Shown in pieces: positions 1 through 64,000 of a stretch of DNA of 64,000 nt. How positions within the stretch are numbered: the first letter of the stretch is position 1; every line of letters starts with the position of its first letter. The notes beneath the pieces were generated by a model. It searched no databases. It was not told where the DNA came from and saw nothing but the letters and a program-made list of their open reading frames with translations. The stretch is from contig CAVYSY010000039.1 of the NCBI GenBank assembly GCA_963771175.1, positions 384,001-448,000 on the forward strand. The letters are read 5' to 3'. The position numbers and the translations under genes are program-made. This DNA comes from an uncultured delta proteobacterium. GTDB lineage: Bacteria > Myxococcota > Myxococcia > Myxococcales > Myxococcaceae.

Positions 1-1454
1 TAACGGAGCACGTTCCGGCTTCCGAAGCTGGCGATGTACAGGTTCCCATCCGGGCCGTAGACGAGCGCTTGCGGATTGTCCAACCCGCCGCTGCCCGGGG
101 ACACGAAGATGCCTTCGAAGGTGCCCGTGCGCCCGTCATAGCGGTGCACACTGGCGTCGATGCCATTCGAGACGAGCAGGTCTCCACCCAGATCCGCGGT
201 GAGGAGGATCTCCGGCGAGTCGAGCACCGTGCCGTCCGTCTTCATCCGGGTGGCCACGACGTCGTGCGGGATGGCGGGGTCCGCGTCTACCCCGCCAGCG
301 AAGGGAATGAGATAGCGGCCGGAGCCAACCGCCACGCTCGGGAGGATCTCCTGCGCGAAGTCACCGCGAGAGAGGCGAACGCCGGAGGACTCCACCACCG
401 TGCCGTCCTCCTTCACCCGCGCGCCCCAGATGCGGCTGGCGCCCGAGCGCGTGTCAGCCCAGACGACCAGGGATTTCCCCTCATGGTGGGCCACCTGGGG
501 CGAGAGTTGATCGCCGGGGCCGACGGAGATGGGAATCCCCTCTGGCTCCTCCACACGACCGCTGGGGTGGACCCGGGCGCCGAAGATGTCGTGAGTGCCA
601 TGACGGGTGTCGTCCCAGACGACCACGAAGCGTCGGCCGCTCCAGGCCACGTCTGGACGAAACTGCCCACCGGGCGCCGCGGCAATGGGAAAGCCACCTG
701 GCTCCACCACGGTCCCATCCAGGCGCACCCGGCCACCGAAGATGTCCGAGGTTTCGGCTCCGCCTCGCCCATCGGCCCAGACGACAAGGAACTGTTTCCC
801 ATCCCAGGCCACCGCGGGGTCGGTCACGAACTCGACCCCATCGGGCGAGAGTCCGGTGCTCAGCCCGAGCATCTTCCCGTCGCTCGAGATCCGATCCGCG
901 ACGATCGTGGTCCCGTCGCTTCCGAACGAGCGATAGGCGACGAGGCACACTCCCCGAGCGCAGGCGAGCCCGAGCGGGCCATTGGCCTCTTCTCCATCCG
1001 CGACGTGGATCCTCGGGGACAGGACGGTGCCGTCCGGAGCCACGCGAATACCAGAGATCGCGAAGCGGTCATCCCAGACCACCACGTAATGGGTGCCATT
1101 GAAGGCGACCTTCGGCGTGCCCGACGTCAAATCGGATTCCTGGATCAGGAATCCCCCCGGATCGAGGACGGTGCCGTCCGGCCTCACGCGCGCTCCGAAG
1201 ATGCCACTGGAGCGGGTGTCCCTCCAGACCACGAGATGCGTCTTGCCATCAAAGGCCACCGAGGGCGCCCCATCCGCCGCGGTGCCCAGCGGCGGTGGGC
1301 ACGGAGTCTTCCATCCGGCCTCCAGCGCGGACCGCGCGGCGAGCTCCTCCGTGGGCTCCTCCTCGAGGGTGCTTCCACATGCGGCGAGCAGGACTCCGAG
1401 CACCAGGGCCCGCAATGCCGCGCCATACAACCCGTATCGGGAATGTCTCTCCAT
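1..1454 (-). CDS. Surface lipoprotein with myxobacterial beta-propeller-type repeats and NHL/Vgb-like repeats (runs off the left edge)
   Basis: Not in the ORF track because it has no stop in the window. ATG at 1454 after a purine-rich RBS gives MERHSRYGLYGAALRALVLGVLLAAC (lipobox). It has repeated PxVAxxGxxxxVVWxD units, and the sequence at the window edge reads ALVYGPDGNLYIASFGSRNVLR. Confidence 0.75.
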   Translation of the reverse strand, partial: MERHSRYGLYGAALRALVLGVLLAACGSTLEEEPTEELAARSALEAGWKTPCPPPLGTAADGAPSVAFDGKTHLVVWRDTRSSGIFGARVRPDGTVLDPGGFLIQESDLTSGTPKVAFNGTHYVVVWDDRFAISGIRVAPDGTVLSPRIHVADGEEANGPLGLACARGVCLVAYRSFGSDGTTIVADRISSDGKMLGLSTGLSPDGVEFVTDPAVAWDGKQFLVVWADGRGGAETSDIFGGRVRLDGTVVEPGGFPIAAAPGGQFRPDVAWSGRRFVVVWDDTRHGTHDIFGARVHPSGRVEEPEGIPISVGPGDQLSPQVAHHEGKSLVVWADTRSGASRIWGARVKEDGTVVESSGVRLSRGDFAQEILPSVAVGSGRYLIPFAGGVDADPAIPHDVVATRMKTDGTVLDSPEILLTADLGGDLLVSNGIDASVHRYDGRTGTFEGIFVSPGSGGLDNPQALVYGPDGNLYIASFGSRNVLR

Positions 1455-1711
1455 TGTCTCCCCCCTCCTCCAGCCGAGCCCAAGGTCAGGCCCGTCCGGA
1501 GCGGAGACAATTGCCCCGAGAGCCTGGTGGGCCGCGCTGCTCGGGGGTCGCACCCGACACCAAGCGGAGGCGAGTGTCGGGAACGCACCGCCGCGCGCCT
1601 GCCTGCTCCTCGGCCCTGGACGAAGTGGCGCGGCTGAAACGGGTTCAGGTTAAACATGCGCCGCACGCCGGTGCGAGGTCGCGCCGGCCCGCGTTTCGAG
1701 GATCACCCACC

Positions 1712-2203
1712 ATGGCTGAAGCCACCCTGGATCTGCGCGGCCTGCCGAAGTCCGAGGCCTATGCCGAGCTCAAGAAGCACGTCGAGGCCGTCCTGGAAGG
1801 CATCGACGACGACGTGGCCGGCATGGCCACCATGAGCTGCCTCCTGCACCACGCCTTCGGCCACCTGTGGACCGGCTTCTACCGCGTCGTGGAGCCCGGC
1901 AAGCTGCTGCGCGTGGGCCCCTACCAGGGGACCCTCGGGTGCCTGGAGATCCGCTTCGGCAAGGGCGTCTGCGGCACCTCCGCCGCCAAGGCCGAGACCG
2001 TGGTCGTCGAGGATGTGCACGCCTTCCCCGGCCACATCACCTGCGATGGCCGCTCGGCCTCGGAGATCGTCGTCCCCGTCTTCGGCCCCAACCGCGAGCT
2101 GATGGCCGTGCTGGACATCGACTCCGAGCACAAGGCCACCTTCGACGACGTGGACCGCCGCGCGCTCGAGGAGCTGATGGGGTGGTTCTCCCGTCGGCGG
2201 TAG
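1712..2203 (+). CDS. msrC: GAF-domain protein, free methionine-(R)-sulfoxide reductase family
   Basis: WTGFYRV, GPYQGTLGC, GKGVCG, DVHAFPGHITCD, SEIVVP and LDIDS motifs of YebR/MsrC. Confidence 0.85.
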   Translation: MAEATLDLRGLPKSEAYAELKKHVEAVLEGIDDDVAGMATMSCLLHHAFGHLWTGFYRVVEPGKLLRVGPYQGTLGCLEIRFGKGVCGTSAAKAETVVVEDVHAFPGHITCDGRSASEIVVPVFGPNRELMAVLDIDSEHKATFDDVDRRALEELMGWFSRRR

Positions 2204-2351
2204 TCGTGAAGTCCTGAACGGGAGGGCTGGGTGGAGGGGGGAGACCCTCTCCCCGGACCTCCTCCCCCTGCCCACCTTGCCGAAATGTGACGTGGCCGCC
2301 TGCTCCACTCATTGACGGACCAACGGCCAAGGAGTATTCCTTGGTGCCGTG

Positions 2352-2375
2352 GAAATGAGAACGATTCTCAATTTC
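2352..2375. promoter_or_regulatory. Fur-box-like operator upstream of tonB
   Basis: TGAGAAC-G-ATTCTCA (2356-2370) is a 7-1-7 inverted repeat matching TGATAAT-N-ATTATCA at 11/14 positions. It is an AT-rich patch in front of iron-uptake genes. Confidence 0.7.
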
Positions 2376-3218
2376 GATATCGAAATGTGCGAGAGTGACA
2401 CGCGCCCCCGAGCGGACATCCGGCCTGCCGTGGGCCTCTTCCGCATGGGCGAGGCCACCCAGGTCGAAGGGGAATCGGGACGGTGGGGACGGGCCCTCCT
2501 CATCACCGCCATCGTCCACGCCGGGGTGCTCTTCGTGGGGCTCTCGATGCCGGGCGCTGTCGTGAAGGAAGCGCCGATGAGGGAGGAGCCGGAGCTGGTG
2601 TTCTTCAGCTTCCCGCCCCCGCCGGCCGCAGCGGCCCGTGCCACCCCCTCCCGAGCGGTGGTGGCCGAGCGGGTGCAGCGACAGGCCCGGACCCGCGTCC
2701 CGCGCCCGGTCGCCGAGAATCGCGCACCGACGCCTCTTCCGGCGAAGGCTCCCGTGGAGCCGACGATGGAGGTGCACGACGAAGGGGCGGCATCCGACGA
2801 GGCCCCAGCGGCGGAGGGCGGCGCGGCGATGGGGCCCGCGGGAGTGGGAGGCGTCGTCGCGGGGCTCGTGGGCGGTGTTCTCGACGGACGGGAGGGCGGG
2901 CTGGTGGGTGCCACGGGCGGGACGGCCCTCGACCTGAAGCAGGTGGCGCGCGCCCCGCAGGTACTCAAGCAGGTCAAGCCTCAATACCCTCGGAGGGCCA
3001 AGGCCGACGGCATCGAGGGACTCGTGCTGGTGCGCGTCATCATCGGGACGGATGGACACATCGAACCCGAGCACACGCGCGTCATCCGCTCCGTTCCCGG
3101 GCTCGACGCGGCGGCCATCTCCGCCGTCAGCCAGTGGCGATTCTCCCCTGCCCTCGGGAAGCAGGGGCGGCCCGTGCGCGTCATCGTCGAGATTCCCGTC
3201 CAGTTCTCCCTGAAGTGA
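2355..3218 (+). CDS. tonB: Energy transducer TonB (start uncertain: 2355, 2385 or 2445)
   Basis: TM anchor with His (AIVHAGVL), Pro/Ala-rich linker, and C-terminal YPRRAKADGIEGLV...WRFSPA TonB_C domain. Confidence 0.85.
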   Translation: MRTILNFDIEMCESDTRPRADIRPAVGLFRMGEATQVEGESGRWGRALLITAIVHAGVLFVGLSMPGAVVKEAPMREEPELVFFSFPPPPAAAARATPSRAVVAERVQRQARTRVPRPVAENRAPTPLPAKAPVEPTMEVHDEGAASDEAPAAEGGAAMGPAGVGGVVAGLVGGVLDGREGGLVGATGGTALDLKQVARAPQVLKQVKPQYPRRAKADGIEGLVLVRVIIGTDGHIEPEHTRVIRSVPGLDAAAISAVSQWRFSPALGKQGRPVRVIVEIPVQFSLK

Positions 3219-3232
3219 AGGCGCCGAGCCCC

Positions 3233-4447
3233 ATGAGCAGCAGGACCTTTCGCAAGATCATCTTCTGGCCGCACCTGGTCTCCGGCGTCATCGCCGGGCT
3301 CGTCATCGCGAGCATGTCCATCACCGGGGTGGCGATCGCCTTCGAGCACCAGCTCCTCGATTGGGCCGACCGCGAGACCCGACAGGTACAGGCGCCCGCG
3401 CCGGATGCCCCTCGCCTCTCCGTGGACGAGCTGCTGGCCCGCGTGCGCGCCGCCCGACCAGAGGCTCAGCCCTCGGGAGTGACGGTGTACCCCGAGCCGA
3501 CCGCCGCCGTGCTGGTGAGCACCGGCCGCACCAGCGCGGTCTATGTGAATCCCTACACGGGCGAGGTGCGGGACCAGGGCGCTCGGGGCTGGCGCGACTT
3601 CTTCCATGCCATGGAGGAGTGGCACCGGTGGCTCGGCGCGCAGGGCGACAATCGCGCCGTGGGCCGAGCCATCACCGGCGTCAGCAATACCGCCTTCCTG
3701 TTCCTCGCCATCTCCGGCCTGTACCTGTGGTGGCCGCGCAAGTGGACGCTGCGGTCGATGCGGCCCACCCTCTGGTTCAGGCGCGGACTGAAAGGCAAGG
3801 CTCGCGACTTCAACTGGCACAACGTCATCGGCTTCTGGTGCCTGCCGGTGCTCATCGTCCTGACGACGACGGGCATGGTCATCTCGTACAAGTGGGCCTC
3901 GGACCTCGTCTTCACGCTCACCGGCAACGAGCCCCCCGCCGCCCAGGGTCCGGCCGCCGCGCCAGCGGTCAAGGTCCCCGAGCCCCCGGCTGGTGCGAAG
4001 CCGATCGGCCTCGATCCGCTCTTCGCCGAGGCCCGGAAGCAGGTGCCGGCCTGGGAGAGCATCACCGTGCGCCTCGGCGGTGCACCGCGCGGCAACGCGC
4101 CCCAGGGCCCGCAGGCCCTCGCCTTCTCCATCCGGGAGCAGGGCGGCTGGCCGCTCTTCGCATCGGCGCAGCACTCCTTCGATCCCTTCACCGGCCAGAC
4201 GCTGCGCCGCGAGACCTTCGCGGACTACAACCTCGGCCGCCAGGTCCGCTCGTGGATGCGCTTCCTGCACACGGGCGAGGCCCTCGGGTGGTTCGGCCAG
4301 TTCATCGCCGCCCTCGCCTCGCTGGGAGGCGCCTTCCTCGTGTGGACCGGCTTCGCCCTGTCCTGGAGGCGGTTCTTCCCGCGTCGGACCCGCGTTGCCG
4401 CTTCGAAACCTGGCACGGCGCCAGAGCAGACGGAGCCGATGGCCTGA
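3233..4447 (+). CDS. PepSY-associated TM helix protein (PiuB-like iron-regulated membrane protein)
   Basis: His-containing helices WPHL, WHRWL, WHNVIG and FLHTGE; SGLYLWWPR; YVNPYTGEV. Confidence 0.85.
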   Translation: MSSRTFRKIIFWPHLVSGVIAGLVIASMSITGVAIAFEHQLLDWADRETRQVQAPAPDAPRLSVDELLARVRAARPEAQPSGVTVYPEPTAAVLVSTGRTSAVYVNPYTGEVRDQGARGWRDFFHAMEEWHRWLGAQGDNRAVGRAITGVSNTAFLFLAISGLYLWWPRKWTLRSMRPTLWFRRGLKGKARDFNWHNVIGFWCLPVLIVLTTTGMVISYKWASDLVFTLTGNEPPAAQGPAAAPAVKVPEPPAGAKPIGLDPLFAEARKQVPAWESITVRLGGAPRGNAPQGPQALAFSIREQGGWPLFASAQHSFDPFTGQTLRRETFADYNLGRQVRSWMRFLHTGEALGWFGQFIAALASLGGAFLVWTGFALSWRRFFPRRTRVAASKPGTAPEQTEPMA

Positions 4448-4534
4448 GCCCCGTTGAAGGGCTCGGATGCTGAACCCACCCCACCCCGCTCACACCTCGG
4501 CCAGATGAATGACGCTGGCCTCTGTCCATCAATT

Positions 4535-4553
4535 GATTATGAAAATCACTATT
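4535..4553. promoter_or_regulatory. Fur box upstream of the TonB-dependent receptor
   Basis: GATTATGAAAATCACTATT matches the 19-bp consensus GATAATGATAATCATTATC at 15/19 positions. Confidence 0.75.
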
Positions 4554-6859
4554 ACAATCAACTCTCCCCAGACGCGCAGCACGGGCATCCGTTCCACGAA
4601 GGGCATTTCCGGAGGCGTGCGCAGCTCGCTGTGGCCCCTGGGGCATGCCGCGGTCGGCCTCGCGTCGGCCCTGGCCGCGAGCAGCGCGCTGGCCCAGGAG
4701 GTGACGCCTCCCGCCGACGCGCCGAGGGCCGTCACCGTGCTGCCCGAGAAGCCGGCCTCGAGCGGCCCGGCCCCTCAGGACACGTTCGTGCTGCCGACGG
4801 TCCAGGTGGAGGAAGAGGCGGAGGGCTACAACACCCAGGAGAGCGCCCTCACGCGCCTGCCGAGCCCGCTCGTCAACACGCCGCAGAGCGTCACCGTGGT
4901 GCCCGAGGTGGTGCTCGAGCAGCAGCAGGCGACGACGCTGCGCGATGCCCTGCGCAACGTCTCCGGCATCACGATCAGCGCCGGTGAGGGCGGACGCCAG
5001 GGCGACTCCTTCAACCTCCGCGGCTTCTCGGCACAGACCGACACGTTCCGCGACGGCGTGCGCGATCTCGGCTGGTTCACCCGAGACACCTTCAACCTCG
5101 GTGGAGTCGAGGTCTTCTTCGGGCCGTCCTCCGTCCTCTTCGGGCGCGGCTCGACGGGAGGGGCGATCAACCTCGTCACGAAGAAGCCGGGCCGGCAGTC
5201 CTTCCGGAACGTGAGCCTGTCGGGCGGCACGGCGCCCTCGGGCCGCGTCGAGGTCGATCTCAACCAGGCGATCAACGACCGCGTCCAGGTTCGCGTCAAT
5301 GCAGTGGGGCAGCTCGCCGACGTGGCGGGCCGTGACACCGTCACGGAGAACCGCGCTGGCTTCGCCCCCTCGGCGCGCATCGCGCTGGGGAGAGAGCACC
5401 TCGCTCGAGCTCGACTACCTCTACCAGCGGGAAGACAGCATCCCGGACTATGGCCAGCCCTACTTCGACGGCTACCCGGTCTCGACCAGTGTCGGCGTCC
5501 CGCGCGAGGCCTTCTATGGCGTGAAGGGCTCGGACACCGAGCGGGTGAACGCGCATGTCGCGACCGCGCAGCTCCAGCACCGGTTCGGCGGAGGCGACAA
5601 CGGTCCCCTGCTGACGAACTCGCTGCGCATGGGCGCGGTGGACCGCTTCGCCCGGCCCACGGCACCTCGCGGGCTCACCCTGACCAGCGGGAGCCCGACG
5701 GGCATCGGCCGGCAGCGCTTCGAGACCCACACGGACAACACCTACCTCGCCAACCAGACGAACCTGCGCGGCGAGCTCCAGACCGGCTTCCTGAAGCACA
5801 CCGCGAACGCGGGGCTCGAGCTGTCCTGGGAGACGAGGGACCAGAATCGCAACAACCTGACCGCGGTGGGGCTGCCCTCCGGACCGAACCTCTCGGCCGA
5901 CCTGTTCAATCCGGATCCCGACGCCCGACCTCTCCGTGGTCAGCCCCGTCTTCGCCAGCGCCAACGAGAGCAGGCAGTGGTCGGTGGGCCTCTACGCGGC
6001 GGATCAGCTCCAGCTCACCCGGTTCCTCGAGGTCCTCGGCTCCGCCCGCTTCGACGTCTTCGACACCCGCTACGTGGCGGAGGACAGCACACGGACGCCG
6101 CACCGAGCTGAAGAGCCGCGATCAGATCTTCAACTGGCGCGTGGGCCTCGTCGGCCACCCGCTGGAGAAGACGAGCCTCTACGTGACGTACGGCACGTCC
6201 GCCAACCCGTCGGCGGAGGTCGGCACGCTCACCACCGGGACGGCCAGCCTCGAGCCGGAGAAGAACGCGACGCTCGAAGTCGGCGCCAAGGCGGACCTGC
6301 TCGAGGACCGGCTGGGCCTGAGCGGCGGCGGTCTTCCGCATCGACAAGACGAACGCGCGCGTGCCGAACACCAACCCCGAGGGGCCGCCGACAGGTCCTC
6401 GAGGGCGCGCAGCGAGTCGCAGGGCTTCAACGTCGGAGTGACCGGCACGCTCACGAGCCGCTGGAGGGTGATCGCCAGCTACACGCACCTGGACTCGGAG
6501 ATCCGCGAGCACACCAACCGAGTACCTCGTGGGCCAGGCGCTGCCGAGCACGCCCAAGCGCAGCCTCTCGCTCTGGACGACGGTCACCCCGCTGGAGAAC
6601 CTCACGCTCGGTGGCGGCGCCGTGTACCAGGACGTGACGACTGTCGAACAATCCGACCTCGGAGACGGTGGCGCTCGTCAAGGTGCCCAACTTCTGGCGC
6701 TTCGACGCGTTCGCGAGCTACGCGCTGTGGAACAAGATCGATCTCCAGCTCAACGTGAACAACCTCACGAACGTGCTGTATTACGAGCAGTACTACGCCG
6801 GGCAGGCCGTCCCCGCCGAGGCGCGCTCGGCGAACCTGACCGCCAGGGTCCGCTTCTAG
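4539..6859 (+). CDS. TonB-dependent siderophore receptor (Fiu/PiuA-like); several apparent assembly frameshifts between about 5390 and 6660
   Basis: Plug motifs [20 protein letters not shown] and [22 protein letters not shown]. Barrel pieces continue in ORFs 5299, 5936, 6529 and 6668. C-terminus is [10 protein letters not shown]...ARVRF with terminal Phe. Confidence 0.85.
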
Positions 6860-6873
6860 AAGGGTTCCCAGCC

Positions 6874-7554
6874 ATGATGGTCCACATCCCCAACGTCCTC
6901 GCCCCCGAGCAGGTGGCCCGCTGCCGCGAGGTCTTCGATCAGGCGCAGTGGGCGGACGGCCGGGTCACCGCCGGACACCAGTCCGCGCAGGTGAAGAAGA
7001 ACCTGCAGCTCCCGGAGAACGGCCCCGAGGCGCGTGAGCTCGGCGAACTGGTGCTGGCGGGACTCGAGTGCAGCCCCCTGTTCATCTCGGCGGTGCTGCC
7101 GCAGCGGGTCTTTCCGCCGCTCTTCAACCGCTACGACGAGAGCATGAGCTTCGGCTCGCACGTCGACAACGCCATCCGGCCGATCACCGGGACGTCGCTG
7201 CGCCTCCGCACCGACGTCTCGGCGACACTCTTCCTGTCCGATCCGGAGAGCTATGACGGAGGAGAGCTCGTCGTGGAGGACACCTATGGCAGCCACGCGG
7301 TGAAGCTGCCGGCCGGAGACCTCATCATCTATCCGGCGACGAGCCTTCACCACGTCACGCCGGTGACCCGCGGCGTGAGGCTCGCGTCGTTCTTCTGGGT
7401 GCAGAGCATGGTCCGCGATGTCTCGCGGCGCGCGCTGCTGTTCGACCTCGACATGTCGATCATGCAGCTCAACAAGGAGGTGCCGAAGAGCCCCTCCCTG
7501 GTCATGCTGACGGGCGTCTACCACAACCTGCTCAGGCAGTGGGCGGAGCCCTGA
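6874..7554 (+). CDS. piuC: PKHD-type Fe(II)/2-oxoglutarate dioxygenase (PiuC/YbiX)
   Basis: [45 protein letters not shown] and [10 protein letters not shown] motifs. Confidence 0.9.
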
Positions 7555-7556
7555 GC

Positions 7557-8451
7557 TCAGGGAGGAGGCGCTTCCGCCAGGCGCTCGAAGAGGGCGCGGG
7601 CCCGAGCAAGGCCCGCCTCGGGGTTGAGCGCGAAGTACCAGTAGCGCTCCAGCTCGATGGCGCCCCTCCGGAGCTGCATCAGTCCCTGGGTCTTGTGCTC
7701 GGCGATGGCCCAGTCGACCACGACGTTGTAGTCGAGCCGGTCGCGGAACCCGAACCTCCGCGTGCGGTCGAACTCGAACACAGCGCCTGGACGCACATCC
7801 GCGAGCGGCTGGCCTTGCACGCCAACGTACGAGAAGCCCTCGACCTCCGGGATGGGAAACCCCTGCCGGTTCTCCTCGGCCACCGCCTTCCGGCGGGTGT
7901 GCCCGGAGGCGCCAAGGACCAGTGGCCGCTCGTGCGGCGCCAGGCCCGCCACCACCTCCAGCGTGAGGAGTGCCGCGGCACGGTGGTGGGTGTGCGTGAG
8001 CGGCAGGGGGAGCATCACGAAGACGAAGTCGTACCGGCCCTGGAGCAACCGCTCGCGCAGTCGGCGCTGGATGTAGGCCGTGTCCCAGCCCTCACCGGCC
8101 ACCGCACCCGCCTCCACGGTGAAGCCGGAATCAGGCTGGTCGAGGAAGACGCACTCGCGCAGCCCCAGGAGGCGGGCCGCGGCCCGGAGCTCCTGCTCGC
8201 GAATCCGAGCCATGTGGACGCGGGCCACCTCTGGATCGGTGAGCTTCAAGCCATAGAGGGGCTCGGCCAGGGTGGCGCTCCGGTAGCCCCCCTCGCCCCG
8301 GGTGAACACCACCAGACTCCACCTGCCCTCCCAGCGAACGGGAGAGCGTGTACACAGCACCCCCGAAGAGCGTCTCGTCGTCCGGGTGGGCCGTGACGAG
8401 CAGGACCCTCGGGGGACGCTCCTCCCACTCCGCTCCGGAAGAGGAAGGCAT
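7557..8451 (-). CDS. PIG-L/LmbE family deacetylase (frameshift near 8315)
   Basis: AHPDDE motif in ORF 8131..8451 joins FTRGEGG, REQELRAAA, HTHH and HKTQ in ORF 7557..8360. Confidence 0.8.
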
Positions 8452-8459
8452 GGGGCGAG

Positions 8460-9149
8460 CTACCGACTGGACATCCGGCCCAGGATCTCCTCCTCCAGCG
8501 ACTGCACCACCTCGGAGAGCGGCATGCTGGTCGAGTCGATCCGCAGGGCGTCATCCGCCGGCTTCAGCGGCGCCAGCGCGCGCGAGGCGTCGTCCTGGTC
8601 GCGCTTGATCTGATCCGCCAGCACGTCCTCGAGCGAGCGCTCCACGCCCTTCTGGAAGAGCTCCTCGTAGCGGCGGCGCGCCCGGGTGTCGGGATCCGCC
8701 TGCAGGAAGAACTTCGCGTCGGCGTCGGGGAACACCACCGTCCCGATGTCGCGGCCCTCCAGGATGGCGCCCTTGGGGGCCTCCAGCGCGAGCCGCCGCT
8801 GCAGCGACAGCAGCCCCGCGCGCACCACCGGCCGACTCGACACCTGCGAGGCCGCCATCGAGTTCTCCGGCGTGCGGATCTCCCCCGAGACGTCCTCGCC
8901 ATCCAGGAACACGTGGTTGTCCTCGCCCACCACCTGGAAGGTGACGCGCACGCGGCCCAGCAGCTCCCCCAGCTTCGTGTCGTCGTCGAAGGCGATGCCC
9001 TCTCGCCGCGCCTTGAGCGCCACGCAGCGGTAGATGGCCCCGGTGTCCACCAGCGCGAAGCCCAGCCGGCGCGCCAGCACCTTCGAGACGGTCGACTTGC
9101 CCGCGCCCGCGGGGCCGTCGATGGCCACGATGAAGGGACGCGTGCTCAT
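8460..9149 (-). CDS. cmk: Cytidylate kinase
   Basis: IDGPAGAGKST, DTGAIYR and EGRDIGTVVFPDA motifs. Confidence 0.95.
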   Translation of the reverse strand: MSTRPFIVAIDGPAGAGKSTVSKVLARRLGFALVDTGAIYRCVALKARREGIAFDDDTKLGELLGRVRVTFQVVGEDNHVFLDGEDVSGEIRTPENSMAASQVSSRPVVRAGLLSLQRRLALEAPKGAILEGRDIGTVVFPDADAKFFLQADPDTRARRRYEELFQKGVERSLEDVLADQIKRDQDDASRALAPLKPADDALRIDSTSMPLSEVVQSLEEEILGRMSSR

Positions 9150-10240
9150 GAACCGAGGACCTCCTTCAGCGCCGCCACGCAGCGCAGGTTCTCCTCACGC
9201 GTGCCCACCGAGATGCGCAGGGACGTGGGGTAGCCGTTGCCCACCATGGGCCGCACGATGACGCCCTTGCGCAGCAGCTTCTCGTACAGCTCCATCGCCG
9301 GCCGGCCGAAGTCCGCCAGCACGAAGTTGGCGTGGCTCTCCGCCAGACTCGCGCCCAGCTTCGGCAGCTCCGTCTGGTAGTAGCGCAGCCCCTCGCTGTT
9401 GAGCTCGCGCGTGCGCCGCACGTGCTCCGTGTCGTCCAGCGCCGCCAGCCCGGCCATCTGCGCGGGGATCGTCAGGTTGAAGGGCATCCGCGTGCGCTGG
9501 AGGTACGCCACCAGCTGCGCGTTCATCACCCCGTAGCCCAGCCGGATGCCCGCCAGCCCGTAGATCTTGCTGAACGTGCGCAGCGCCACCACGTTCGGGT
9601 ACTTGTGGATGTACTCCACGGCGCTGAAGTACTCGGGCCAGTCCACGAACTCGAAGTAGGCCTCGTCGTGGACCACGAGCACGTGCTCCGGCACCTTGGC
9701 CAGGAAGGCCTCCCACTCCTGGCGGCCGAACGTCGTCCCCGTCGGGTTGTCCGGGTTGGCGATGAAGATCATCCGCGTGCGCGGGTTGATCGCCTTCGCC
9801 ATCGCGTCCAGGTCGTACCGGTGCCCCTCGCGCATGGGCACTTCGGCGAAGGGGCGCCCGTGCGCCTGCACGGAGATGCGGTAGGCGGGGAACGAGCCCT
9901 TGCACAGCAGCACCTCGTCCTCGGGCGTGGTGAAGGTGCGGATGAGCAGCTCGATGATTTCGTTCGAGCCGCAGCCGAGCACCACCTCCTCCGGCTTCAC
10001 ACCCAGGTGCGAGGCCAGCCGGCGCACGAGCGAGAAGCTGCTCGCGTCCGGGTAGAGGTGCACCTTCTGCATCGCCGCCCGCATGGCCTCGAGGGCCTTG
10101 GGCGAGGGCCCCAGCGGGTTCTCGTTGGAGGCCAGCTTGATGACGCCCGTGAGACCGTACTCACGCTCCGTCTCTTCGATGGGCTTGCCCGGGACGTAGG
10201 GCTTGAGCGTCTCGATGTACGGGGGGACGAGCGGTCTCAT
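9146..10240 (-). CDS. hisC: Histidinol-phosphate aminotransferase
   Basis: KLASNENPLG, NPDNPTG, DEAYFEF and RTFSKIYGLAGIRLGY motifs. Confidence 0.93.
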   Translation of the reverse strand: MRPLVPPYIETLKPYVPGKPIEETEREYGLTGVIKLASNENPLGPSPKALEAMRAAMQKVHLYPDASSFSLVRRLASHLGVKPEEVVLGCGSNEIIELLIRTFTTPEDEVLLCKGSFPAYRISVQAHGRPFAEVPMREGHRYDLDAMAKAINPRTRMIFIANPDNPTGTTFGRQEWEAFLAKVPEHVLVVHDEAYFEFVDWPEYFSAVEYIHKYPNVVALRTFSKIYGLAGIRLGYGVMNAQLVAYLQRTRMPFNLTIPAQMAGLAALDDTEHVRRTRELNSEGLRYYQTELPKLGASLAESHANFVLADFGRPAMELYEKLLRKGVIVRPMVGNGYPTSLRISVGTREENLRCVAALKEVLGS

Positions 10241-10267
10241 GGGGCTTCTGGTTTCCTGGGTGAAGGA

Positions 10268-11236
<969 letters not shown>

Positions 11237-11333
11237 GGCGCGGGAGCCCTATCACCTGCCTTCCGGGCTTTCAACGCGCAACCGGTTACGCGGTGCGTAG
11301 AATCCCCGCCCCATCCTTTCCGTCTGGAGAGAC

Positions 11334-12023
11334 ATGCACCGCCTGCTGCTCCTGCTCGCCCTCACCTTGGCCGCCCCCTCCCCCGCCCAGTCGGCACGGA
11401 CCCTCAACACCGAGGGCTTCCGCCTCTACCAGGCCGGTAAGTACCCCGAAGCCTTGGAGAAGTTCGAGGCCGCCGCCCAGGCGGACCCCAAGCTCGCCCT
11501 CGCCCACTACAACGTGGCCGCCACCCTGGGCGTGCTGCGCAAGCAGGGGCAGATCTGCCAGTACTCGGCCCACCGGGAGACGATCCTGGAGCGGCTGAAC
11601 ACCGCCGTGCGGTTGGATCCGCGGCGGCTCGCCCGGGCGAAGCAGGACGCGGACCTGGACCCCATTCGGGACACGGTGGGCTGGCAGCGCCTCCTGGGCC
11701 GCTCTCCGGAGAAGCAGGCCCACGTCCCGGAGCTCCTCCGTCGGGTGAGCTGGTTCTCCCCCGGCGAGGGCGTCTACGGCTCCACCCGGAAGCTCACCTT
11801 CCCCGACGGCCAGCGCGTCGTGCTGTGGCGGCGGGTCATCGAGGACGAGAAGGACCCGAGCCGCACCGAGGAGGTGACGGGGAAGTACAGCGTGAAGGGC
11901 CGAACCATCACCCTGACCTTCCCGGGGAAGAAGCCCCTTCAGGGAAAGATGACGACGCGCGGGGTGCTCGAGTTCGAGGAATTGGGAACGTTCCTGGACT
12001 CTCCGTCCGAGTGCGAGGCGTAA
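11334..12023 (+). CDS. Secreted TPR-repeat protein
   Basis: Signal peptide, then TPR LNTEGFRLYQAGKYPEALEKF...AHYNVA and a DADLD motif. Confidence 0.75.
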   Translation: MHRLLLLLALTLAAPSPAQSARTLNTEGFRLYQAGKYPEALEKFEAAAQADPKLALAHYNVAATLGVLRKQGQICQYSAHRETILERLNTAVRLDPRRLARAKQDADLDPIRDTVGWQRLLGRSPEKQAHVPELLRRVSWFSPGEGVYGSTRKLTFPDGQRVVLWRRVIEDEKDPSRTEEVTGKYSVKGRTITLTFPGKKPLQGKMTTRGVLEFEELGTFLDSPSECEA

Positions 12024-12095
12024 GACGGATCCACCCAGGGGGACTTGGCGACCGAGCCCCCCCTGCCCACCCTCCTTTCAGGGAGGTGTTGGAGC

Positions 12096-12557
12096 ATGCT
12101 GCGACTCGAGGGACGGCAGTGGGGCCTGGTGGTTCTGGTGGCGGGGAGCCCCTTCCTCGTCGCCTTCCTGCTGGCGGTCCAGGCGCCGGGCCTCATCGAG
12201 CCCGTGCTCGGCACCGTGCTCGGCGGCGCGAGCTGGGTGCTGGCGGCAATCCTGGGGGTGCTGGGGGGCGCGGTGTTCGCGGACTGCCTGGGCCGCATGG
12301 AGCAGTCGCCCGAGCTCGTCGCCTCACCGGTCCGGCGCGTGACCGGGCTGCTCTTCGCGTCGCTCGCGCCCGTGCTGCTGTGCATCGTCCCGGCGATCTG
12401 CCTGCTGCTCGCCGGACCGGCCCTCGCCGTCCGCCTCGAGCGCGACGGGGACATGCCCCGGGAGCTGCCCATCCGCTCGCCCCAGGACATCGCGGAGCGG
12501 CTCCGGCACCAGTTGCCTCGGGTGCTGCCGAACCTGCCCCGGGTCAACCCGGGGTGA
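12096..12557 (+). CDS. Hypothetical membrane protein (about 3 TM segments)
   Basis: Hydrophobic segments and host-like codon usage; no recognised motif. Confidence 0.5.
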   Translation: MLRLEGRQWGLVVLVAGSPFLVAFLLAVQAPGLIEPVLGTVLGGASWVLAAILGVLGGAVFADCLGRMEQSPELVASPVRRVTGLLFASLAPVLLCIVPAICLLLAGPALAVRLERDGDMPRELPIRSPQDIAERLRHQLPRVLPNLPRVNPG

Positions 12558-12605
12558 GTCGCGGCGAGGGCCGGGGATTGTTCACCCCAGCCCTCACCCG
12601 GAAAC

Positions 12606-14633
12606 TCAGGCCGCCTTCGTCTTGGCGGCGGTGGCGCTGAGCGCGTACCAGGCGGTGCGGAAGGCCTTCAGCTCGCGCAAGCCGGCCGGGTGACGACCCA
12701 GGGCGGGCGCCACCGTGACGGGCAGGCCGATCTTCTTCTCGATGTTCTTCGCGGCGTTGAGCTCGTTCTTCCGGCGGTTCTCGCACCGGGCGCAGTCCGC
12801 CTTCGGACCCACCCGGTTCACCAGCACGCGCTCGACCTGGAGCTTGCGCTCCTTGAGGTACTCCACCAGCCGCTCGGTACGCGCCGCCGCCTGCTCCTCA
12901 CCGCGCGTCACCACCACGAAGCGCGACTCGGTGGGCGAGGCCAGCGCATCCTCGAAGCGCTTGATGTGCTTGAGGAACGCGGCCATGTCGTCGGCCAGCT
13001 CGCCCAGGCCCTTGGACTTGTACCTGGACAGCACGGCGTGCAGCGCGGTGAACCAGCCCTTCGCCGTGTCGGCCAGCTCCACCACGCGCATGGAGTTCAC
13101 CATGGGCGCCCCGTCCACGACGATGCGCTTGAAACGCTCCTGCACCAGCGCGTCCGTCAGGCAGGACATGGCCGCCAGCTCGTCGATGCCCGGAGGCGCC
13201 GCGTCCAGCAGGTTGCGGAACAGCAGCAGGTCCGTCGGCACCTCGTTGCCCGTCTTGGGCGCGCCCTCGAAGGCCTTCTCCGCCTTCTCCTTCCAGCGCT
13301 TGCGCAGGTTGCTGAACCAGCCCGCCATGTCCAGCTCGCGCGCGTAGAGGCCCTTGGTGCCCTTCACCTGCGTCTCGACGTCCGTCAGGCGGCTCTGCAG
13401 CACGTCCGACAGCGAGTGCGCCGGATCCGTGGAGATGAGGAGCACCGGCCCCTCCTTCTCCGTCAGCGTCACCGCCGCGGCGGCCGCGCAGGAGCTCTTC
13501 CCCACCCCGCCCTGGCCCACGAAGAAGATGAGACGCGTGGGAGGCAGCGGCGGCGCCGCGATGGGCGGCATGGACGGAGCGCGAACCAGTGCCGGCGGGC
13601 CCTCGGACGGGGCGAACTCCAGCGCCTTCGTCTCCTTGCCGCTCGCCCACTCCTTGGAGAAGACCTTCAGCAGCTCCAGGCCGCGCGGCGCCACCTCGCG
13701 CTTGCCCACGAGGTGCACCGGCACGTTCTTGTCCAGCGCCTGGAACTTGCGCACGTGCGGCGCCTGGAGTCCGCGGCGGCCCTGGCAGGCGGGACAGCCT
13801 TCCTTGTCCTCCACCTGGTTGACCACCACCTCCACCACCGGAATGCCGCGCTCACGCAGCTGCGTGAAGTACATGCGCGTCTGGGCCTCGGGCACCGGCT
13901 CCGCCAGCGCCACCAGGTGGAAGGCCGTGCGCGCCGGATCCTTCAGCAGCGCCAGCAGCTTCTCCGCCCTGGCCGAAAACTCCTCCAGGAAGCCCTGCTC
14001 CTCCGTCGCCGCGGCCGAGGCCTTCTTGCCCTTGGCATTGGCCGCCCGCTCCGCCCCCGCCTTCACGAGGCCCAGGAACTTGCGCAGCCCCACCGGCATG
14101 TCGAAGAGGCGCAGCGTGTGGCTGGTGGGCGCCGTGTCCACCACCACCCGGTCGAACTCGCCGCTCTCGGCCAGCTCCACCACGTGCAGCAGGCCCAGCA
14201 GTTCCTCCAGCCCCGGAACGGCCTGGCTGTACAACTTGCCCAGATCCTCCTCCGACAGGTGGGTGCCCTTCACCGCCGTCTTCTGCAGCGCGGGCAGGTA
14301 CTTCGTCAGAAAGGGCTTGAGCAGCGTGGCGGGCTCCACCTCCATCGCCCAGAGGCCGCCGTCCGCCTTGCCCTTCGCCGCCTTGCCCTTGCCCTTCGGC
14401 TCCGGCTTGGACTCCTTGGGAGCCTCGCCGTCCTCCGCGTCCAGCTTCGCCGGCTTCGCGGACAGCTTCTTCTTCACCAGGTCCGAGAGGGAGCGCACCG
14501 GGTCCAACGAAACGAGCAGCACCTTCTCCTTTGGCGCTTCATCCGCAAGCCGCAGCGCGTACGCCGCCGCGAGCGTGGTCTTGCCCACCCCGCCCTTGCC
14601 GCCGAAGAAGTGAAGAACTCGCGCGTCGCTCAT
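12606..14633 (-). CDS. Tandem-domain ArsA/Get3-family ATPase
   Basis: Starts MSDARVLHFFGGKGGVGKTT. Second half has GQGGVGKSS and STDPAHSL. Each half carries a CxxC (CPAC, CARC). Confidence 0.88.
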   Translation of the reverse strand: MSDARVLHFFGGKGGVGKTTLAAAYALRLADEAPKEKVLLVSLDPVRSLSDLVKKKLSAKPAKLDAEDGEAPKESKPEPKGKGKAAKGKADGGLWAMEVEPATLLKPFLTKYLPALQKTAVKGTHLSEEDLGKLYSQAVPGLEELLGLLHVVELAESGEFDRVVVDTAPTSHTLRLFDMPVGLRKFLGLVKAGAERAANAKGKKASAAATEEQGFLEEFSARAEKLLALLKDPARTAFHLVALAEPVPEAQTRMYFTQLRERGIPVVEVVVNQVEDKEGCPACQGRRGLQAPHVRKFQALDKNVPVHLVGKREVAPRGLELLKVFSKEWASGKETKALEFAPSEGPPALVRAPSMPPIAAPPLPPTRLIFFVGQGGVGKSSCAAAAAVTLTEKEGPVLLISTDPAHSLSDVLQSRLTDVETQVKGTKGLYARELDMAGWFSNLRKRWKEKAEKAFEGAPKTGNEVPTDLLLFRNLLDAAPPGIDELAAMSCLTDALVQERFKRIVVDGAPMVNSMRVVELADTAKGWFTALHAVLSRYKSKGLGELADDMAAFLKHIKRFEDALASPTESRFVVVTRGEEQAAARTERLVEYLKERKLQVERVLVNRVGPKADCARCENRRKNELNAAKNIEKKIGLPVTVAPALGRHPAGLRELKAFRTAWYALSATAAKTKAA

Positions 14634-14995
14634 GAAAACGTGGCCCTTCCTAGACCCCCCCGGCATGAACGTTCTCCGTCCGTTTGTGGACAACCTTGGA
14701 GAAGGTGCACCGACCGTGGACGTACACCCCAAGTAGGGTGCCGTGCTACCGGTGCTCCGTGGGTGTGTGTGACCTGAAGGATCGCCCGCAGTGAGCCTGT
14801 GAGTCAAGCGAAGAGGGGTTATCCTACCCCGCATCTCGCGCACTGCGTCATGCTTGCTTGTCCTATCGGGCATGCGCTCGCCACCCGGTCTCCGGGCATG
14901 CGGACAGGGAGTGGAAGCGACGCGCCGAGCTGACCCTTCAGGTCGCCCCGGGCGCAAAGCCCCCAGAAGTGGGTGGGATCCGGTAGGAGGGCGGC

Positions 14996-16438
<1,443 letters not shown>

Positions 16439-16501
16439 GTGAGCACCTCCAGACATCTGACAATTCGGATGCGGAAATGGTTTCGATGCCCGCTCGAGGG
16501 C

Positions 16502-17182
16502 TCAGACGAGAGGGAAGGTCAGCCGGCATAGTCCCGCGTGAAGCTTGAGCTCCACCCCGAGCTGCGCACAGCGCAGCTCCAGGGCCGCCACCACCTCCGG
16601 TGAGTTCTCCGCCGGGGTGTGGATGGCATCGACCACCTCGAGCACCGCCCGCGAGTCCTCGGCCCGCACCGACACCGTCACCTCGGCGCCCGACTCCGAG
16701 CGTCCGTAGGCCCTCATCAGGGCCTGCACCACCAGGAAGCCCAGCTCGCCCGTATCCGACAGCCGCGCCCGCACCTCGGGGGCGATCGTCGGGCGCACCT
16801 GCAGGCGCCGCTTGCGGCTCTCGTGCGCCAGCACGTCCAGGGCGCGCGTCACCGTCTCGGATAGGTCCGCATCCCCCACCGAGCCCGGGCGGGCCACGAT
16901 GAAGTCGGAGAAGCGCCGCAGGATCCCATCCACACGCTGGATCTGCTCGCGCATGGCCTTGAGGTTCTTCTCCTGCGAGGGCGGCACCTGACCCGTCTCG
17001 CCCTTGAGCTTCTCGGAGAGGACCTCGAGGTGGATGGACAACGCGTTCAAGGGATTGCGCACATCGTGCAGGAGGCTATCCATCAGCGTGGGCACCACAC
17101 CGTAACGGGCGGCATCCACCACCGGATCGGCCCCTTCGCGTACCGAGGGCGCACCGCTGCTCGCAGCCGTGGAGGAAATCAC
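16502..17182 (-). CDS. nla6S: Atypical histidine kinase, Nla6S family
   Basis: H-box LLHDVRNPLNAL (H39). The catalytic domain lacks N and G boxes but keeps an Asp (LEVVD, D185). It lies directly upstream of the enhancer-binding protein gene. Confidence 0.75.
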   Translation of the reverse strand: MISSTAASSGAPSVREGADPVVDAARYGVVPTLMDSLLHDVRNPLNALSIHLEVLSEKLKGETGQVPPSQEKNLKAMREQIQRVDGILRRFSDFIVARPGSVGDADLSETVTRALDVLAHESRKRRLQVRPTIAPEVRARLSDTGELGFLVVQALMRAYGRSESGAEVTVSVRAEDSRAVLEVVDAIHTPAENSPEVVAALELRCAQLGVELKLHAGLCRLTFPLV

Positions 17183-17309
17183 GAGAGCTCCTAGAAGGTT
17201 GACCGGCGCCCCAAACCCCCGCCGCCCTGTCGCCGCGAGGATTTAGGGAGCCCCTCTGACACCGTCAACCCTGGGGCGGTAATTCTTGCCGGCTGCGGCG
17301 AATTCCCAC

Positions 17310-17325
17310 AGCAAAGCGTCGGCCA
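17310..17325 (-). promoter_or_regulatory. Putative sigma54 -24/-12 promoter for nla6S-nla6
   Basis: Minus strand reads TGGCCGACGCTTTGCT (GG-N10-GC with TTGC), about 130 bp upstream of the kinase gene. Confidence 0.5.
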
Positions 17326-17420
17326 CCTCGCCAACCGGTGTCCCAAAGAGAACGCTTCACTTGTACCGCCGGACCAGTCCACGCGGAGTTCGTGAACTGC
17401 CCGACATCATCCGGTGGAGC

Positions 17421-17885
17421 TCAGCGCTCGCCTGCCGGCCGCTCCTCGGGGCCCGGGCCCACGAGCTCGATCTCCAGCCGGGCCGCGTACTCGAAGATGC
17501 GCGGATCACGGTAGAACTCGCCGTAGACGATGCGGCGCACGCCCGTGTTCGCGATCAGCTTGAAGCACGGCCAGCAGGGACTGGCGGTGGTGTAGAGCGT
17601 GGTGGGCTTCTCTCGCTCACTGTCGATCCGCACACCGTTCTTGGCCGCCTGGAGGATGGCGTTGGCCTCGGCGTGGACGGTGGCCACACAGTGGCCGTTC
17701 TCCATCATGTGGCCCACGTCGTCGCAGTGGGGCAGGCCCCGGATGGCGCCGTTGTAGCCGGTGGAGAGGATGGTGCGGTCGCGCACCAGGAGCGCACCCA
17801 CATGCTTCCTGTCGCACGTGGCTCGGCTGGCCACCTGGCGCGCGATGTCCATGAAGTACTGATCCCAGGAGTTCCGGTTGCCCAT
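17421..17885 (-). CDS. dCMP deaminase / ComEB-family zinc deaminase
   Basis: WDQYFM, TGYNG, HAEANA and PCWPC motifs. Confidence 0.88.
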   Translation of the reverse strand: MGNRNSWDQYFMDIARQVASRATCDRKHVGALLVRDRTILSTGYNGAIRGLPHCDDVGHMMENGHCVATVHAEANAILQAAKNGVRIDSEREKPTTLYTTASPCWPCFKLIANTGVRRIVYGEFYRDPRIFEYAARLEIELVGPGPEERPAGER

Positions 17886-17958
17886 GCGTGCCTCCCCGCC
17901 TCCGGCATGTACCGTGGCGGAGGGCGCTGTCGAGTTTTCCGGCCGACTCCCGAGCGGG

Positions 17959-18846
17959 CTAGCGGCTGGCGGTCTGCGAGCCGTCGGTGCCCGAGCCCGT
18001 CGCGGTGCCGCCGAGCAACCGGGCGAAGCCCTTCTGCTGGAGGAACTGGCGCACCTTGGAGCTGGGGGCGGCGAAGGTTTCTCCGGGCATGGGCACGTCG
18101 AAGCTGAAGTTCTGCTCGGCCACGGCGAAGCCCACCTTGGCGGTGCGGTAGCCCTCGACGATGGCGAGCAGCTTGCCGGACTCCAGGCTGAAGATGCCGC
18201 CGCCAGAGGCGCCGTAGCCGATGGCCGCGTCCGTCTTCAGCATGAGCGGCTTCTTGGTCTGCTTGTCCCACTCGAGCTGGGACACCATGCCGCCGGAGAG
18301 CGACAGAGCCCGGCCGAAGGGCGAGGCAGCCACCACCACGTCATCGCCCAGCTCCAGTTCCGTGTCGGCGGCGAGCCGCGCGGGCTCCAGCGGCAGGCCG
18401 GGCACCTTCACCAGCGCCAGATCCATGTCCGGCACCACGCCCGTGGCCACCACCTGCGCTCCGTACTCGGTGGAGTCGGCGCGGTCGTCCACGATGACGA
18501 CGAGGCGCGGCTCCTTCAGGTCGCCCATCTCCACCGCGTGCGCGTTGGTGAGCACGTAGCTGACGAGCCCCTCGGCGGTCTTCTCGTTGCCGATGACGAC
18601 GCCCGAGGCGGTGCGCCGCGCCTTGCCGCCCTCGTGGATGGCGAGCCGCACGTTGTGCGGGAGGATTCGCTTCACCAACTCCTTACGCGTGGGCCGGGGC
18701 GCCAGGGCGCCTGGCGCCTGCATCACCACCGGAGTGGAGCCCCCACCGCCGGTGCCCGCGCCCTCGGTGAGGGCGACCGGGTTCGGTGCCGCGGCACAGG
18801 ACAGGAGTGCGAAGAGGGCAGGCGCGCCCAGGGCGAAACGAGGCAT
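17959..18846 (-). CDS. Trypsin-like (S1) serine protease lipoprotein
   Basis: Lipobox LLSC; catalytic triad motifs LTNAHAV, DLALVKV and GASGG. Confidence 0.85.
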   Translation of the reverse strand: MPRFALGAPALFALLSCAAAPNPVALTEGAGTGGGGSTPVVMQAPGALAPRPTRKELVKRILPHNVRLAIHEGGKARRTASGVVIGNEKTAEGLVSYVLTNAHAVEMGDLKEPRLVVIVDDRADSTEYGAQVVATGVVPDMDLALVKVPGLPLEPARLAADTELELGDDVVVAASPFGRALSLSGGMVSQLEWDKQTKKPLMLKTDAAIGYGASGGGIFSLESGKLLAIVEGYRTAKVGFAVAEQNFSFDVPMPGETFAAPSSKVRQFLQQKGFARLLGGTATGSGTDGSQTASR

Positions 18847-18982
18847 CGACGCTCCGAAACAGAGGGGGGAAGGGGGAACAAAGACCCTCAACCACTATTG
18901 AGCCCCCAGTTTCCCCTTGCTACGCATTTTCGGAAAGCACCACGCCCAGCGAGCGCCCGTCCGCCCGGCTGCTCGCGGCCGT

Positions 18983-21251
18983 TCAGCCGTAGCGCTTCTT
19001 CATGAGGAAGAGGATGGCGTCCTTGGCGCAGTGCTCGCAGTAGCCGTAGCGCTCGTGCATCGTCTTGAGGGTGCTCTCCACCTGGGTCTGCTCGCGCGAG
19101 GACAACGTGCCGCGCTCCTCGGAGAGGTACTTGAGGATGTTCTCCTTGTTGCGGCGCAGCACCCGCTTGCGCTCCTCGAAGTAGTGGTCGCGCAGGCGGC
19201 GGAACAGGTCCGGGAAGATGCGCGGGTAGTCCATCTCCGCGTCCGGGTTGTCCAGCTTGTGCGCGCCGATCTGCGGTGATGAGCCCGCGGCGGTACTCGC
19301 CCGGATCCTCGCCCCGAGGCATCACGATGGCCTCCAGCTCCGCCATGCGCTGCTCGTCCGGGCGCTCCATCTCGCCGGTGATCCGGTTGCGGATCTTCTC
19401 GCCCTTCACCCAGTGGCTCACGTTGTAGACGTAGCGCTCCACCAGCTCACGGTACTGGCCCTCGGAGACGAGCCCCATGGACTCGCGCACCTCCTCGTCC
19501 ACCCGGTCGAGGTACTCGGCCTCCACCGCGCGCACGAACTCCTCGTGGTCGTGGTAGCCGTCCACCACCTCCTGCAGGAGGAACTCGTAGACGCTCTTGT
19601 CCTTGCAGATGGCCTCGAGCTCCTCGAGCACCGCCAGCGCGTTGAGGCACTTGTAGTCGGCGTTCTGCGCGGCGTTGAAGAGCGCCGTCTTGATCTCCCG
19701 GGCGCTCGCGCCGCTGCGGCCCTCGTAGTTGGGGTAGGCGTCGGACTCCTCGTAGATGTCCGTGCGCAGCTTCCGCAGCTCCTTGCCGTGCGAGAGGCTC
19801 AGCCGGTCCGGCACCACGCCCTCCTCGTACAGGTGCATCTTCTCCACCGGCGTCACCTGATCCACGAGCTCCTTCACCTCGGGCGGGTAGCGCTCGGGGA
19901 TGGGCTTCTTGAGGCGGGTGAGCACGGCCCACATGGCGGCCACCTCGGTGGCGTGCGGGGCCACGTGCTTGCCCACGGTGGTGGGGGTGATTTGAGCGTC
20001 GTAGATCTCCTGCTCCAGCTTGTAGCGGCGCAGGTAGGGCACGCGCACCAGCTCGATGCGGCCCTTGAAGGAGGCGAAGTCCGGCAGCTCCTTGAAGGCG
20101 GCCAGGTGCTTCTCGTTGGACGAGGCGATGAGCACCTCGTCGAGCTGCAGCACGAAGTGCTCGAGCGGCACCTGCGACGTCTCGCTGAAGCCCAGCAGGT
20201 ACTTGAAGGCCTCCAGCGGGCGCTTGAGCAGATCCGAGTACTCGATGATGCCGCGGTTGGCGTGGACGAGCGGGCCGTGGGGCTCGAAGAGGGCCACGTT
20301 GTGGAGCGCGGGCGGGACGTTGAGCTGGGTGCGGTCCGCCGTCACCTGCTGGTACATGGCGTCCACGCTCATCTGCGGCTCCACCGTCACCGTGCCCACC
20401 TGGTAGCGGCGCGAGATGTAGAAGCGCTCGACGCGCACGTGGCGCAGCACCTGGAGGTAGTCGCCCTTGTAGTTGGCCAGCAGCGCCGTGTAGATGCTGC
20501 GGCACTTGTGGCACATCTCTCCGCCGAGGATGTAGTCGGAGAGGACGAAGTCGCTGTCCCCCTGCCCGTCCCCGTTGCCCAGGCCCTTCTTCTTCAGCGC
20601 ACCCTCCAGCAGGCGATGGCGCTCGGTGGGAGGCACGACGAAGAGCGGGTGATCCCGCAGCTCGCAGGGGATGCGCACGTCGATGGACTCGGCATCCAGG
20701 TGCGCGTAGGTGGAGAACTCTCCGGCGGGACTCGCCGCCGCGGTCGCGGCGCGCTCGCCTCCGAAGCCGATGGAGCCCTTGACGAGCTTCTCCGAGGGGA
20801 AGATCCAACTGACGCGGTAGAGGGCCCCCTGGGGCTGGCGCGAGTAGTCCTCCATCCCGGTCTTGAGCGCGTTGACGAGGGTCGACTTCGCGCTGCCGTT
20901 GGGGCCGTGCAGCATGATGAGCTTGTTGATGCGGCCGGCGCGCGTGAAGTTGCCGAGCATCCGGTAGATGGCGTTCTGGACCTCCTCCTGGCCCGCGACG
21001 CGGCCGTTCCGGTCGCTCGAGGGAACGTCGAAGACCTTGAACCGGCGGATCTTCCCGGTGGGGTGCGGCACCTGCTCGGTGCCATAGTGGTCCATCACGT
21101 CCCGCAAGTACTGGGCGGCGTTGCGCGACTGCCCCCGTGGATCCCCCATGAAGAGCGAGAGGTACTCCTCGAAGGACAGGATGGAGCGATTCTTGACGAA
21201 GTCGTCGGACACCTGGGCGCCCACTTCCTGCAGGTATCGCTTGGCTTCCAC
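18983..21251 (-). CDS. prkA: PrkA/YeaG-family AAA+ serine protein kinase (frameshift near 19270)
   Basis: LHGPNGSAKST, ANRGIIEYSDLLKRP and GASARE motifs; C-terminal YGYCEHCAKD is in ORF 18983..19234. Confidence 0.82.
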
Positions 21252-21353
21252 GGGATGACTCCTCTGTGCTGTAGTTCAGGAACCCACTAACCACGCCGGC
21301 GGGTCGCCGCCATGTCGCGCGGGACCCACGGAACTTTCCTCTCGGGGAGCGGG

Positions 21354-24077
21354 ATGTCCAGGGCCCTTCTTTCCGTTGTGTTGTTGGCAGTGCTCTCCGC
21401 CTGCCCGCCTACCTCCACGACGCCGTGCGACACGGACGCCGAGTGTCCCGGAGGCCGCTGCCGCTACGGCGGATGCGGCCCGGTGTGCCTGGATGACGCC
21501 GAGTGTGGCGGAGGTCAGGTGTGCACCGGAGGTGCCTGCGCTCCCCGCCCCGAGTGCACACGGGCCACCGACTGCGCCGAGGGCTTCGCCTGCACGGAGG
21601 GCCGCTGCCTGTGCGGCTCGGACTCGGCCTGTGCCTCCAACCAGGTGTGCCGCGAGGGCCGCTGTGTGACGGCCTCCGCGTGCACCTCGGCGGCCGACTG
21701 TCCGGCCGGCCAGCGCTGCGAGCCGCTCCAGGGCGTGTGCCAGGTGCCCTGCACCCAGGCCTCGGACTGCGCCCCCGGGGTGGATCCGCGAGTGGCCTCC
21801 CTCCTCTACGTCTGCCGGGCGGGCGACTGTCTGCGGCAGTGCCTGAATGATCAACTGTGCGGCGCGGGCTTCATCTGCGAGGCCGGCACGTGCGCCCGCT
21901 CTGGCTGCGTCACGAAGGCGGATTGCCCCTCGGGCCAGTACTGCACCAGCGCCACCGCGGGCCGCTGCCTCGAGTTCCAGACCTGTGCCTCCAACGCCGA
22001 GTGCGGCCCCAACACCGAGTGCCGCGCCTTCGCATCCGGTGCATGCCCCCCGGGCTTCGACTGCGCGACGAAGATCTGCCAGGAGTTGCCGCGCTGCCTC
22101 GTGGACACGGAGTGCTCCGCCACCGCGTACTGCCGGGACTCGCACTGCCAGCCCACGACCGCGTGCTCCGAGGGGACGGCCTGCCCCTCGGGCCTCACCT
22201 GCGTGGCGAACCGGTGCGTGCCCGGCGGCTGCCGGGGTCACGCGGACTGCGCTCCGGGCGAGGCCTGCACGGACGGCGCCTGCCGCCCCGCGCCCTCGGC
22301 GAACCAAATCGTCTCCATCGCCCTCAGCCCCAAGACGACCACGCTCGTGGTGGGCGGGACGGTGCAGCTCTCGCTGGTGGCCTACACGCTGGACGGTTCC
22401 AGCTTCCCCCTGGCGCAGGGCACCTTCTCGGCGGTGGATACGAGCGGCGCTCCCAGCAGCGCGGTGACGGTGTCGTCCTCGGGCCTGGTGACGGCCATGG
22501 CCGCCGGGACGGTGCGCGTGCAGGCACGGCCCACGGGCGCGGCCGTCTCCCCCCAGGAGACCTCTCTCCTCGTGCTGCCCGCGCTGGAGACCGGACGGCG
22601 GCTCACCGTGATGGACACGACCACCCGGCGCCCGCTCGCGGGCGTGGAGGTGCTCGGCTGTGACGCGCCTCCCGCCACGGGCCCCTGCCCCACCCCCGTC
22701 ACGGTGACGACGGACGCGAGCGGCGTGGCCCTCTTCCCCGACTTCGCCGGAGCCACCGCCAGCTTCTCCGCCGCCTCGCCCGAGCTGCGAGCGGACGGGC
22801 TGCCCCGCTACGACCGCGTCTCCGTGGCCACCACGACCGCTCGTGACGTGCTGCTGCCGCTCTCGGAGAACCCCGTCCACGGCGCCGCTGGCTTCAACGC
22901 CGGCATCAGCTTCAACGAGGTCCACTCCTCCGGCGAGCTCTGGCTCGGGTTCTCCGTGCTGTCCGCTGGAGATCCGACGGCGGTGGATCTCACCAACCTC
23001 TTCGGGGAGACCTTCCTCATCTCCATCCCCGGCCTCCCCCAGCGCGTCCCCGCTCCCGGCGCCCTGGTGGGCTATGCGTCCCTCGGGCTCGCGGGGAACT
23101 CGGAGCTCAAGGCGCGCTCGTACGGGCTGGGACAGGCGGGACGCCGCACCGCGGTGGCCTTCGCCGGCAAGCTACCGCTCGCGCAGGCCACGAGCCTCCG
23201 CCCCGCGGACCTGCTCGCCTACAGCGGCGCGATGGACTACTCGCTCCAGGCCTTCACCTCCATCACCCACCTGCCCTACGCGCCGGACACCACGGACCTC
23301 GACGGGGACGGCCTGTGCACGGACACCGCGCGCTGCCAGGGCAGCGAGGACCTGCCGGACTACAGCCGCTTCACCGGCATCTCCCACCGCCCCCGCCGCG
23401 AGCAGCTCCGCCGCACGGAGGTGGTGCTCCCCAACCTGCCCTCCGGGCTCGACACGGCCGTGGTCGCCGCCGTGGAGCTGTCTCCCGAGGCGGGGCTCGT
23501 GCCCATGGGGCTCGCCTCGCGCACGGGTGGGACGGCGCAGCCGGACGGGACGCGGCCCGTGCAGCCGGTGGTGCTGCGCAGTGGCGCGCCGTACGGAGGC
23601 GCCGAGGTGGGGACTCCCGGGCTCTGGGCGCTCGCCACCGCCGCCAACTCGGGGGCGTCCGTCAGCGGGCACATCGTCCGGGGCGCCACCCTCCCCACCC
23701 GCGTCTCCGTCCCCGCCTTCCTGCCCCTCCCCACCGCCTCCTACACGTCCGGGAGCCGCACCTTCACGCCGTCCCCGACGAGCTGGAGCGAGCTGGCCGG
23801 GGCGGGCGCGGGGCTCGTCCGGGTGACGCTCACCGGGGCCCAGGGGCGGCACGTGGTGTTCTTCGCACTGGACGCGAGTGGGGGGGCAATCCGGGTGCCG
23901 GACGCTCCCGCGGGGGCCGATGCGGATCCCGCCGGACTGACCGGGGCCTCCCTGGAGGTGGCGGCCCTCAAGCTGGCCGAGGGGCTGTCCGCCGAGGGGG
24001 CGCTGGATACGCCCGGGGTGAACCTGCTGCAACTGCCCGTGGTGCTGGACGCCTACTCTCGCTCGCGACCCCCGTGA
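21354..24077 (+). CDS. Cysteine-rich repeat lipoprotein with an Ig-like (Big_2-type) domain
   Basis: Lipobox VLSAC, many CxxDxxCxxGxxCxxGxC units, SIALSPKTTTLVVGGTVQL...VSSSGLVTA, and a DLDGDG Ca-binding-like loop. Confidence 0.8.
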   Translation: MSRALLSVVLLAVLSACPPTSTTPCDTDAECPGGRCRYGGCGPVCLDDAECGGGQVCTGGACAPRPECTRATDCAEGFACTEGRCLCGSDSACASNQVCREGRCVTASACTSAADCPAGQRCEPLQGVCQVPCTQASDCAPGVDPRVASLLYVCRAGDCLRQCLNDQLCGAGFICEAGTCARSGCVTKADCPSGQYCTSATAGRCLEFQTCASNAECGPNTECRAFASGACPPGFDCATKICQELPRCLVDTECSATAYCRDSHCQPTTACSEGTACPSGLTCVANRCVPGGCRGHADCAPGEACTDGACRPAPSANQIVSIALSPKTTTLVVGGTVQLSLVAYTLDGSSFPLAQGTFSAVDTSGAPSSAVTVSSSGLVTAMAAGTVRVQARPTGAAVSPQETSLLVLPALETGRRLTVMDTTTRRPLAGVEVLGCDAPPATGPCPTPVTVTTDASGVALFPDFAGATASFSAASPELRADGLPRYDRVSVATTTARDVLLPLSENPVHGAAGFNAGISFNEVHSSGELWLGFSVLSAGDPTAVDLTNLFGETFLISIPGLPQRVPAPGALVGYASLGLAGNSELKARSYGLGQAGRRTAVAFAGKLPLAQATSLRPADLLAYSGAMDYSLQAFTSITHLPYAPDTTDLDGDGLCTDTARCQGSEDLPDYSRFTGISHRPRREQLRRTEVVLPNLPSGLDTAVVAAVELSPEAGLVPMGLASRTGGTAQPDGTRPVQPVVLRSGAPYGGAEVGTPGLWALATAANSGASVSGHIVRGATLPTRVSVPAFLPLPTASYTSGSRTFTPSPTSWSELAGAGAGLVRVTLTGAQGRHVVFFALDASGGAIRVPDAPAGADADPAGLTGASLEVAALKLAEGLSAEGALDTPGVNLLQLPVVLDAYSRSRPP

Positions 24078-24161
24078 ACTTGAACTAACCTCTCGGGTCC
24101 AGGGTTATGGAATGATGGCCATTCCCTCGCCACGAGCCCTCTTTCTTCGGAGTCCACGCGG

Positions 24162-25685
24162 ATGCACAAGGATCCCATCATCGGCATCGACCTCGGCACG
24201 ACCAACTCGTGCGCGGCGATCGTCGAGGACGGCGGGAACGTGAAGCTCATCCCCTACAAGGGCGGCGAGTACACCATCCCGTCCATCTTCGCGATCGACG
24301 ACAAGGGCAACGAGCTGATCGGCTACGAGGCCAAGCGCCAGTGGCAGCTCAACCCGAAGAACACCATCTACGGCGCCAAGCGCCTGGTGGGACGCACCTT
24401 CCAGAGCGACGTCGTCGACGCCGATGAAGCAAGGTCGTGGCGTACAGCGATGCGCCCCGGCAAGAAGAACGACGTCGTGCTGGACGTGGGCAAGAGCGAG
24501 TTCACCCTCCAGGAGATCAGCGCGAAGATCCTCAACAAGATCCGCGACGTCGCCTCCAACCACCTGAAGACGCCCATCAAGCGCGCGGTGGTCACGGTGC
24601 CGGCCTACTTCAACGACCGGCAGCGCCAGACGGTGAAGGACGCGGGCAAGCTCATCGACCTCGAGGTGGTGCGCATCATCAACGAGCCCACCGCGGCGGC
24701 GCTGGCCTACGGCGCCGGCAAGGGCACTGCAACCAGAAGGTGCGTCGTCTACGACCTGGGCGGCGGCACCTTCGACGTGTCCATCATCGAGATCCGCGAC
24801 CGCGTCTTCGAGGTGAAGGCCACCGGCGGCGACATCTTCCTGGGCGGCATCGACTTCGACAACGCCATCATCCACCACGTCCTCAAGGACTTCGCGGTCG
24901 AAGACGGGCATCGACCTGGCCACGGATCCGGTGGCCATGCAGCGCATCAAGGACCTCGCCGAGCGCACGAAGATCGATCTCTCGGCGCGCGAGGAGGTGC
25001 CCTTCAACATCCCCTTCATCACGATGACGGCGCAGGGCCAGCCCCTGAACATCGAGATGAAGTTCACGCGCAAGATGCTGGAGCAGCTCACCAACCACCT
25101 GGTGGATCGCACGCTGCAGATGGTGGCGCGGGTGCTGGTGGACTCGGGGCTGAGCACCAAGGACATCGACGAGGTGCTGCTGGTGGGCGGGCAGACGCGC
25201 ATGCCCATCGTGCAGGACCGGCTGACGAAGTTCTTCGGCAAGGCGCCGAGCAAGGGCGTGCACCCGGACGAGGCGGTGGCGATCGGCGCGGCGCTCTACG
25301 CGCAGTCGCTGCAGGACGACACCAACCTGCGGCTGCAGCTGCTGGACGTGATTCCGATGGCCATCGGCCTGGAGAAGGCGGGCGGCGCCTTCCACACGGT
25401 GTTCCCGCGCAACGCGCCCATCCCCAACGCCAAGCAGCTGCTGGCCACCACCAGCATCGACAACAGACCGAGCTGGCCATGCGCATCTACCAGGGCGACA
25501 ACGACCAGGTGGCGAAGAACGAGCTGCTGGGCGAGTTCACCTTCTCGGGCATCCGCCCGGACGCGGGCGGGCTCGGTGCAGGTGGAGATCACCTTCGACG
25601 TGAACGTCGAAGGCATCCTCACCATGCGCGCCAGGGATCCGGCCACCGGCCGCGAGATGAAGACCACGGTGAAGGTGAGCTCTAG
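24162..25685 (+). CDS. Hsp70/DnaK-family protein lacking the C-terminal lid (several frameshifts)
   Basis: GIDLGTTNS, TVPAYFND, IINEPTAAA, DLGGGTFDVS, VGGQTRMP and linker LLDVIP; ends shortly after ITFDVNVEGIL. Confidence 0.85.
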   Translation: MHKDPIIGIDLGTTNSCAAIVEDGGNVKLIPYKGGEYTIPSIFAIDDKGNELIGYEAKRQWQLNPKNTIYGAKRLVGRTFQSDVVDADEARSWRTAMRPGKKNDVVLDVGKSEFTLQEISAKILNKIRDVASNHLKTPIKRAVVTVPAYFNDRQRQTVKDAGKLIDLEVVRIINEPTAAALAYGAGKGTATRRCVVYDLGGGTFDVSIIEIRDRVFEVKATGGDIFLGGIDFDNAIIHHVLKDFAVEDGHRPGHGSGGHAAHQGPRRAHEDRSLGARGGALQHPLHHDDGAGPAPEHRDEVHAQDAGAAHQPPGGSHAADGGAGAGGLGAEHQGHRRGAAGGRADAHAHRAGPADEVLRQGAEQGRAPGRGGGDRRGALRAVAAGRHQPAAAAAGRDSDGHRPGEGGRRLPHGVPAQRAHPQRQAAAGHHQHRQQTELAMRIYQGDNDQVAKNELLGEFTFSGIRPDAGGLGAGGDHLRRERRRHPHHARQGSGHRPRDEDHGEGEL

Positions 25686-25686
25686 G

Positions 25687-26469
25687 TCAGTGCTCGTGCT
25701 TGCAGCGGCCGAGGAAACGGACCAACTCCGTGTGGAACCACTGCGGCGAGTCCAGCATCGGCCAGTGACTCGCGTGCGGCAGCACGGAGTGGGTCAGCGA
25801 GGGTCGCTGGGCCACCAGCGTCTCCGGGCCGGTGGCGGTCACCAGCGCGTGGGTGGGCCCCGTGAAGCGCTCGAAGGCCTCGTCCGGGTCGTAGACGAAG
25901 AGCGACTCCATGTTTCCGGCGATGGCCTCCCGCCGCGAGGTGCGCAGCGTCTTCATCACCAGCGCGCGCGTCTTCTCCTTCGACTCCAGGAGCAGCGGCG
26001 TGAGCCAGTGCTCGTGGAAGCCGCCATACTTCGCCGCGCTGAAGTTCTCGATCCAGGCGTCCGCGTCCGCCTTCGCCACGCGGCGCAGGTCTCCCACCGG
26101 CTCGACGTAGAGCAGCCCGGCGAGCCGCTCGGAGTAGTACGAGGCGAAGGCACCGGCCACCGCGGCCCCGAAGCCGTGGCCCACCAGGACGAACTTCTCG
26201 GGCAGCAGCGCGTCGGCAACGGCGGCGACATCTTCCACCGCGGCCTCCACGCCGAAGGGACCGTGGGCGCCACCGCTCTCGCCCAGCCCGCGCAGGTCGA
26301 ACGCGACGCTGCGGGTCGCGAGGCCGTGCTGCGTCTCGGCCCAGTGCGTCCGGTCAGCGGAGATTTCATGCACGAAGAGGACGGGGATACCGCCGTCGCC
26401 TTCCACTGTCGCCATCAGTCGCCCCGCGGGTCCGGGGACAGTCACCGTCTTCGGTTCCTTGTGTCTCAT
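25687..26469 (-). CDS. Alpha/beta hydrolase-fold protein
   Basis: VLFVH, FDLRGLGES, elbow VGHGFGA and C-terminal SHWPMLD. Confidence 0.8.
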   Translation of the reverse strand: MRHKEPKTVTVPGPAGRLMATVEGDGGIPVLFVHEISADRTHWAETQHGLATRSVAFDLRGLGESGGAHGPFGVEAAVEDVAAVADALLPEKFVLVGHGFGAAVAGAFASYYSERLAGLLYVEPVGDLRRVAKADADAWIENFSAAKYGGFHEHWLTPLLLESKEKTRALVMKTLRTSRREAIAGNMESLFVYDPDEAFERFTGPTHALVTATGPETLVAQRPSLTHSVLPHASHWPMLDSPQWFHTELVRFLGRCKHEH

Positions 26470-26654
26470 CGTCCTGGCTCCTGGCCCCGATAACGGGCAC
26501 TGCCCGTCGTCCCTCCGCGCCATCCGAAGCGCAGGGCCTTCTTCCAAGTCTGCCCTACTCCCTCGATAACGAGGCGCGGCCGGGGTTCGCATGCCCACTG
26601 CCGAACAGAAGAAGCACGGGGCCTCGGCCTGGAGGGCGCCCGCCAGGCCAGGGC

Positions 26655-27014
26655 CTATGCGCCTTCCTCCACGAGCAGCGCCGCGAGGAACAGCTCATAG
26701 GTCAGCTCGGCGACGGGCCTCTTCTCGCGGCGAGCCTGGGTGCGCAGCGCCTTCGGCAGCGAGCACGGCTTGCCCCGCTCGCCATCACGCATCCGCACAT
26801 AGCCCCGCTCGGAGAACCCGAGCACCTGCCACCCCCGCTCGCGGAGCGCCTGGCTGAGGTCGTCGGTGAGCTGGTGGTGGATGGCCTTGGCCATCGGCAG
26901 CAGGCCGAAGATCTCGCTCGACCAGCCGCCCTCTTCCTCGTGCCAGCCCCGCGCGCGCAGGTAGTTGGCCTTGCGGGCGAGCGAGAGTCCTCCGACGTGG
27001 CGCTCGAGCTTCAT
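26655..27014 (-). CDS. Hypothetical protein
   Basis: [24 protein letters not shown]...; host-like codon usage; lies downstream of the clpX terminator. Confidence 0.6.
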
Positions 27015-27033
27015 CTTGAAGAATCCATATAAC

Positions 27034-27074
27034 GAGAAAGCCCCCGTTGCCTCGGTGGGCGACGGGGGCTTCTC
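27034..27074 (-). terminator. Intrinsic terminator after clpX
   Basis: Inverted repeat AGCCCCCGTTGCC...GGCGACGGGGGCT followed by a T-rich tract on the minus strand. Confidence 0.7.
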
Positions 27075-27095
27075 CACGACGGAAGAAGCTCGGGG

Positions 27096-28391
<1,296 letters not shown>

Positions 28392-28574
28392 CGACCCCGG
28401 TCGACCCGGAGCCTACTAGCCGACACCACCACACCCAACTTCGCCTGGCTGCCCACGTCTCGAACAGCCGTCCGCCAAAATATAGGCTCCGACTGAACCG
28501 GCAGGAAGCCCATCCGGAGTGTCGTCCGGTTGGCTGTGCACCTCCGGACGCGGTCAGCGTTCAGTAACACCCGA

Positions 28575-29210
28575 TCAGGCGTCGTTCACGCCCGAAGCGA
28601 GCTCCTCCACGTCCTCGGCCAGGGCGGCCGCCCGCTCGGCGATGGCAGCAGGAACCCGTCGACACCCGGCCAGCTCGATCGCGAGCTTGCGGGCCGGCTG
28701 CGCCAGCTTCCGCACCTGGAGGCTCTCCGCGGGCGGCTGCGGCGGCGGCTGCGGGAAGCGCTCGACGAACTCCTTCTTCAGCTCGGTGGCCGGCTTCTCG
28801 GGGTTCCAGATGCTGTCGCGGAGTGAACGGTACTCCTGGGGCGAGAGCTGGCCGCGCTCCTCCGCGTCCGCCAGCACCTCGACCACCTCGAAGGGCGGGG
28901 CCTTCTGGGGGAAGTCCTCCTGGGCCACCTCCTCGGCGGGCTCGTGCTTGGCCAGGAAGCTGAACGAGCGCGTGAGCTTGAGCGGCGGTCTGCTTCTTGA
29001 TGTGGAGCTCCTTGAGGCAGTAGGCCTCGAAGGAGGCGTAGCCCCACTCCTCGAACAGGCTCTCGTCGCGCACCTGGACGAGCAGCTTGCCCAGCTCGGC
29101 CCAGGTGGACTTGAAGCGCTTGGCGGCCACCAGGACGGTGTGGCGGAAGGTGCCCGGGGGGACGGACTGCGGCCTTCTTCTGCGAGGTCGGCTTCAGCAG
29201 CGGTCACCAT
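28575..29210 (-). CDS. Conserved-looking hypothetical protein (frameshifted)
   Basis: Stitched read: ...AAKRFKSTWAELGKLLVQVRDESLFEEWGYASFEAYCLKELHIKKQT / LKLTRSFSFL.... Confidence 0.6.
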   Translation of the reverse strand: MVTAAEADLAEEGRSPSPRAPSATPSWWPPSASSPPGPSWASCSSRCATRACSRSGATPPSRPTASRSSTSRSRPPLKLTRSFSFLAKHEPAEEVAQEDFPQKAPPFEVVEVLADAEERGQLSPQEYRSLRDSIWNPEKPATELKKEFVERFPQPPPQPPAESLQVRKLAQPARKLAIELAGCRRVPAAIAERAAALAEDVEELASGVNDA

Positions 29211-29264
29211 GCACCCCGTATCCACCAGGACACCCGGGGGGGCAAAAAAGCGACCTGCTGCCGC

Positions 29265-30192
29265 CTAGCCCTTCTTACCGATGTTGAAGGAGAGGTCCAC
29301 CGTGGCCCGCTCGCCCTGGTAGGGCTTGAAGGGCCACTTCTTCAGCTCGCCGAAGAGGCAGTCGTAGAGCGGGCCCTTCTTGAGCTGCGGGTGGTCCACC
29401 CAGAGCTGGGCCACCCGGCCGTCGTTGCCGATGGTGAACTCGATCGGCACCTGGGCGGAGAAGCCCGGACGGCGCTCGGCCTCCTCCTTGAAGCAGCGGT
29501 AGAGCGAGCTCTGATACTGCTTCACCACCCGGTTGATGGCCTCCTGGTCGTAGTTCGACCTCGGTGGCCAGCCCGTCCGCGTCGGCGAGCACCTTGCCCG
29601 TCGGGCGCCCAGCCGGGGGCTGCGCTCCGGCTCGGGCAGCGGCGAGGCCGAGGCCACCTTCTCCGGCTTGTCGAGCGGCGTCTCGATGGCGCTCGGGGAT
29701 CGGGGTCGGCCGCTTCGGCTCGCCCGGGTACTCGAAGAGCTCCTCCGGGACGGAGGACGTGCGCCACGGTGATGATGGGCGGCTCCACCTGGATGTCGAG
29801 CGTCTCGCCTTCGCCCCCGGCAGGTGCACCGCCGAGTAGCGCGCGCACCTGCCACGCCCCGAGCCGCGAGCCGCCGAGCACCATCGCCACCACGCCACCC
29901 GCGATGAGCCGCGGCGCTGCGTCGGGCGCGCGCGGCCCGCGCCTCGGCCTCCACGCGCGCCTTCACCTCCGCCTTGGCGACGTGCAGCTGGAAGGCGTCC
30001 AGCTCCCCCAGCTGGCGGAAGCCGCTCGCCCGGAGGCGGACACGTCCGTCTCTCCGGTCAGCTCCCCGGCGTAGAGCTTCTCCACGAACTGGTCGCCGGT
30101 CACGGGACCGAGGACCAGGTCGCCCTGGCGGTAGAGCCAGCTGGCCGTCGAGCTGCGCCCCGTTCGGTCTGGAGGTCTTGTCCGGCCGACAT
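29265..30192 (-). CDS. GYF_2-like N-terminus, TM segment and AgmX/PglI (TonB_C-like) C-terminal domain protein (frameshifted)
   Basis: N-terminal WLYRQGDLVLGPV; C-terminal INRVVKQ...LYRCFKEE...EFTIGNDGRV...CL...WPFKP. Confidence 0.7.
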
Positions 30193-30257
30193 TGGCGTGG
30201 AAGTATCCTCGGCCGCACGGCCGCTGCAACGCCCCTCGACCATCCATCATACGACCC

Positions 30258-31110
30258 GTGAAGCGAACCCCCGCCGCCCTGTGGATCTGGTACCGCGGTG
30301 ACCGACTTCCGCGGCTTCCAGCGCCAGCCGGAGGGACACACCGTCCAGGAGGCCCTCGAGGCCGCCCTGAAGAAGGCCGGCGTCCCCTCCTCCATCATGC
30401 CCACCGGGCGCACCGACCGGGGCGTCCACGCGCGCATGCAGGTGGTGAGCGTCCGGCTGCCTCCGGGCGACACCGCGGAGACGCTCGTCCGAGCGGCTCC
30501 CGCCGCACCTGCCGCCGGATCTCGGCCTGTGCGTGGCCCGCCGCCCCGCCCCAGCGCTTCCACGCCCAGTGGAGCGCCGCGCGGCAAGGAGTACCGCTAC
30601 CGGCTGCAGCTCGGGGGCCCCGCGTCCGCGGCCTGGCTGCCGTACGTGCATGGAGCCCCGCAGGAGCCCCGGCTGGAGGGTCGCGTCCTGAAGCCCGAGC
30701 GCGTCGCGGAGCTGCTCGGCGCCGCCGTGGGCCGCGCGACTTCCTCGCCTTCCACGAGCACTCCAGCCCGCGCAAGCCGCGCACGCTGGAGTCCGCCACG
30801 CTGCATGCGCTGGGCGGCGGTCTCTTCGAGGCCCGGCTGCGCGGAGATGGCTTCGCGCGCTACCAGGTGCGCTACCTCGTGGGCTCGGCGCTGCTCGCCG
30901 CCGCCGGGGCCCTGTCCGAGGAGCACTGGCGCGCCGCGCTCGAGTCGGGCACCACCATCCCCGGCCTCAAGGCCCCCGCGACAGGGGCTCGTGCTCTGGG
31001 AGGTGCGCTACCCGGCCGAGCTGGATCCCTTCCCGCCCGAGGAGCGGGCCCGCGCCCCGGGACTGCCCCAGGCGCCACCGTTCGTCCTCCCGACGGGACG
31101 GACTCGAGGC
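30258..31110 (+). CDS. truA: tRNA pseudouridine(38-40) synthase TruA (several frameshifts; end approximate)
   Basis: FRGFQRQ, TVQEALE, GRTDRGVHA, KEYRY, GFARYQVRYLVG and GLVLWEVRY motifs. Confidence 0.78.
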
Positions 31111-31113
31111 CGG

Positions 31114-31278
31114 CCAGTCGACGAGCCGGTCCTCGTACTTCGCCAGCAGGTCCGAGATCGCCTCCCGGAGGTACTCGCTCTGACGGATGCGCGTGGAGCG
31201 CGACAGCTCCTTCAGCGCGTCCAGCTTCTCGCGGTGGAGCCGGAAGACCACCGAGGTGAGGCGGGGATTCATGTCCAT
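31114..31278 (-). CDS. Small ribbon-helix-helix DNA-binding protein (stop probably miscalled; assembled ORF runs on to 30967)
   Basis: GGAGG RBS, then MDMNPRLTSVVFRLHREKLDALKELSRSTRIRQSEYLREAISDLLAKYEDRLVD, a beta-alpha-alpha RHH pattern. Confidence 0.8.
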
Positions 31279-31345
31279 GTGCGTTGTCCTCCTACAGGTG
31301 CGCACACCGTCTCACGGAAGCGTCGAATCGCAAGAAAATCACTCC

Positions 31346-31413
31346 ACCTGTTGGATCACCCGGGGATCATCCGAGGATCACCGGCGGATCAGCCGGGGAT
31401 CAGCGGCGGATCA
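31346..31413. repeat. Phased array of six GGATCA hexamers with an exact 11-bp period
   Basis: GGATCA starts at 31353, 31364, 31375, 31386, 31397 and 31408; the first copy is part of ACCTGTTGGATCA. Confidence 0.9.
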
Positions 31414-31909
31414 CAGGCTCCAGCGCAGGCCGGCGCACAGCTCTACGTCCAATCGGAGTCCGGATCCAAATCCCAGCCCGCCGCCGAGCCCTCCATAGAG
31501 GGTGAAGGCCTCGGTGAGCGAGCGCCGCACACCCAGACCTACCCGAGGCCCCGCCCACAGCTCCGGCCGCAGGTGCACCGCGGCGCCCAGATCGGCGTAG
31601 GTCTGCCACTCGTCCTCTCCGAAGACGCTCCGGAAGCCCCCATGCACCGCGAGGCTGAAGCCCGGTGCGCCCGTTCCGACCCGAGCCAGGAGGAAGAGCT
31701 CGTTCTCCTCGTAGCCCACGGGCACGCTGCCCCCGAGCTCCAGGTGTCCCGCGAAGCCCTGCTGCAGCTCGCTCGGAACCGATGAGCTCCGTGTACGTCG
31801 CCACCGGACCCACCAGCAGCGAGGGGGCCCGGCGTGGAGTGCCATCCCACTCTCTCGCCAGGGCGAGCGAGGGCAACGTCGCGATCAGGAGCGACAGCGG
31901 AAGGCGCAT
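31411..31909 (-). CDS. Small secreted outer-membrane beta-barrel-like protein (frameshift near 31775)
   Basis: Signal peptide MRLPLSLLIATLPSLALA, alternating Gly/hydrophobic strands, C-terminal AGLRWSL. Confidence 0.6.
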
Positions 31910-31956
31910 GGAGAACCCCTGGGGGGCGAGAGACCCCCTCCCCGCCGGAAGACGGC

Positions 31957-32004
31957 GGATCAGCAGAGGATCAGCACACGACCTGTTGGATCAGAAGAGG
32001 ATCA
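31957..32004. repeat. Second GGATCA array (two 11-bp-spaced pairs)
   Basis: GGATCA at 31957, 31968, 31988 and 31999; ACCTGTTGGATCA recurs at 31981-31993. Confidence 0.85.
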
Positions 32005-32889
32005 GCTCACGACCGGCAACGGGTGTGCGTCGGCCGACGGCCGCTGGATTCCCGCCGCGTCGTTCATCCGCCCGGAGCGGAACGGCTCGAGGTCCAGCGC
32101 CACGAACTTGAAGCCCAGCGCCTTGAGCGCCGTGTCCACCTGCCGCCGGAGCTCCGCCGAGAGGAAGCGCTCGTACTCCTCGGCCGCCAGCTCGATGCGC
32201 GCCACCTCCTGGTGGTAGCGCACCCGGAACTGCCGGAAGCCCAGCCGGCGCAGCTCGGACTCGGCCCCGGCGATCTGGAAGAGCCGCTCCCGCGTCACCG
32301 ACGGTGCCGTACGGAATGCGCGACGCCAGGCACGCCATCTGCGGCTTGTCCCACGTGGGCAGCCCCAGCGCGTGGCTCCAGGCGCGGATCTCCTCCTTCG
32401 TCAGCCCCGCCTGCCGCCAGCGGCGACCGCACCGCGGTGCTCCTGCGCCGCCTGGTGCCCGGGCCGGTGATCCTTGAAGTCGTCCGCGTTGAAGCCGTCC
32501 AGCACCACCTCCAGCCCCAGCTCCTTCCGCTTCGCCTCGCAGAGGTCGTACAGCTCCGTCTTGCAGAAGTAGCAGCGGTTGGTCGGGTTGGCCGCGTACT
32601 GGGGGTTGGACAGCTCGTCGCTCGACACCACCACGTGCCGGGCGCCCATGCGCGCCGCCAGCTCCCGCGCCTCGCGCTCCTCCTCGGGCGCCACCGACGC
32701 CGACAGCGCCGTCAGCGCCAGGGCGCGCTCGCCCAGCTCCTCCACGGCGATCTTCAGCACGAAGGTGGAGTCCACCCCGCCGGAGAAGGCCACCAGCGCC
32801 GAACCATGCGCGCGCAGGGCCGCGCGCATCGCGTCCAGCTTGGGGCGAGAGGACTCACACAGGGCCTGGATCCGCTCGGGGCTCAGCAT
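32002..32889 (-). CDS. larE: LarE-family ATP-dependent sulfur insertase (frameshifted)
   Basis: PP-loop AFSGGVDS, NPTNRCYFCK, DDFKDHRPG, WDKPQMACLASRIPYG, RVRYH and FRSGRMN motifs. Confidence 0.85.
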
Positions 32890-32907
32890 GGGCGTACCTC
32901 TATAAAC

Positions 32908-32950
32908 GAAGAACGCCCCGGTTGCCATACGCAACCTGGGGGTCCTCTTC
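32908..32950. terminator. Stem-loop between cysC and larE
   Basis: Imperfect inverted repeat CCCCGGTTGC-CATAC-GCAACCTGGGG. Confidence 0.45.
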
Positions 32951-32997
32951 ACATCTGGCTCGCGCCACTCCCTCGGTGGGAGTGCGTGGGGGCTCGA

Positions 32998-33752
32998 TTA
33001 GCGCGCCTTGCCGCTGCGCTTGGGAGCCGCCTTCTTGGTGGCCGCCGCCTTGGCCGCCGGCTTGCCCACCCGGGCCGCCCGCGCCGCGGGACGCGCCTTC
33101 GCGCCCTTGCCCGCCTTGGCCGCCGCCACCACCGGCATCTTGGTCGTCGGACGCGCGATCGTCTTCTTCGTCGGAGGCTGGGCCTTCATCTTCTTGCCGG
33201 TGATGATCTTCAGCTCGTCCACCGTCACGTACCCGAGGTCCAGCAGCGACTGGAAGATCTTCCGCGCGCCGTCCTCCACGCTCTCCTGATCCGAGTGGAG
33301 ACCACCTCGGCCGAGGCCGGCGGCTCGTACGGCTCGGTGATCCCGATGAAGTTGGGGATCTCACCGCTCAGCGCCTTCTTGTAGCGGCCCGTGCTGTCGC
33401 GCTCGATGAGCTTCTCGGTCGGGCAGTCGACGTACACCTCGATGTACCGGCCGATCGGCCGGCGGTTCTCCTCGCGGCCGGCCTTGTAGGGGCTCACGCT
33501 GGGAACCAGCACCGCCACGTTGTTGCGCGTGAGCAGGCCGGCCACGTACCCCAGCCGGCGGACGCACGAGATGCGCTCGTCCTTGCTGTCTCCAATGCCC
33601 GGCCAGAGCTCCTCCCCGACCTCGTTCTCGTCGAGGATCTCCACGTTGCGACCGACCTGCCGGAGCCGGGCCGCGATGTAGGCAGCCATCGTGCTCTTGC
33701 CGGTGCCGGACATGCCGGTCAGCCAAACGGTAAAACCAGTAGTCTGCGCCAT
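32998..33752 (-). CDS. cysC: Adenylyl-sulfate kinase-like protein with a Lys/Ala-rich C-terminal tail (frameshift near 33290)
   Basis: WLTGMSGTGKST, SPY, IEVYVDCP and YKKALSGEIPNFIGITEPYEPP; tail is in ORF 32998..33279. Confidence 0.78.
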
Positions 33753-33835
33753 ACGGATCCCAAACTCCCTGCGCTTCTTCTAAGGGTGGTGTTCTCCGTA
33801 CCCCCCAAGAGCGCGGCAGATCAAAAGTCGGGGCC

Positions 33836-33865
33836 GTTATAGACGAAAAACGCACCGGTTGACAA
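33836..33865 (-). promoter_or_regulatory. Putative sigma70 promoter for cysC
   Basis: Minus strand reads TTGTCA-N18-TATAAC in an AT-rich intergenic region. Confidence 0.45.
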
Positions 33866-33919
33866 TTCGTACCCACCTTTCCGCAGGTAGGGGGGGCAAG
33901 CGGCCAAGTGCCCGCCTTC

Positions 33920-34432
33920 TCAAGAGAATTCCAAGGGTTGGCGTGTTAACAATTCCCGCGAAACCCGCCGCTCCAGGAATTCTCCGCAACGCCACCAGAA
34001 AATTCCGGCCTCACTGACACACCCGGAGTGAACGGCCATGACGAGGTAGGAGACCCCGGGGATCAGCGGCAGTCCGTCCGGGGCGGCCATGCGTCGGTCT
34101 TCGTCGGAAAAGTACGCACCCGCGTCCACATGTGAGTGGAACACACACGCCACCTGCTCGCCGCGGGCCTCGGCCTCGGTGAGCACGGCGAGCCACTCGC
34201 GCGGATCGAACAGGTAGGCGGTCCGGGAGGTGCGAGGGAAGCGCACAGGCTCTCGCGCGTGGTGCTCGTCGTAGGCGTTGCGCAGGGGTCGGACCCGCCA
34301 GGCCCCACCCGCCCCCGCGCGCAGCAGCACCCCGCAGCCCTCCCGGGGGTAGGCGGACTCGAGGTGGCGGACGACTTCCGACAGGTCTTCCGGCAGCGCG
34401 GGGCCTCCGCTGGGATCAGCCGCACCGGCCAC
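33920..34432 (-). CDS. JAB/MPN+ (Mov34) metalloisopeptidase, Mec-like
   Basis: AYPREGCG and FHSHVDAGAYFSDED (E...HxHx10D). Confidence 0.85.
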   Translation of the reverse strand: MAGAADPSGGPALPEDLSEVVRHLESAYPREGCGVLLRAGAGGAWRVRPLRNAYDEHHAREPVRFPRTSRTAYLFDPREWLAVLTEAEARGEQVACVFHSHVDAGAYFSDEDRRMAAPDGLPLIPGVSYLVMAVHSGCVSEAGIFWWRCGEFLERRVSRELLTRQPLEFS

Positions 34433-35038
34433 AGCGCCGCACCTCCAGAGCGGTCATGCACGCCCGGGGCCTCCCACGCAGCACGCCCCCAGCGCCGGCC
34501 CCAGCCCGAGCAGCAGCCGCTGGAGGACCAACGCCCCCAGCGCGCCCAGGCCCACGCCGAGCGCTCCCGAGGGAGGGGCACGCAGTGAGGCGGTGGTGGC
34601 CTCGAAGCACCCGGCGCAGCCCTCCGGTGCCGCGGAAGACGACCACGCCCCGCGTCCCATCGCCTCCCAGCGCCACCCAGGGCCCCTCCCCGTCCCAGCA
34701 CCGCCGGCAGCTCCGCCAGCCGCCCGGTGCCGCGTCGGAGGGAGCGCGTCCGGGTTGACGTCCGGCAGCACCCGCCCGAGCACCTCCGAGGCCGGCTGCA
34801 CCCACGTCCGCCGCGCGGGACGAGGAAGCCCTCGGCGCCGGCGCCGACAGCGGCTGCGGGCCCGCCGCCACCGGCGTGCCCCCGGCCGCCAGGTACGCCG
34901 CGGCCGTCAGCCCCGCCGGACCCGTGGCCACCAGTCGCACGCGCCTCCGGCCAGCAGCGCCTCCTGACCGCGCCCGCCCACCTCGCGCAGGAGGATCTGC
35001 CGCGAGTAGCGGAGAATCTGTTCCTCGCGCAGCGCCAT
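34416..35038 (-). CDS. Short or degenerate ThiF/MoeB-like protein (heavily frameshifted)
   Basis: MALREEQILRYSRQILLREVGGRGQEALL; AAAYLAAGG; NPD; CxxC. Confidence 0.6.
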
Positions 35039-35042
35039 CGCC

Positions 35043-35318
35043 CTACCCTCCGGCGATGGCCGGGATGAGGGTGAGGCGGTCTCGCCTCCGCCACGGGCGT
35101 GTCCAGCTCCTGCAGGAAGCGGATGTCCTCGTCGTTGAGGAAGACGTTCACGTAGCGGCGCACCGCGCCCTTGTCGTCGAGCAGCCGCGCGCCGATGCCC
35201 GGACAGCGCCTTGTCCAGGTTGCGCAGCACCTCGCGCCACGGTGGCGCCCGCGACGCGCACCTCGTCCTTGTTCTTCGTGAAGCTCCGCAGGGAGGTGGG
35301 AATGCGGACCGTCGCCAT
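35043..35318 (-). CDS. Ubiquitin-like sulfur carrier (MoaD/ThiS/CysO family)
   Basis: MATVRIPTSLRSFT...RRYVNVFLNDEDIRFLQ...; C-terminus reads IPAIAGG-stop. Confidence 0.82.
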
Positions 35319-35320
35319 GC

Positions 35321-35567
35321 TCAGCGTCCTCCCTGCTTGCGCAGCAGCAGCCGGTGGGTGCCGTCGCCGGCCGCGCCTCCAGGGACAGCACCTCGTGACC
35401 CTCGTCGCGCGCGCTGCGCGGCACGTTGCTGCAGCGGCTCGTCGCCCCGCAGCAGCACCTCCAGCACCGCGCCCGTCGTCGAGCGCCTCCAGCGCCAGCT
35501 TCGTGCGCACGTACGTCATCGGGCAGACCTCGCGGGTGATGTCCAGCGTCGCGGTCACCTCGTGCAT
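35321..35567 (-). CDS. TusA-family sulfurtransferase
   Basis: LDITREVCPMTYVRTKLALE (CPxx motif), then NVPRSARDEGHEV. Confidence 0.8.
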
Positions 35568-36328
35568 CGCGCGATCTCCTCGGCGAAGACGGGCGGGCGC
35601 GGCGCGCGGCGCAGCCCTCGCAGTCGGGCGCGCGGCGCACGCGCACCGTGCGCGGCCTCGCAGCGTGCGCCCCGTCGAGTACGTGCAGGGTGGCCTCGCC
35701 ACTCGCGGCCGGCGCCGCGCCCTCGAGCCGCTCCAGCACCAGCAGCGCCTGCAGCGCGCCCATCAGCCCCGCCATGGAGCCGAGCACCCCCGCCTGCGCG
35801 CAGGTGGGCACCGCGTCCGGAGAGGGCGGCTCCTCGTACAGGCAGCGCAGGCACGGCCCGCCCGGGCTCCACGCGCATCGCCTGCCCCTGCATCCGCAGC
35901 ACCCCGCCGTAGACCAGCGGCACGCCCGTGGCCACCGCCACGTCCGACAGGAAGAACTTCGTCGCCGTGCCGTCGGTGGCGTCCACCACCGCGTCATGCG
36001 GCTCGAAACAGGGCGGCGGCGTTGCGATCGTCCACCCGCTCGGCGAGCGTCTCCACGCACAGGGCCGGGAAGGCGCGCCGCAGCCCCGCCGCGGCGCGAC
36101 TCCACCTTGGACCGGCCCACGTCCGCGGTGCGGTGCCACAGCTGGCGGTGGAGGTTCGTCACGTCCACCCGATCCGGGTCCACGAGCGTCAGCTGCCCCA
36201 CACCCGCCTGCGGCGAGCGCCAGCGAGGCCGGACAACCCAGTCCGCCCGCGCCCACCACCAGCACCCGCGCCGAAGCCACTCGTTCCACGCGAGCGACCC
36301 TCGCCGAGCCCCCGCCCGCCGTCAACAT
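35555..36328 (-). CDS. HesA/MoeB/ThiF adenylyltransferase (frameshifted)
   Basis: VLVVGAGGLGCP, DRVDVTNLHRQ, DATD, PCLRCLY, TCAQAGVLG and a terminal CxxC. Confidence 0.82.
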   Translation of the reverse strand: MLTAGGGSARVARVERVASARVLVVGAGGLGCPASLALAAGGCGAADARGPGSGGRDEPPPPAVAPHRGRGPVQGGVAPRRGCGAPSRPCAWRRSPSGWTIATPPPCFEPHDAVVDATDGTATKFFLSDVAVATGVPLVYGGVLRMQGQAMRVEPGRAVPALPVRGAALSGRGAHLRAGGGARLHGGADGRAAGAAGAGAARGRGAGREWRGHPARTRRGARCEAAHGARAPRARLRGLRRAPRPPVFAEEIARCTR

Positions 36329-36447
36329 GCGCGGCGAAAAGCTGCCCGTCACGGGACGTAACGAATATCTTCCAGCCCCGCTCCGTCCCCTCTGACTGAA
36401 GCGCCTCCGACTGGAGCACCTTCCCACCCTCGCCTCTTCGAGGACCC

Positions 36448-36843
36448 ATGAGACACGCGCTCGCCTTCCTCACCCTCGCCTTCCTCGTCGCCGGCTGCCC
36501 CAAGAAACACCGGGGAGAACGGCCAGGGCCCCGTGGACAACCCCTCCTACCGCGATGCCGGCCAGCAGACCCCGCCACCGGCCACCGTCTCGCGGCGCGA
36601 TCCCCGAGGATGCCGGGCGAGCACCGCAGGCCCAGGGCGGCAACGCGACCGCGGAGGCCTGCGTGGACCGCTGGCTCCAGGAGCACAAGCTGGACCGCTA
36701 CGGCAACGCCGAGGGCACCATGTACACGGGCGGCACCCCGCTCTTCAACGAGGCCACCGGCGAGTCGCGGGACCGCCTCGAGTACGTCTTCGAGCGCCAG
36801 CCCGAGGCTCGCAAGGCCTGCGCCCGCCAAGGCCGCCCAGTAG
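36448..36843 (+). CDS. Small lipoprotein (frameshifted)
   Basis: Lipobox LVAGC; conserved-looking block LDRYGNAEGTMYTGGTPLFNEATGESRDRLEY. Confidence 0.65.
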   Translation: MRHALAFLTLAFLVAGCPKKHRGERPGPRGQPLLPRCRPADPATGHRLAARSPRMPGEHRRPRAATRPRRPAWTAGSRSTSWTATATPRAPCTRAAPRSSTRPPASRGTASSTSSSASPRLARPAPAKAAQ

Positions 36844-36944
36844 TCCTCCCGCACCCCGCCTGCCTCCCACCCGCCAGGGGGGCGGGCGCCATCCTGGGTG
36901 AAGAGATTCCCGGAAACCCGGCAGTCCCATAAGCTGCCGGCCCG

Positions 36945-38235
36945 ATGGAACCCGCGTTCGCCCTGGACGATGACAAGCCCGACTCGCACCGGCGCGCCCG
37001 CGTGCGCGCGGTGCTCGAGCGACGCAAGCTGACCGGCAGCGTCTCCGCCGAGCAGGCCGCCGCCTCGTGGGAGCAGGATCGCTTCGTGGCCCGGGCCCGC
37101 GCCCTCTTCTACGCGCGGCTGATGTTCCTCACCCTGGGCCTGGCCATCCTCGCGGTGCCCAAGTGGTCCTTCTACTTCGGCCTGCACGGCACCTTCGCCT
37201 TCGCCGGCTACTTCGCGATGCTGCTCTACAGCGTCGCGAACTTCACTGGTCATCGACCACCCGCAAGGCCGGCCGCTGGGTGACGTACGTCACCCTCTGC
37301 CTCGACCTGGTCATCATGGTGGTGCTGGTCGTCAAGCCCCAGCTCGGCGGCGGCCTGCAGAGCCCGCTGCTCGCCACGCAGCTGCTCTTCACCACGCTCT
37401 TCGCCCTCCTCTACCCCAAGCCGCTGGCCATCCTGCCGCCGCTGCTGGCGCTGCCCGTCACCACCCGGCTGGATCTGCTCCTCGACCGCAGCAACGTCAC
37501 CGCCATCGAGGTGCTCACCCTGCTTCTGGTACTCGCGCGCTCAACTTCATCATCGTCTACGTGCTGGTGTACCTGAACGAGCGCGAGGCCGCCGCCCACC
37601 GCGAGGTGGTGGAGCTCCAGGGCGACCTCAAGGAGCTGGCGGTGGTGGAGGAGCGCAACCGGCTCGCCCGGGAGATCCACGACGGCCTGGGCGCCTCGCT
37701 CTCCTCGCTGATCATCCAGGCCGAGTTCATCCTCGGCATGGCGAAGGAGGACTCGCCCCTGCGCTCGGAGATCACCGAGCTGAAGGCCACCGCCGAGGAG
37801 TCCATCGAGGAGCTGCGGCGCAACCTGCAGATGATGCGCGAGGACTTCGAGCTGACGCAGGGGCTCGAGGACTACGTGAAGACGTTCAGCGAGCGCACCC
37901 AGGTGGACATGCGCTTCGAGCGCAGCGGCCTGCCGCGCAAGCTGACCCCGGATGCCCAGCTCGCCCTCTTCCGCGTGCTGCAGGAGTGCCTCTCCAACGC
38001 CGTCAAGCACGCCGAGGCCAGGCACGTCCAGGTGAAGCTCGACTTCGACCTGGAGCGCGTGCACCTCATCGTCCGCGACGACGGCAAGGGCTTCGATCCC
38101 AAGCGCACGCCCCGCGGCCACTACGGCCTGCTCAACATGCGCGAGCGCGCCATGAAGCTCGGCGGCGAGCTCATCGTGGACTCGACGCCCGGCGCCGGCA
38201 CCCGCGTGTCCTTCTCCCTCCCCTCTCCCTCCTGA
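36945..38235 (+). CDS. Membrane sensor histidine kinase, HisKA_3 (NarX/LiaS type; frameshifted)
   Basis: EERNRLAREIHDGLG, QECLSNAVKHA, DDGKGF and YGLLNMRERA motifs. Confidence 0.88.
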
Positions 38236-38246
38236 CCCGAGCCCCC

Positions 38247-38991
38247 GTGGACACCACGCCCGACGGACGCCCTCCCCCATCCGCGTCTTCGTCGTCGAGG
38301 ATCAGACGAAGATCCTCAAGAACCAGCTCAAGCTGCTCGAGGGCCACCGGGAGCATCGAGATCGTCGGCACCGCGCTGTCCGGCGAGGCCGCGCTCGAGG
38401 AGGTCGCCACGGCCACGCCCGGACGTGCTGCTGCTGGACCTCGGCCTGCCGCGCATGAGCGGCATCGACGTCACCCGCGCAGGTGAAGGCGCGAGCTGGC
38501 CCCAGGTGGAGATCCTCATCTTCACCATCTTCGACGAGGAGGACAAAGTCCTCGAGGCGGTGAAGGCCGGCGCCTCGGGCTACCTGCTCAAGGGCACGCC
38601 CGCGGACAAGATCGTCGAGGCCATCAAGGAGGTGCGCGCCGGCGGCACCGTCATCCAGCCCAACCTCGCGCGCCGACTGCTGCGCCACTTCCGCGTGGAG
38701 CCGGATGCCAGCCCCGTGGCCACCGAGCCCGTCGCCGCGGCTCCCACCCCGGCGGAGCCGCCCACGCCCACCGAAGCGGCCGAGCCCCTGCTCAAGCCGC
38801 TGTCGGACCGCGAGACGGAGATCCTCCAGCTCATCGCCAAGGGCGTGTCCAACAGCGAGGCGGCCAAGCTGCTCGACCTCTCCAAGGCCACCATCCGCAC
38901 CCACCTGGAGCACATCTACCGCAAGCTCGAGGTGACCAACCGCGTGGAGGCCGTCACCGAGGGCATCCGCAAGGGCCTCATCTCGGTCTGA
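38247..38991 (+). CDS. NarL/LuxR-family response regulator (frameshifted N-terminus)
   Basis: VVED, LLDLGLPRMSG, GYLLK and LSDRETEILQLIAKG...TIRTHLEHIYRKL. Confidence 0.88.
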
Positions 38992-39003
38992 CGGGGTGAC
39001 GCC

Positions 39004-40623
39004 TCACCAGGAGGCGGTCACTCCCGCGATGATGCTGGAGAAGGTGTCCTCGGCCACGCCGCCAGTGGTCCAGCCGCGCCGGGTGCCCGCCCCCTCGAAG
39101 CGATCGAGGTAGTGCTCCAGCCGGAAGCGCGCGGAGTAGCCCAGCGGGCCCCAGATGTCGCCCGCCACGCCCAGCTCCGCCGCCCAGCCCAGGCTCGACA
39201 CCGTCTGGCCGTAGTCGCGCACCTCGGCGATGTACGAGCCGTCCTCGTCCCCGATCGACTGACCGGGGTTGGGCCGGATGAAGAGCTGGCCCGCGCCCTC
39301 GAGGCGCACCGCGCGCACCAGCGGCACCGACACGTCCACCCCCACCGCCGGATAGAACCGGTGCGTCACGGGCAGCGGGCTCTCCACCGTCTCGTCCACG
39401 TCGAAGGACCGGCCGAGCGCTCCCAGTCGGATCCCCCCGTAGCCCCACGCCGGCTCGCCGGTCTTCCCCAGGTCGAAGAAATAGCGGTACGCGAGCATGG
39501 CCCCGTAGGCCGTATCCGTCGCGTAGACCTCGCGCTCGGGCGTGGAGCCAGAGGGAGAGGACACCTGCACCGTCGTCTTCGCGAAGCTCCGCTGGTAGCC
39601 CAGGGTGAGCCCCACGCCCCGCAGCAGCGAGGGCCAGTGCGACAGGGGGAACACCTCCGCCTCCGCGGCAATCCCCACGTAGGGCGCCGCCGAGCTGAAG
39701 TCCGCGATGTCCCCCACCTGCTGCTCCGGAGGCCGCGCGTCGAACTCGGCGCACGACTCCACGCCCGGCCGCGCGCAGTACTTGCGCCACGTCACCGCTG
39801 CACCGAGGAGCACCCTCACCCACGGAGGGGACCTCCTCTCGACCGACGTGCCCTGAGCGTCGGTCCCCTGCGCCTCGGGAAAGCCTCCGGCGCTGCCAGG
39901 GAGCTCCGTGGTGTACGTGTGCGACTCCTCGTCCAGCTCCGCCCACGCGGGCACGGGCTCCTGCGCCGGCTTGCGCTCGGGCGTGAGCGCCGGTGCGGAG
40001 GCGACCCCCGGTGACGGCGACTCCGGCTCCAGCGACCTGGGTGGCTCCACCGCCTCGGGCTCACCCTGGGCCACCGCCTGGGACTCGGGGGCTGGCTGCA
40101 CCGTGGGTTCCGGCTCCGGCGTGGGCTGGGCCACGGGCTCGGGCTCGGGCCGAGGCGCGGGGGCGGGCTGATTCGCCGCCTTCACCGCGGAGGCCACGGC
40201 CAGGGCGAGATGCTGGGCCTCCTCCCGCGGGAGCAGCCCGCGCTTCAGCAGGTACTCGCCGGCCCAGACCTCCCGGCCGTCCCGGGCCACGAGCCGGGCG
40301 ATGAAGGTCTCCCCCGCCGAGCCCGTGAGGACCGCATCCACCTTGAGCTTCGTCGCCAGGCGCGTCACCCCCTCGGGAGCCACGGCGGCGGGGCCGCGCA
40401 GACCCAGCTTCACGGCCGCCTTCCCATAGGCCGCGGGCGGCAGCACCTGCACCTTGCGCGTCTTGCGCAGCGCCGCCGTCACCTGGGCGCGGAGCCGATG
40501 ATTCTTGTCCCCCTCGAGCGTGGAGACGGCCACGCGCTCGGCGAGTGCGATCTGCGAGGTGAGCAGCACGGCCAGGGCCAGCGACACGCCCCAGCGACAC
40601 ATCCAGGATCCAGAGGCCTTCAT
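39004..40623 (-). CDS. Secreted protein with a Pro-rich linker and C-terminal outer-membrane beta-barrel
   Basis: Signal peptide, PEP-rich spacer, amphipathic beta strands ending GVTASW. Confidence 0.7.
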   Translation of the reverse strand: MKASGSWMCRWGVSLALAVLLTSQIALAERVAVSTLEGDKNHRLRAQVTAALRKTRKVQVLPPAAYGKAAVKLGLRGPAAVAPEGVTRLATKLKVDAVLTGSAGETFIARLVARDGREVWAGEYLLKRGLLPREEAQHLALAVASAVKAANQPAPAPRPEPEPVAQPTPEPEPTVQPAPESQAVAQGEPEAVEPPRSLEPESPSPGVASAPALTPERKPAQEPVPAWAELDEESHTYTTELPGSAGGFPEAQGTDAQGTSVERRSPPWVRVLLGAAVTWRKYCARPGVESCAEFDARPPEQQVGDIADFSSAAPYVGIAAEAEVFPLSHWPSLLRGVGLTLGYQRSFAKTTVQVSSPSGSTPEREVYATDTAYGAMLAYRYFFDLGKTGEPAWGYGGIRLGALGRSFDVDETVESPLPVTHRFYPAVGVDVSVPLVRAVRLEGAGQLFIRPNPGQSIGDEDGSYIAEVRDYGQTVSSLGWAAELGVAGDIWGPLGYSARFRLEHYLDRFEGAGTRRGWTTGGVAEDTFSSIIAGVTASW

Positions 40624-40676
40624 GGATGCCCGGCAGCCTCACCCACCGCGCGGGCCCTTGTCCAGACTCGCGCGTC

Positions 40677-41795
40677 TCAGCCCTCGACGATGGAGGGCGT
40701 GGGCTCGGCCACTGGCTGCGCCACCGGCTCGGCGGAGGGCTTGAGCGGCGGGGTCGACCGGAGCCCCAGGAAGTCACGCCGGTAGATGCGCACCATGGCC
40801 ATGAAGAGCGAGGCGATGAGCGGCCCCACCAGCAGCCCCATCATCCCGAACACCGCCAACCCGCCGAACATGGAGAGGAAGACGAGCAGCGGGTGGAGTG
40901 CCATCCGCGAGCCACACAGCTTCGGCCGCAGCACGTTGTCGATGCTGCTCACCACGAAGGCGCCCCAGGCCAGCAGGAAGACGCCCTCGTTCACCTTGCC
41001 GGTCACCAGCAGCACCACGCCGATGGGCCCCCAGACGAGCGCCGTGCCCCCCACCGGCACCATCGCCACCAGCACCATGGCCGCGCCCCACACTCCCGCG
41101 TGCGGCACCCGCGCCAGCATCAGCCCCACCGTCCCCATCGCCCCCTGCACCAGCGCGGTGATGGTGTTGCCATAGACGATGGCGTGCGCCACGTCGGTGA
41201 ACTCCTGCGCGAACGCCTGGATGTAGCGCTTGTCGAGCGGGATGAGCCGGGTCGCCTCGGACCACAGGCGGCGGCCGTCGAGGAAGAAGTAGTACATGGC
41301 GACCGTCATCAGGAACAGGTCGACGACCAGCTCGGTGCCGGCGCCCAGCACGTCCTTGAGGACGGAGGCCCCGCTGGCCACCGCGCTCATCAGCGCCTGA
41401 TCCGCCGGCGAGCCCTCCACGGGGGCATAGCGCCGCAGCCCGCGGGGCAGACTCGCCACGAGCTGCTGGCGCAGGTCCACCCGGTCGAGCAGCTCCTGCG
41501 CGTGCACCATCAGCCCGAGCACCTCGCGCGCCACCAGCCACCCCACCACCGCCAGCGGCACGAGGATGAGCAGGAAGACCGCCACGGTGGACAGGCCCGC
41601 GCACAGCGAGGGATGGCCCCGCAGCCGGCTGCGACACAGAGCGTCCTGCAGGGGCCGGAACAGCACCACCAGGAAGCCGCCCAACAGCACCGGCATCAGG
41701 AAAGGAAGAAGGATCCTCGAGAAGAGGACCAACGCCAGGGCGAAGAGCCCGGCGAAGATAAGATTGGACCAACGCTTCGTGTCGAGCCCCGTCAC
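40677..41795 (-). CDS. AI-2E family transporter
   Basis: YYFFLDG, VQGAMG, IDNVLRPKL and FGMMGLLVGP motifs; multiple TM helices. Confidence 0.88.
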   Translation of the reverse strand: MTGLDTKRWSNLIFAGLFALALVLFSRILLPFLMPVLLGGFLVVLFRPLQDALCRSRLRGHPSLCAGLSTVAVFLLILVPLAVVGWLVAREVLGLMVHAQELLDRVDLRQQLVASLPRGLRRYAPVEGSPADQALMSAVASGASVLKDVLGAGTELVVDLFLMTVAMYYFFLDGRRLWSEATRLIPLDKRYIQAFAQEFTDVAHAIVYGNTITALVQGAMGTVGLMLARVPHAGVWGAAMVLVAMVPVGGTALVWGPIGVVLLVTGKVNEGVFLLAWGAFVVSSIDNVLRPKLCGSRMALHPLLVFLSMFGGLAVFGMMGLLVGPLIASLFMAMVRIYRRDFLGLRSTPPLKPSAEPVAQPVAEPTPSIVEG

Positions 41796-41904
41796 GCCGC
41801 CACCCCTCCGCCCACACTCACGCAAACCGCCCCGGACATGACAAAAGGTAGGAACGTCGTTTTCCTACCGGAAGTCCGGGCCCCCTCTCCGAGGTACACG
41901 ATCC

Positions 41905-42399
41905 ATGACTTCTGGACGCTTCTGGTTCCCCACCTGCACCTTCATGCTCGCGGGCACACTGCTGGCGGCCTCGCAGGGATGCGGTGGCGGCGGCTCGCCC
42001 TGCTCCGAGTGTCCACCCCTCGAGGGCCGCTATGCCCTGGAGTGGCAGGAGGACCCCCTGCCCACGGCCTGCAACGGGCTGACGGTGACACTGCCCGTGG
42101 GGCCCCTGGACGTGCAGCAGCGGGGCAGCAACGTCACCGCCACGCTGGACGGCTTGACGCTCCGCGGCACGCTCTACACGACCTACAACTTCAACCTGGT
42201 GGGGTTCGCCGACGGGACGGCGGATGGCGGCACCGGAGGACCTGACTCGGCGAGCCTGTCCGGACGCTACATCCCGGTCATCAGGGACGGAGGCGTGCCC
42301 CGACTGGAGGGAAACTGGCTGGGGGACTTCTCGGGCGCCAACGGAGGCGGCACCCGGCACTGCACGGTGACCCGCTCCTTCACGGCCACCCCCGAGTAG
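41905..42399 (+). CDS. Hypothetical lipoprotein
   Basis: Signal peptide ending SQGC; DGG motifs typical of myxobacterial lipoproteins. Confidence 0.65.
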   Translation: MTSGRFWFPTCTFMLAGTLLAASQGCGGGGSPCSECPPLEGRYALEWQEDPLPTACNGLTVTLPVGPLDVQQRGSNVTATLDGLTLRGTLYTTYNFNLVGFADGTADGGTGGPDSASLSGRYIPVIRDGGVPRLEGNWLGDFSGANGGGTRHCTVTRSFTATPE

Positions 42400-42448
42400 G
42401 CAGGCAGGCGTCCACGTGGGGAGCGGGTCCAAACGGACCGAGAGGAAG

Positions 42449-42556
42449 TTACTTCTTCTCTTCGGCCGCCTTGGCCGCCTTGCGCTTCAGCTGGCGCTTC
42501 CACTTCGCCTTGATCTGGTGCTGCACGCGGCGGTGCTTGCTCTTGCTGCGGGCCAT
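42449..42556 (-). CDS. 35-aa highly basic small protein
   Basis: AGGAG RBS, ATG...TAA, strongly biased codons: MARSKSKHRRVQHQIKAKWKRQLKRKAAKAAEEKK. Too short for the ORF track. Confidence 0.75.
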   Translation of the reverse strand: MARSKSKHRRVQHQIKAKWKRQLKRKAAKAAEEKK

Positions 42557-42595
42557 GTAGGTGTCTCCTGATGTGGGAGTAAGAAAGAAGGGCGC

Positions 42596-43932
42596 CTAAC
42601 TACCAGAACTTCCCCCAGAAGAGGAGTCCTCGATGTCATCGGGGGCCGGACGGGTGGGATAGGGGATGCCCTCCGCCCCCCGGACCTCGGTGGGAAGCAC
42701 GGCCCCGGCCCTCACCTCGCCCTCCTTGTCCACGTCGGCGGGCTTGTCGCGGGCCACCGGGGCGCTCGTCTGCTGGGGGCGCTTCTTCACCGAGGCGAAG
42801 ATGGGCCGACAGGCGTCCACGAAGCGCCGCACCTCGTCCAGCGGCAGCGCCGGGACGGAGTTGTCGTTCACCCCCTTCATGGTGGTGGCCATGCACATGG
42901 AGTTGAGGATGGCCTCCTCGGTGGCCTCCATGACGGCCTCGTAGAGGGGGTCCAGCCGCTGATCCAGGAGGATCTTCAGCTTGTAGACCATCTTCTGGGT
43001 GCGCCTGGGGATGATGTTGGCGGTGGAGAAGCCCACCACGATCTCCCCCGAGCCGTGCGCCGCGTAGCTGCCCACCCGGCCGATGCCCAGCGACACGCGC
43101 TTGCACAGGCGGTTGATCTGATGGCTGCAGCAGCGGCGCGTCCGTGGCCACCACGGCGATGATGGAGCCGTACGTCTGCCCGCGCCGGGGCGCGTCCTTG
43201 AACTTCTCGGCGAGCACCTCGCCCACGGGCAGGCCGCCCACGCGCAGGTTGTGCATCTTCCCGAAGTTGGACATCACCAGCACGCCCAGGGTGTAGCCGC
43301 CGAGCGCCTCGGGCAGCTTGCGCGAGGAGGTGCCGATGCCGCCCTTGAAGTCGCACGTCACCATGCCGGTGCCACCGCCCACGTTGCCCTCGGCCACCGG
43401 GCCGCTTCGAGGCGTTGCGGATGGCCTCGAAGACGTGCTCGTCGCGCACGTGCCGGCCGGAGATGTCGTTGAGGTAGCTGTCGTCGCACTCGCCGACGAT
43501 CGGGATGATGACGTCGTGCTCGTCGCCGATGCCCGGGTACTGCTCCACCATGTGGCGGGCCACCGCGTCGGACACCGCGCCCACGGACATGGTGTTGGTG
43601 AGGAGGATGGGCGTCTCGATCAGCCCCCACTCCATGACCTGCGTCATGCCGGAGACCTCGCCGGCGCCGTTGAGCACGAAGCCGCCGCCGTTCATGCGCT
43701 CCATGAAGATGTTGCCCAGGTTGGGCAGGATGGCGGTGACGCCGGTGCGCACCGGCCCATGCCCGGGCCTCAGCGGACCCTCGCCCCGGATGATGGTGCT
43801 GTGCCCGACCAGCACGCCCTCCACGTCGGTGATGGCGTTGTACCGGCCGGTCTTGAAGCGGCCCAGCGGGATGCCCAGCTCCCGGGCTCGGACGCGCTTC
43901 TCGGGGGACTCGGTCTCGGGTGGGTTGACCAT
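42596..43932 (-). CDS. P1/S58 family peptidase (DmpA-like D-aminopeptidase; frameshifts near 43400 and 43125)
   Basis: NAITDVEGVLVGH, RTGVTAI, ECDDSYLND, EGNVGGGTGM, FKGGIGTSSR, GSII and HGSGE motifs. Confidence 0.88.
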
Positions 43933-44007
43933 GAGGCACGACCCTAGCCGAGGCCCGCTCATGGTCAATCGCTCGATGCGCACTCTGGCCACCGCCAACG
44001 CCCTTGG

Positions 44008-45135
44008 CTACTCCGAGCCCCAGGAGCCCTTGCGGATGAGGCCATCGTTCTTGCTGGAGGTGAGCTCATGGGCCACGACGTCCTGCCCCTCGTTCAAGGG
44101 CCAGTAGCCCACGAGGCCCGACTCGTCCCCCTCGAGGGTGCGGTTCATGTCCTCTTTGATCTCCTGCTGGCCCCGGGGAATGCTCCAGATGCGCACGTCC
44201 CGGATGTCCCCCTGGAAGAAGCGCTCGCGACCGCCGCCCCTGGCACCAATGCCCCAGGGCGCATCCACGAAGAAGGTACCGAGCGGATGGGGCGTGGAGG
44301 CCGCCAGCTCCCCATCACGGTAGAGGAGCCACCGCGCGCCGTCGTAGACCCCGGCCAGGTGGACCCACCGGCCCACGTCCGAGGAGGGCACGTCGAAGCT
44401 CGTGGAGAAGTCCTGCCCGTTGAAGGAGCCGACCTGGTATTTCCCGCTGTTGATGCGAAGGAAGACCTCGGCGGGGGGAGAGTTGGTGTGCCCGTGGGTC
44501 ACGATGTTGCGAAGGAAGTTCAGGGCCCTCGGACGGACCCACGCCTCGATCGTGATGGGGCCGAAGAAGATCAGCTCGTTCGGGTTGCCCAGCTCGACGT
44601 AGGACTCCTTCCCATCAAGTCGGAGGAACGCCTTCTTCGCCGCGGGCTGCTCCACCGGGGGCCCCGAGCCTCCGACGCCTTCGTCGCCGCGGCCGCGTAG
44701 CAGGAGGACGGTGGTCAGCGCGATGAAGAGGATGCCAGCGGCCAGGGCGATCCACGGCAGCGGCAACTTCTTCTTCGGCGCCGGGGCCTGGGGAAGTGGA
44801 ACCTGGACGCTCGCCGAGGGCCCGACGGCGAACTCCTCATCGGGATTGGCCACGTTCACCACGGACAGATGGAACGCGTACTGCCCCTGGGGAGTGCCGG
44901 ACGGGACGGCCACCCGCACGGTGTATTGATGGGTGCCATCGGGGGGGAAATCGCGCTCGGGCTCCCCGTCGAGCACCAACCACTCCCTCGGTGTCGATCC
45001 TTCGGGCTCGACCACGGCGCGGCCCCGGACCGGTCGCCCGAGGGCATTCGAAACCGTGAAGGTGAGCTCACCCTGGCCCGTCCCATTCAGTCGGATCGAA
45101 GGAGTGGACGTGGTGATGGCGAAAACGCGGAACAT
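44008..45135 (-). CDS. Bitopic membrane protein: N-terminal Ig-like domain, TM helix, C-terminal LamG/concanavalin-A-like domain
   Basis: No signal peptide; KKK before the TM helix; LamG_3 motifs TIEAWVRP, WVHLAGVYDG, FQGDIRDVRIW and LVGYWPLNE. Confidence 0.8.
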   Translation of the reverse strand: MFRVFAITTSTPSIRLNGTGQGELTFTVSNALGRPVRGRAVVEPEGSTPREWLVLDGEPERDFPPDGTHQYTVRVAVPSGTPQGQYAFHLSVVNVANPDEEFAVGPSASVQVPLPQAPAPKKKLPLPWIALAAGILFIALTTVLLLRGRGDEGVGGSGPPVEQPAAKKAFLRLDGKESYVELGNPNELIFFGPITIEAWVRPRALNFLRNIVTHGHTNSPPAEVFLRINSGKYQVGSFNGQDFSTSFDVPSSDVGRWVHLAGVYDGARWLLYRDGELAASTPHPLGTFFVDAPWGIGARGGGRERFFQGDIRDVRIWSIPRGQQEIKEDMNRTLEGDESGLVGYWPLNEGQDVVAHELTSSKNDGLIRKGSWGSE

Positions 45136-45389
45136 GTGTGTCTCCCTGGAGCCCCGTTACACATGGGTGGAGCCCCATCAGGGAAAGTGGAGAGGGTCCG
45201 GCCCGCATGTGACTGCCCTGGGCGGAAGTCAGCCCCTGCGAGCAGAGGGGCGGTCGCCCGAGGCGTTGCTGGGCACGCAGGTGCGCGCGGGCCCGGTGCC
45301 TCACCTCCCCGTCGAGGCACCGGGATGAGGCTCGGAACCAGAGCGCAACACCCTCGCCCGCTGGCCGTTCTCCAGCGAGACAATCTAGT

Positions 45390-46881
45390 GTGCGGTCCTC
45401 CACCTCGAAGCCCGACGGAGACCCCTTGGACGCAACCCATCCGCCAGGAGCGCGCGTGCGCTGGCTCATCGCCGGAGCCTTCCACCCCTCGCCCTCGGGC
45501 CGCCGGTTCCTCCTCACCGGGGACTCCTTCAACGAGCAACTCCGGCGCGCCGCGAGCGGGCTGAGCATCACCGTCGAGGACCGCATCGGCTCCGGCGACG
45601 CGATCTCCCATGAGGTGTCCTTCGACAGGCTGGCCGCCTTCCAGCTCTCCGAGGTCATCGACTCGATACCGGATCTGCGCGCCCTGCGTTCCGCCCTCGC
45701 GGCGCTCTCCGGCTCGAGGCCCCTTGGCCCCGAGGAGACCGCCCGCCTCCAGTCCGCCATGACCCCGGGCCGCCTGTCCGCCGACGTGGCCGAGGCCCTT
45801 CGCGGCCAGCGCTCGCCGCAGGACGCCCGCCACGCCGTACTCACCACCATCGAAGAGGCCCTCTTCGCCACCGCGCGCGACATCCTCCAGCATCCGGTCG
45901 TGGCGCGGCTGGAGTCCGCGTGGCGAGGGCTGCACTGGCTGTTGGAGCACTGCCCCGCCTCGGCCGGCATGGAGCTCGAGGTGCTCGACGTGGGGCCCCA
46001 CCAGCTCCTGGACGCCCTCGGGGAGTGCCTCGGCGAGTCTCCCCTCCAGCGCCCCGATGCGTGCTTCATCCTCGAAGCGGGCGACGACGTGGACACCTTG
46101 CGCCAGCTCGCGACCCTGGGCGAGCAGACCTGGCTGCCCATGGTGGTGACCATGCCCCCTTCCCTCCTCGGGGACGGACAGCGGCCCGTCGGCGAGAAGA
46201 AGGAGGCCCGCCCGCCGGAAGCGTGGAGCCGGCTGCGCGCTGAAGAGTCCTCGCGCTGGCTGTGCGCCGCCCTCAACCCCGTGGTGATGATGGCCGAGCA
46301 GCGGGGAGAGGTGCGCCGCGAGTGCTTCACCAGCCCCGTGCTCGCAGTGGCGGCCCTGCTGGCGGCCAGCTTCCGAGACACGCACACCTTCGCCCGAGTC
46401 GTGGGACCGGGAAGCGGGACGCGAGCACCCGCCGTGTGGCGACCCAATGAACGCGCGACCGTGGCGACCGAGGTGGGCCTCTCCCTGCATGAGCAGGAGC
46501 GACTGGCCGCGAGGGGACTGGCGGGCGTGAGCGGCTGGTGGGACTCGGACGCCGTGCTGCTGGCGGCGGCCCCCACCGTGTATGGCGGCCGAGATGCCAC
46601 GACACTCGCCGCGCAGCTCCTCACCGGCCGCATCGTCCGCCTCGCCGAGGAACTGGCCGAGCGTCTCCCCGTCGGCGCCAGCCCTGACGCGGTGTCCGCC
46701 GCTCTTCACCCGAGCCGCCGAGGCGTTCCTCCCCGCGGGCCGGGGGCAGAGCTGCCAGCTTCACGGGAGGGTGGTGCCCACCGGCAACGGAGAGCGGGGC
46801 GTGCATGTTCGCGCCTCGCTGCGGCCCGAACTGGCGGGCACCCACGTGCAGCTGGAGTTCACCCTGCCGCTGCGAGGGTGA
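45390..46881 (+). CDS. Divergent contractile-sheath protein: TssB-like N-terminus fused to a TssC-like domain (frameshift near 46705)
   Basis: DSFNEQL...LSITVEDRI...VSFDRLAAFQLSEVIDSIPDLRAL resembles TssB/VipA; ILQHPVVARLESAWRGLHWLL...LEVLD resembles the TssC/VipB N-terminus. Confidence 0.68.
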
Positions 46882-47016
46882 GACCGGGGAGGCTCATCCC
46901 GCCCAGGGAAGACCGTCGGTCTTCTCCGCGAGCCGAACGCTGGGAGCGTCGCGAGCGGATGGCGTCAAGATGTGAAATGATGGCCTTCACGCTCCGTGCG
47001 AGGGAGGACCCATCCG

Positions 47017-48948
47017 GTGAGGACGGCATTCCAGGAAGAGCTCCAGCTCGAGCTGACGCTCACCATTGGTGGCAGGTCCTTCACCATTCCCGGCGGCCAG
47101 GTGAAACACCTGGCCGTGCACCTGGCCAACCACGGCTTCACCGCCTCGGTCACTTTCTGGACCTCGCTGGAGAAGAAGGACGCGCCGCTCTTCACCGCCT
47201 TCCAGAAGCCGGACCTCGTCCAGGTGCGGCTGGCCGTGTCCGCGGTGGATCCCGAGCTCGACTCGCCGCCCGCGCCGCTCGTGCTCCAGGGCCTCGTCCG
47301 CAGCCGCCGCCTCGTGGCCGAGACCCACGGTGCCACCAAGGGCTCCGATCGCGTCTTCCGCCGCTACACCATCGAGTTCGCCGACGCCGCCCAGGTCCTC
47401 TGGCGCCAGCACCGCCCCGTCGAGCTGCTCACCGACATCTCGATGCAGGAGGTGCTCGACGCCCACAAGGCCACCCTCCAGCTCTCCTACGACTGGGCAG
47501 TGCTCCGACAGAAGCAACCCATGCTGTGCCTCGCGCTGGGCGCCGACGCCCCCGAGGTGAGCTTCTACGACTTCGTCCTCTGGTACGTGGCCGCGAACAA
47601 CGGCGTCTGGAGCTACGACAGCCAGAAGAACGAATACCTGCTGGCCGACAGCAAGCCCTCCTCGGGCCAGGCGGCCCCGCTGGGCCCCCTCCGGGTGGAC
47701 AACACGCAGGTGCATCTGCCGCCGCCCATCCGCCACGGCACCCGCGTGCTCAACGCCCTGGCCAATGGGCCCACCACCGCGGCGCTCGAGCAGAACCAGG
47801 CCGTCGCCGGCGTGTCCCACGACGTGATGCTGCGCACGCCCCTCACCTCCGAGGCCGAACAGCGGCAGAAGCTGGAGAAGACACGCCTGCAGGTGCGGCA
47901 GCGCCAGCTCCAGGTGTCCTTCAAGAGGTTCCCCGCGGTGGACGTCTTCCCCGGCGCGCTGCTGCGCCTGGAGGGCTCGCTCTGGCCCTCGGCGTTGACG
48001 GGGCTCGACGAGGACATGCGGGTGCTCGAGCTGGACCTGGAGGCCCACGCCACGAGCGAGGGCAAGCATGACAAGCAGCAGACCCCCTCGGCCCAGTACC
48101 AGGTGCTCCTGGGGGTACGGCTGGAGTCCGCCTCCGACCCGGCGGTCACCCTGCCCCCCTACCGCACCCCGCGCTACCCCATCCATGTCGAGGGTCTGGT
48201 GCACAGTCCCGGCGGAGAGCCCACGGACCGGCGCTACCTCATCGTCGAGGACGAGAAGACCTCCCTCAACTCCTTCCGGATGACGGTGCCACTGTGGAAC
48301 CAGACGGTGAGCGTGCCCGCCGAGCCGATCCACTTCCCCGGCCACTTCTTCTTCCCTCCGTACAAGAACACGCGGGTGATGGTGGCGCTCCACTTCGAGC
48401 GCGCCGAGCTGATCCGCTTCCTCGACTGGAAGGAAGGCGTGCGCACGCCCCAGGACGGACAGGGCGATCAGGTGCTGCTCGGCTGGAACAAGACGAGCCA
48501 GACGGCCATGACGCACGACTTCCAGGACGACAAACCGGTGTGGCGCATGCATCGCACCTCCGGGGGTGACACGCAGGTCGTCCGCATGGGGGAGGGCCAC
48601 CTCTTCATCCAGGTGAAAGAGACGCCCAGCGGAGGCTCCCCCACCCCCACCTACGATGTCTCGCCCCAGGTGCAGGCCGCCAAGGGAGACCTCTCGTCGG
48701 CGGTGGGGGGCGCCATCGGGGAGACCTCGGCCGCCTACCAGGGCGCGATGGCCGCCGTGCGTGCGAAGATGAAGAGCGCCCAGGCGGAGGCGAAGGCGGC
48801 GCTCAGCGGAGCTCGGGCCGAAGTGGGTGGCAAGGTGGCGGAGGCCAAGAGCGGGCTCCAGGGGGCGACGTCTCGGCTGTCCCAGGGCGTGAGCAAGCTC
48901 TCGGGGACGGCGGAGGCGGCCAAGGCGTCACTCAAGAAGCTGCTGTGA
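47017..48948 (+). CDS. VgrG/gp27-like spike-hub paralog (PdpA-like) with a C-terminal helical extension
   Basis: Collinear with 58954..60607 (LTLTIGG, LWRQHxP, SFYDxVLWYV, VEG, PGHFxFPxYK, RFLDW, PQDGQG, IQVKE), plus about 108 extra residues. Confidence 0.72.
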   Translation: MRTAFQEELQLELTLTIGGRSFTIPGGQVKHLAVHLANHGFTASVTFWTSLEKKDAPLFTAFQKPDLVQVRLAVSAVDPELDSPPAPLVLQGLVRSRRLVAETHGATKGSDRVFRRYTIEFADAAQVLWRQHRPVELLTDISMQEVLDAHKATLQLSYDWAVLRQKQPMLCLALGADAPEVSFYDFVLWYVAANNGVWSYDSQKNEYLLADSKPSSGQAAPLGPLRVDNTQVHLPPPIRHGTRVLNALANGPTTAALEQNQAVAGVSHDVMLRTPLTSEAEQRQKLEKTRLQVRQRQLQVSFKRFPAVDVFPGALLRLEGSLWPSALTGLDEDMRVLELDLEAHATSEGKHDKQQTPSAQYQVLLGVRLESASDPAVTLPPYRTPRYPIHVEGLVHSPGGEPTDRRYLIVEDEKTSLNSFRMTVPLWNQTVSVPAEPIHFPGHFFFPPYKNTRVMVALHFERAELIRFLDWKEGVRTPQDGQGDQVLLGWNKTSQTAMTHDFQDDKPVWRMHRTSGGDTQVVRMGEGHLFIQVKETPSGGSPTPTYDVSPQVQAAKGDLSSAVGGAIGETSAAYQGAMAAVRAKMKSAQAEAKAALSGARAEVGGKVAEAKSGLQGATSRLSQGVSKLSGTAEAAKASLKKLL

Positions 48949-48976
48949 GCAACGAACCGACGGACGGAGCAGACCC

Positions 48977-51299
48977 ATGCAGGAACTGCGCGGCAAGGTG
49001 GCGGAGCTTCGCGGAGAACTGGAGTCCTTCAGCACGGGCGTGGTGGCCCGCCTGACGCCGATCCGGACCGAGCTCGAGACGCTGACGGGCAAGCTCGAGT
49101 CGGCCCTGGCCACCCTGCGCCCCGAGGTGGAGACGGTGGGCGGAGAGCTCTCGAAGAAGATTGATTCCCTGGATGCCGAGCTGGCGAAGATGGAGTCCTG
49201 AGTGAAGGCGCTGTGGACCAGGTTCGACAAGGCCGCGGAAGAGGTGCTCTCCCTGCGGCAGAAGCTCGAGTCCTCCGCGGGCCGAGTCCGCAGCAGCCTG
49301 GAGGCAATCGAGCCGACGGTCTCCTCGCGTTGCCAGGCCCTGGAAGGCCAGGTGAAGAGCAAGGAGCAGTCCTTCGTGCAGCAGCTCGACGGGCTGGGCA
49401 AGGAGGTCGGGCAGCGCCGCGAGTCGCTCGGCTCCGAGATGGCTTCCGCCATCAAGAAGCGCAAGGACGCCCTGCAGGCGAAGCACGAGGAGCGCGAGAA
49501 GCAGCGCCAGGATGAGTACGAGAAGCTCCGCGCTCAGGCCGAGCAGGAGGTGAAGGACACCGCGCAGCTCGAGGCGCGTCTGAAGCAGCTCGAGGACGAG
49601 TACGAGAAGCTCCGTGCTCAGGCCGAGCAGGAGCTCCAGAAGGCCACCGTGGAGCTCGAGGAGCGCGAGAAACAGCTTGAGCAGGAGCTCCAGAAGCTCC
49701 AGGCCAAGGCGGAGGAGCAGCTCCAGGGAGCGACCACGAAACTCGCGGCCGTGACGACGATGGTGCTCGCCCCGATGACGCAGCTCCGCGAGACCATTGG
49801 TCACGAGACCGAGCGGCTGACCCAGACGCTCGACACCGTGATCGCCGAGCCCTCCAACGCGCTGCAGAAAGTCCATGAAAGCGTCAAGTCATCGGGCGAG
49901 ACCTCGAAAGCCGAGGTCCGGCGGCAGATCGGTCAGCTCCGCGCGGGGCTGGAGCCGGTCCGCTCCCAGGTGAAGAGCGCCACCGAGACGGCCACCCAGC
50001 TCCTGGAGACGCTGGAGAACACCGTCGGCACCACGCTCACGACCGGGCGCGACCAGCTCAACCGGACGCTCGATGCGACTCGAGCAGACCGTGGCCGGAC
50101 AGGTGCAGCAACTGGCGGACGGCATCAAGGCCGTGGAGCAGCTCCTCGAGCAGGTGCAGCAGCAGATCGACACGGCCATTACCCAGGGAAGCGAGGCCCT
50201 CGATGCCCTGATGAAAACGGCGCTCACCACCTTCGAGTCCATCCAGGCCCCCGTGAAACAGACCCTCGACGCCGCCTTCTCGGTGCTCGACACCCTGATG
50301 GACACGCTCGCCCAGGTCGAGAAGCAGATTCAGGCGATCTTCACCGCCCTGCCCGAGAAGCTCGAGCAGCTCCAGACGCTCTACAAGACGCTGGTGGGCA
50401 CGCTGGAGTCCCTGCTGGCCAAGGCCGTGCAACTGCTGGAGGCCGTTCCCGCCTCGGATCTGCCCAAGCCACTGGTAGACCCGGCCATGCAGGCCATCAG
50501 CAAGGTGGTGAACCAGATCTCCACCCAGCTCGGCACCATCACCAGCCAGGTGGGCGAGCAGCTCACCTCACTGCAGCAGCAGCTCATCACCCAGGTGGAG
50601 CAGATCCAGACGCAGGCCGTGGCGCAGGTGGATGCGCTGAAGGAACAGCTCGTCCAGCAGATCCAGACCCTGAAGGAGTCGGTGCAGACCAGCATCGACC
50701 AGGCCGTGGCGCAGGTGGAGCAGCTCATCGAGCAGGTGGCGGTGCAGATCGCGACCGCCCGCGACCAGGTGGTCAATCAGGTGGAGGCGCTCAAGGCGCA
50801 GGTGGCCGCGCGCGTGGATGCGCTCGAGGAGCAGGTGAAGCAGCAGCTCGAGGCGTTCCAGCAGACCCTCGACGGCGGGGCGAACGCCGCGACCGATCAG
50901 GTGACGCAGGTGGGCGAGACGATCAACCAGCAGGTGGCCTCCACCCAGGAGCAAATGAAGGCCGGGCTCGACACGGTCAGCACCACGGTGGACTCGGCGC
51001 TCGACGAGGCCAGCAAGGCCCGGGAGCGCATCGAGGCGGAGATCGCCCTGCGGGTGGATCAGGTGCTCGCCACCTTCGCGCAACAGGCCGAGGGGCTGAT
51101 GGACGCGGCGGCGAAACAGGTCGACGCGTTGTCCGCTCAGGTGGACGTGGCCCGGGAACAACTGCTCGCGCCGCTGGACAAGATCGAGACGTCGATCCAG
51201 GAGTCCACCCTCTTCTCCCAGCCGGTGGAGCAGGCTCGCACCTGGCTGGGGACGCTGTTCGACGGGCTCGACGCCCAGGTGCGCTCGCTGGCCGCCTGA
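48977..51299 (+). CDS. Long alpha-helical repeat protein of about 770 aa (in-frame TGA at 49199-49201; frameshift near 50080)
   Basis: ORFs 48977, 49202 and 50073 share Gln/Glu/Leu/Ala-rich composition; 11-residue periodicity; DEYEKLRAQAEQE duplicated 28 aa apart. Confidence 0.7.
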
Positions 51300-51300
51300 C

Positions 51301-51813
51301 TCAGGCGCCGAACTTCGGCGGCTCCGGCATCTTCTCCGGCGGCTTGGGCATCTCCGGAGCCCCCTTGGGGGCTTCCGGCGCCGCGGGCATCTCCGAGGGG
51401 ATGGCCGGCGGAACCGAGTCGCTCAGGATGCGGCTCACGGTCAGCTCGACGTCCACCGCACTGGGCGAGGGCGGGCTGAGCAGCATCTGCCAGTTGCCGT
51501 CCGGAGCGGTGAAGAGGAAGGAGACGGCCACCGAGCCCTCCTTCGGCGCCTTCACCTGGAAGCGCTGGATGGTGCCCGGGTAGATGACCGCCGTATGCAG
51601 CACGGTCTTGTCCGGGGCGCCGACCTTGGCGGCCACCTCGAAGTACGCCTCGTTGGCGTACTGCTTGGGGTCCACCTCGCGAACGAGCATGTACATGGGC
51701 CGGCCCAGGTTGGTCCCGGGCGGGGACTTGATGTTGAGGCTGATGGTGCTCGGCGCACAAGCACCGAGCAGCAACGCGGACAGGGTCGTCAACCGATACA
51801 TGCGTGCGCTCAT
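51301..51813 (-). CDS. Secretion-system outer-membrane lipoprotein (TssJ/IglE-like)
   Basis: Lipobox LLGAC; LNIKSPPGTNLGRPMYMLV resembles the TssJ N-x-x-x-P strand; ATGA-coupled to tssM; Pro-rich tail. Confidence 0.65.
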   Translation of the reverse strand: MSARMYRLTTLSALLLGACAPSTISLNIKSPPGTNLGRPMYMLVREVDPKQYANEAYFEVAAKVGAPDKTVLHTAVIYPGTIQRFQVKAPKEGSVAVSFLFTAPDGNWQMLLSPPSPSAVDVELTVSRILSDSVPPAIPSEMPAAPEAPKGAPEMPKPPEKMPEPPKFGA

Positions 51814-54800
51814 CGCGGCACCTCCCGGAAGGGAACCCAGGGATCTCCCTTGAGTCCGAAGCTGATCTCCACCCCGCGCTTGCTCACGCCGTTGCCCTGC
51901 AGGGCGAGACTCCACTGCCGGCGCTGATCGGAGGTGAGGGTGGCCTCCTCGAAGAGACGGAAGCAGCTCCAGGCCGAGCGATTCCACGGCAACGACAGGT
52001 ACTGGGGCACGTCGCGCGCGGGCGAGCGCAGCTCCAGCACGATGGAGGACACCTGCTGATCCCACCAGCTCAGGGGGAACTCCTGCCAGGTGGGACTCTG
52101 GTTGAAGCCGTACGCGGTCGTCTTGCCGCACTTGAGGGAGGACATGGTGACGAAGACGCCCGTCATCGGCGGCGGAGGCAGGGGCTGAGGCTGCACCTTC
52201 AGCATGAGCGGCCGGGGCCGGCCCTCGTCATCCCACAGCAGCTTCGCCAGGCGCGCCAGCCGGCTGAGGGTGAGCAGCATCTCGTCCGGCAACACCAGCT
52301 TGTCGCGCAGCGGTCCGCGCAGCGACCACTGCGTGCCCCGCTCCACGAACACGCGGGAGAACATCTGGTTCACGAAGATCGAGAAGGCCCCGTCCTTGCG
52401 GCGCAGCACCTCCAGCTCGCCCGGATCCACGTCCTCCTGCGACTCGGGGTTGAAGGGATAGCGCTCCATCATGGGCTTGAGCATGCGCCCCGAGGCCTCT
52501 TCCCACTGCCGCGCCAGGGTGCTCTCCAGCTCCTGCTTGCCCAGGCGCTGCACCTGGAGGAAGGGCTCGAGGAAGGGCCGCCGCAGCTCGCCGGTGATGC
52601 CCTGCTGGTCCAACCACTCCTGGGCCTTGCGCAGGTAGGAGCCCTCCTCCTCGAGGAGCATGGACAGGGCCACCTTCTCCAGCGGCGTGATCATGTCCGC
52701 CAACTCCGCGGTGCCATCGTCGGCCTGGGCCTGCGCCCCCTCCTCCGCGTCCGCCGCCTTGTCCTTCTCCTTGGCCGCGGCCTCGTCCTTGCCGGCCTTG
52801 TCATCGCCGGGCTTGCCCTGACCGGGCTTGGACACGGCGTCCAGCTCGTCATGCATCTGCGCCACCAGCGCGTGGTACGGGGCGAGCGCGGCGTAGTAGC
52901 CGTTCTTGTCCGCCGTCATGAGCTGGATGAGGGGCCGGAAGGGCGCCACGGCGTTGCGCAGCGGCTCGTAGTAGGGCCCCTCCAGCGGCTCGAGGCTGGC
53001 CCGGTCGGCCACGTCGCGCAGCATGTCCACCTGCTCCGAGGACGGCTGGGTGAGCCGGGCCAGCTCGTCGAGCAGCAGCCTGCGCGGCGCGGTGAAGCGG
53101 TAGCCGCGGACGGAGTGGAAGAGGCCCTCGCGGTAGCCCTGGGAGAACGAGCTCACGCGCTTCTGGATGTACGCCTCGCGCTTGGCGGCCACCTCCATCG
53201 GAAGCTGGGCGTTCTTCAGGCGCTGGGTGAAGTCATCCACCAGCGGCTTGAGGTCGGCATCGAAGGGTGTCCGGCTCAGCACCATCTGCCCGTCGTGGAT
53301 GGCGGCCTGAGCACCGACGGTCATCAGGCCGCTCTTCTCGTAGCTCTTGAGCAGGTTCTGCAGCAGCTCGCGCGAGAGCTGGGGCGGGTGGAACTCGAAG
53401 CGCTGCTGCAGCATTTCGATGCTGTACGGGCCATTGCTGTTGCCCGTCAGCCAGAGGCCCTCGCGGGTGAGCAGCTCGGAGGGGGTCATCTTCTCCACCG
53501 CCAGGAAGCCCGCGTAGGCATCCTCCTCCATGCGCAGCACCGCGGCGAGCGTGTCCCGGTTCGCCCTCAACCACTCGAGCAACTCGACGGTGGTCTCGAT
53601 GCCCTGGAAGTGGCGCGTGTTGACCTGCACCTCCGAGGCGTCGAACAGGCTGAGCACGGTGGGCAGAGAGGCGTAGACATCCAGGTCGGCGAGCTGCGCC
53701 TGCAGCCGCTCGCGTTCCTCCCGGCGATGATCGAGCTGCGCCAGCAGCCTCTTGAGATCCTCCCAGCGCAGGTCGCGCTGAGCCAGCGCCTTGGGCTCAT
53801 CATCCAGGGTCTTCCGCAGGAACAGCAGGTGATCCACCCACGGCTTGAGCTGGCCCTCGAACGTCAGCCGCTCCACGTAGGGCCAGCAGGACCAGTCCTC
53901 GTCCGCGTTGTTGGAGAGCTGCACGGCCCCGCGGCGGCAGGGCGGAGTGCGCTCCCAGGGCACGTCGCTGGCGAGGACGTAGGTGGCCACCAGCGGCTCG
54001 CGCAGCTCGAGCGCGGAGATCCACGTACGGCTCTTCTCGATGTTGGAGGTGGCCGACATCCCGCCCTCCCCGGCCTGGGCGTCACGCCCACGCCGCGAGT
54101 GCAGGGGCTGAACGGTGGAGCTCACGAAGGTGCCGAGGCCGTCTCCATTCGAGGCATGGAGGGTGGCCAGCAGATAGACCACCTGCTCGGGGCGGCAGTC
54201 CTGGGGCTGCTTGCGGCAGTGCTCGAGGGCGGGGCGGAGGTGGCTCTCCCGGATGCCACGGGCCAGCCGCTGACGCAGATCCAACGTCTCGTCGGGGAAG
54301 CTGGAGCTCAGTGGCGGCCACCAGCGCTCGGCCCGCTTGAGCGTGAGGAGATCGTCGGCCGCCGCGTTCACCCGCTGTTCGACGACCTCTCCCCTCCCCT
54401 CCAGGCCCTGCTCGCGCAGCTCCGCGACCGTGTCCTCGAAGCGCTGGAGCTGCTCCTGCGCATCCCCCAGCAACGAGTAGAAATTGGCGTACGCGAGCAC
54501 CACCGGCAGGCAGCCCGCCACGGCGATCAGCACGGCCCGCTGCAGGTGCGTGCGCAGGTAGCGCTGGCGCAGCGACTGGGTGGAGCTCTCCTCGGCCACC
54601 ACGGAGAGCGTGTCGCTGGCGCGCGCCTCGGGCGTGAGAGAGGAGAAGAAGACCCGGGTGATCCGGGGCTTGTAGGAGAGGGTGTCGCCCTCCAGCAGCG
54701 CCGAGACGAAGCGGCCGAGCGCCGAGAAGGAGCGCCCGCCCTGCGAGTAGAAGTGCTCCAGGCGCTCGAAGTCGTCCACCGGGAGCGAGGTGAGGCCCAG

Positions 54801-55703
54801 GGCCAGGTACTGCTCCTGCCCCGCCAGCAGCGAGGCCAGCTTGTCCTCCTCGCCCTGCTTGGGGATGTCGAAGGAGAGCGGCACGCCGTGCTTCTTCAGC
54901 AGCCGGGCGAAGTCCTCGAAGCCCTCCAACCCATCCATGTGCGTCAGGCACAGGCGGGTCTCCACCGGGGAGCCGCGAGCCTCGGACATGAGGTTGAGCT
55001 TGCCGCGCAGGAGCTGGGCCATGCGCCGCTGATCATCGGGCGGAGTGTCGGAGAGCCAGCGGACGTCCAGGACGATGACGGCCAGGCCCTTCTGCCGGTG
55101 GCTGAAGCACTTGCTCCACATCCGGCGCAGGGCACTGCGCGCAGGGAGCGACTCATCCTCCAGCAGCGGGGCGGACACCTCCTGCACCATGCAGTCGGGC
55201 CCCAGGTACACCTGAAGCAGGGAGTCCGCCGTGTAGCTGGGGAGGAACTGGCGGGCCTGGCGCTGCCAGTCCACGTCCAGGCCGATGAGCTGCGTCTTGC
55301 CGCTGCCAGCGGGCCCGAGCACCACCACGGTGGGTAGATCCACCACGGCGGCGCGGTTGGCCCAGGGCAATCCGGAGAGGAAGGCCTGGCGCACCTTCAG
55401 CAGCCGGTTGACGGCCATGGGAGGAGGACCGCTGGAGGCCGGAGCCCCGGCGCGCCGCTGGCGCCACCACGGCACGAGCCACTTCACCGTGGCGTACACG
55501 ATGAAGACCACGAGGCCCAACGCCAGCAGCCACATCAGGTACGGGCTCACCGTGAGCCAGATCTTCTGGAGCGTCGTCGCGCTCGCGTTGGCCGACTGCG
55601 CCCCGGTGTTGAGCGCCTGCGTGCCCGCGGCCAGCGCCTTGGTCGGATCTCCCCCGGCCGGCGCCTGCGACACCACCATGTTCAGCAGATGCGACTGCAC
55701 CAC
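51810..55703 (-). CDS. tssM: TssM/IcmF (PdpB-like) membrane-complex protein
   Basis: 1297 aa; N-terminal TM; LPTVVVLGPAGSGKT Walker A; LCLTHMDGLEGFEDF (IcmF LTKxDxxxGFxxF); second TM; RYPF near the C-terminus. Confidence 0.8.
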   Translation of the reverse strand: MVQSHLLNMVVSQAPAGGDPTKALAAGTQALNTGAQSANASATTLQKIWLTVSPYLMWLLALGLVVFIVYATVKWLVPWWRQRRAGAPASSGPPPMAVNRLLKVRQAFLSGLPWANRAAVVDLPTVVVLGPAGSGKTQLIGLDVDWQRQARQFLPSYTADSLLQVYLGPDCMVQEVSAPLLEDESLPARSALRRMWSKCFSHRQKGLAVIVLDVRWLSDTPPDDQRRMAQLLRGKLNLMSEARGSPVETRLCLTHMDGLEGFEDFARLLKKHGVPLSFDIPKQGEEDKLASLLAGQEQYLALGLTSLPVDDFERLEHFYSQGGRSFSALGRFVSALLEGDTLSYKPRITRVFFSSLTPEARASDTLSVVAEESSTQSLRQRYLRTHLQRAVLIAVAGCLPVVLAYANFYSLLGDAQEQLQRFEDTVAELREQGLEGRGEVVEQRVNAAADDLLTLKRAERWWPPLSSSFPDETLDLRQRLARGIRESHLRPALEHCRKQPQDCRPEQVVYLLATLHASNGDGLGTFVSSTVQPLHSRRGRDAQAGEGGMSATSNIEKSRTWISALELREPLVATYVLASDVPWERTPPCRRGAVQLSNNADEDWSCWPYVERLTFEGQLKPWVDHLLFLRKTLDDEPKALAQRDLRWEDLKRLLAQLDHRREERERLQAQLADLDVYASLPTVLSLFDASEVQVNTRHFQGIETTVELLEWLRANRDTLAAVLRMEEDAYAGFLAVEKMTPSELLTREGLWLTGNSNGPYSIEMLQQRFEFHPPQLSRELLQNLLKSYEKSGLMTVGAQAAIHDGQMVLSRTPFDADLKPLVDDFTQRLKNAQLPMEVAAKREAYIQKRVSSFSQGYREGLFHSVRGYRFTAPRRLLLDELARLTQPSSEQVDMLRDVADRASLEPLEGPYYEPLRNAVAPFRPLIQLMTADKNGYYAALAPYHALVAQMHDELDAVSKPGQGKPGDDKAGKDEAAAKEKDKAADAEEGAQAQADDGTAELADMITPLEKVALSMLLEEEGSYLRKAQEWLDQQGITGELRRPFLEPFLQVQRLGKQELESTLARQWEEASGRMLKPMMERYPFNPESQEDVDPGELEVLRRKDGAFSIFVNQMFSRVFVERGTQWSLRGPLRDKLVLPDEMLLTLSRLARLAKLLWDDEGRPRPLMLKVQPQPLPPPPMTGVFVTMSSLKCGKTTAYGFNQSPTWQEFPLSWWDQQVSSIVLELRSPARDVPQYLSLPWNRSAWSCFRLFEEATLTSDQRRQWSLALQGNGVSKRGVEISFGLKGDPWVPFREVPR

Positions 55704-55706
55704 GGC

Positions 55707-56018
55707 TCAACCCCCCCCGCGGGCGGCGCTCTTCCCGGAGCGGCCAGAGCGCGCGGCCAACTGGAGTGCCTCCAGCACGTCTTCCAGCCCGTCCAGGGAC
55801 TGCAGCAGTTCCTCGTGTCGGGCCTCATGTTCCTTGGGCGCCAGGCGCGTGCCCCCCGCCTCCGGGAAGAGCGCCGCCACCCCCGAGCGAACCTCGCCCA
55901 GCAGGGGCTCCACGCCCGCGCTCAGCGCGCCCAACTCTGAGTGGATGGCCTTCTGCAGGCGCTCCAGTTGCGTCCGGGGCCCCTGGGGCTCCTTCATCTT
56001 CTGCGCCTCGTCCTTCAT
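55707..56018 (-). CDS. Small helical hypothetical protein within the secretion operon
   Basis: ATGA overlap with the dotU stop; its own stop lies 3 nt before the tssM start. Confidence 0.6.
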   Translation of the reverse strand: MKDEAQKMKEPQGPRTQLERLQKAIHSELGALSAGVEPLLGEVRSGVAALFPEAGGTRLAPKEHEARHEELLQSLDGLEDVLEALQLAARSGRSGKSAARGGG

Positions 56019-56653
56019 CGCGAAAGCCACCACAGTAGCACTGGTACGGCCACCACCACGAATCCGGACGCCGCGTAGTAACGCAGGGGGAAGGCGTGGA
56101 CGAGCGGGGCCTGGGCAGCGGCGGGCGGCGGAGCGGGCATCGACTCCGGCGTGGGGATGCGAGCAGCGAGGCGCTCCTTGTACTCGCGCAGCCGGGCCGT
56201 GTTGCCCGCGTAGCGGCCCTCGAAGCCGGCGGTGAGGCAGAAGTGCAGCAGCTCGAAGACGAGCGGCGAGGCGCCCTTCTGCACCATCTTCTCGTCGGCC
56301 AGCTCGTAGAAGCGATCTCCGCCCGAGTCGATGCCGAACAGCTTGTACTGCAGCAGCGGCCAGTCCGACTGCTCCACCTCGGCGAGCCGGCGCAGCACCA
56401 TCTCGTCCACGAGGTAGACGAAGGGGCGCAGCGCCTCGTCGATCTCCTCTTCGCGGTAGGCCCCGCCCAGGGCCTTCTGGAGATCAGCCACCTCGGCCAG
56501 GAGCTGCTGCTGGAGCAGGGCCAGGCCCTGGGTGCCCACCCGGATGCGCGTGCGCTCCTCGCCCGAGCCGGGCTCGGCGGGCAGCGACTGGTCCAGCAAC
56601 GAGCGCACCTGCCGGTGCGACCGGAGGATGCTCTGCCAATGCTCGAGTTTCAT
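56015..56653 (-). CDS. tssL: TssL/DotU (about 212 aa, no OmpA domain)
   Basis: YLVDEMVL, WPLLQYKLFGIDSGGDRFY, CLTAGFEGRY and a C-terminal TM helix. Confidence 0.88.
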   Translation of the reverse strand: MKLEHWQSILRSHRQVRSLLDQSLPAEPGSGEERTRIRVGTQGLALLQQQLLAEVADLQKALGGAYREEEIDEALRPFVYLVDEMVLRRLAEVEQSDWPLLQYKLFGIDSGGDRFYELADEKMVQKGASPLVFELLHFCLTAGFEGRYAGNTARLREYKERLAARIPTPESMPAPPPAAAQAPLVHAFPLRYYAASGFVVVAVPVLLWWLSR

Positions 56654-58300
56654 GAGGGTACCTTCAACGGGAAGGAGCCAGCCCCAGCGACGGAAGGCCG
56701 CAGCACCACCGAGGCGTCGCCATTCCACGCCTCCAGGAGCTGATGCACCTGCTCCAGGAAACAAGCCACGAGAGGTTCGGCGCCAGAGTCGAAGGGCTCC
56801 AGCATCAGCTCGTAGACGTGCAGCAGGCCGGAGCCGCGCAGCGCACCATCCGGGGCCACGGTGGCCTTGAGCTCCCGCAACCAGGGGATGACGCGGCGGA
56901 AGGGCTCCTCGGCGGGAGTGCCGAGGTAGTTGAGCAACGCGGCCAGCTCGTTGCGATCGAGCGTGGACTTGACCTTCCAGGCCAGCAGTCGGGTCAGCCC
57001 CGCCACGTCGTTGCGCAGCGCGCTCTCTCGGTGCGGCTCGAGCCGGCCCACGAGCTGCCAGCCCAGACCCTCCACGTGCCGACCCGGGGTGGAGACGCTC
57101 ACCCGGCCAATGGCCTCGGAGACGAACTGCGGCTGGTACCAGAGGGCCTCCACGAGCAGCTTCTGCGGCTCGGTGAAGGCCTCGGGCATGCGCACCAGCA
57201 GGCTGTGGCGCGTGCGCATCTCCTCGTCGAGCGTCTCGTCCAGCTCGTAGCTGGGCCCCTCGCCCGGGAGGAAGGCCGGACGCATGGGCGTGCGCCCCGA
57301 CTTGGCCAGCACGTACACGCCGGTGACCGAGTGGAGCTGCAGATCGCGCCCGGCGGTCATGCCGCGAATGGGGTACTCGGAGCGGGTGCCGTCGGCGAGG
57401 ATGGGCTGGGCGGGCTCGGCCTTGAGGTTCTCCACCGGCACGACGAAGGGGTGGAGGATGTCCGGGTGGCTGCGAGCGGCCCACCGACCAGGACTTGTCC
57501 AGGTCGAGGCACAGGCTGAAGCGGGTCCACTCCTTGCGGTTCGAGGGCACCGACAGGTGGAGGAAGAGCCCCTGCTCGGGCATCTGGAAGAAGGCGCGCA
57601 CGCGCTGCAGCGGGTGCTCGTAGTCGCTCGCGTCATCCAGCTCGGCGGGAGCGTTGCCGAAGGAGAACTCGCACGGAGTGCACTGTGAGTTCTCGTCGGC
57701 CCGCGCGTCGTACACCACGCCCACCTGCAGGAGCTGGTTGCGCAGCGCGTGGAAGACGGCCAGCGAGGGACGGTACTCGTCCAGGTGGCGCACGAGCAGG
57801 CTGAACAGGCCCACCGGATCCCGGCGGGGGAAGGCGGACTCGAAGCGGAGGATGAGCCGCCAGCGCCCATCCGGCAGGCGCACCACGTCCGTGCCCGCCA
57901 TGGAGATGGGGAGGATGCGCAGGTGACGCCGGGTGCGGAAGGCGCCGGCCACTCCATGCACGGGGGAGAGCCGCAGCTCGGTGCCTCGGGGAAGCACCAC
58001 GCTCTCGGTCATCTTCTCCGCGGGCAGCGCCTGCACCAGCGCCACCGCGGGCAGCGGCTGCAGCAGGAAGTCGAAGAAGGAGGAGAACAGGCGCAGCCAG
58101 GTGGAGCGCAGGTTGTGCTGCGTGGCCAGGCGCGTCTGCACCGAGAAGAAGGCCATGGACTCGATGAGGCGCCGCACGTGCGGGTCCTCCCGGTCCAGCG
58201 GAACGGTGGGGTGCGAGTTGAGGAAACGCTGCCGGAAGCGCTCGAGCGCATCCAGCTCATTCAGGTAGTCCAGGTAGATCCGCTCCGACGAATCGCTCAC
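56650..58300 (-). CDS. tssF: TssF-like baseplate wedge protein (frameshift near 57480)
   Basis: YLNELDALERFRQRF...HP...DPHVRRLIESMAFF, LLQPLPAVALVQ, VVLPRGT, FFQMPE and VPVENL match TssF. Confidence 0.78.
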
Positions 58301-58307
58301 CGCGCCC

Positions 58308-58910
58308 TCACCCCAGCTTCACGAGCGAACCACCGACGGTGGTCATCGAGCCCTTGAGGTCCGCCATGCCCGAGGACTCGAGGCCGAGCTTGGCCTGGGC
58401 CGCGACCTTGATCATGGGGGCGGCGAGTTCCGCCTGGGCCTGGCCAGCCATCTTCAGGTTGACACCCTCCACCTTGTTGTCCCCACCCGAGGCCACCAGG
58501 CTCGTCTGCATGCCCTTCATGTCGAGCTTGGAGGTCGCCTCGATGGCCACGTTGGCGTTCGAGGACAGCTTGGCGTCCTGAGTGGCGCTCTGGGTGAGCT
58601 TGGCGCTGGAGGTGAAGGTCATGTCCTTGGTGCTCTCGAGCTTGAGGATGTCCTGACTGGTCCAGCTCGAGGCCTTCGCCGATTTGAGGGTGAGCGTCCC
58701 GGTGGCGTCCACGGTGAAATCCTTGCACGTGACCGTGACGCTGTCCTGCTTCTGGACGTAGGTGCTCGTCTCCTCGGGCCCCTTCACCGTGATGGTGATG
58801 GACGTGCCGTCCATGACCACCGTCTGGGTGATCTGGTCGTCGGCGTTCTCCACCTTGACGGTGACGCCCTTCTCCTTGTCCAGCTCAACGGTGCAGACGA
58901 GCTTGCCCAT
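58308..58910 (-). CDS. Stand-alone gp5-like beta-helix spike (short VgrG, 200 aa)
   Basis: Thr/Ser/Lys-rich beta-turn repeats about 8 aa long; ends ADLKGSMTTVGGSLVKLG, like VgrG tip termini. Confidence 0.72.
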   Translation of the reverse strand: MGKLVCTVELDKEKGVTVKVENADDQITQTVVMDGTSITITVKGPEETSTYVQKQDSVTVTCKDFTVDATGTLTLKSAKASSWTSQDILKLESTKDMTFTSSAKLTQSATQDAKLSSNANVAIEATSKLDMKGMQTSLVASGGDNKVEGVNLKMAGQAQAELAAPMIKVAAQAKLGLESSGMADLKGSMTTVGGSLVKLG

Positions 58911-58953
58911 GGTTCCTCGCCTCCTCGGTAGTGGAGCCGACGGCCCCCTCGCT

Positions 58954-60607
58954 TCACGACTGCTCTTCCTTCACCTGGATGAGCAGTGTGCCCTCGTCTA
59001 GCTGGATCTTCTGCGTGTCCTTCGCATTGGTGCGCTGCATCAGGAACACGGGCTTGTCGTCCGTGTAGTAGTGCTTGAGCGCGGTACCGTTCTCGGGCGT
59101 CTTGCCCACCAGGAGCTGCACGCCCTGCCCGTCCTGAGGCATGCGCGCGCCGGTGCGCCAGTCCAGGAAGCGCTTGATCCACGCGCGCCGGAAGTCGAGC
59201 GCCACCAGCACCCGCTCGCCCTTGTAGGCGGGGAAGTAGAAGTGGCCGGGCAGCAGGTTGGGGTTGAAGGGCGCGGGGATGATCTGCTCCGCGAAGAGGG
59301 GGATCTTCACCTTGTACCCGTCCAACGAGGTGTCCGAGTCCGTGTAGGCCTGCCAGGTCTCGTCCGCGTCCGCGCCCTGCTCGCTGACGATGAAGCCCTC
59401 CACGTAGCGGGGATAGAGCGGGGGCTGCCAGGCGGGCAGATCCACGTGGGGCTCGTCCTTGGGCTCCAGCCGGGTGCTCATGCGGAAGGAGAAGAGCGCG
59501 TACGAATCGCCGTACACCTCGTCCTCGCCCTGCTCGCTCGACACCTCGCCCGACAGGTGCATGCTGCGCACGCGGAGGACCTGATCCTTGGCCACGCCCG
59601 CGGCGCCCCAGGCGTCGTTGGCCGGCAGCTTCACCAGCGCCCCCGGGGTGAACGCCTTCTCGGGGAAGGAGCGCCAGCTCAGCTCCATCTCCGGGCCCCG
59701 CCCCTTCAGCCGCGCCGTCTCCAGGTCCACCCGAGCCTGCACCTCGTCGGCGATGGCGGTGCACAGCAGCACGTCCTGGCGGATGCCGGTGACGGCCTGC
59801 GTTTGCGTCACGGCCTGGGTCTGGGGGCTCTCGGCCGTGGCGTTGAGCACCGTCACATCGTGACGGATGACCTCGGGCAGCAGCACCTCCAGCTCGGCCA
59901 GGTTGTCCTCGAACAGCTTCAGCGGCGTGCCCGAGCTGTCCTTGGCGCCCGTGAACTTGTAGCCGTGCGCCGCGTAGTCGTAGGTGAACACCCCCGCGTG
60001 GCCGTGCACGTACCACAGCACCCAGTCGTAGAAGCTCGCCCCACCCTGCGGATCCAACCCCACGAAGATCATGGGGTGCGTGGTGCCCAGGCCCGCATCC
60101 CAGTCGTAGGCGAGGCTGATCTTCTCGCCCTTGTGCGCGTCCAGCACGTCCTTGACCGTCTTGGAGGTGTAGAGGGCACAGGGGTAGTGCTGCCGCCACA
60201 GCAGCCGCGCGGCGTCCAGGAAGCGGATGCCATAGCGGCGATGGAGGATGAGGTCGCTCCCTCCGGTGGTGATGACATCTCTCGACGAGCGACTTCTCGG
60301 TGACGAAGCCCTTGACCGTCAGCGCGGTATGGCTCGGCCGTCCCGAGGTGTCCGGAAGGACGGCCTTCACCGCGAGCGACACCTCGACCAGGTCCGACTT
60401 GAGGAAGTCGGCCAGCAGCTCGTCCTTGTCCTGACCACCGCTGGCCTGGTTGTCCGTCAGCAGGAACTCCACCTCGCCCTCCAGACCCCAGCTCCACAGG
60501 TCCAGGGCGAAGCGCTTGATGCTGCCGGCGATGACCTCGTGCGCCTTGCCGCCGATGGTGAGGGTGAGCGTGACGGCCAGCCGCTCCTCGAAGGTGTGCG
60601 CCATCAT
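58954..60607 (-). CDS. VgrG/gp27-like spike hub without a needle (PdpA-like; frameshift near 60280)
   Basis: About 550 aa, beta-rich; KGFVTEK, then D-x-A-x-LLWRQH, TVKDVLDAH, SFYDWV and an OB-fold-like G...YKVKIP...P..GERVLVA; lies between tssE and the spike gene. Confidence 0.68.
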
Positions 60608-60997
60608 GTCTCCTCGTCCTCCTCTACCCGCACCTGGCCACTCACGGTGTGGAAGAGGAGGCGCAACGTGCAGGGCGTTCCGTGCAGCGTCGCCGTCAGC
60701 ACGTAGTGCAGCCACAGCCCCGAGTCCTGACCACGCAGCTCCAGCTCCGCGTCCTGCAGGCGCGGCTCGTGGTGCTGGATCGAGTGCAGCATCTCGCCGG
60801 TGAGCGTCTTCATCAGCACCTGGGTGCCGAACTTCTCCGTGTAGCGCCCCAGGCCGAAGCCCTCGACGAAGTAGCCGTAACCCTCCTTGGTGTTGAGCAC
60901 GGACTCGAGGTTCTGCCGCACCTGCTCCAGCTCGCCATTGCGCGCCCTGGCGCTGCCAGGCACCGGTGAACTTGTCGAGGAAGGACGGGCGTGCCAT
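60604..60997 (-). CDS. tssE: TssE / gp25-like baseplate protein (frameshift near 60950)
   Basis: SFLDKF, VRQNLESVLNTKEG, FGL and SIQHHEPRL motifs. Confidence 0.82.
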
Positions 60998-60998
60998 C

Positions 60999-62253
60999 TC
61001 AGGCCCTGCGCCAGAAGAGGAAGACCTGGGTGCCCTGCAGCGCCGGGGTGACGTAGAAGGCCATGCCGTTGTCGCGCAGAGCGTACTGCCACTCCTCCCC
61101 CAGCGACAGCTTGTACCAGGAGATCTCCGGACCGAAGGCGTGGGGGAAGGCGGGGTGCGGCACGTGCTGGAAGGGAATGCCCCGGAGCGCCAGCCGGCGC
61201 ACCACGGGCAGTCGGGAGGGACTCGCCACCTTCACTCCCTCCAGGGAGGGCGGCTGGCTGGGGTCCTCGCTGCGCACCAGCAGGTACAGCTCGCTCTGGA
61301 CGCCCGCCTCCAGCGAGGGCAGGGGCGAGAGGACGAACTGACCCTCCCGGCAATCGAAAGGCTTGTAGGTGAGCCGCGTGTCCTCGGGACGGAAGGCCCG
61401 GTTGAGCAGCGTCATCCACCCCCACAGCCCCTCGCCCAGCTCGTCATGGACGTAGGTGGGCAGGGACTCATCGGGCACCAGCTCCAGGTAGCAGCACACC
61501 TCGAAGTAGAACCGGCGCAGGGCATCGAAGAAGTGGTACGGGTGCGGGCAGATGCCGTTGCGCATGTCGCTGCGCAGGGCCTGCAGGCGGCGCACCTCGA
61601 GCAGCGTGCGGCGGGCGCTCGCGAGCCGCTCGCCGCGCTGGTAGCTGTCCTGCAGCAGGGTGCGGAGCTGGCCGTGGGCCTTCTCCAGCAACATGTCCAG
61701 CTCGCCGAGCAGCTCGTTGAGGAAGGGGTTGCGGCCCACCAGCAGCAGCGGCGGCACCTTCCGGGCGGAGGGGCGCCACGCCCCCTGGAGATCCTTGGAG
61801 AAGGCCACCAGCTCCAGCGAGGAGAGGGCCCGATCCGCGGACTGCTCGCTGGAGAGCTGCAGCCGGTGCAGCACGCGCTGCACGTTGGGCGGCTCATCCG
61901 CGTAGAGCGGCACGCCCTTCGGTGCCGCGCGTCTCCTCCAGCAGGTGGAGGAAGACGGTGACCTCCGCGCGGCCGGTGGCCTCGAGGGAGAACGACGGCA
62001 GGGCCGCATTGCCCGGCACGTTCACCAGGAAGCCGCCTGGCATGACGGCGGTCAGAGAGGAGATGGAGAGGCTGCCCTCGGCCAGCAGCGCCTCGCTCCA
62101 AGCGAGCGAGGCGATACCGACCTGGGGCAGCCCGGACAGCTCGGCATGCAGCCGCGCCTCGGCCGAGAGTGCTTCGTCCTGGGCGCGGAAGTGCTCGGGA
62201 AGGAGCGTCTGGCCGACCTGCCAGCGGACCCGCGCGAGCTTGTGGCGCTGCAT
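60999..62253 (-). CDS. tssK: TssK (IglD-like) baseplate subunit (frameshift near 61920)
   Basis: RVRWQVGQTLLPEHFRAQD, VMPGG, VPPLL, HP..FF, YVHD, VKVASP and ALRGIP motifs. Confidence 0.82.
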
Positions 62254-62284
62254 GTCGTTGATTCCTGTCGAAAAGAGACGAGGC

Positions 62285-62868
62285 CTAGGCCGCGGTCTCG
62301 GTGACGCCCCACTGCTTGACGAGGTTCTTGCCGGAGCCCGTGGCCATGTTCACCGTCTGCTCCAGGGTCTGCGGCTTGATGCCGACCTGGAGGGTGTAGT
62401 TCTTGGGCGACTGCACCTCGCTGGACGGGTCGTCCGCCACCGACAGGTTCAGGTCATCCCCGTTCTTCTCCAGGATGCCCTTGAGCTCCGCGTCGATGTA
62501 GTTCGACTTGAAGTACTTCTTCTGGCGCCGGGTCGTACTCGTAGATGACGTAGCTGAACATCACCTCGACGTTGGCCCAGGTGCCCAGCAGCGCGGCGGC
62601 CAGCGATCTGCTTGTTGTTGGTGGAGATCTGCGCGGAGAAGTACATGGCGTCCGTGATGCCCGTCTCCCACAGGTAGTGGTTGAGCACGCCCACCACCTT
62701 GGTCGCGAGGGCCTTGTCCGGCTGCTCCGGATCCTTGATGGTCTCCTGATCGGCCGTCAGCTCCACATCACCGACCTTCAGCTTGGTGATGTAGCCCACC
62801 GACGACTGCTTGTCCTTCTTGAAGTTGAAGCCCTGGTAGACGTCCAGGGAACGAGCGAATTGAGGCAT
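62285..62868 (-). CDS. Putative tail-tube protein (IglC-like position; no canonical Hcp motif; two frameshifts)
   Basis: About 193 aa after stitching: MPQFARSLDVYQGFNFKKDKQSSVGYITKLKVG...YEYDP..KKYFKS...VKQWGVTETAA. Strong RBS (AAGGAGGGAG), very biased codons, located between tssC and tssK. Confidence 0.6.
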
Positions 62869-62914
62869 TGCTCCCTCCTTCTTTGCCTGAGTAGTGACTA
62901 CGACGGGCGCCCGG

Positions 62915-64000
62915 TCATCCCAGGCGAGACTCCAGCATCAGCTCCACATTGAGGCCTTCGAACTGGATGTGCGGCAGGACGGCCACCTTGCAGTCGTACC
63001 AGCCGATCTCTCCCGGGCGCGACTCCACCACGACGCTGGTGGCCTTGAACGGGAAGCGCCGCAGCGTGAGGTCGTCCGGGTTGACCACCGTGGTGACGTA
63101 GCCCGACAGCCACGACGTCGATCTGCCGCTGGACGTAGCCGGCATCGGCGGTGCTGCCGATGTTGTCGCGCATGATGCTCTTGATGTAGTGCGCGAGCCG
63201 GGTGATGGAGAACGTGTAGGCCAGGTTGGTGACGAGCTGCGAGTTCTCCGAGTCCTTCGGGTCCTTGAACTTCTTGGCCCGCTTGATGGACTGGGTGCTG
63301 AAGAACGTCGCCTCACCGGAGCCCTTGCGGTACACCAGCGGGATGAAGCCGTTGCGAGCGAACTCGAACTCGCGGTAGTCCGGGATGGCGATCTCCACCG
63401 GCGCCTGGATCATCTTCTGCCCGCGCAGGGTGAAGGTGTCCACCGGCAGGCCGGTGACGAGCCCGCCGCCCTTGGGGCCGCGGATGGACTGGCACCAGCC
63501 GGACTGCTCGAAGGACTTCACCAGGTTGCGGCCCAGCAGGTAGGCCGTGTTGCCCCACAGGTACTTCTTGGAGTCGCCCTGGGCGTCCTCCTTGAAGTTG
63601 AGCACGTCGCAGGGGTTGCTGTCCGGATCCCACGGCTGGCGCACCACGTAGCGCGGCAGCGTCAGGCCGATGTACGCGGCCTCTTCCTTGTCGCGCAGCT
63701 CGTTCCACTTGCTGTAGCGCGGGTGGCTCAGCACGCCGTCCAGGTTCTTGAGCGACTCGAGCTGCTCGACGCTGTCGCAGTCGAAGAACTTGGGGCTGGC
63801 CGAGGCGATGAACGGGCAGTGCGCGGCGTTGGCCACCTTGCCCATGCGCTCCAGCCAGGTGATGTCCGGCGCGCGAGGAGGTGAACTCGTACAGGCCCAG
63901 CATCACGCCGTAGGGACGGCCGCCGAACTGGTCGTACTCCTTGATGTAGATCTTGTCGAAGAGGGCGCTGGAGAAGATGCTGCTCGAGTTCTTCTCGAAG
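62915..64000 (-). CDS. tssC: Contractile sheath large subunit TssC (IglB-like); partial, frameshifted
   Basis: EYDQFGGRPYG, AAHCPFIAS, YIGLTLPR, YLWGN, IRGPKGGG, RLAHYIK..MRDNIG and PHIQFEGL motifs. Confidence 0.92.

Follow-up and report, generated by a model that had tools for sequence, protein, structure and literature searches.

A gene cluster for a type VI secretion system (T6SS) occupies positions 51301–64000 of the window, the whole 64,000-nucleotide stretch of DNA that was analysed, and is encoded on the minus strand (Table 1). Pfam searches of the window's own reading frames matched VipB/TssC, VasE/TssK, gp25/TssE, TssF, DotU, IcmF/TssM (weakly) and IglE_N. The gene order read in the initial annotation, namely tssC, a 193-aa gene, tssK, tssE, a hub gene, a 200-aa spike gene, tssF, dotU, a small ORF, tssM and a lipoprotein gene, has been borne out by Pfam and tblastn, and all four ATGA start/stop overlaps that it placed at 60604, 56650, 56015 and 51810 are present in the sequence. 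The tssC gene extends beyond the window end, with residues ~137 onward lying inside. The closest intact orthologues, at 88% DNA identity, belong to Vitiosangium sp. and were used for gene-by-gene comparison. Two loci of relatives, L016 (intact) and L043, were searched with Pfam and NCBIfam, including about 10 kb on either side.

Table 1 Genes of the T6SS cluster, with single-base insertions and family matches
Feature	Position	Strand	Remarks
tssC (sheath large subunit, IglB-like)	62918..64000	-	Three frame pieces, insertions 63868 and 63115-63117; 5' end past the window
'X', putative tube protein of IglC type (193 aa in intact relatives)	62288..62868	-	Insertions ~62607 and ~62526
tssK (baseplate; IglD counterpart)	60999..62253	-	Insertion 61918; Pfam T6SS_VasE
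tssE (gp25-like baseplate wedge)	60604..60997	-	Insertion ~60937-60941; Pfam GPW_gp25
Predicted PdpA-like gp27-type hub lacking a needle domain (549-550 aa in relatives)	58954..60607	-	Insertion 60280
Short VgrG-like beta-helical spike, 200 aa	58308..58910	-	Intact; profile against PDB
tssF (IglH counterpart)	56650..58300	-	Insertion ~57473; Pfam T6SS_TssF
Short dotU/tssL	56015..56653	-	Intact; Pfam DotU 8.5e-22
Small ORF, ~108 aa	55707..56033	-	Intact; 78% identical to L016 orthologue
tssM (PdpB counterpart), 1297 aa	51810..55703	-	Intact; weak Pfam IcmF-related_N and IcmF_helical
IglE-like outer-membrane lipoprotein, lipobox LLGAC (Cys19)	51301..51813	-	Intact; Pfam IglE_N; start overlaps tssM stop

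The sheath protein links the cluster to Francisella. In tblastn, TssC of L016 matches the tssC pieces with its residues 137–496 at 93–96% identity, and the Pfam pieces of tssC (VipB profile positions 65–104 and 103–300; VipB_2 positions 2–46 and 48–112) lie in three frames. The sheath motifs described earlier are all present where searched for, and PHFQLE is absent as had been said, but they are spread over these three reading frames. They are not strictly specific to IglB, the corresponding motif being PHVQLEG in a Cysteiniphilum IglB and PHIQFEG in the clade. An IQ-TREE analysis of 66 TssC rows under LG+C20, a site-heterogeneous model picked against long-branch artefacts, separated 26 hub-type TssC proteins together with Cysteiniphilum IglB and P0271 from 38 others (UFBoot 100, SH-aLRT 100) in a tree that is unrooted, contains a single named IglB (from Cysteiniphilum, not Francisella proper) and includes neither T6SS-iii nor T6SS-iv as an outgroup. 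None of its end branches was flagged as long. FastTree with all 155 rows gave the identical split (50 versus 105, support 100). The clade thereby groups with IglB and is not nested in T6SS-i, as the initial annotation had expected. Monophyly of the hub-type TssC proteins against the IglB pair reached a support of only 78/80. Only 2 of the other rows carry organism names. The 38 include a TssC from Pseudoalteromonas, for which the sheaths of M. xanthus and V. cholerae are the top matches in the PDB. Consistently, when compared with eight PDB sheath sequences, IglB ranks first for the clade TssC P0003 (385 bits versus 319–362 for the other seven) and for Syntrophus TssC (437 bits versus 320–379), whereas it ranks last for Pseudoalteromonas TssC, used as the canonical control (263 bits versus 388–455). 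TssC identity is 43–69% within the clade as against 33–40% to other TssC representatives.

The 193-aa product, X, has no Pfam or NCBIfam match in the window or in L016, which includes the Hcp family of Pfam. An AlphaFold2 model of the L016 protein (pLDDT 87.1) was searched with Foldseek against the PDB, and its sole match at E ≤ 0.001 is IglC (2qwu_A, E = 7.9e-6, TM 0.67/0.64), followed by an Hcp at E = 0.026. Profile comparison of X with PDB sequences gave no link to IglC (best E = 0.16). X is thus predicted to be an IglC-like tube protein, as one structural model at 11% identity suggests, and the non-Hcp gene described earlier would be of this type. The hub protein likewise gave no Pfam or NCBIfam match in the window or in L016. 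Its profile has PdpA (6u9e_A) as the only significant PDB match (E = 4e-5; the other of the two listed has E = 1.7), over a span of only ~95 residues, and PdpA entries occupy Foldseek ranks 1–3 for its structural model (E = 1.2e-16 to 4.9e-16). The model is mediocre (pLDDT 60.4, TM to PdpA 0.44), and other gp27/VgrG hubs are strong matches as well (E = 1e-13 to 1e-10). The hub is therefore taken to be PdpA-like by profile and by predicted fold. For the spike, the best of nine PDB matches listed is Francisella VgrG (6u9e_B, E = 3.1e-6, 152 of 197 profile positions), followed by the C-terminal helices of long VgrGs; the L043 orthologue scores 21 bits (2.2e-4) on NF041249 T6SS_TssI_Fran, for which the cut-off is 100. 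The suggestion that a needle-less hub and a 200-aa spike correspond to a spike split into PdpA and a short VgrG is supported by these comparisons.

The lipoprotein encoded directly after tssM, a predicted component of the membrane complex, is IglE-like, as had been proposed: it matches Pfam IglE_N above the cut-off in the window (E = 1.2e-28) and at 3.4e-29 in L016, and its lipobox Cys19 is invariant in 26 orthologues. On NF041245 T6SS_IglE, 6e-10 was obtained in L016 and 1.8e-15 in L043 (39–57 bits against a cut-off of 75), and an IglE-like profile gave no significant match to solved IglE (E = 0.98). The L043 lipoprotein also weakly matches the TssJ model (9e-4). TssM of the window is 85% identical to that of L016 over its full length; the latter scores 2e-16 on TIGR03348, below the cut-off, as does the L016 DotU on TIGR03349 and TssL_short. 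The small ORF, which has no family match in Pfam or NCBIfam, is seen in 42 of 80 loci, all of them myxobacterial.

TssE and TssK of the baseplate are T6SS-i-like. TssK of L016 matches canonical TIGR03353 at 4e-107, above the cut-off; in the window, T6SS_VasE profile positions 1–93 and 127–427 lie in two frames. The L016 TssE falls below the cut-off of TIGR03357 (2.5e-11) and the L043 TssE above it, and in the window residues 1–20 and 2–130 are in different frames (tblastn with L016). T6SS_TssF matches the N-terminal part of TssF. On the IglH/TssF model NF041246, the L043 protein aligns over profile positions 27–433 of 464 at 1.1e-13, and scores in L016 and L043 are 20–51 bits against a cut-off of 75.

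The stretch of L016 that corresponds to the sequence beyond 64000 carries tssB, TssG-like, IglI-family, DUF4280/IglG-like and AMP-binding-like genes. IglI_fam is matched at 2.2e-84 in L016 (283.8 bits, cut-off 100) and at 2.7e-95 in L043. The DUF4280 gene of L016 scores 1e-36 in Pfam and 5.6e-19 on the T6SS_IglG model (69 bits, cut-off 200). By analogy, TssB, TssG-like, IglI-family, DUF4280 and AMP-binding-like genes should lie just past the window end in the source organism. Within about 10 kb of L016 or L043, no Hcp, Phage_GPD/VgrG, ClpV, TssJ or TssA scored above threshold in Pfam or NCBIfam. A look past the window end by way of L016, which the initial annotation had called for, thus gives tssB and a DUF4280 PAAR-like gene in a stretch free of hcp, full-length vgrG and clpV. 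The two libraries, which may not model all five families, gave no match to pdpC, pdpD, pdpE, iglF or anmK in either locus.

Among characterised systems, the cluster comes closest to the T6SS-ii of the Francisella pathogenicity island (FPI), with which it shares many features. Its sheath groups with IglB, a tube with a predicted IglC fold replaces Hcp, DotU is short, tssM is directly followed by the IglE_N lipoprotein gene, and the cluster has no ClpV gene; in relatives, the cluster also encodes an IglI-family protein and a PAAR-like tip protein with DUF4280. The FPI order iglA-iglB-iglC-iglD is paralleled by tssB-tssC-X-tssK. The spike is split in both systems; in the cluster it consists of the predicted PdpA-like hub and a ~200-aa VgrG, the F. 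tularensis VgrG having 164 aa according to a review. The cluster differs from the FPI in keeping a gp25-type TssE, a TssG-like gene and a TssK above the canonical cut-off, in a hub of ~550 aa compared with 820 aa for PdpA, in an extra conserved AMP-binding-like gene, and in that PdpC, PdpD, PdpE and IglF were not detected by the family searches of the relatives. The counterparts of TssE, TssF and TssG in Francisella were listed as unknown in a 2018 review. The hosts also differ, being free-living soil predators and anaerobes here and intracellular pathogens in Francisella. None of the Francisella-specific NCBIfam cut-offs (IglE, IglG, IglH/TssF, TssI_Fran) is reached in L016 or L043. Because TssE is still recognisable and TssK is of the canonical type, the cluster is, as judged from its sequences, a sister lineage of T6SS-ii rather than a strict member. 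The earlier proposal of a relative or new subtype of T6SS-ii is supported gene by gene, by IglI_fam, IglE_N, PdpA, VgrG, the IglC fold and the TssC tree. At a probability of roughly 0.85, a complete non-canonical T6SS, of which the window holds the downstream two-thirds, is encoded here; it is homologous to and groups with the FPI T6SS-ii, and its frame breaks are most probably assembly errors.

These frame breaks are eight uncompensated single-base insertions, two each in tssC and the 193-aa gene and one each in tssK, tssE, the hub gene and tssF, which were located by GC3 frame plots, split Pfam matches, tblastn with intact orthologues and DNA alignment to three relatives. They were overlooked at first reading, so that the tightly coupled operon drawn there is not a continuous reading; the 193-aa gene is in the position given and has a predicted IglC-like fold, but it is open only if read across two shifts (tblastn pieces of the L016 orthologue cover residues 1–87 and 115–193 at 90–93% identity). 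The spike, dotU, small ORF, tssM and lipoprotein genes have no frame breaks. The density is uneven, with eight breaks in ~6.4 kb of the cluster (57473–63868) versus at least five confirmed in the other 51 kb of the window, and therefore real decay in the strain has to be weighed, in which the cluster would be a pseudogene array and the apparatus would not be made. A 315-aa TssC fragment stands in the public protein set as the genome's own protein, showing that the shift belongs to the deposited record, and a second fragmentary locus nearby (45390–48948) indicates that such genes have been rearranged here. Decay is nevertheless unlikely. All eight breaks are +1 relative to the relatives in the DNA alignment, without deletions, in-frame stops or larger lesions. 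The broken genes are 90–96% identical in protein to L016, except for a badly aligned TssE piece, and the identity of broken TssC and TssK (93–96%) is no lower than that of the intact spike, DotU, TssM and IglE-like proteins (80–86%). Because similar +1 shifts split the genes for Hsp70, PrkA and peptidase S58 elsewhere in the window, as well as the neighbouring apolipoprotein-like gene, the insertions are most probably assembly errors, in which case the organism itself probably has an unbroken system.

A different origin of the likeness to Francisella would be a divergent T6SS-i subtype, in which the odd tube, split spike, lipoprotein and lack of ClpV arose independently and the resemblance reflects convergence or long-branch attraction. 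TssB/C, TssE/F/G/K and TssL/TssM are homologous to those of canonical T6SS-i (V. cholerae VipA/B, P. aeruginosa H1, M. xanthus), from which the cluster differs in that no Hcp, full-length VgrG, ClpV, TssJ or TssA gave a family match in it or within about 10 kb in the relatives. In L016, TssB, TssC and TssK score above the canonical TIGRFAM cut-offs and TssE, TssF, DotU and TssM match below them; ordinary VgrG/gp27 hubs also fit the hub model, the L043 lipoprotein touches TssJ, and the TssC tree is unrooted with its single named IglB. However, six or more components independently indicate the Francisella system: IglI_fam lies above its cut-off, IglE_N reaches 1e-28, PdpA is the sole significant PDB sequence match of the hub, Francisella VgrG is the best match of the spike, IglC is the sole significant fold match of X, and IglB ranks first for clade TssC and last for canonical TssC. 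The 100/100 split of TssC under a site-heterogeneous model, with no flagged long end branches, also speaks against long-branch attraction. Such an origin is accordingly improbable, somewhat more so than decay. Far less probable still is an extracellular contractile injection system (eCIS) or phage-tail-like particle in place of a cell-anchored T6SS. The hub and spike models do resemble eCIS and phage baseplate hubs, but the TssM, DotU and lipoprotein of the membrane complex are present and conserved along with TssK, and none of these four is known to be an eCIS part. In addition, the sheath proteins exceed the cut-offs of T6SS-specific TssB and TssC models, and L016 showed no genes for tail fibres, a tape measure or lysis. 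Other non-canonical contractile secretion systems are T6SS-iii of Bacteroidota and T6SS-iv of Amoebophilus. T6SS-iii is without TssJ/L/M and uses TssN-R, whereas TssL and TssM are both encoded in the cluster described here; L016 gave no family match to TssN-R.

Homology with T6SS components of solved structure suggests how the apparatus, as a relative of T6SS-ii, would work. TssM, the short DotU and the IglE-like lipoprotein would form an envelope-spanning anchor, and TssK, TssE, TssF, the TssG-like protein and the IglI-family protein a baseplate. The IglC-like protein would build the tube inside a contractile TssB/TssC sheath, and a split spike would cap this tube, made of the PdpA-like hub, the 200-aa VgrG beta-helix and, as its tip, a DUF4280 (IglG-like) protein. 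On contracting, the sheath would expel tube and spike with cargo, and the targets may be amoebae, fungi or prey, as the initial annotation suggested. No ClpV gene was found near the cluster in relatives; the sheath may be recycled by housekeeping ClpB, by analogy with Francisella, in which recycling by ClpB has been reported.

T6SS-ii has been described, in the literature consulted, as found only in Francisella; in a genome set of 2013, Abby et al. (2016) detected T6SSii in 18 Francisella genomes and in no others. No description of a broad Myxococcota/Thermodesulfobacteriota lineage was found in the literature searched. The gene set recurs in 80 fetched loci, 61 of them from Myxococcota and 15 from Thermodesulfobacteriota. 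Across these loci, many of which are cut by contig ends, X is present in 64, the spike in 71, the IglE-like lipoprotein in 60, the IglI-like protein in 63 and DUF4280 in 47. The lineage extends beyond the myxobacteria.

The minus strand carries an unbroken coding signal through the whole T6SS cluster, as seen in a GC3 frame plot and in stop-to-stop ORFs of the window, whose G+C content is about 69%. Frame plot, ORFs and Pfam agree with the gene order and coordinates of the initial annotation, and the four ATGA overlaps described there are all present in the sequence. In the window's own frames, Pfam matches TssC (VipB/VipB_2), TssK (T6SS_VasE), TssE (GPW_gp25), TssF (T6SS_TssF) and DotU, detects weak IcmF domains in TssM, and assigns the last gene of the cluster to IglE_N (E 1.2e-28). 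The same scan gives no family for the 193-aa gene X, the hub of about 550 aa and the small ORF of about 108 aa, and all matches of the 200-aa spike are sub-threshold. The IglB-type sheath motifs ascribed to TssC are present but are spread over three reading frames. The initial annotation was therefore right about the anatomy but overlooked the frameshifts.

The coding frame, recognised by its high GC3, switches without a stop twice in tssC, twice in the 193-aa gene and once each in tssK, tssE, the hub gene and tssF. Unbroken proteins from L016, the Vitiosangium locus closest to the window, served as tblastn queries to place these breaks, and DNA alignment against three related loci (L016, L002 and L007) shows that every break is one extra base in the window. 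Because a TssC fragment of 315 aa is this genome's own entry in the public protein set, the shift sits in the deposited assembly. Frames also change without a stop beyond the cluster, in the genes for PrkA, Hsp70, peptidase S58 and a response regulator; the two Hsp70 pieces, which lie in different frames, cover profile positions 1-241 and 239-501. The apolipoprotein-like gene neighbouring the cluster is frame-split as well. Frame arithmetic gives a +1 shift in each split outside the cluster whose frames were worked out (PrkA, Hsp70 and peptidase S58). A TonB-dependent receptor is perhaps split likewise. Insertion errors seem to run through the whole assembly, and the eight breaks are most probably errors of this kind; the broken cluster genes keep 90-96% protein identity to L016, a badly aligned TssE piece excepted. 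Real decay of the cluster in this strain is improbable, and a small share of confidence is kept for it because the break density is uneven, with eight breaks in 6.4 kb and none in the next 6.1 kb. Programmed frameshifting and an alternative genetic code are rejected as causes, since the sites have no common motif, all are extra bases relative to the related loci, and unrelated housekeeping genes are hit as well.

Table. Positions of the features discussed (window coordinates unless a locus is named)
Feature	Position	Strand	Remark
T6SS cluster	51301-64000	-	unbroken coding signal
Insertion site 1	63868		DNA alignment
Insertion site 2	63115-63117		DNA alignment
Insertion site 3	~62607		DNA alignment
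Insertion site 4	~62526		DNA alignment
Insertion site 5	61918		DNA alignment
Insertion site 6	~60937-60941		DNA alignment; alignment to L007 ambiguous (~60940)
Insertion site 7	60280		DNA alignment
Insertion site 8	~57473		DNA alignment
PrkA gene	18891-21275		frame-split
Hsp70 gene	24084-26490		frame-split
Peptidase S58 gene	42599-44007		frame-split
Response regulator gene	38236-38988		frame-split
TonB-dependent receptor gene	possibly near ~5341		split uncertain
ClpX gene	27099-28412	-
ORF with sheath-domain fragments	45390-46700	+	upstream of orphan hub
Orphan hub paralogue	46996-48948	+	650 aa
Apolipoprotein-repeat protein	49202-51299	+	~700 aa; frameshifted near 50046-50077
AMP-binding-like gene	L016:1439-3130
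IglE-like lipoprotein	L043:3120-3623

The TssC piece matches intact proteins of 496 aa, with 96% identity to that of Hyalangium gracile across the aligned part, and further relatives occur in Archangium, Cystobacter, Stigmatella, Myxococcus, Corallococcus and Pyxidicoccus. The hub has 250 relatives, and the named ones among the 120 listed are all 'hypothetical protein' at NCBI. An alignment of 16 hubs was scanned against the genome collection; of 161 matching stretches, 87 were confirmed, and 80, flanked by up to 10 kb of sequence at either end, were retained. Myxococcota account for 61 of the 80 loci (Archangiaceae, Myxococcaceae and Polyangiaceae, two Sorangium among them) and Thermodesulfobacteriota for 15 (Desulfobacteraceae, Syntrophaceae including Syntrophus buswellii, Syntrophobacteraceae and others). 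The other four are in one MAG each, from 'Deltaproteobacteria', Psychromonas, an unplaced member of Pseudomonadota and Planctomycetota. The closest locus is L016 of Vitiosangium sp. GDMCC 1.1324 (88.0% identity across 15.4 kb), and its cluster has no frame breaks. Its genes encode, in order, an Ig-repeat protein, a 563-aa AMP-binding-like protein, a DUF4280 protein, a 354-aa protein, a TssG-like protein, TssB, TssC, X, TssK, TssE, hub, spike, TssF, DotU, the small ORF, TssM and the IglE-like lipoprotein, and hence the window is without only the first five or six genes. Unbroken clusters are also seen in Archangium gephyra (L007), Cystobacter fuscus (L014) and Syntrophus buswellii (L077), and species of Corallococcus, Stigmatella and Myxococcus are represented among the 80 loci.

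By a blastp table, in which many absences are contig ends, the spike and TssK are found in 71 of the 80 loci each, TssF in 69, TssM in 67, X in 64, the IglI-like protein in 63, the IglE-like protein in 60, the AMP-binding-like protein in 55 and the DUF4280 protein in 47. The order differs in three thermodesulfobacteriotal loci (L043, L063 and L077): TssM, IglE-like, AMP-binding-like, TssB, TssC, X, TssK, TssE, hub, spike, TssF and DotU, followed by the TssG-like and IglI-like genes. Neither Pfam nor NCBIfam matches any family of Hcp, VgrG/Phage_GPD, ClpV, TssJ or TssA in L016, and NCBIfam likewise matches none of them in L043, a locus from Desulfobacteraceae; the canonical hcp, full-length vgrG and clpV that would have spoken for T6SS-i are thus not found within about 10 kb in either locus.

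Some hub genes have few or no other cluster genes detectable within 10 kb (L060, L066 and L076, and also L064, L068 and L071). Solitary hubs may thus be frequent, like orphan vgrG genes in canonical systems. The window itself has another hub gene, an orphan paralogue whose product shares 39% identity with the L016 hub across 547 residues and ends in an additional tail, about 100 aa long and rich in Ala and Lys. It is followed by an apolipoprotein-repeat protein, and the pair, which is convergent with the main cluster, resembles an 'orphan spike plus cargo' module. An apolipoprotein-like gene flanks the cluster in L016 too. The ORF upstream of the orphan hub contains sheath-domain fragments only (VipA positions 57-125 and VipB positions 3-63), which lie in one frame; a full tssC would not fit. 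Two readings fit this ORF: what is left of a duplicated tssBC, or a separate adaptor resembling the sheath.

The link to Francisella was examined gene by gene. Both the window and the L016 copy of the lipoprotein that follows tssM exceed the Pfam cut-off for IglE_N, and the lipobox cysteine is invariant in 26 orthologues; against the NCBIfam IglE model the L016 and L043 proteins score 6e-10 and 1.8e-15, both below cut-off. The IglE-like profile ranks the solved IglE first in the PDB at E 0.98, which was discounted as evidence, and the window lipoprotein alone matches nothing there. The L043 lipoprotein also fits the canonical TssJ model weakly (9e-4), which hints that IglE and TssJ are homologous. 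The 354-aa protein belongs to the NCBIfam IglI_fam model (2.2e-84 and 283.8 bits in L016, cut-off 100; 2.7e-95 in L043). The L016 DUF4280 protein scores 1e-36 with Pfam and 5.6e-19 with the T6SS_IglG model; IglG itself founded the group of DUF4280 PAAR-like proteins (Lays et al. 2016). TssF matches the IglH/TssF model at 1.1e-13 in L043.

The proposed division of the spike into a PdpA-like hub and a short VgrG holds by profile and fold for the hub and by profile for the spike. The sole significant match of the hub profile among all PDB sequences is PdpA (E 4e-5, about 95 residues), and an AF2 model of the hub (pLDDT 60.4) retrieves three PdpA-VgrG entries at Foldseek ranks 1-3 (E about 1e-16, TM 0.42-0.44), followed by VgrG and gp27 hubs. 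The top match of the spike profile is a Francisella VgrG chain of 189 residues (E 3.1e-6), with most of both proteins aligned. For X, a profile of 28 orthologues finds nothing among all PDB sequences (best E 0.16, unrelated proteins); in a set of 5.8 billion proteins it finds 459 relatives, and wherever the 120 listed carry a name it is 'hypothetical' or a wrongly assigned DUF4136, never IglC. A sequence-level link between X and IglC was dropped, as neither search supports it. The predicted structure of X is confident (pLDDT 87.1, pTM 0.85), and IglC (2qwu) is its sole Foldseek match at E<=0.001, over 203 columns of a 207-residue chain (TM 0.67/0.64); Hcp proteins come next at E>=0.026. The predicted IglC-like fold supports the reading of X as an IglC-type tube protein in place of Hcp.

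An exhaustive protein search with the L016 TssC finds 5756 relatives. The ranking begins with 31 representatives at 43-69% identity, followed by P0272 (375 bits, 40%), identified by exact look-up as Cysteiniphilum 'intracellular growth locus iglB'; those below it are all 30-40% identical, bar a few short fragments. Names among 20 representatives looked up are this IglB, a Myxococcales MAG, a Pseudoalteromonas TssC and a Bacteroidota MAG. A FastTree of 155 rows comprises 133 of 150 representatives (17 with fewer than 390 aligned residues left out), 21 loci (the partial L052 left out) and the window fragment. It separates 27 top representatives, the 22 hub-type rows (21 loci and the window fragment) and IglB from the 105 others with support 100, IglB and the low-G+C metagenomic protein P0271 standing at the in-group base. 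An IQ-TREE analysis (LG+C20+F+G4) was run on 66 of the 155 rows: 28 from the in-group, one in three of the 'other' rows, and four chosen manually. It recovers the FastTree split with UFBoot 100 / SH-aLRT 100 and flags no long branches; hub-type monophyly receives 78/80. The TssC phylogeny thus sets this clade and IglB apart from other TssC at 100/100 in unrooted trees, which have no outgroup, include one named IglB (Cysteiniphilum, not Francisella IglB proper) and few named 'other' rows, and are without T6SS-iii or T6SS-iv sheaths and subtype labels i1-i5. As an independent control, eight solved sheath sequences were ranked for each query. IglB comes first for Hyalangium P0003 (385 bits vs 319-362) and for a Syntrophus TssC (437 vs 320-379), and last for the Pseudoalteromonas TssC of the 'other' group (263 vs 388-455), whose top matches are the M. 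xanthus and V. cholerae sheaths. Within this TssC clade, many representatives at the 50% clustering level (P0241-P0270) measure 600-1300 aa, several with a TssB-like N-terminus. This points to natural fusions of TssB with TssC, or to metagenomic gene calls that read through.

The homology of each part is documented here, and solved homologues suggest how the machine would work. TssM, DotU and the lipoprotein would anchor it, and TssK, TssE, TssF and the TssG-like and IglI-like proteins would form the baseplate. An IglC-type tube, with the hub, the short VgrG and the DUF4280 protein at its tip, would lie inside the contracting TssB/C sheath, the hub-spike contact being expected by analogy with the PdpA-VgrG structure. 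Because no ClpV lies nearby, sheath recycling would depend on ClpB; Pfam finds neither ClpB nor ClpV in the part of the window scanned with it. A ClpX gene is present in the window. Table 1 of Clemens et al. 2018 equates IglAB with TssBC, IglC with Hcp, PdpA plus VgrG with VgrG, IglG with PAAR(?), IglD with TssK, IglE with TssJ and PdpB with TssM, with ClpB standing in for ClpV.

The cluster has the signature parts of the FPI, and the gene-by-gene matches, the sheath tree and the solved-sheath ranking support the proposal of a relative or new subtype of T6SS-ii. It also has a still recognisable TssE, a gene resembling tssG and a TssK scoring above the canonical cut-off, is without detectable PdpC, PdpD, PdpE and IglF, adds a conserved AMP-binding-like gene, and falls below the curated cut-offs of four Francisella-specific models. 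We therefore regard it as a sister lineage of T6SS-ii, or as T6SS-ii in a broadened sense, rather than as one of its strict members. The AMP-binding-like protein (about 563-590 aa), a distant kin of adenylate-forming enzymes, occurs in Myxococcota and Thermodesulfobacteriota loci, its gene adjoining the DUF4280 gene in L016 and tssB in L043, L063 and L077. We know of no AMP-binding-like component in any T6SS. Its size and its place beside the DUF4280 gene are all that would make it an IglF counterpart, which is not claimed.

Abby et al. (2016) give all 30 detected T6SSii systems as lying in 18 Francisella genomes, and a 2026 abstract states that 'Francisella species uniquely possess T6SSii'. 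In the literature searched, no such cluster is reported outside Francisellaceae; subscription journals and bioRxiv supplements were beyond reach, and an earlier report is possible. Among the matches listed, public databases label this lineage's IglC-like tube and its PdpA-like hub 'hypothetical protein'. The NCBIfam 'IglI family' model scores these non-Francisella proteins above cut-off, which suggests that it was built to reach past Francisella; the observation is therefore new to the literature searched, not to every database. A comparative study describes T6SS genes of some Corallococcus and Stigmatella species as 'highly degenerate or absent', which may be this system scored with canonical models.

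Because hub-type monophyly receives only 78/80, the tree permits IglB inside the clade, not just beside it. A tentative joint reading, to which we give a probability of roughly 0.3, is that T6SS-ii, rather than being peculiar to Francisella, is the tip of a class of type VI systems that would be ancient, widely distributed and native to Myxococcota and Thermodesulfobacteriota. From this class Francisellaceae would have obtained the island by horizontal transfer and then stripped it down. Such a class would be characterised by an IglC-type tube, a PdpA-type hub with a short VgrG, an IglE-type lipoprotein, an IglI-type baseplate factor and an adenylate-forming-enzyme-like subunit. A sister lineage in culturable soil bacteria would supply an evolutionary origin for the pathogenicity island, would give intermediates showing which Francisella proteins match TssE, TssF and TssG, and would provide non-pathogenic hosts for the study of the IglC/PdpA-type apparatus.
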